The notes under the pieces are model-generated. The model ran no database searches. It was not told the DNA's origin and worked only from the letters and a program-made list of their open reading frames with translations. Positions 1-39,021 of a stretch of 39,021 bases of DNA are shown one piece after another. A program made the position numbers and the translations under genes. How positions within the stretch are numbered: position 1 is the stretch's first letter; each line of letters begins with the position of its first letter. The stretch comes from Psammoneis japonica (Eukaryota): NCBI GenBank assembly GCA_008632985.1, contig QPGO01000594.1, forward strand, positions 1 through 39,021, written 5' to 3'.

Positions 1-12569: not shown

Positions 12570-15245
12570 TGTGCACAATCACATCTGGCACACATCAACC
12601 ACCTTTGTGTGCATGTTGGTCAGGAGGGGTGCAGAGGTGCACTTGCAGGGATTCAATGGGGTCCCTGTGTGCAAGTTCATGGCACAGTGTCTGCCCTTGG
12701 GCAGATCAAAACATGATTGCAGGCACACACTGTCAAAGCCATGTGCGCCCATGGTGTTTGTTGGGCTGTTCTCAACTTGAGAAGTCACAAATTCCCTGAA
12801 CCAGAGCTGGAAATGCTGTTTGCAGTGTCGAGGTTCCTTCATTGCAAAACAGTGTGTGTGGACTGCAAGAGTGTCAGAAATTCCTTTGTTTTGTGAGCAA
12901 ACATTCAACACAGCAGTGTTCTTGATTGTGGCATGCTTGCACATCAACTTGGGTGTCATCTTGTGCAGCACATGGTGTGGAGCAGCCCGAGTTTGCTCCT
13001 TGATGGTCTGCATGCTCTGCTCAACTTCAGGCACATGGCCTTTCATGTTTGTGGAAATCAGCTCCAGATTTACACCATCAGCAACTTCTGTCAGAATTTC
13101 TTTGAACTTGAGATCACACTCAAAAAAGTCAATCTTGAGTGGGGTGTGTTGCGCTGTTGGAGAATCATGTCCCGTGCTTTGCACATGTCACTGTGCTTTT
13201 TGGACCTCTGCCTCACACTAAATTGGTGCTTGATTGTCTTGTCTGTCATGCACAGCAGCTTGACCCCACATGTTTCCACAGTGTCAATGCAGAAGATCAT
13301 GCCTTTTCTCTGCTTCTCACACATCTCAGGTGGTGTAGCTGCAATGTCACTCCTCTCATGAGAATGATGTGGTGAGTGCTTGGCCTTGCCTTTGTCACAT
13401 CTGTTGGCAGACCCCAAATGGCCACCTTCCTGTCCACATCTTGAAGTGCAATGGACAAGTTCTTCACCTGGTCAGATTGTAAAAACAGCTTGAAATCCCT
13501 CACATTGGGTGCCCCAGCTTTGCAGCACAGTCTGAGTGCTTGCTCAGCACTTGGTGCCTCTCTCTTGGTGCATCTTGTTTTTTCACAGCATGCTCACATG
13601 TGTCTCACTTTCTTGGAGATCTTTTGCATGGTCAAAGAACCACTGGCTCAGTGCAAAGACACAGGGGCTGATGATGTTCACTTTGAATGCTGTGACCTGC
13701 TTGCCAGTCTTCTTGTTCAGCAGTTGGAGTCAATCCACCACTCAGTTGTCAAGAGCAATGCAGCACTTGTTCTTTGCATCCTTTAAACTCAGGATGTTTG
13801 CAGTTGTGTTCTGTGATCCAAACTTCATGTCTCCTTCTTGTCCAAGGCATTCACTCTTGCACTGGTGGACAGGTCAACCTTGACCTTTGCTGGATGCATG
13901 TCATGCACCAGCCTCTGGCTTGCTGTCACGCTGAGGGTGAAGCCATTGTCAAGGATGAGTTCATCCAACTTGACACCCACATCGGCTTGGCTCAGTGTTG
14001 GAGCTTTTTGGTCTCACCATCTCTCTAAACTTGCCATGTGGCTTGCAGCCACATTGCCATCAACCACTGTCACCATGTTGATTGGGTGCAGAAGCCATGA
14101 AGTGAGCACAAGACCTGCAACTCAACCTGAGTTGCAAATGCAAACTTGCCACATTGTTCACAATCATCAGTGTGTCTTGCACTGCAACTTTGTCTGTCTG
14201 TCCTGTGAAAACCACCTCTGACCCCAATGTTCCAACACACTCCTTCACACAAGCCCCATCAATTGATTGGCCTTGTGCACACGAAGCACAGGAGGATGAC
14301 ACTTAGAAACCATGCCACCCAACACCCCATCAGCTGTTCCATTGATTCCCATGGTCCACACATGATCTGACTCTGCTGACAAATTGTTGTTGTCAGAGCA
14401 ATCCCCTCTCACATGCCCAACCTTGTTGCACTTCCAGCATGCAATCTTCTTCTTGTTTTCTGTGCAGAACTTGTGCTTTCAGGTTTCTTGTTGGCCCCAC
14501 AGGTGTCCAACACCTGTGGCACCTCCTTGGCTGATTTAGAGGACAAATGTCCACCCCAAATGTGAGCTGCTGACGCAGGTCTTTCAAAACATGCCAGTGC
14601 TCCTTGGCACCTTCCATTGGCACCACTGCTGATGACTTGTTCCTTTCTTTGTTCCGGGTGTGTCATCAGCATTTTTGCAAAACCCATCTTCTTTCTTGGC
14701 AATTTGTTCTGGAACAATCCTGCCATGGAACATTTCCATCATTTCAACCATGCTCACAAACCAGCTGCAACAACATTGAAGTGCCTCTCCTTCATCTTGA
14801 CAAATGCGTGCCCCAACTGCTTCCAAGCCTTGACCACCTGGGCATGCAGGTTCATCTTCTCATTTGCACCAAACAAGATCAATTGGAGAACATCCAGCAG
14901 TGCTGCCATTGCCCACTCCTTTGCGACTCTTGCCAGCTCCATCATTCCTTTGAGCTTGTGATGAATGGCCTCTGCACATTGCCCCACAATTGTTTTAAAT
15001 GCCTTCAGCATCTGCGTCTTGTAGATCACATTCTGTTTTACATGGTGGTCACATTCCTTGCCCCACATGGCCTTGTCCTTCTCCAATGTGGCAACTTCTG
15101 GCAGATGCACTGGCTCTGTTGGCATGCTCTCCTGCCTTGGAGATGCCAGCACCTGCAACTCTGGCCTGAACATTCTTTTCTGACATGCTCGCCAATCTTT
15201 CTCATGGAAAACTGTCCACCTGTTGTCCAGACTTGGCAATGCACC
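12570..15245 (-). mobile_element. Ty1/Copia-like retrotransposon remnant: gag with CCHC knuckle, protease, gag-pre-integrase, integrase; RT/RH absent
   Basis: Zinc knuckle CWKCNKVGHVRGDC (~14398-14440); protease-like LILDNGFTLS (~13930-13960); AGAPNVRDFKLFLQSDQVKN...DVDRKVAIWG; integrase HVPEVEQSMQTIKEQTRAA and SPTNTMGAHGFDSVCLQ...GRHCAMNLHTG. Order gag-PR-IN is Copia-type. Confidence 0.85.
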
Positions 15246-15249
15246 ACAA

Positions 15250-15830
15250 GCTGCCTGCCAACCTGAAATCTGCCAACAACAATGGCACACCCCTGTTGCA
15301 GTCCACTCTGTCCCAAGTGAGACATTCGCTGAGTTGCTTTGACTGTCAAAGCAAAAGACTGGTTTCCTCATTGTGAGGCCATCTCTTGGCTTTGTTCATC
15401 TCCACTTTTGATTGTGCATGACAGTTGGAAATGCAAAAGGCCATGACAACATGGCTTGTCACTGCAACTCCCATTCCAGCAACATCTCTCAGATGAACAG
15501 TGACTGTGACATGCCACAGCATTTTGGTGACAACCCCTCATTTGCTTGCAATTTGGTGGAACAAGAGAGTGTCCAGGGGACAGTGGAGGCTGCCATGGTG
15601 GCCATGGAGGAAAGGCATCATGGCAAGGCAACTGCTGCTTGCAAATGGTGCAAGGACATTTCTCAGCACTTGGCTCATCCTGTGTTTCAGGACATCCCTC
15701 ACAGTGGAGGAAAGCATGGCATTTTTGGCATGCTCCCCTGGGAACTGTTGCATGCCTTGCACTTGGCTTTTTGCAAGTGTCTGCTTCAACAATGCAGGAA
15801 ACTTGAACAGACAACAGGGAGAAGGGGGGG
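15250..15830 (+). mobile_element. Plavaka-like DNA transposase fragment (decayed)
   Basis: VGNAKGHDNMACHCNSH...SDCDMP...DNPSFAC...FQDIPHSGGKHGIFGMLPWELLHALHLAFCKCL resembles the IGDxKGHDxLCGxY / CxxCD / FGGxxxGIFGAxPxExLH core I associate with Plavaka-type transposases. Not verified by HMM. Confidence 0.55.
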
Positions 15831-16295
15831 TCATTGATGCTTGAGAGGCATGGAGAGAGACCAGTCAGCAGTTTGACGAGTCATCTGTCTAAAATGCCTT
15901 GCAGAACATGCAGAGTTTGCACTGAAACCTGTGTGGAAACCTTGCATGTGAGAACAAAAAAATGCCAAGAAGAGTGCCGAGCAAATGAACCAAGAGGGCT
16001 GGATGCCAATTGTTTTCCACTGCATGAGATTGCCAATGATTGTAGAACAAAGGCATGTTGACAAAAGAGCACATCTGAACAGGCAGGTGAGAACCATCAC
16101 CACACCATCAGAGAAAGGCAACATCAGCACCAGAGCTTGTGCAGAAAAACATGCAGAGGGTGCGGCCGTGAAGCTGAGGCAGAATTGTGCAATCATCCAA
16201 AAACAGCAGAGCACTGCAATGAAACTGCATTTTTTGAAGACAGCCACGTGCACTTCATTCAAATCAACCAAAAGTGGAGTTAGAAAAACCAATTG

Positions 16296-16665
16296 TGCAG
16301 CGTGCAACTGTTGTGTGCATGTTTGTGATCACACATTGTTTGTGCGTCAATCGCACCACAGTCGCGGATGCACACGAAGGACAGAATGATCACACAGAGT
16401 TCATCGGAAGTCAAAAATTGCAAATGCAATTGACAGACAATGTCGACATCTCATGTGTCAATGGCAATCACATCCGGACAATCTGTTGTCATGAACAACT
16501 TTTTTTTGAAAGGCCTTTTAGTCTGTGGGACCAGCACAAGAGCTTTGGGCCATTGAGAACTCATTGGGAAAAACCAAAAATCACAGAGCAAAACTCAATC
16601 TCACAATTTCCACTTTTTGCACTTTGCCCCACTTTTGTTTGTGCTTGTTCTTTGGGCATGGTGCA
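16296..16665 (+). mobile_element. Solo LTR of the Gypsy family found at 24629-29025
   Basis: Full-length TG...CA match to the 367-bp LTR; flanks ATTG/GTTG look like a degenerate 4-bp TSD. Confidence 0.9.
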
Positions 16666-16739
16666 GTTGTTGTGGATGACACAAAGTTGGACAAGACACT
16701 TGAAGTTTTGCAAAAAAATATTGTGGTTGTCCATTGGCA

Positions 16740-17603
16740 GTGATGCCAACACACCATCTGAGGATGAAATTGGCCATTTGGACTTGGATGAGTGCTCCTG
16801 ACAGGAGGCCTTGGATGAACTGTTTGAATTGACAGAGAAAAGAGTGGTCAAAATGGATGGGAAGGAGTGGTCTGCAAAGAGTGGGAAGGCCCCCAAAACT
16901 CCAAGGAAATGCCAAGTGCATTTTGGCAACTGGGGCAATCCAAGGTTGAGTGTTCCCATTCCACACACTCCAAGAAATGCAGACATGGCTTGGCATGGCT
17001 CTGTCAAGCTCATCCAAAAGCATTTGGAAAATGAGGACAAGGAGATGGAAGAGCAAACAAGGTGCATCATTGATCGCTTGGGCAAGGCAGCGCCAAACAC
17101 ATTCTGCGAGGCTTGGTCCATTCACAAAGAGTGGCTTCATTGAGTGGCAAAAGAGTTGGCCAATGGCAACAAAATGTTGTGCTCAATGGAGGATGAGCAC
17201 CTGCACACAACCCTTGCTGGCATTCATGTGGACACACACAATGCATCCATGCATTGGAGGGGATTGCCAGACTTTCATTGCAACCCAACCGGCAACACAG
17301 ACATTGCCCTCCTTGTGTGTGCTCCAGTCAAGAAAGGTGTGTTGAAACCAATCTTGGTGTTGCAACATGCCAAAACCCATGACTTTTTTCAATGTGGGAT
17401 CCTTTTGTCATGGAGCAATTCATGTGGGGATGCACCTCACTCATTTGAACAGTTTGTTCTTCCGTGCAAGTGAGCCAAACAAATTGCTCAGGCCCAAGCC
17501 AAAGTGGGTTGGCAATCACAGCAAGAATGGACAACATCTGTTCCTTGCTTGGCACACAAAGCAAAACTTGCCGATGGTGGATGCAACGGATGAGGTGCAC
17601 TGA
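16740..17603 (+). pseudogene. Candidate TET/JBP-like 2OG-Fe(II) dioxygenase, decayed (copy A, 30-bp deletion)
   Basis: PRKCQVHFGNWG ... HTTLAGIHVDTHN (HxD) ... FFNVGSFCHGA (distal His) ... GQHLFLAWHTK, with one TGA and one frameshift. The N-terminal part probably extends to ~15850 across the solo LTR. Confidence 0.45.
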
Positions 17604-20600
17604 AAACACAACATGGAACCTTGTTTGTTCATGATGAAGATTGGCAACGGGTGCAATCAAATTTGAAAGAACAGAAATGAGTGCAATGACCTGAGCAGTG
17701 ATGGTTCCAACAAGGATTGGACATGTCTGCACAAAAGGTCAGACAGAATGGAACCAGTTCATGACTGCAGTGAGGCATCCAAAATTTGGCAACTTCAGGA
17801 AAGGTGACAACTGCAATGACAATGCACACAAGGAGCTGCTTTTGCAGACAACAGACAGGGTTGACACAGTTGGAGCATTCCAAAAAGGACACAACTGAGA
17901 CACATCAAACTCCAGCAGATCCAGTGGCCTCATCAAACATGTCATCATTGTCTGCCATGGAATGCTCCAGCTCCTTGGTTGCACGTCACTTGTTTCCATT
18001 CAGTTGCACCTCATTGTCCAGCTTGGAGGGTGGGAAAATGACTTGCTCTGCTGGGAAAAGGTTGCTGTGGTCTGTTCCCTTGGTGCGTGACAGAAAATCA
18101 AGAGTTGGTCCAACCAGGACATCCATTGCAACAGCAGCCAAATCTGCATTTGTGGGGCAAAAGCTGGCTGATTTGATCTTTCAAAAAATTGTTCCACACT
18201 CCCTGTTTTGCAAAGCCCCAGATGTTTCATTTGGCACATTTGTGGGAACAACAGCGCACCAGGCACATTCTTCAATGTCTGAAGAATGCACCTGGCTGAG
18301 TGAGAAATGACTTGCTTCAATCATGAACAAGTTTGTGCGTTCGCAAAATTGCCTCTTTTTCTGTTGGCGATCATTGACATTTTCATTGCCTGACAATTTT
18401 GCTGCGGAGCTTGCACGCAGAATTGCGCGGGCCCAATGTCACATGGATTCCCACCTGCATCTGGAGCATTTCGGACAAAGAGCCTTGACATCGCAGAGGG
18501 CCAGTCCTGGAGAGCCTTGCCTGGGCTGCCCAGCAGGACGAACTTGGCAACCTCCACCATGACCTCCACCATGGCTGCCAGCACCACTGGCGCGACTCGC
18601 ATTGTTGGGGCCAGCAACTTGTTGGCTTGGCTTCTTCCATTTTTTGGGCGGCATGGTTGATGACAGCACAAAATGGAAAAAGGGGTTGATTTAAGTCCTG
18701 GAAATGGGAGTGCAAAGGCAGAAGTGTGCGAAATTTCCAATCTTGACAAGGGCACTTCAATGTCACAAAATCAAACTTGTTGAAAAAATGTGGGATGTCA
18801 ATGACTGAATGATTCATCAAGGTTTTCAAATCATTCAAACCATTGCATTGTGGCAAAAAGATTGAATTTTAAAATGAAATTGTTGCTGAAAAAGAGATGC
18901 TGGTGGGAATCAACTGATGGTGATGCTCACAGTTTGGCCAAAACACGAGTTGTCCCTCCCTCACAAGACACAGAAAATGCAAACTCAAGTTGCAAGCAAT
19001 GCATGAAAATGAGAGTGGCAGTGACAAGTGGCAGCATTGTGGATGGGACAGAATGAAATGCAGGACACAAGGTGAGAAAGAGGAAACAAGTGGCTGGTGC
19101 ATGGAGATCAGGTGCACAACGCAAACAACGGACACTTGTGCACATCTTTGCACACAGAAATCTGCACAGCAACCTGACATGATGCAAAGGAAGATTGGCA
19201 ATGGGGAAGGGCACAAAGGCGAGCCAAAGCAATGCATGAGACAAGATTGCAGGAAACACAAGACACACGCAAAAACTGATCATTGGCACAAAGGTTTGTC
19301 CAGTCGCAGGCAATGCTTTGCCCAACCAAACAGAAGGAACCTGAGATTGATCATTCATCAGCGGCCGCAACACAGTGGTGTTCACTTCCCTTCATCTAGT
19401 TTGTGCCAATTGACGTTGTGTGAGTTTGTCTTTTTTTTTACTCAAGAACAAGCATGTGAGGTGAGAAATTGGGCTTCATTGGAAAACCTCTGCTGCTGTG
19501 ATTTTTTGCACATTCATCACCAACATTCATCCAGTCCATCAAGTTGTGCATGTTTGCACACAAACATCAGAGCCACACTCACCACTCTCAAGGCTGCAGC
19601 ATTCAGATGGGGTGAGATGTGGCTCAACCCCAGAGCCATGATTGCAAACATTTTCAGCTTTGCTGCTGTGCAACGGTGTGACCATGATTCTCACCTGCCC
19701 ACTCCAACTGCTTCTCTCTTTGACACACACTCATTTCATCAAAAGTGAGTGGCATTGAGCCCTTTTGGCTTGTTTGCTCATCATCCTTCTTGGCATTTTT
19801 CTTCCTTGTGTGCAAAATTTCCACACAAGTTTCAGCACAATCTCCACACATTCCGAAAGTCAACTTGCCAAACTGTTGACTGCTCTCCATCCATGCCTCT
19901 CAGGTGTCAGTGACCCAAATTCTGTCCATTGTCAATTTAAGTTCCATGCTTCACATGGTGAACAACCTTCTGTTGTTGTTGCTCTTCAAAGTTTTGTCAT
20001 CCATTTGCTTCTCCCATTGGCTTTTCCTTGCAAGATCTGGCACTGTTTCTGTGTGACACCACTGACAATCTGTGTGTCACTTCTCTGGACTGCTTTTGTC
20101 CTTGCCAATTGGCCCCCAATGCTGCTTCTTTTCTCTGCTGTTCAATCAAATCCTTCACTCTTTGGGGTGAATGTGCTGCTTCTGTTGTGGCCTTTCCAGC
20201 AAGAATGCAAGTCATCCTGTGGCATCATTTGATTGTCATCCTGTTTGCTGCTCCCATCAGCTTTTCTGCACAAGACCTGGCACTGTTTCAACATGCAACA
20301 AATGTTTTTGCCATGACCTGCTTGTCTCACCTTCACGGCTTCTTTTGCAAACTCTTTTGGCAACCTGTCCAAATGCAATTGTCCTTTGCAGCTGTGGTGT
20401 GCATTCTGTGGCTGTCATCAGCAAGCACACAATGAATTCCTCATGTGAGTCATTCCTTTTCAGTTGTTTTGGTGGGGTGTCACCTTCTGGTGGTGCCCAT
20501 TCTGGCCAATCCCATGCAAGCTCCTGCTGCACTGAAGCAGTGCACTGGGAGTGTGGGTCAGCTGGCACCGGCGTGGCTGGCAATGGAGTGACTGCACTTG

Positions 20601-21344
20601 CAATTCAGATTTCTTTTTTTTGGTGCACTGGGGGTGTGGGTCACTTGTTGTCAGAGTTGCAGGATGGAAGCACAGCAGCAGTTTAAATGCAGATTTTGGG
20701 TTTTGCTTTGCTTTGACTGATGCAAGCAGCACAGAGCAGTGTGACTGCCTTGAAGTGCAGATCAGGAAGAGCAGTGTGCAACCCCATGAATGACATGTTG
20801 TGATGTGGCACTTGCTTCACTGTCAATGGAAAGACAGCAAGCAAACCCCTCAACAAGAAGCTTGTGTGCCTCAGGTTGGCAGCAGCAGCAAAGCACATGC
20901 CCCATTCATTCCATCCAATGAGCGGCTCTGACAAAGGCAAGATGCCCGAGTTGTCACTCAGCTGTGCTGAGGCAAAGCAAGGAAGACAAATCAGATGTTG
21001 GCAAAAAGGAACCTCTTCTCCAGTCTCCTGGGATCAGCTGGTCAGGAATTCACTCAAAGTGATGCAGAGATGTTTGTCCAAGCACTGGTCAAAACAAAGA
21101 GAAGAGAGGCAGAGTTGGGTGCAATGCAAACTGACATCTCCAAGAGAGCTGCTTTTGCTGCCAGTTTGTGTCTTGAAACAACAAAAAAAAAATGACAAAA
21201 GACAGAAAAAGAAAGTTCTGTGGTTGCATCAACTCTGTCAATGCCAGCAGCAACAAAGGGAAAAGCAAAAAATGTCTTTGTTCACCCATGGTGTGACCCA
21301 TGTTGTGCCAGTTGCATCATGACAAATGGCTTGTGCACAATCAC

Positions 21345-24060
21345 ATCTGGCACACATCAACCACCTTTGTGTGCATGTTGGTCAGGAGGGGTGCAGAGGT
21401 GCACTTGCAGGGGATTCAATGGGGTCCCTGTGTGCAAGTTCATGGTGCAGTGTCTGCCCTTGGGCAGATCAAAACATGGTTGCAGGCACACACTGTCAAA
21501 GCCATGTGCACCCATGGTGTTTGTTGGGCTGTTCTCAACTTGAGAAATCACAAATTCCCTGAACCAGAGCTGGAAATGCTGTTTGCAGTGTCGAGGTTCC
21601 TTCATTGCAAAACAGTGTGCGTGGACTGCAAGAGTGTCAGAAATTCTTTTGTTTTGTGAGCAAACATTCAACACAGCAGTGTTCTTGATTGTGGCATGCT
21701 TGCACATCAACTTGGGTGTCATCTTGTGCAGCACATGGTGTGGAGCAGCCCGAGTTTGCTCCTTGATGGTCTGCATGCTCTGCTCAACTTCAGGCACATG
21801 GCCTTTCATGTTTGTGGAAATCAGCTCTAGATTTGCACCATCAGCAACTTCTGTCAGAATTTCTTTGAACTTGAGATCACACTCAAAAAAGTCAATCTTG
21901 AGTGGGGTGTGTTGCGCTGTTGGAGAATCATGTCCCGTGCTTTGCACATGTCACTGTGCTTTTTGGACCTCTGCCTCTCACTAAATTGGTGCTTGATTGT
22001 CTTGTCCGTCATGCACAGCAGCTTGACCCCACATGTTTCCACAGTGTCAATGCAGAAGATCATGCCTTTTCTCTGCTTCTCACACATCTCAGGTGGTGTG
22101 AATGCAATGTCATTCCTCTCATGAGAATGATGTGGTGAGTGCTTGGCCTTGCCTTTGTCACATCTGTTGACAGACCCCAAATGGCCACCATCCTGTCCAC
22201 ATCTTGAAGTGCAATGGACAAGTTTTTCACCTGGTCAGATTGTAAAAACAGCTTGAAATCCCTCACATTGGGTGCTCCAGCTTTGCAGCACAGTCTGAGT
22301 GCTTGCTCAGCACTTGGTGCCTCTCTCTTGGTGCATCTTGTTTTTTCACAGCATGCTCACATGTGCCTCACTTTCTTGGAGATCTTTTGCATGGTCAAAG
22401 AACCACTGGCTCAGTGCAAAGACACAGGGGCTGATGTTGTTCACTTTGAATGCTGTGACCTGCTTGCCAGTCTTCTTGTTCAGCAGTTGGAGTCAATCCA
22501 CCACTCAGCTGTCATGAGCAATGCAGCACTTGTTCTTTGCATCCTTTAAACTCAGGATGTTTGCAGTTGTGTTCTGTGATCCCAACTTCATGTCTCCTCA
22601 TCCAGTCATGGTGGCGTGGTGCTTGTCCAAGGCATTCACTCTCACACCAGTGGACAGGTCAACCTTGACCTTTGCTGGATGCATGTCATGCACCAGTCTC
22701 TGGCTTGCTGCCACGCTGAGGGTGAAGCCATTGTCAAGGATGAGTTCATCCAACTTGACACCCACATCAGCTTGGCTCAGTGTTGGAGCTTTTTGGTCTC
22801 ACCATCTCTCTAAACTTGCCATGTGGCTTGCAGCCACAAGGGAGAGAACAGAAAAAAGGAGCAGCAACAGGGGAGCAAGGGATGCAGCAGTGGCAGAGGG
22901 CAGCACCGGGGAGCAAAGGCGCCAAGGGCACAGCCCTTGCAGCCCGCCACAGTGCCCCAGAGGGCAGAGACTGCTGCTGCAGCTTGGTCGCACTGTGTTG
23001 GTGAGAACAGGAGCAAGCCAGCAAGCTGAGAGAGAGGGAGAAGAGGGTGATGGTTGCTCATCACATGTGCTGGCCACCGCAGCAGAAGGGCAGGAGCAAA
23101 AACATCAAGAGCAAGAAGAAAGCTGGGAAAGAGGAAAAGAGGGGCAAGGAGCGCCAGCCCCTGGCTTGCAAGAGGCCAAAGCAGCAGAGATTGTTGAGGG
23201 TTGAAAAAGGGAGAGCAAGAGAAACAGCAAAAAAAGGGCAAGACAACACAAAAGAGGAAAGAGGGAGAGCACCGGGGCAAAAGAGAGGGGGAGCAGAGGC
23301 ACTGGACATGAGAAAGCCGGGCAGATGTGGGCCAAAAAAATCAAAGAAAACAAGGGACAAGCAAAAAGAAGCTGGCTGGCAGCTTTGCATGAACACAGCA
23401 GCAGCCACAGCAGTGCTGCAGCATGGTGCATGCCGCAGCAGCACTGGCGGCACACCTGACTTGAGAGTGTGGCTGTCAAGCACGTGCAGTGAGCTGGCAA
23501 CAGCCCGCAGTGCCAGCAGCAGAGAGCGGAGAAAGCAACCCAGACAGAGCTCAAGGAAGAGAAGGAAAGAAAGGCCATCAACCACTGTCACCATGTTGAT
23601 TGGGTGCAGAAGCCAAAAAGTGAGCACAAGACCTGCAACTCAACCTGAGTTGCAAATGCAAACTTGCCACATTGTTCACAATCATCAGTGTGTCTTGCAC
23701 TGCAACTTTGTCTGTCTGTCCTGTGAAAAACCACCTCTGACCCCAATGTTCCAACACACTCCTTCACACAAGCCATCAATTGATTGGCCTTGTGCACATG
23801 AAGCACAGGAAGACGACACTTAGAAACCATGCCACCCAACACCCCATCAGCTGTTCCATTGATTCCCATGGTCCACACATGATCTGACTCTGCTGACAAA
23901 TTGTTGTTGTCAGAGCAATCCCCTCTCACATGCCCAACCTTGTCGCACTTCCAGCATGCAATCTTCTTCTTGTTTTCTGTGCAGAACTTGTGCGTGTCCA
24001 ACACCTGTGGCACCTCCTTGGCTGATTTAGAGGACAAATGTCCACCCCAAATGTGAGCTG
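21345..24060 (-). mobile_element. Second copy of the Copia-like remnant (interrupted)
   Basis: Same motifs, including CWKCDKVGHVRGDC in ORF 23588-24037 and integrase ORF 21357-21947. Confidence 0.85.
22839..23574. repeat. Purine-rich (G/A-skewed) complex repeat inserted in the Copia remnant
   Basis: Absent from copy 1 at ~14052. Shares blocks with 24062-24628, e.g. GCCAGCAGCAGAGAGCGGAGAA...GAAGAGAAGGAAAGA and GCAAGCCAGCAAGCTGAGA.AGAGGGAGA. Confidence 0.75.
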
Positions 24061-24061
24061 C

Positions 24062-24628
24062 CAGCAGCAGAGAGCGGAGAACTCAACCCAGGCAGAGCTC
24101 AAAGAAGAGAAGGAAAGAGAGAGGTTGAGAGGCAGAGGGTGGACAAACAGAAAGAGTCAAGAGCGCCAGCACCAGCACAGCAACAGGGGGGGGCGACAAA
24201 TGAGCAAAGGACAGGCAAGCGAAGAGAGCCAAGAGCCCCGGCACCAGCGCAAGGGAGAGAGGGGCCAGACAAAGCCAAGGAGAGCAGGGGGGCAGGCAGC
24301 GGCGAAGCCAGAAAAAGCAGGGCGAGACAAGAAGGGGCTGGCCAGCAGTGGCTTTGCATCAATGATGCAGCAGCAGCCACAGCAGCACAAGCCAGCAGAG
24401 GGCAGCAAAAGCGCCAAGAGCGCAGCCTTTGCAGCCCCCCTGGGGGCAGGTTGAAAGGGAGAGAAGGAGGGCGGGCATGCAAGCAGGAAAAGAGAAGGGT
24501 TGAACAAGATCAAAGAGGAAGAGAGGAGACAGGGGCAAAAGCAAGGCTGTGAAGAATGAGCAGCAAGCCAGCAAGCTGAGAAAGAGGGAGAGAAGAGGGT
24601 GGTGGTCACCCACAGCGCTGCGGCGCAG
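24062..24628. repeat. Second purine-rich repeat block, target of the Gypsy insertion (probably resumes at 29026-29085)
   Basis: Permuted homology to 22839-23574; strongly T-poor top strand. Confidence 0.7.
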
Positions 24629-24995
24629 TGCAGCATGCGACTGTTATATGCACATTCATAATTACACATTATTTATATGTCAATCGTACCACAGTCGTGG
24701 ATGCGTACGAAGGACAGAACGATCACACAGAGTTGATCGGATGTCGAAAATTACAAATACGATCGATTGACGATGTTGACATCTTACGTGTCAATGGCAA
24801 TCGTATCCGGACAATCTGTTGTCACAAATATATTCTCCGAAAGGCCTTTTGTCTGTAGAAGCAGTGCAGAAGCTTTAGGCCATTGAGAACTCGTTCGGAG
24901 AAACCAAAAATCACAGAGCAAAATTCAATCTCATAATTTCCACTTTTCGTACACTATTCTACTTTCGTTTACACTCGTTCTTCGAGCATAGTGCA
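24629..24995 (+). repeat. 5' LTR (367 bp), TpA largely retained
   Basis: Hand alignment to 28658-29025; contains 23 TpA. Confidence 0.95.
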
Positions 24996-27900
24996 TTGTG
25001 TGTGCACACCACAGAAGGTAAAAAGCACGAAAAATCAAAATTTTAACTAATGTGCCTTTGTAAATTCTTCTATGAACAGGGACGAATCGCATCAGTTCTG
25101 CTGGAATCAATTTCCGAGTGGAAGAAGCTCAATCCGAGCAGCACCTCAAGATGGAACGCTGTTTTTCGTCTAGCAAATGACAAGATTCGTTCTAATACAA
25201 TCCATTCCAAGTGTCTCAGGACCAAGGACTCTACAAGAGCACAGCATTGTCGAAACATCCACACCAAGTCATGGTTGGGTAGAATTTCAAGTCCCGAGTC
25301 GATCAGATCCGAGAAACACATCTACTTTGCAAGGAGAGACTATTGGAGAGTTTTTTGAGACCGAATCGACGAGCCTCCAGTCCAAAGAGCAAGAGGGAAC
25401 CGTTCAAAAGCACCTCAAGTGTCTCACAACTCATGTCCTCCGAGGAAATGCACTTCAGAATCAGAGTTGTTATTTTCAAGACGATCTGAAGAAACCAGAG
25501 CTGCTTGACAGCAAGAAAGCCTCTGTTAGACCCAAGAGGTCAATGAAGAGAGTCTATACGACCCTTCAATGGATTCTAAGTTGAATCTAGCGGGAAACCG
25601 AGCCGTGAGCTGTCAGCTGTCACTCGCACCGCAAGGATGGCAGCATCAGCCCACTGTCCAAAACATTGGATTGTTGGATCATGCCCTTGACGAGATGATT
25701 GAGGTTTGAGTCGTCCAGAGGTCAGCGAGGACGTCCATGACAAAAAAACACATCAAATCAGGCTCTGATGGCGCTGTTGATTCCAAAATCAAAAAGGTTC
25801 CAAATTTGGTTCCCAAAATGGTCTCCCACATGGCACCTGAACAATCCAAAGTGAATGCAAGGTCCAATCTTTGAAAAAAGAACACCTGCATCACGGATTG
25901 AAGCTGTTCTGAAAATGAACCAGCAAAAGAGTGCAAGGGTGACTCTGAAAGAGACCCAAAAATGCGCCGTTCAAATGGCAATCGCACGCGGTCGAGTCGC
26001 GACAACGAAAATGCCGCTCGCAAAAAAAGAGTTGAACGTCATGATTGATCAGGCGGTTCAAAAAATGCTCAAAGCGAGTTCCTCGAACAAAGAAAAAGAG
26101 CATGAGGGCAAAGAATCAGATTCTGATGCCCTCAGTGAAGAAAAACACCAATTTGATCGGATGATCCAGAGTGAATCCGAAGAACAATTTGGGTCCATTC
26201 ACGAATTGTTTGCTCTGCTGGATGTTAGGAAGCCTGGAAAAAAGGCAGAAATAATTCACACCAGTCCAGGAGTCATCATTTGTGTGAACAATTCCTTGGG
26301 AAAGGAGAGAAAAAAGCATCTGCGTGTTCCTGTCGATGACGGAACATCGTCAACCACAATTTTGCGCAAATTCGTGCGAAAGTTGAGAACACAAGAATCC
26401 GCCACCAAAAACTTGGGAAACCAAGGGTGAGCTCTTTACGACTGACAGCAAACACCGAATTCAGTTCTCACCATTCGAATTTAAGACATGCTGATGTTCA
26501 AACAGCACATGTTGAAAACACCAAATCTTCGTCAGGTTCAAATGATGTGATCATGGGACGCGACTTGATGTCCAGTCTTGGAGTCATGTTGGACTGCGCA
26601 AATGAAGAAATCAAATGGGAAGAAGCAATTGCCCTGTGAAGAATGTTCGTGCACTCTTCAATGCCGATGTTTTCAAGCTGAAAACCGATCACATGAAAAA
26701 TGTGACGCCGTGAACAGAGTTGACAACGGAGCCAATGGTCCTCGACTCACATCATCGCGCCATCGATCCCAATCAAGTGACAACTGCGGCGATGCATCTG
26801 ACCCAAATGAACACAACCAACTCAATCTTCTTCTCAAGAGGTTGAAATCTTTTTGAAAAGTTCCTCAGACGAGTGCATGGGAAGAACCAGTGGATCTCAT
26901 CATGGAAAATCTGACGCGATTCCACGACGCGTGAGAACCTTCTCCTGTCACAGTCTTTGGAGGCATCCAATCAAAAGGAGTTTGACCTGTTGTAAAAGAT
27001 TGAAGTCTTAAAAATGAAACTGCTCTGAATGAGTCACTCTGAGACTCATTGTCCAAAGAAAACAGGTCAAGTTTGACCGCGTCCGACACTCAGAAGCTCA
27101 GCAAAAGGTTCACACACGCAGTGCATCCTTTGCCCAATGTTCAGGAAATGCTGTTGAAGCAAGAACGTTTCATGTGTGTAATCCATTTAATTCAAACATG
27201 GAATGCCACCATGTCAAACAAAAAAAAGCACGTCGTGCTCACACAAAAATCATGTCATGGGGAGAAAATGAGTGCTGTCGATTTCCAATGAGAATCTGCA
27301 GAGCCCCAGACATTTTCACACAACACATGAGCGAACTCATGACAGGTTTGAAGTTGTCAGAATGACTGCATGTGATCGTTTGTGCCTGACAAAAGCAACT
27401 TCAAAATGTCGCCTGCACAAGTGACAGCTCAGTGCGGCATTCAAACGACTGGAACAGTCGCTCAGAAGGTTGACAACAAATTTCTTTCACTGTTTAACTT
27501 GAAATAAACTGTCAATGCTTCCATGCGCAACGATGTGCAATCGATCACAAAGAAAATGGAGGCGATTCAAGCAATCGCAACACGAGAAAAACGCAAAGAA
27601 CACTGCGACATCTCGTTGTCATGCGTCACTGCCATCGAGACATGCAGTCTCAATGTCCCACCGTTAAAACAGGATAAAGACATTTCCCTCCAAATTGTCG
27701 GACGCGACATGTCATACGAACACTTTTCGTGGAGGCGAGCGAGATCGAAAAATGCTCATGTCATGAGGACAAAATCGCCTTGTTTTTAAAAAGGACGGTT
27801 AGAAAAAAACTCTGTGATAGATTGGTGTGGTGTTACAGTGTCCACTTCACACTGGCAAAAAGACAATCTCACAACACCCGTGCGGTTGCATTGTACAATG

Positions 27901-28657
27901 TGCGAGGCAAGACATTGAAACACACATCATGTCGACACACGAGATGTGCCAAAGATCTAGAAAAAGAAAAGAAAAATGGACATTTGTCCACCAGTGCACG
28001 AAAGCAGTGCCTTCGGAATGACAAAATGACACCGGTGCCTGTGTCAAAAAGAAACGTCCAAACAACAATTCAAATCCAACTGACAGATGGTTGAAGCACA
28101 AAAAATCCACAATGGAGTTCACAACCATCACAGGACTGATTGTCAAGACGAAATGGTCACATCCTTGACCATCGTCAATTGTCACCCATGAAACGGGCAG
28201 TGCAGCAGAGCAATGTGGCATGTGAAGCAAGCCCGCCAAACCACACGAAATCCACAAGTGCAAGAAGTGGTCTAAGTGAACGCCAATTAAGTGCGTACAT
28301 CAAGCACTGGGCAAAATGCTGTGTGCAATCGACACCATGAAAGAACAGCAGGACAGTTGGTCCTTGTGTCCACATGAACAAAACAATGTCAGAGAGAATG
28401 CTCGATGCAACACTGCAGCACATTTGCACACATGTGCACACAGAGAGGGTCACACACACACACAAAGCATGAGACAAATCACGACACTCTCGAAAGACAT
28501 TTGGAAATTGAAATGGTCCTGTGCTGGCCTGCACAAAACAACAACAGTCATTGCCAATGGCACAATGCAGTTAACGTGGAGACATTGTTGGCACTGTCAA
28601 TGTCCGCCAAATCACTCCACTTGACGAACAACTCCAATGTGCAATTAGGGAGGCGAA

Positions 28658-29025
28658 TGCAGTGTGCGACTGTTGTGTGCATGTTCACAATTGTGTGTCA
28701 TTCATGTGTCAATCGCACCACAGTCGTGGATGCGCACAAAGGACAGAACGATCACACAGAGTTGATCGGATGTCAAAAATTACAAATGCAATCGATTGAC
28801 GATGTTGACATCTTGCGCGTCAATGGCAATCGCATCCGGACAATCTGTTGTCACAAACACATTCTCCGAAAGGCCTTTTGTCTGTGGAAGCAGTGCAGAA
28901 AGCTTTGGGCCATTGAGAACTCGTTCGGAGAAACCAAAAATCACAGAGCAAAATTCAATCTCATAATTTCCACTTTTCGTGCACTGTTCCACTTTCGTTT
29001 GCACTCGTTCTTCAAGCACAGTGCA
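28658..29025 (+). repeat. 3' LTR (368 bp), TpA nearly eliminated
   Basis: Preceded by the PPT, followed by the TSD; contains 2 TpA. Confidence 0.95.
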
Positions 29026-29819
29026 GCAGCAGCACCAAAGTGACCCGGAGAAAAGACCAGCGTGCAATTTCCGCCAAAACAACCCGCTTTTGTCTTTGCC
29101 AATTGGCCCCCAATGCTGCTTCTTTTCTCTGCTGTTCAATCAAATCCTTCACTCTTTGGGGTGAATGTGCTGCTTCTGTTGTGGCCTTTCCAGCAAGAAT
29201 GCAAGTCATCCTGTGGCATCATTTGGTTGTCATCCTGTTTGCTGCTCCCACCAGCTTTTCTGCACAAGACCTGGTGCTGTTTCAACACGCAACAAATGTT
29301 TTTTGCCAATGCTTGTCTCACCTTCACGGCTTCTTTTGCAAACTCTTTTAACAACCTGTCCAAATGCAATTGTCCTTTGCAGTTGTGGTGTGCATTCCAT
29401 GGCTGTCATCAGCAAGCACACAATGAGTTCCTCATGTGAGTCACTCCTTTTCAGTTGTTTTGGTGGGGTGTCACCTTCTGGTGGCGCCCATTCTGGCCAA
29501 TCCCATGCAAGCTCCTGCTGCACTAAAGCAGTGCACTGGGAGTGTGGGTCAGCTGGCGCCGGCGTGGCTGGCAATGGAGTGACTGCACTTGCAACTCAGA
29601 TTTCTTTTTTTTTGGTTCACTGGGGGTGTGGGTCGCTTGTTGTCAGAGTTGCAGGATGGAAGCACAGCAGCAGTTTAAGTGCAGATTTTGGGTTTTGCTT
29701 TGCTTTGACTGATGCAAGCAGCACAAAGCAGTGTGACTGCCTTGAAGTGCAGATCAGGAAGAGCAGTGTGCAACCCCACGAATGGCATGTTGTGATGTGG
29801 CACTTGCTTCACTGTCAAT

Positions 29820-29959
29820 TGCAACATGCAGCCACTGACAAGAGCCAATGCATGCAGACAAAAACAACCTTTTGTCTGCATGCATGCTGCAGACGTGTTG
29901 CAGTTTAAATGTCACAAAGGTCGTGACAAAAACAACCTTTTGTCTGCATGCATGCTGCA
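29820..29959. mobile_element. 140-bp TG...CA insertion with CAAT TSD, short terminal inverted repeats and an internal hairpin (mini solo LTR or MITE)
   Basis: Absent from copies 1, 2 and 4 (CTGTCAATGGAAAG). CAAT at 29816-29819 and 29960-29963. Ends TGCAACATGCA / TGCATGCTGCA are a 10/11 inverted match. Confidence 0.85.
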
Positions 29960-31099
29960 CAATGGAAAGACAGCAAGCAAACCCCTCAACAAGAAGCTTG
30001 TGTGCCTCAGGTTGGCAGCAGCAGCAAAGCACATGCCCCATTCATTCCATCCAATGAGCGGCTCTGACAAAGGCAAGATGCCCGAGTTGTCACTCAGCTG
30101 TGCTGAGGCAAAGCAAGGAAGACAAATCAGATGTTGGTAAAAAGGAACCTCTTCTCCAGTCTCCTGGGATCAGCTGGTCAGGAATTCACTCAAAGTGATG
30201 CAGAGATGTTTGTCCAAGCACTGGTCAAAACAAAGAGAAGAGAGGCAGAGTTGGGTGCAATGCAAGCTGGCAGCTCCAAGAGAGCTGCTTTTGCTGCCAG
30301 TTTGTGTCTTGAAACAACAAAAAAAAATGACAAAAGACAGAAAAAGAAAGTTCTGTGGTTGCATCAACTCTGTCAATGCCAGCAGCAACAAAGGGAAAAG
30401 CAAAAAAAATCTTTGTTCACCCATGGTGTGACCCATGTTGTGCCAGTTGCATCATGACAAATGGCTGGTGCACAATCACATCTGGCACACATCAACCACC
30501 TTTGTGTGCATGTTGGTCAGGAGGGGTGCAGAGGTGCACTTGCAGGGATTCAATGGGGTCCCTGTGTGCAAGTTCATGGTGCAGTGTCTGCCCTTGGGCA
30601 GATCAAAACATGGTTGCAGGCACACACTGTCAAAGCCATGTGCATCCATGGTGTTTGTTGGGCTGTTCTCAACTTGAGAAATGTTGTTCACTTTGAATGC
30701 TGTGTCCTGTTTGCCAGTCTTCTTGTTCAGCAGTTGGAGTCAATCCACCACTCAGCTGTCATGAGCAATGCAGCACTTGTTCTTTGCATCCTTTAAACTC
30801 AGGATGTTTGCAGCTGTGTTCTGTGATCCAAACTTCATGTCTCCTCATCCAGTCATGGTGGCGTGGTGCTTGTCCAAGGCACACCAGTGGACAGGTCAGC
30901 CTTGACCTTTGCTGGATGCATGTCATGCACCAGTCTCTGGCTTGCTGCCACGCTGAGGGTGAAGCCATTGTCAAGGATGAGTTCATCCAACTTGACACCC
31001 ACATCGGCTTGGCTCAGTGTTGGAGCTTTTTGGTCTCACCATCTCTCTAAACTTGCCGTGTGGCTTGCAGCCACATTGTCATTGCCATCAACCACTGTC

Positions 31100-31685
31100 A
31101 CCTGCCTGCCAACCTGAAATCTGCCAACAACAATGGCACACCCCTGTTGCAGTCCACTCTGTCCCAAGTGAGACATTTGCTGAGTTGCTTCAACTGTCAA
31201 AGCAAAAGACTGGTTTCCTCATTGTGAGGCCATTTCTTGGCTTTGTTCATCTCCACTTTTGATTGTGCGTGACAGTCGGAAATGCAAAAGGCCATGATGA
31301 CATGGCTTGTCACTGCAACTCCCATTCCAGCAACATCTCTCAGATGAACAGTGACTGTGACATGCCACAGCATTTTGGTGACAACCCCTCATTTGCTTGC
31401 AATTTGGTGGAACAAGAGAATGTCCAGGGGACAGTGGAGGCTGCCATGGTGGCCATGGAGGAAAGGCATCATGGCAAGGCAACTGCTGCTTGCAAATGGT
31501 GCAAGGACATTTCTCAGCACTTGGCTCATCCTGTGTTTCAGGACATCCCTCATGGTGGAGGAAAGCATGGCATTTTTGGCATGCTCCCCTGGGAACTGTT
31601 GCATGCCTTGCACTTGGCTTTTTGCAAGTGTCTGCTTCAACAATGCAGGAAACTTGAACAGACAACAGGGAGAAGGGGGGGTCAT
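31100..31685 (+). mobile_element. Second copy of the Plavaka-like transposase fragment
   Basis: ORF 31263-31688 is nearly identical to ORF 15412-15837. Confidence 0.55.
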
Positions 31686-32147
31686 TGATGCTTGAGAGGC
31701 ATGGAGAGAGACCAGTCGGCAGTTTGATGAGTCATCTGTCTAAAAATGCCTTGCAGAACATGCAGAGTTTGCACTGAAACCTGTGTGGAAACCTTGCACA
31801 TGAGAACAAAAAATGCCAAGAAGAGTGCCGAGCAAATGAGCCAACAGGGCTTGACGCCAATTGTTTTCCACTGCATGAGATTGCCAATGATTGTAGAACA
31901 AAGGCATGTTGACAAAAGAGCACATCTGAACAGGCAGGTGAGAACCATCACCACACCATCAGAGAAAAGGCAACATCAGCACCAGAGCTTGTGCAGAAAA
32001 ACATGCAGAGGGTGTGGCCGTGAAGCTGAGGCAGAATTGTGCAATCATCCAAAAACAGCAGAGCACTGCAATGAAACTGCATTTTTTGAAGACAACCACG
32101 TGCATTTCATTCAAATCAACCAAAAGTGGAGTCAGAAAAACCAATTG

Positions 32148-32515
32148 TGCAGCGTGCAACTGTTGTGTGCATGTTTGTGATCACACATTGTTTGTGTGTC
32201 AATTGCACCACAGTCGCGGATGCGCACGAAGGACAGAATGATCACACAGAGTTCATCGGAAGTCAAAAATTGCAAATGCAATTGACAGACAATGTCGACA
32301 TCTCATGTGTCAATGGCAATCACATCCGGACAATCTGTTGTCACGAACAACTTTTTCGAAAGGCCTTTTAGTCTGTGGGACCAGCACAAGAGCTTTGGAC
32401 CATTGAGAACTCATTCGGAGAAACCAAAAATCACAGAGCAAAACTCAATCTCACAATTTCCACTTTTTGCACTTTGCCCCACTTTTGTTTGTGCTTGTTC
32501 TTTGAGCATGGTGCA
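32148..32515 (+). mobile_element. Solo LTR, duplicate of 16296-16665 within repeat copy 3
   Basis: Same insertion site and sequence; flanks ATTG/ACTG. Confidence 0.9.
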
Positions 32516-32584
32516 ACTGTTGTGGATGACACAAAGTTGGACAAGACACTTGAAGTTTTGCAAAAAAATTGTGGTTGTCCATTG

Positions 32585-33481
32585 CCAGTGATGCCAACAC
32601 ACCATCTGAGGATGAAACTGGCCATTTGGACTTGCATGAGTGCTCCTGACAGGAGGCCTTGGATGAACTGTTTGAATTGACAGAGAAAAGAGTGGTCAAA
32701 ATGGATGGGAAGGAGTGGTCTGCAAAGAGTGGGAAGGCCCCCAAAACTTCAAGGAAATGCCAAGTGCATTTTGGCAACTGGGGCAATCCAAGGTTGAGTG
32801 TTCCCATTCCACACACTCCAAGAAATGCAGACATGGCTTGGCATGGCTCTGTCAGGCTCATCCAAAAGCATTTGGAAAATGAGGACAAGGAGATGGAAGA
32901 GCAAAAACAAGGTGCATCATTGATTGCTTGGGCAAGGCAGTGCCAAACACATTCTGCAAGGCTTGGTCCATTCACAAAGAGTGGCTTCATTGAGTGGCAA
33001 AAGAGTTGGCCAATGGCAACAAAATGTTGTGCTCAATGGAGGATGAGCACCTGCACACAACCCTTGCCATCAACAGTTGCTGTGGTGGTGGGGTTGCTGG
33101 CATTCATGTGGACACACACAATGCATCCATGCATTGGAGGGGATTGCCAGACTTTCATTGCAACCCAACCGGCAATGCAGACATTGCCCTCCTTGTGTGT
33201 GCTCCAGTCAAGAAAGGTGTGTTGAAGCCAATCTTGGTGTTGCAACATGCCAAAACCATGACTTTTTTCAATGCAGGATCCTTTTGTCATGGAGCAATTC
33301 ATGTGGGATGCACCTCACTCATTTGAACAGTTTGTTCTTCTGTGCAAGTGAGTCAAACAAATTGCTCAGGCCCAAGCCAAAGTGGGTTGGCAATCACAGC
33401 AAGAATGGACAACATCTGTTCCTTGCTTGGCACACAAAGCAAAACTTGCCGATGGTGGATGCAACGGATGAGGTGCACTGA
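32585..33481 (+). pseudogene. Candidate TET/JBP-like 2OG-Fe(II) dioxygenase, decayed (copy B, more complete)
   Basis: HTTLAINSCCGGGVAGIHVDTHN ... FFNAGSFCHGA ... GQHLFLAWHTK, matching a TxxxN-(x)n-HxD ... H ... R-x5-aromatic layout once Q->R and C/H->Y are restored. Confidence 0.5.
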
Positions 33482-33859
33482 AAACACAACATGGAACCTT
33501 GTTTGTTCATGATGAAGATTGGCAATGGGTGCAATCAAATTTGAAAGAACAGAAATGAGTGCAATGACCTGAGCAGCGATGGTTCCGACAAGGATTGGAC
33601 ATGTCTGCACAAAAGGTCAGACAGAATGGAACCAGTTCATGACTGCAGTGAGGCATCCAAAATTTGGCAACTTCAGGAAAGGTGACAACTGCAATGACAA
33701 TGCACACAAGGAGCTGCTTTTGCAGACAACAGACAGGGTTGACACAGTTGGAACATTCCAAAAAGGACACAACTGAGACACATCAAACTCCAGCAGATCC
33801 GTTGGCCTCATCAAACATGTCATCATTGTCTGCCATAGAATGCTCCAGCTCCTTGGTTG

Positions 33860-35606
33860 CATGTCACTTGTTTCCATTCAGTTGCACCTCATTGTCCAGC
33901 TCGGAGGGTGGGAAAATGACTTGCTCCACTGGGAAAAGGTTGCTGTGGTCTGTTCCCTTAGTGCGTGACAGAAAATCAAGAGTTGGTCCAACCAGGACAT
34001 CCATTGCAACAGCAGCCAAATCTGCATTTGTGGGGCAAAAGCTGGCTGATTTGGTTTCTCCACCTCCAAATTGTTGCTTCAGGAAAGAAAGGCCCATGTT
34101 CACTGAAAGTGCCATCCAATGCACGGTTGGAGGTCATGACAATGTTGCGCCACTTCATGAAATGTGCAATGTCTGGGGCAGCATGCTTCTGCTTGGATTT
34201 AGCCAAAGGGACATTGGCAATGAAGTGATTGTGCAAACGTGCACATTTTTGAACAACACCATCATTGGCTGGATCGCTGCTTTTGGGTGCAGCTGGCATG
34301 TCATCCATGTTGCACAGGCTGTCAATCAGATCATCCTCATGATGCCAGAACACATTGGCAAGGAGAAACTTTGCAGTGATCAACTGGGTGAGTGCCTCCT
34401 GAGCGGCACTTTCCATGCAGTGGGTCACAGCTGGCTCATTGTTCTTGGCGTAAAAGTTGGTGACTTTGTCGTGGCTCTGACTGCAGTCTTTCATTGGCAT
34501 TCAAGTGCAACAAAGGCTGACAGCAGCAGCAAGAGGCAAGAAAAAATCTGCCCACAGAGATGGGGCCAACCATCCAAAGTGGCAGGTGGTGCAGAGACAG
34601 GCTGCATTGTGATGACACGCAACAGCACTGTTTTCCTCAACTGTTGACACAGTGCCAGCAGGAGGGGCAGTGAACAAGTCAACAGGAGTGTGCTGGCCTG
34701 CAAAAAAGACAAATGAACCACAAACCCATCATGGTCACACAGAGAAGATTCAAAGAAGAGGGGACAAGGATTTGCATCACCTGCATCACCATGATGGGAG
34801 CCACAGACTCCACAAAGGACTGTGGGAAACAAGGCACTGCCGGCCTTTTTGGGTGGCAGAGTGTGGTTGATTTGTGTTCTGAGACAGGAAGCAAAGGTGT
34901 TTTGTTCTTAATTCATGAAGTTGAGGGCCAAGGGGCCAACCTTCTCCCAAAACTTTTGACAAACTTCAGGTTTGTTGAATTCATTGTCAGACCTGTCCTT
35001 GTCATTTTTTGGGTTTTTTGGGAAGACATGTTCCCAAACCATCAAGGCAAAGGGACATTTGGAGTTTGCACCGGCATCCAGGAGTGGATGGCAAATCACA
35101 GTGTTGCCAATCTCTTGTTTGGATGGAAAACCCAGAGAGAACAGAGCAGCATGACCCACCTTTGAGTTGCCCACTTTCTTCACAAAGTTGGTCTCCAAAT
35201 TTGTCATTTTGCTGGCATGAAAGGTCTGTTTCTGAGCTTTCTAGAGAGAGGCAACGGCCTTGTTGGCAGTGACAATTTTTGCACCACAGGCGTTGTGCTT
35301 TTGCTGCAGTTGCTTGCACATCTTTTTGTTGTGGTTTTTGCATGGGCTGCACATCCTCCAGCAAAACAAAAGCCACACTCTGCAATCATTGCCAGACATT
35401 TGGTTTCACTTTGTCATGCTGCTTGAGAGAAATTCAACATCTTCTTTTTGAATTTGAGGGGAACAGTTCTCAGACACATCATCAGAGGAGTCGGCTTCTT
35501 CATTGATGGAGGCTGCAGCAGCGGTGGCAGCTGCTGGGTCATTGACTGGTGGAGCAGCTGTGGATGACATGTTCCAGCCCTGGGTGGAAGCTTGTGGTGC
35601 TGACAT
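33860..35606 (-). pseudogene. Decayed long ORF of unknown product, possibly an accessory gene of the Plavaka-like element
   Basis: Protein-like segments MSAPQASTQ...EEADSSDD (35406-35606), MTNLETNFVKK...FWEKVGPLALNFMN (34908-35207) and ORF 33976-34500 line up with stops and frameshifts; mostly deleted in copy 1. Confidence 0.35.
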
Positions 35607-36924
35607 GTGACATGATCATTTTTGTCATCTGTTGCATGTTTCACACTCACATTTCTGCATGTGATCTTTCAAAAAATTGTTCCACACTCCCTGTTTTGCA
35701 AAGCCCCAGATGTTTCATTTGGCACATTTGTGGGAACAACAATGCACCAGGCACATCCTTCAATGTCTGAAGAATGCACCTGGCTGAGTGAGAAATGACT
35801 TGCTTCAATCATGAACAAGTTTGTGCGTTCTCAAAATTGCCTCTTTTTCTGTTGGCGATCATTGACATTTTCATTGCCTGACAATTTTGCTGCGGAGCTT
35901 GCACGCAGAATTGCATGGGCCCAATGTCACATGGATTCCCACCTGCATCTGGAGCATGTCGGACAAAGAGCCTTGACATCACAGAGGGCCAGTCCTGGAG
36001 AGCCTTGCCTGGGCTGCCCAGAAGGACGAACTTGGCAACCTCCACCATGACCTCCACCATGGCTGCCAGCACCACTGGCACGACTGGCATTGTTGGGGCC
36101 AGCAACTTGTTGGTTTGGCTTCTTCCATTTTTTGGGCGGCATGGTTGATGACAGCACAAAATGGAAAAAGGGGTTGATTTAAGTCCTGGAAATGGGAGTG
36201 CAAAGGCAGAAGTGTGTGAAATTCCCAATCTTGACAAGGGCACTTAATGTCATAAAATCAAACTTGTTGAACAAATGTGGGATGTCAATGACTGAATGAT
36301 TCATCAAGGTTTTCAAATCATTCAAACCATTGCATTGTGGCAAAAAGATTGAATTTTAAAATGAAATTGTTGCTGAGAAAGAGATGCTGGTGGGAATCAA
36401 CTGATGGTGATGCTCACAGTTTGGCCAAAAAACGAGTTGTCCCCCTCACAAGACACAGAAAATGCAAACTCAAGTTGCAAGCAATGCATGAAAATGTGAG
36501 CGGCAGTGACAAGTGGCGGCATTGTGGATGGGACAGAATGAAATGCAGGACACAAGGTGAGAAAGAGGAAACAAGTGGCTGGTGCATGGAGATCAGGGCA
36601 CAACGCAAACAACGGACACTTGTGCACATCTTTGCACACAGAAATCTGCACAGCAACCTGACATGATGCAAAGGAAGATTGGCAATGGGGAAGGGCACAA
36701 AGGCGAGCCAAAGCAATGCATGAGACGAGATTGCAGGAAACACAAGACACACGCAAAAACTGATCATTGGCACAAAGGTTTGTCCAGTCGCAGGCAATGC
36801 TTTGCCCAGCCAACAGAAGGAACCTGAGATTGATCATTCATCAGCGGCCGCAACACAGTGGTGTTCACTTCCCTTCATCTGGTTTGTGCCAATTGACGTT
36901 GTGTGAGTTTGTCTTTTTTTTACT

Positions 36925-39021
36925 CAAGAACAAGCATGTGAGGTGAGAAATTGGGCTTCATTGAAAACCTCTGCTGCTGTGATTTTGCACATTCATCACC
37001 AACATTCATCCAGTCCATCAAGTTGTGCATGTTTGCACACAAACGTCAGAGCCACACTCACCACTCTCAAGGCTGCAGCATTCAGATAGGGTGAGATGTG
37101 GCTCAACCCCAGAGCCATGATTGCAAACATTTTCAGCTTTGCTGCTGTGCAACGGTGTGACCATGATTCTCACCTGCCCACTCCAACTGCTTCTCTCTTT
37201 GACACACACTCATTTCATCAAAAGTGAGTGGCATTGAGCCCTTTTGGCTTGTTTGCTCATCATCCTTCTTGGCATTTTTCTTCCTTGTGTGCAAAATTTC
37301 CACACAAGTTTCAGCACAATCTCCACACATTCCGAAAGTCAACTTGCCAAACTGTTGACTGCTCTCCATCCATGCCTCTCAGGTGTCAGTGACCCAAATT
37401 CTGTCCATTGTCAATTTAAGTTCCATGCTTCACATGGTGAACAACCTTCTGTTGTTGTTGCTCTTCAAAGTTTTGTCATCCATTTGCTTCTCCCATTGGC
37501 TTTTCCTTGCAAGATCTGGCACTGTTTCTGTGTGACACCACTGACAATCTGTGTGTCACTTCTCTGGACTGCTTTTGTCCTTGCCAATTGGCCCCCAATG
37601 CTGCTTCTTTTCCTGCTGTTCAATCAAATCCTTCACTCTTGGGGTGAATGGCTGCTTCTGTTGTGGCCTTTCCAGCAAGAATGCAAGTCATCCTGTGGCA
37701 TCATTTGATTGTCATCCTGTTTGCTGCTCCCATCAGCTTTTCTGCACAAGACCTGGCACTGTTTCAACATGCAACAAATGTTTTCTTGTCTCACCTTCAC
37801 GGCTTCTTTTGCAAACTCTTTTAACAACCTGTCCAAATGCAATTGTCCTTTGCAGTTGTGGTGTGCATTCCATGGCTGTCATCAGCAAGCACACAATGAA
37901 TTCCTCATGTGAGTCATTCCTTTTCAGTTGTTTTGGTGAGGTATCACCTTCTGGTGGTGCCCATTCTGGCCAATCCCATGCAAGCTCCTGCTGCACTGAA
38001 GCAGTGCACTGGGAGTGTGGGTCAGCTGGCACCGGCGTGGCTGGCAATGGAGTGACTGCAATTGCAATTCAGATTTCTTTTTTTTTTGGTTCACTGGGGG
38101 TGTGGGTTGCTTGTTGTCAGAGTTGCAGGATGGAAGCAAGCAGCAGTTTAAGTGCAGATTTTGGGTTTTGCTTTGCTTTGACTGATGCAAGCAGCACAAA
38201 GCAGTGTGACTGCCTTGAAGTGCAGATCAGGAAGAGCAGTGTGCAACCCCACGAATGACATGTTGTGATGTGGCACTTGCTTCACTGTCAATGGAAAGAC
38301 AGCAAGCAAACCCCTCAACAAGAAGCTGTGTGCCTCAGGTTGCAGCAGCAGCAAAGCACATGCCCCATTCATTCCATCCAATGAGCGGCTCTGACAAAGG
38401 CAAGATGCCCGAGTTGTCACTCAGCTGTGCTGAGGCAAAGCAAGGAAGACAAATCAGATGTTGGTAAAAAGGAACCTCTTCTCCAGTCTCCTGGGATCAG
38501 CTGGTCAGGAATTCACTCAAAGTGATGCAGAGATGTTTGTCCAAGCACTGGTCAAAACAAAGAGAAGAGAGGCAGAGTTGGGTGCAATGCAAACTGGCAT
38601 CTCCAAGAGAGCTGCTTTTGCTGCCAGTTTGTGTCTTGAAACAACAAAAAAAAATGACAAAAGACAGAAAAAGAAAGTTCTGTGGTTGCATCAACTCTGT
38701 CAATGCCAGCAGCAACAAAGGGAAAAGCAAAAAAAATCTTTGTTCACCCATGGTGTGACCCATGTTGTGCCAGTTGCATCGTGACAAATGGCTTGTGCAC
38801 AATCACATCTGGCACACATCAACCACCTTTGTGTGCATGTTGGTCAGGAGGGGTGCAGAGGTGCACTTGCAGGGATTCAATGGGGTCCCTGTGTGCAAGT
38901 TCATGGTGCAGTGTCTGCCCTTGGGCAGATCAAAACATGGTTGCAGGCACACACTGTCAAAGCCATGTGCATCCATGGTGTTTGTTGGGCTGTTCTCAAC
39001 TGAGAAATGTTGTTCACTTTG
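36925..39021 (+). repeat. Segmental repeat unit, copy 4 (runs off window)
   Basis: Collinear with 19443-21548 and ends in the same deletion junction CTTGAGAAATGTTGTTCACTTTG seen in copy 3. Confidence 0.93.

What the first reader, a model, noticed from the sequence alone, without database searches (positions are those of the whole stretch)
24629..29025. LTR pair as an internal clock: 21 of 23 TpA converted with no substitution outside TpA/CpG-type sites
LTRs are identical at insertion (established). Hand alignment of the 5' against the 3' LTR gives TA->TG x11, TA->CA x10, TA kept x2, CG->CA x4, TG vs CG x1, CA vs TG x4 (an ancestral TA or CG resolved differently in each LTR), one 1-bp indel and no other substitution. 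The insertion therefore looks young by the background clock yet is nearly saturated for TpA loss. The 3' LTR still has 18 CpG, so TpA decay is much faster than, and separable from, CpG deamination. The 11:10 split shows no strand bias, arguing against editing of the RNA or a single cDNA strand and for action on chromosomal DNA.
Basis: seen in the sequence. Interest (0 to 1): 0.85.

Follow-up and report, generated by a model that had tools for sequence, protein, structure and literature searches.

The report
TpA-erasing hypermutation of repeated DNA
Two repeats that were identical when a jumping gene inserted now differ almost only because one has lost its TA steps, which points to a fast, targeted DNA-mutating process that has so far been reported in only one other alga.

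Summary
The LTRs at 24629-24995 and 28658-29025 differ at 34 columns plus one indel. That is TA>TG x11, TA>CA x10, CG>CA x4, TG/CG x1 and CA/TG doubles x4. None of the 167 positions outside a YpR step differs.

The direction is TpA loss, not RIP-like gain, on three grounds:
- The two older solo LTRs resolve 7 of 20 of the same sites to the opposite product.
- Other genomic copies mostly read TA where this copy reads CA or TG.
- Conserved RT tyrosines appear here as Cys and His.

The element is a real single insertion. It has a 4-bp GCAG duplication, and empty-site contigs exist. It sits in a block of about 32 kb of macro-repeats beside an rDNA unit, where TpA (rho 0.04) and CpG (rho 0.17) are almost gone.

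The process is not clock-like. About 920 bp, comprising the 5' LTR and leader, is spared, and the switch to the converted state falls within 24 bp.

The same TpA-only, both-strand hypermutation was described in a 2026 preprint on Bigelowiella natans. This window looks diatom-like, which would make it a second lineage. New here are retrotransposon and satellite targets, a preference for TA followed by a pyrimidine, and the same footprint in related reverse transcriptases from metagenomes.

The parts
1..1455 (-). 5' part of the eukaryotic LSU rRNA gene (context: an rDNA unit at the left end of the window)
   Evidence: Rfam RF02543, 1326.7 bits
2675..4478 (-). Complete eukaryotic SSU (18S) rRNA gene
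   Evidence: Rfam RF01960, 1793.5 bits, model positions 1-1831
4479..6750 (.). Spacer upstream of the rDNA, with normal dinucleotide content. It serves as the internal control.
   Evidence: The 2383-6800 control has TA rho 0.87 and CG rho 0.92. 250-bp bins hold 8-18 TA.
6751..39021 (.). Block in which TpA and CpG have been converted to TpG/CpA. TpA falls between 6750 and 7000, and CpG falls more gradually over 7000-8500.
   Evidence: Outside the element, TA rho is 0.04, CG 0.17, CA 1.87 and TG 1.79.
10421..39021 (.). Macro-repeat units 95-98% identical to each other: 10681-14053 = 19443-22838 = 36925-39006; 15251-18175 = 31102-34053; 18171-21548 = 35659-39008
   Evidence: Self-BLAST and the repeat finder
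16295..16674 (+). Older solo LTR of the same family, fully converted (1 TA, 9 CpG)
32148..32515 (+). Older solo LTR in the duplicated macro-repeat unit (1 TA, 11 CpG)
24625..24628 (+). Target-site duplication GCAG, left copy
   Evidence: Sequence. Empty-site joint 24624>29026 with 4 shared letters, in 3 contigs at depth 201.
24629..24995 (+). 5' LTR (TG...CA), holding 23 TpA and 21 CpG. Its few conversions all lie in 24634-24668.
24669..25588 (+). TpA-retaining tract covering most of the 5' LTR plus about 600 bp of leader (TA rho 0.3-0.74)
   Evidence: The last TA is at 25588, and there are none in 25589-26225.
25589..29025 (+). Converted tract covering the element body and the 3' LTR (TA rho 0-0.24, with one bin at 0.38). 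A small partial island of retained TA lies at 27629-27960.
   Evidence: Other copies mostly read TA at 25612, 25834, 26146, 26472, 26947, 27132, 27917, 27923 and 27992.
26508..26627 (+). Remnant of a conserved pol block upstream of the RT. I read it by eye as protease-like.
   Evidence: tblastn with intact metagenomic relatives, E 3e-4 to 8e-4. No Pfam hit.
27049..27350 (+). Reverse-transcriptase remnant of RVT_1 type. The conserved GYYH motif reads ECHH here, with codons TGC CAC at 27204-27209.
   Evidence: phmmer best E 3.1e-7. 5 of 7 hits tested carry PF00078. Alignment, tblastn, codons.
28647..28657 (+). Polypurine-tract-like run AGGGAGGCGAA abutting the 3' LTR
   Evidence: Sequence read directly
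28658..29025 (+). 3' LTR, holding 2 TpA and 18 CpG
29026..29029 (+). Target-site duplication GCAG, right copy
   Evidence: Sequence and the joint

Best explanation
A Ty3/gypsy-type LTR retrotransposon inserted once into a macro-repeat next to an rDNA unit. This chromosome compartment undergoes a DNA-level hypermutation that turns the palindromic step TpA into TpG or CpA (A>G on either strand). It does so at least about 300 times faster than ordinary substitution. A slower CpG>TpG/CpA decay acts alongside it, so with time all YpR steps converge on CA/TG.

The process acts in situ on chromosomal DNA and hits both strands independently, site by site. It prefers TpA followed by a pyrimidine. It works in sharply bounded tracts: the body and 3' LTR are about 90% converted, while about 920 bp around the 5' LTR and leader is spared.

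Shown: the direction, the context, the both-strand character, the speed relative to background, the regional boundaries and the single insertion.

Inferred: that the process is enzymatic and targeted to silent repeated DNA, as in Bigelowiella natans. Also inferred is the chemistry, for which polynucleotide adenine deamination (TadA/ADAT2-like, A>inosine read as G) is my leading guess at about 50%. A third inference is that the spared tract reflects an active-promoter chromatin state of the 5' LTR.
For: - Alignment counts: 21 of 23 TpA changed, all 34 mismatch columns are YpR transitions, and 0 of 167 non-YpR sites differ.
- Direction, from the LTRs: the 3' and solo LTRs carry opposite products at 7 of 20 TA sites.
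- Direction, from other copies: the majority reads TA at 11 shown places where this copy has CA (7) or TG (4).
- Direction, from coding sequence: the RT motif GYYH reads ECHH here.
- In-situ action: macro-repeat copies made by DNA duplication show 20 CA/TG double differences and 19 TA-versus-TG/CA differences among 220 events. TpA depletion also grades into the unique rDNA spacer at 6750-7000.
- Both strands: 11:10 in the LTR. The runs test gives 12 runs against 12.3 expected.
- Single insertion: GCAG duplication, plus empty-site contigs (3 contigs, depth 201).
- Context: residual TpA are YTAR in 46 of 68 cases against 85 of 364 in controls (p 1.4e-12). The figure is 13 of 26 in the converted part of the element against 8 of 41 in the spared part (p 0.014), and 10 of the 13 TpA shared by macro-repeat copies.
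- Real sequence: contigs of run X1 match converted parts exactly (28205-28332 and 28381-28512, depth 40-44.5).
- Same footprint elsewhere: among 27 related RT proteins from public metagenomes, 6 conserved Tyr columns read Y 57, C 44, H 21 and other 7, in mosaics that differ from copy to copy. Seven of the 27 have no Tyr. P0001 has all 7 Tyr of its intact relative replaced, 5 by Cys and 2 by His.
- Precedent: mutation-accumulation lines of B. natans gain A>G/T>C only at TpA in two integrated viral regions, at about 6e-7 per site per generation (bioRxiv 10.64898/2026.01.13.699255; abstract, Results and Discussion read).
Against: - If the process acted uniformly on chromosomal DNA, the two LTRs should be equally decayed. 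They are not (about 3-4 against about 24-25 of about 27, p about 4e-9), and the switch at 25588/25612 is abrupt. This is unexplained.
- Within the LTR, the 3'-neighbour rule predicts the strand that changed in only 15 of 25 one-sided sites, so the context preference is moderate.
- No genome is held. The generality, the enzyme and the chromatin state could therefore not be tested.
- The only run holding the stretch is probably the source sample, so it is not independent support.
- Pfam itself finds nothing in the element.
- My assignment of the organism to diatoms rests on recall of 18S features and on one named relative of a relative.
Confidence: 0.8

Rival explanations
1. RIP-like gain: the 3' LTR keeps the ancestral CA/TG state, and the 5' LTR gained TpA through C>T changes at CpA/TpG, as in fungal repeat-induced point mutation.
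For: The pairwise difference alone is symmetric, so it cannot give the direction. At 13 of 20 sites the solo LTRs agree with the 3' LTR.
Against: At 7 of 20 sites the solo and 3' LTRs carry opposite products, which would need two adjacent transitions each. Other copies mostly read TA where this copy has CA or TG. Conserved Tyr codons have become Cys and His codons. The surrounding 27.7 kb has TA rho 0.04, the opposite of a RIP footprint.
Confidence: 0.01
2. Editing before integration: the element's RNA or cDNA was deaminated during retrotransposition (ADAR- or APOBEC-like). The LTRs differ because they are copied at different times.
For: Retroviral hypermutation by cDNA deaminases is graded along the genome and can differ between the ends (recalled). 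The low-to-high pattern from the 5' end of this element is superficially similar.
Against: Changes fall on both strands in equal numbers (11:10 in the LTR; 5 CA to 4 TG in the interior) and without strand-coordinated runs. DNA-duplicated macro-repeat copies and the unique rDNA spacer edge are affected too. In B. natans the mutations arise in resident chromosomal DNA.
Confidence: 0.04
3. Artefact: an assembly chimera between an intact and a decayed copy, or systematic miscalling of modified bases (for example 6mA read as G and 5mC read as T) in heterochromatin.
For: The family is high-copy: summed contig depth is in the thousands, against about 40 for exact pieces. The switch at about 25600 is abrupt. 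The assembly technology is unknown to me.
Against: Exact contigs of run X1 cover converted parts. The two LTRs share two family-rare variants. Strand-specific miscalls at palindromes would not give clean CA or TG consensus that is consistent across copies 97% identical. The same Tyr>Cys/His mosaic appears in separate metagenome assemblies.
Confidence: 0.04
4. Same in-situ process, but with different chemistry. The thymine of TpA is modified (for example hydroxylated by a TET/JBP-type enzyme to 5hmU or a derivative) and mispairs with G, giving T>C. On this view adenine is not deaminated.
For: At a palindromic step, A>G on one strand and T>C on the other cannot be told apart from sequence. The preference for TA followed by a pyrimidine is equally a preference for T preceded by a purine. 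A TpA preference of 5hmU in dinoflagellate DNA is recalled, not tested.
Against: Nothing in the sequence speaks for it over deamination. The preprint's candidate is an ADAT2-like deaminase, and the U33-A34 context of tRNA deaminases fits TpA (part recalled).
Confidence: 0.2
5. The 5'/3' asymmetry is secondary. The whole element was hypermutated, and the 5' 0.9 kb was later overwritten by gene conversion from a less mutated sister copy in another macro-repeat unit.
For: The boundary is abrupt, within 24 bp. Macro-repeat units are duplicated with their contents, so a sister copy carrying the same private variants could exist.
Against: No such sister is in the window. The 5' LTR has its own conversions at 24634-24668. 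The idea needs an extra event and explains only the asymmetry, not the TpA loss.
Confidence: 0.12

Closest known systems
TpA-specific hypermutation of integrated viral DNA in Bigelowiella natans (Mettrop et al., bioRxiv 10.64898/2026.01.13.699255; abstract, Results and Discussion read)
   Same: Transitions are almost exclusively A>G/T>C and fall only at TpA, giving TpG or CpA according to strand. The process is confined to regions with discrete limits. Its rate is orders of magnitude above background. The long-term footprint is low TpA with high CpA+TpG. TpA-poor coding sequences there are enriched in reverse-transcriptase and DDE domains.
   Different: - The targets here are an LTR retrotransposon and macro-repeats beside the rDNA, not giant-virus or virophage inserts.
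- Depletion is near saturation (rho 0.04, against 0.45 for their NCLDV region).
- It is coupled in space with CpG decay, which the preprint does not mention.
- A boundary runs inside a single element.
- The organism looks diatom-like rather than chlorarachniophyte. That rests on recall and was not tested.
- The evidence here is comparative, with no mutation-accumulation lines.
- Their Table S2 could not be opened, so the 3'-neighbour preference could not be compared.
Repeat-induced point mutation (RIP) of Neurospora and other fungi
   Same: It is a genome defence that riddles repeated DNA with transitions in a dinucleotide context, on both strands, in bounded tracts. It destroys transposon reading frames.
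   Different: RIP is C>T, mainly at CpA, so it creates TpA and lowers GC content. Here TpA is destroyed and CpA/TpG are created, which is the mirror image. RIP needs duplication and a sexual cycle, and neither is known here.
Methylation-driven CpG decay of silenced transposons
   Same: CpG>TpG/CpA is seen in the older block (rho 0.17) and is starting in the element (4-5 of about 23 sites in the 3' LTR).
   Different: It is much slower here than TpA loss, and it lags TpA loss in space by about 0.5-1.5 kb at the rDNA-side edge. It cannot explain any change at TpA.
ADAR hyperediting and APOBEC3 hypermutation of retroelements
   Same: These are deaminase-made transition clusters in retroelements. 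ADAR also favours a 5' U.
   Different: They act on RNA or on single-stranded cDNA, so they mark one strand only. ADAR favours a 3' G (recalled), whereas here a 3' pyrimidine is favoured. APOBEC makes C>T, not A>G.
tRNA adenosine deaminases TadA/ADAT2 and the adenine base editors evolved from TadA
   Same: The natural substrate is A34 preceded by the invariant U33, which is a TpA-like context. Early TadA-derived editors preferred YAC (recalled). This matches T-A-pyrimidine.
   Different: No enzyme has been identified here. Activity of a natural enzyme on double-stranded chromosomal DNA is hypothetical.

Membership tests
TpA-specific hypermutation (B. natans type) | Mutations are A>G/T>C transitions confined to TpA | tested here: met
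   21 of 23 TpA in the LTR are changed, while 0 of 167 non-YpR sites are changed.
TpA-specific hypermutation (B. natans type) | Both products (TpG and CpA) occur, meaning both strands are hit | tested here: met
   11 TG to 10 CA in the LTR and 4 TG to 5 CA in the interior. 12 runs against 12.3 expected.
TpA-specific hypermutation (B. natans type) | Confined to discrete regions while the rest of the genome is normal | tested here: met
   The rDNA and spacer have TA rho 0.87 against 0.04 in the block. Edges lie at 6750-7000 and at 25588/25612. Only this window could be examined.
TpA-specific hypermutation (B. natans type) | Rate orders of magnitude above the background substitution rate | tested here: met
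   The lower bound is about 290-fold, from the 3' LTR against the non-YpR sites.
TpA-specific hypermutation (B. natans type) | Arises de novo in resident chromosomal DNA of living lines | not testable with these tools
   This needs mutation-accumulation lines or population resequencing. It is indirectly supported by the CA/TG doubles between DNA-duplicated units.
Fungal RIP | C>T at CpA/TpG, producing an excess of TpA | tested here: not met
   The direction is TpA loss, and the block has TA rho 0.04.
Methylation-driven CpG decay | CpG>TpG/CpA with CpG depletion in repeats | tested here: met
   CG rho is 0.17 in the block. There are 4 CG>CA and 1 TG/CG between the LTRs. Methylation itself was not testable.
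RNA or cDNA editing of retroelements (ADAR / APOBEC3) | Changes on one strand only, acquired before integration | tested here: not met
   Both strands are hit equally, and non-retroelement flanks and DNA-duplicated units are affected too.
LTR retrotransposon, Ty3/gypsy type | Direct LTRs with TG...CA ends and a target-site duplication at a site that is otherwise empty | tested here: met
   The duplication is GCAG, with empty-site joints in 3 contigs.
LTR retrotransposon, Ty3/gypsy type | Polypurine tract before the 3' LTR and a primer-binding site after the 5' LTR | tested here: inconclusive
   A purine run is present at 28647-28657. No recognisable tRNA-complementary site follows 24995, and it may have been mutated.
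LTR retrotransposon, Ty3/gypsy type | pol with RVT_1 reverse transcriptase, RNase H and integrase | tested here: inconclusive
   The RT remnant matches RVT_1-bearing proteins (E 3.1e-7). Relatives of those carry PF17917 and PF17919. Pfam finds nothing in the element itself, and no RNase H or integrase was found.

The most novel reading that the evidence does not exclude
Diatoms (if this organism is one) and their relatives run a mirror-image counterpart of fungal RIP. In this reading, a natural enzyme system edits adenine at TpA in double-stranded chromosomal DNA and is aimed at silent repeats and new retrotransposon insertions. It works in chromatin-defined tracts that spare an active 5' LTR promoter. 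It is common enough in the sea that many gypsy-type reverse transcriptases in metagenomes already carry its Tyr>Cys/His scars.
Probability: 0.45. Interest if true: 0.85.

Novelty: new member of a known kind. Interest (0 to 1): 0.72.

Why it matters
First, it would extend a mutational genome defence first reported in 2026 (TpA>TpG/CpA) from one chlorarachniophyte to a second lineage and to retrotransposons and satellites. That suggests a widespread counterpart of RIP outside fungi.

Second, a natural activity that converts A to G at TpA in chromosomal DNA would be a sought-after enzyme. Adenine base editors had to be evolved in the laboratory, as I recall.

Third, it has a practical consequence. 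LTR-divergence dating fails in such genomes. This pair is 9.5% diverged yet shows no background substitution, so YpR sites must be masked.

Fourth, the sister LTRs give a natural experiment. The sequence is identical and the fate opposite, so what directs the mutator must be position or chromatin state rather than sequence.

Tried and rejected
- Whole-genome search for all LTR pairs: no genome is held for this window.
- Pfam on ten element ORFs and on three full frames with X at stops: no family passed the curated cut-off, only weak sub-threshold matches and none. The RT was found only through phmmer and tblastn.
- Pfam on 25 long ORFs of the macro-repeat: nothing except a sub-threshold zinc-finger hit.
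- The search for homologous proteins with the window's RT ORF, longer proteins: no hit.
- Metagenome loci related to P0001 (L001-L008): all have ordinary TpA content (rho 0.6-0.83). No hypermutated DNA relative was retrieved, and P0001's own contig was not in that collection.
- Sequencing runs: one holder only (X1), plus two runs of the same sample. No RNA holder is listed, so nothing can be said about expression.
- Direction of change predicted from the 3' neighbour within the LTR: 15 right against 10 wrong, not significant.
- Strand-coordinated clusters: none.
- GC-biased gene conversion: rejected, because A and T outside TpA are untouched (AA and TT rho 1.24, AT 0.80) and GC content stays near 48%.
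- Earlier notes of this scan: nothing on this genome or on look-alikes. The word search returned only unrelated phage cases.
- Literature searches found no report of TpA-directed hypermutation in diatoms or other stramenopiles. The only match was the B. natans preprint. Subscription journals are not covered.
- Organism identity: no rRNA reference database is available. The diatom assignment is recall plus one source-named relative, Cyclotella meneghiniana (P0031).
Full report
**Setting.** The window is eukaryotic. On the minus strand at its left end lie the 5' part of an LSU rRNA gene (1-1455), a run of N (1483-2382) and a complete 18S gene (2675-4478). Up to about 6750 the dinucleotide content is ordinary: TA rho 0.87 and CG 0.92 in 2383-6800. 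From there to the end of the window TpA almost vanishes, at 0-5 per kb. CpG falls to 4-15 per kb, and TG+CA double to about 230 per kb. Outside the element this block (27,725 nt) holds 68 TpA (rho 0.04) and 276 CpG (rho 0.17), with CA at 1.87 and TG at 1.79. By my arithmetic from those counts and the control rho values, the TG+CA excess is about 2,280 and the combined TA and CG deficit about 2,750. That fits conversion rather than deletion. From 10.4 kb on, the block is built of macro-repeat units 95-98% identical to each other. Their long ORFs have no Pfam match. They do carry a gag-type CCHC knuckle on the minus strand in two units and two solo LTRs, at 16295-16674 and 32148-32515.

**The observation.** All 34 mismatched columns are transitions in YpR steps. 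None of the 167 positions outside YpR steps differs, which bounds pairwise divergence there at 1.8% (95%). The 3' LTR has about 2.6 expected events per TpA site. TpA loss in it therefore ran at least about 290 times faster than background.

**The element.**
- The LTRs start with TG and end with CA.
- A purine run abuts the 3' LTR.
- GCAG flanks both ends.
- Contigs of the one public run that holds the stretch join 24624 directly to 29026 with four shared letters (3 contigs, depth 201). Other macro-repeat units therefore have the empty site, and this is a single insertion.
- The ORF 27033-27365 matches proteins of which 5 of 7 tested carry RVT_1 (best E 3.1e-7). Their relatives carry the RNase H domains typical of gypsy-type elements.
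- Pfam finds nothing in the element itself.
- The family is high-copy. Summed contig depth is in the thousands over the body and up to 53,000 over the LTR. Pieces that match this copy exactly have depth 40-44.5. The tool warns that this is not a copy number.

**Direction of change.** Four lines agree on TpA loss.
1. In the 4-way LTR alignment there are 20 sites where the 5' LTR has TA and the other copies have TG or CA. The 3' LTR and the solo LTRs agree at 13 of them and carry opposite products at 7. Further CA/TG oppositions occur where the 5' LTR itself has changed. Opposite products need a palindromic ancestor resolved independently.
2. Among the 40 differences shown by read laying, 11 are places where this copy has CA (7) or TG (4) and 55-100% of the depth of other copies reads TA. 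These include 24665 and 24667, where the 5' LTR has CA and the 3' LTR has TG. Ninety more rows were not shown.
3. The conserved RT motif GYYH reads ECHH here, with codons TGC CAC.
4. The surrounding block is nearly TpA-free, the opposite of a RIP footprint.

RIP-like gain in the 5' LTR is therefore rejected.

**Action on chromosomal DNA.** Both strands are hit: 11:10 in the LTR, 5 CA to 4 TG in the interior. There are no strand-coordinated runs (12 observed, 12.3 expected). Macro-repeat copies arose by DNA duplication. Among 220 difference events across 8 partly overlapping pair comparisons, they show 20 CA/TG doubles and 19 TA-versus-TG/CA differences, alongside 119 ordinary substitutions. 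TpA depletion also grades into the unique rDNA spacer. TpA falls between 6750 and 7000, while CpG declines more slowly over the next 1.5 kb. The same ordering, TpA first and CpG later, is seen in time:
- 5' LTR: TA rho 0.6-0.7, CpG intact.
- Body and 3' LTR: TA rho about 0.1, CpG rho mostly 0.5-1.1 (up to 1.39).
- Old block: TA rho 0.04, CpG rho 0.17.

**Not a clock.** The two LTRs were identical, yet the 5' LTR lost about 3-4 of about 27 ancestral TpA and the 3' LTR about 24-25 (Fisher p about 4e-9). The few changes in the 5' LTR all lie in its first 40 bp. TpA then persists to 25588, after which there is none for 637 bp. At 25612 this copy already has TG where 84% of other-copy depth has TA. 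About 920 bp (U3 through the leader) is therefore an island of retention inside converted DNA. Both LTRs share two variants that are rare in the family (24753 and 24826). That argues they are true sisters rather than the product of copying from a random intact element. I infer, without a test, that the mutator follows a silent chromatin state and that the active 5' LTR promoter region was protected. Conversion from a sister copy remains possible.

**Context.** Surviving TpA are strongly enriched for YTAR, where the A on either strand is followed by a purine. The fraction is 46 of 68 against 85 of 364 in unconverted sequence (p 1.4e-12). It is 13 of 26 in the converted part of the element against 8 of 41 in the spared part (p 0.014), and 10 of the 13 TpA shared by macro-repeat copies. 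The process therefore prefers TA followed by a pyrimidine. In line with this, converted Tyr codons (TAY) in related proteins became Cys (TGY) 44 times and His 21 times. Those cells are not independent events.

**Beyond this genome.** The nearest public relative of the RT (P0001, a metagenome protein) has no Tyr in 181 residues. Against an intact relative (L001) all 7 Tyr are Cys (5) or His (2), and there are also R>Q x2 and L>S x3. Of 27 proteins of that family, 7 have no Tyr. Six conserved Tyr columns read Y 57, C 44, H 21 and other 7, in mosaics that differ from copy to copy. One member with intact Tyr is named by its source as coming from the diatom Cyclotella meneghiniana. The eight metagenome loci I could fetch have normal TpA content.

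**What is known.** A 2026 preprint on Bigelowiella natans reports, from mutation-accumulation lines, hypermutation of about 6e-7 per site per generation. It is confined to TpA (to TpG or CpA) in two integrated viral regions. TpA-poor coding sequences are enriched in RT and DDE domains, and the authors propose an ADAT2-like adenine deaminase (abstract, Results and Discussion read; supplements closed). The preprint does not mention LTRs, diatoms or CpG. Five literature searches found no other report. The 18S here looks diatom-like to me. That is recall only.

**Verdict.** The finding is a second, more extreme case of a very recently described kind of hypermutation. It adds new targets, a context rule, an intra-element boundary, and evidence that the footprint is common in environmental gypsy-type elements.

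Noticed in passing
window 14398-14439 and 23915-23956, minus strand: Gag-type zinc knuckles, CWKC(N/D)KVGHVRGDC, sit in two macro-repeat units. The macro-repeat therefore contains a remnant of another, older retroelement in the opposite orientation.
   Followed up: partly
window 6127-6177 / 6476-6526 and 6220-6249 / 6543-6572: Two short direct repeats about 320-350 bp apart lie in the spacer upstream of the 18S. They may be spacer sub-repeats or duplicated promoter elements, just before TpA depletion begins.
   Followed up: no
window 1483-2382: A run of 900 N covers the place where the ITS1-5.8S-ITS2 region is expected, between the LSU and SSU genes.
   Followed up: no
window 6750-8500: At the rDNA-side edge TpA disappears within about 250 bp, while CpG fades over about 1.5 kb. 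The two depletions therefore have different spatial reach.
   Followed up: partly
window 27629-27960: A small island retains 9 TpA inside the otherwise converted body of the element. It is unexplained.
   Followed up: no
proteins P0001, P0015, P0016, P0018, P0021, P0023, P0026, P0028, P0032 (public metagenome proteins): Gypsy-type reverse transcriptases from metagenomes have all or nearly all conserved tyrosines replaced by copy-specific mixtures of Cys and His. This is the protein-level scar of TpA>TpG/CpA hypermutation.
   Followed up: partly
window 10421-10586 / 10586-10749; 10988-11154 against 15828-16008, 31679-31859 and others: There is a local tandem duplication (88% identity), and a 181-bp segment occurs in inverted orientation within each macro-repeat unit (about 71% identity).
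   Followed up: no
window 34053-35659 and 22838-23574: These segments are present in one macro-repeat unit and have no counterpart in the other units within the window, so the units differ by large insertions or deletions.
   Followed up: no

What the first reader, a model, noticed from the sequence alone, without database searches (positions are those of the whole stretch)
31100..33780. Candidate TET/JBP-like dioxygenase beside a Plavaka-like transposase in a stramenopile
Undoing the decay (C/H->Y, Q->R) gives RKYQVYFGNWG...YTTLAINSYYGGGVAGIHVDTYN...FFNAGSFYHGA...GRYLFLAWYTK. This has the HxD...H iron ligands, an upstream TxxIN strand as in JBP/phage TET (FxTxTxNxxxxxxxHxD) and a terminal R-x5-aromatic strand. 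It sits on the same strand within ~1 kb of a Plavaka-like transposase core in both copies. Known: TET/JBP genes travel with KDZ and Plavaka transposons in basidiomycete fungi and oxidise 5mC or T. Inference: a diatom transposon carries a base-modifying enzyme, either as counter-defence against 5mC silencing or, speculatively, from the enzyme family producing a thymine lesion behind the TpA conversion.
Basis: inference. Interest (0 to 1): 0.75.

Follow-up and report, generated by a model that had tools for sequence, protein, structure and literature searches.

The report
Dead TET-like dioxygenase beside Plavaka fragment
Two duplicated, mutation-riddled copies of a gene for a DNA-base-oxidising enzyme of the TET/JBP type lie next to a fragment of a Plavaka jumping-gene enzyme, an arrangement so far described mainly in fungi, here in a different and previously unlabelled enzyme family.

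Summary
The motifs are real and not chance. A read-through translation of 31101-34055 found 92 database proteins at E<=1e-3. Of these, 77 match the upstream part; 22 of the 28 I scanned carry Pfam Plavaka. The other 15 match the HxD part and have no Pfam family even at E<=10.

The window copies are pseudogenes with frameshifts, a shared TGA and the Arg changed to His at a former CpG. Only about 130-300 of roughly 1050 transposase residues remain.

The two "copies" are one segmental duplication, so linkage rests on a single arrangement. Five related metagenome contigs show no Plavaka but are short; three carry a Pif1-like helicase ORF instead.

The stramenopile label and the TpA-lesion idea could not be tested.

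Verdict: a new, divergent TET/JBP-fold family, probably former transposon cargo.

The parts
31053..31985 (+). Copy 2: fragment of a Plavaka-type transposase. The core is 31134-31685, with an in-frame TGA at 31260-31262. It corresponds to positions 439-564 of a 1056-position profile of long homologues.
   Evidence: The 31985 end is extrapolated from the copy-1 match that reaches 16134.
32147..32515 (.). About 370-bp repeat lying between the two gene remnants. It is 82-86% identical to 24628-24995 and 28705-29025, and probably an insertion that removed the start of the dioxygenase gene.
   Evidence: No family match to profile positions 1-100 anywhere in the window.
32650..32905 (+). Copy 2: middle part of the TET-like gene (frame 1), including RKCQVHFGNWG at 32752-32784. 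This aligns with the family's R....G[FY].DS segment.
   Evidence: (P0064 residues 59-269 on the copy-1 equivalent).
32907..33308 (+). Copy 2: beta-helix core (frame 0). It holds a shared in-frame TGA at 32991-32993, His-x-Asp at 33105-33113 and Asn at 33120-33122. Pro-Asp-x-His is at 33147-33158, and His-Gly-x-x-His at 33288-33302.
   Evidence: (105.8 bits).
33308..33559 (+). Copy 2: C-terminal part (frame 2, after a frameshift at about 33308). The strand GQHLFLAWHTK is at 33407-33439, and the family's conserved Arg is His here (CAT, 33413-33415).
15124..16134 (+). Copy 1: Plavaka-type transposase fragment. It extends about 130 nt further upstream than copy 2.
16295..16674 (.). Copy 1: the same about 370-bp repeat between the two remnants.
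16802..17732 (+). Copy 1: TET-like pseudogene. It reads in one frame from 16802 to about 17380, with the shared TGA and a 30-nt deletion before His-x-Asp. A frameshift follows, and 17346-17600 then reads in one frame through HG..H and the Arg(His) strand.
   Evidence: (68.6 and 41.5 bits).

Best explanation
Window 31100-33780, and its duplicate at 15124-17732, hold the wreck of two neighbouring genes on one strand: a short piece of a Plavaka (EnSpm/CACTA-related) transposase and, 0.7-1 kb downstream, most of a roughly 400-residue Fe(II)/2-oxoglutarate dioxygenase.

The dioxygenase belongs to a family that no Pfam model detects. Its predicted fold is closest to TET/JBP nucleic-acid base oxygenases (CcTet, NgTET1, TET2).

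Shown:
- family membership of the window sequence;
- the TET-like fold of an intact member;
- conservation of H-x-D, a distal His and an Arg strand;
- the pseudogene state of both window copies, with different frameshifts, a shared stop, Arg to His, and the first ~100 residues missing.

Inferred: the two genes were the transposase and the cargo gene of one DNA transposon, as in TET-carrying fungal transposons. The enzyme would have oxidised methylated bases on the element's DNA (5mC most likely; 6mA or thymine not excluded) to resist methylation-based silencing.

The element lost. It was mutated at nearly every CpG and TpA, broken, and later copied passively as part of a ~7.6-kb segmental repeat.
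For: -: 92 hits at E<=1e-3; 15 map to residues 561-747 of the read-through frame and 77 to residues 12-232.
- 22 of the 28 upstream-side hits scanned carry PF18759 Plavaka, 21 above the curated cut-off.
- H245 and D260 are invariant. H231, D247, H262, Q291 and F299 are >=90% conserved. HG.VH and R-x-[FYW]...Y-[TS]-[KR] are conserved, and the window aligns throughout.
- the window ORF scores 105.8 bits against the family profile.
- the model of P0052 has pLDDT 84.1 and pTM 0.84.
- all 22 rows listed to rank 25 are CcTet, TET2, CMD1 or NgTET1 (E 3.9e-7 to 8.8e-4).
- the best viral match is annotated as a JBP1/TET oxygenase (E 6.8e-8).
- 9 of 23 differences from the family consensus are single CpG/TpA-decay steps, against 2.5 expected.
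- Precedent read here: TET/JBP genes inside fungal Plavaka, Helitron and other transposons (PMC12730594, abstract and sections 3.2, 3.4). A 2OG oxygenase accessory gene occurs in red-algal giant Plavaka elements (bioRxiv 10.1101/2025.02.11.637652, passages).
Against: - No sequence-profile link to TET/JBP. Pfam gave nothing for the window pieces or for the 16 homologues at E<=10. A profile search of PDB sequences gave 0 hits at E<=10.
- I could not superpose the metal ligands residue by residue.
- Only profile positions 439-564 of 1056 of the transposase are detectable. No terminal inverted repeats were found, and a ~370-bp repeat sits between the two remnants.
- Both window copies derive from one duplication.
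- None of the 5 related metagenome loci has a Plavaka match. In 3 of them the neighbour is a Pif1-like helicase ORF. Those contigs are only 1.3-3.7 kb, and only one has about 0.6 kb upstream.
- The fold of the window's own 110-residue ORF was poor (pLDDT 65.6) and found nothing at E<=0.001.
Confidence: 0.6

Rival explanations
1. The adjacency is accidental. The TET-like gene belonged to a different mobile element (for instance a helicase-bearing, Helitron-like one) or to the host. It merely lies next to a Plavaka scrap in a nest of broken repeats that was later duplicated.
For: - Only a small fragment of the transposase remains.
- A repeat is inserted between the two remnants, and no terminal repeats were found.
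- The two copies are a single event.
- In L001, L003 and L005 the gene lies tail-to-tail with an ORF carrying a Pif1-type helicase motif. All 12 PDB sequence hits at E<=1 are Pif1/AAA-type, best E 0.02.
- No Plavaka match on any of the 5 loci.
- Fungal TET genes are known to move between transposon superfamilies, Helitrons included (PMC12730594, abstract and section 3.4).
Against: - Same strand and close spacing: about 300 nt once the inserted repeat is removed.
- There is published precedent for Plavaka with TET/2OG-oxygenase cargo.
- The helicase evidence is weak: no Pfam hit at E<=0.01, and one UvrD_C_2 hit at E 0.025.
- The metagenome contigs are too short to exclude an upstream transposase.
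Confidence: 0.25
2. It is a 2OG oxygenase of the same broad fold that does not act on DNA bases, for example an AlkB/FTO-like repair or RNA demethylase or a protein hydroxylase.
For: - No sequence-level tie to TET/JBP.
Against: - TET-family chains take all 16 top entries and all 22 rows listed to rank 25.
- They align over 214-250 residues, including the N-terminal part.
- The best viral match is also a JBP1/TET oxygenase.
Confidence: 0.08
3. Enzymes of this family make the lesion behind the TpA loss. One route is oxidising thymine at TpA to 5hmU/5fU, which mispairs with G. In that case the gene is part of a mutator or silencing system, not a counter-defence.
For: - TpA is almost absent and CpA/TpG doubled across 7-39 kb.
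- The same composition holds on 3 of 5 related loci, TA o/e 0.03-0.05.
- 2 of 16 homologues have 0-0.7% Tyr.
- Changes occur in both directions on the coding strand, TAY to CAY and TAY to TGY. This points to a DNA-level process.
- Dinoflagellate TET/JBP homologues make 5hmU, which is enriched in repeats. Older work cited there reports preference for TA and TC (PMC11572971, passages).
Against: - No data on base modifications are available.
- TpC is not depleted.
- 14 of 16 homologues have normal Tyr content, so they sit in DNA that keeps TpA.
- The window copies are dead yet the flanking repeats are equally converted.
- Mispairing of oxidised thymine is recalled chemistry, not tested here.
Confidence: 0.06

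Closest known systems
CcTet of Coprinopsis cinerea and the transposon-borne AG/PU/PE-type TET/JBP dioxygenases of fungi (PMC12730594)
   Same: - Single-domain protein of about 400 residues with an H-x-D...H triad.
- Located next to a cut-and-paste transposase, Plavaka being one of the known carriers.
- Like the PE type, recognisable only by structure.
   Different: - 10-13% identity and no Pfam Tet_JBP match.
- H-x-D, not the H-x-E hallmark of the PE type.
- An invariant P-D-x-H 13-17 residues after H-x-D, whereas CcTet has G331/D337 after H326/D328 (paper, section 3.4).
- About 40 residues with helices between the distal His and the Arg strand in the model.
- The host is not shown to be a fungus.
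Naegleria NgTET1 and human TET2 catalytic domains
   Same: - From recall, not from a call: TET2 has H-x-D-x-x-N and R-x-S-x-x-x-Y-x-H. The family shows H-x-D-x-x-N and R-x-x-x-x-x-Y-[TS]-[KR].
   Different: - No Cys-rich domain and no low-complexity insert.
- Sequence similarity is undetectable by HMMER.
Plavaka transposons (Pfam PF18759; CMCT/EnSpm-related)
   Same: - 22 of 28 homologues of the upstream part carry PF18759.
- The window aligns inside their Pfam-matched region.
   Different: - Only about 130-300 residues remain.
- The window translation itself gets no Pfam hit.
- The termini reported for TET-carrying PlavakaB (CATCA..TGATG, 2-3 bp duplications; paper section 3.2.2) were not found.
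PAG3 accessory gene of red-algal giant Plavaka elements (bioRxiv 10.1101/2025.02.11.637652)
   Same: - A 2OG-dependent oxygenase without a Pfam hit.
- Carried by Plavaka outside fungi.
   Different: - PAG3 is described with an N-terminal ParB-like domain. The model here aligns to TET over residues 33-365, leaving no room for one.

Membership tests
TET/JBP dioxygenases (structural clade; Pfam PF12851 Tet_JBP) | Double-stranded beta-helix 2OG oxygenase fold with the TET-type N-terminal elaboration, closer to TET/JBP than to other 2OG oxygenases. | tested here: met
   - Model of P0052: pLDDT 84.1.
- Foldseek: all 22 rows listed to rank 25 are TET family.
- BFVD: best hit is a JBP1/TET oxygenase.
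- Tested on an intact homologue, not on the window fragment.
TET/JBP dioxygenases (structural clade; Pfam PF12851 Tet_JBP) | His-x-Asp ... His facial triad conserved. | tested here: met
   - H245 is invariant, D247 >=90% conserved, and HG.VH is conserved.
- In A5, H38, D40 and H99 of the window ORF are >=90% conserved columns.
- The window keeps HVD (33105-33113) and H (33288-33290).
TET/JBP dioxygenases (structural clade; Pfam PF12851 Tet_JBP) | Arg on the strand after the distal His (2OG binding). | tested here: met
   - Arg is present in 11 of 13 homologues with a residue in that column.
- It lies on predicted strand 347-353.
- In both window copies it is His (CAT), one CpG-decay step from CGT.
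- Its role in 2OG binding is inferred.
TET/JBP dioxygenases (structural clade; Pfam PF12851 Tet_JBP) | Match to the Pfam Tet_JBP profile at or above its gathering score. | tested here: not met
   - 0 of 18 window ORFs at E<=10.
- 0 of 15 hits at E<=0.01.
- 0 of 16 at E<=10.
- I therefore file it as TET/JBP-like by fold, not as a member of PF12851.
TET/JBP dioxygenases (structural clade; Pfam PF12851 Tet_JBP) | Metal and 2OG ligands superpose on those of a solved TET. Oxidation of 5mC, T or 6mA in DNA. | not testable with these tools
   Model coordinates and residue-level structural alignments are not returned.
Plavaka transposase (PF18759) | Homology to proteins carrying the Plavaka domain, within that domain. 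| tested here: met
   - 77 hits, best E 2.5e-37.
- 22 of 28 scanned carry PF18759.
- A profile of 23 long homologues scores the window at 137.8 and 134.3 bits.
Plavaka transposase (PF18759) | Complete transposase with catalytic core. | tested here: not met
   Only profile positions 439-564 of 1056 are found, in each copy and nowhere else in the window. The window ORFs get no Pfam hit.
TET-carrying DNA transposon (as defined in PMC12730594) | Dioxygenase gene and transposase gene inside one element bounded by termini and target-site duplications, in several copies. | tested here: inconclusive
   - No credible inverted termini in 30600-36000.
- The two copies come from one segmental duplication.
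- 0 of 5 related loci hold Plavaka, but the contigs are 1.3-3.7 kb.

The most novel reading that the evidence does not exclude
The window's repeats have lost nearly all CpG and all TpA to CpA/TpG. The closest solved relative of the enzyme, CcTet, oxidises both 5mC and 6mA (PMC12730594, section 3.4). Dinoflagellate TET/JBP enzymes make 5hmU, reported to favour TpA (PMC11572971).

The boldest reading not excluded is that this unlabelled family acts on a modified or modifiable base at TpA (thymine or 6mA) as well as, or instead of, 5mC at CpG. It would then be one player, as cause or as counter-measure, in a RIP-like, two-dinucleotide mutational genome defence that has not been described. My one literature search for it (five terms) found nothing relevant.
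Probability: 0.07. Interest if true: 0.9.

Novelty: new variant of a known kind. Interest (0 to 1): 0.55.

Why it matters
Transposon-borne TET/JBP enzymes are thought to let mobile DNA strip off silencing marks. They are documented in fungi, and a 2OG oxygenase travels with Plavaka in red algae.

This finding adds a separate enzyme family, invisible to Pfam, with intact members in environmental assemblies. Fourteen of 16 homologues have normal Tyr content, and one cluster has 18 members on contigs up to 14 kb. These intact members can be expressed and assayed.

The family sits in DNA that shows an unusual joint loss of CpG and TpA. It therefore gives a concrete candidate enzyme, and concrete substrates (5mC, T, 6mA in CpG and TpA), for testing what chemistry lies behind that conversion. 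The window copies themselves are dead, so they are a fossil record, not a working system.

Tried and rejected
- Pfam on raw window translations gave nothing useful: 18 ORFs around the finding at E<=10. Of the 169 ORFs of >=90 aa listed, I scanned 114 at E<=0.01 and got only three sub-threshold chance hits.
- Protein atlas: no usable hit for the HxD ORF. For the transposase piece, unnamed eukaryotic clusters scored 0.93-0.94.
- Word-indexed search of the HxD part: no hit. With the 15-sequence profile: 5 hits, 1 of them new.
- PDB sequence search with the family profile: 0 hits at E<=10.
- The fold of the window's own 110-residue ORF with 21 sequences was poor (pLDDT 65.6, residues 1-42 below 50). 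Foldseek gave nothing at E<=0.001, only weak cupin/AlkB rows at E 0.4-1. This is uninformative rather than negative.
- Related loci: viral contigs none; genome contigs none with the alignment or with P0078.
- No flank homology between the 5 metagenome loci and the window beyond the dioxygenase core.
- Pfam on neighbouring ORFs of those loci: nothing at E<=0.01 except one chance-level P10 hit.
- Inverted-repeat search for termini: seven weak pairs, none convincing in CA/TG-rich DNA.
- Earlier findings of this scan: nothing on this genome. The Naegleria Plavaka notes are unrelated.
- I considered ADAR-type RNA editing of a retroelement as the source of the TpA loss and rejected it. Changes run both ways on the coding strand and CA and TG counts are similar, 353-356 against 327-333.
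Full report
**Setting.** The window begins with a eukaryotic rDNA unit on the minus strand: LSU at 1-1455 and SSU at 2675-4478. A masked run of N lies at 1483-2382. From about 7 kb to the end the composition is extreme. TpA is at 0.00-0.08 of expectation for most kilobases and CpG at about 0.07-0.3. CpA and TpG are at about 1.6-2.2. The rDNA and spacer are normal.

The converted part is a mosaic of large repeats. 15251-18175 matches 31102-34053 at 97.4%. A 3.4-kb unit occurs at 10681-14053, 19443-22838 and 36925-39006. 18168-21548 matches 35655-39008. The finding and its 'second copy' are therefore the same segment of a roughly 7.6-kb unit that was duplicated after most of the conversion had happened. 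Each copy keeps only 5 TpA and 25-26 CpG in 2.9 kb.

**The observation.** Raw translations gave no Pfam match. That held for 18 ORFs around the finding at E<=10. It also held for 114 of the 169 ORFs of >=90 aa in the window at E<=0.01, apart from three sub-threshold chance hits.

I then read frame 0 of 31101-34055 through its 21 TGA codons with X. This frame holds both the putative transposase piece and the HxD piece. I searched it with phmmer against 1.84 billion representative proteins. There were 92 proteins at E<=1e-3, 43 at <=1e-10 and 3 at <=1e-30. Seventy-seven align to residues 12-232 (nt about 31135-31800, best E 2.5e-37). Fifteen align to residues 561-747 (nt about 32780-33340, best E 1.7e-10). 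No protein matched both parts.

**The upstream part is Plavaka.** Of the 28 upstream-side hits I scanned, 22 carry Pfam PF18759 Plavaka, 21 of them above the curated cut-off. Six carry nothing relevant. The window aligns inside their Pfam-matched region.

It is only a scrap. A profile of 23 long homologues (1056 positions) matches the window only at positions 439-564, once per copy and nowhere else. tblastn extends this to 15124-16134 in copy 1 and 31053-31859 in copy 2. An in-frame TGA sits at 31260-31262.

**The downstream part is a distinct dioxygenase family.** The 15 hits (119-668 residues) have no Pfam family at E<=0.01. With one further member, none of the 16 has a Tet_JBP or any 2OG-oxygenase hit even at E<=10. 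A profile search of PDB sequences found nothing at E<=10.

They nevertheless align well. H245 and D260 (P0052 numbering) are invariant. H231, D247, H262, Q291 and F299 are >=90% conserved. The consensus reads H.D..NA....GG.PD.H..LT.NPNIGFLV..P......P.LV.Q.....TFFY..S..HG.VHIGTY, followed about 40 residues later by R.F...Y[TS][KR]...P.

The window ORF 32994-33323 scores 105.8 bits against this profile. The copy-1 pieces score 68.6 and 41.5 bits.

**Fold.** AlphaFold2 on P0052 with the 16-sequence alignment gave mean pLDDT 84.1 and pTM 0.84.
- Foldseek against the PDB: all 22 rows listed to rank 25 are TET-family chains (CcTet 9, TET2 5, CMD1 5, NgTET1 3), at E 3.9e-7 to 8.8e-4. TraH, FTO, ALKBH1 and AlkB follow at about 1e-3 and above.
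- The margin over generic 2OG oxygenases is clear for CcTet, NgTET1 and TET2, but not for CMD1.
- In the viral library the best match is annotated '2OGFeDO JBP1/TET oxygenase domain-containing protein' (E 6.8e-8).

In the model a strand (233-239) precedes H245-x-D247. HG.VH lies on strand 306-310 and the Arg motif on strand 347-353, with helices in between. That order (HxD, distal His, Arg) is the order expected of a 2OG oxygenase. I could not superpose ligands residue by residue.

From memory, not from any call: TET2 has H-x-D-x-x-N and R-x-S-x-x-x-Y-x-H. The family has H-x-D-x-x-N and R-x5-Y-[TS]-[KR].

**State of the window copies.**
- Copy 2 changes frame near 32905 and again at about 33308.
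- Copy 1 reads through both of those places. It has its own frameshift near 17380 and a 30-nt deletion just before HxD.
- Both copies share the TGA at 32991-32993 and its copy-1 equivalent.
- The first ~100 residues of the family are not detectable. A ~370-bp repeat (32147-32515; 16295-16674) lies where they should be. That repeat also occurs at 24622-24995 and 28652-29025.
- The conserved Arg is His (CAT) in both copies.

Across 58 conserved columns, 35 are identical. Nine of the 23 differences are reversed by one TA/CG<-CA/TG step, for example Tyr to His, Tyr to Cys, Arg to His and Thr to Met. Shuffles give 2.5+-1.4, and 0 of 2000 reach 9. Its placement of the Arg is one residue off.

**Are the two genes one transposon?** In favour:
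- Same strand, with about 300 nt apart once the inserted repeat is discounted.
- Published precedent. Diverse fungal DNA transposons, including PlavakaB and Helitrons, carry TET/JBP genes. One type (PE) is recognisable only by structure (PMC12730594: abstract, sections 3.2 and 3.4 read).
- Red-algal giant Plavaka elements carry a 2OG-oxygenase accessory gene that gets no domain hit (bioRxiv 10.1101/2025.02.11.637652: passages read).

Against, or still open:
- One ancestral arrangement only.
- No credible termini.
- No homologue fuses or spans both parts.
- Of five related metagenome loci, none has a Plavaka match. The contigs are 1.3-3.7 kb, and only L002 has about 0.6 kb upstream.
- In L001, L003 and L005 the gene is convergent with an ORF bearing a Pif1-type helicase motif. 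All 12 PDB sequence hits at E<=1 are Pif1/AAA-type, best E 0.02. Pfam gave only UvrD_C_2 at E 0.025. This weak lead suggests that the family may ride on more than one kind of element, as the fungal genes do.
- Scans of viral and prokaryotic genome collections found nothing.

**The conversion.**
- L001, L002 and L005 have TpA at 0.03-0.05 of expectation, L003 at 0.24 and L004 at 0.57.
- Two of 16 homologues (P0056, P0045) have 0-0.7% Tyr. The other 14 have 1.6-5.7%.
- The same conversion has therefore hit other copies of this family in environmental DNA, and intact copies also exist.
- Between the window's copies, 22 of 61 mismatches are CG<>CA/TG and 3 are TA<>CA/TG. CpG decay at least continued after duplication.
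- Changes run both ways on the coding strand. This argues for a DNA-level process.
- Whether this enzyme family has anything to do with the TpA loss is untested.
- The nearest published parallel I read is dinoflagellate TET/JBP enzymes making 5hmU, which is enriched in repeats. Older work cited there reports a TA/TC preference (PMC11572971, passages). TpC is not depleted here.
- One literature search on joint TpA/CpG loss in transposons found nothing relevant.

**Taxon.** Only 'eukaryote' is established. The stramenopile or diatom label cannot be judged.

**Verdict.** The window contains a dead copy, duplicated once, of a TET/JBP-fold dioxygenase from a family no Pfam model detects, next to a Plavaka transposase scrap. 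Transposon cargo with an anti-silencing role is the most likely history, but it rests on position and precedent. The kind of system is known, while the family, its sequence features and its compositional setting are new.

Noticed in passing
window 7000-39021: Nearly complete loss of TpA (o/e about 0.00-0.08 for most kilobases) together with CpG (about 0.07-0.3), and doubling of CpA/TpG. The adjoining rDNA and spacer (1-6500) are normal. The same composition is seen on related metagenome loci L001, L002 and L005. The cause is unknown.
   Followed up: partly
window 1-4478: Eukaryotic rDNA unit on the minus strand (LSU 5' part at 1-1455, SSU at 2675-4478), with a 900-base run of N at 1483-2382. 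The converted repeats start about 2.5 kb beyond the SSU.
   Followed up: partly
window 24622-29025: Direct repeats of about 375 bp (24622-24995 and 28652-29025, 90% identical) flank 3.66 kb that is less converted (CpG o/e 0.56-0.88). The layout is LTR-like. Copies of the same repeat sit inside both dioxygenase/transposase units. No Pfam hit on its ORFs.
   Followed up: no
window 10681-39021: Macro-repeat layout A-[insert]-B-C-A ... A'-B-[1.6-kb insert 34053-35655]-C-A. A is 3.4 kb, B is 2.9 kb (the finding) and C is 1.3 kb. This is either a tandem segmental repeat or long direct repeats flanking B-C. A and C gave no Pfam hit.
   Followed up: partly
L001:589-1395 (-), L003:656-1261 (-), L005:423-2012 (-): A conserved ORF convergent with the dioxygenase gene. 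It is 44-46% identical between L003 and L001/L005, and 96-98% between L001 and L005. It carries a Pif1-type helicase motif (..TTGHKLQGKS....SRV..L.GL). Only weak database support.
   Followed up: partly
L004:912-2150 (-) and L004:2154-2759 (-): Two long, protein-like minus-strand ORFs (413 and 202 aa) downstream of the least-converted dioxygenase copy. No Pfam family.
   Followed up: no
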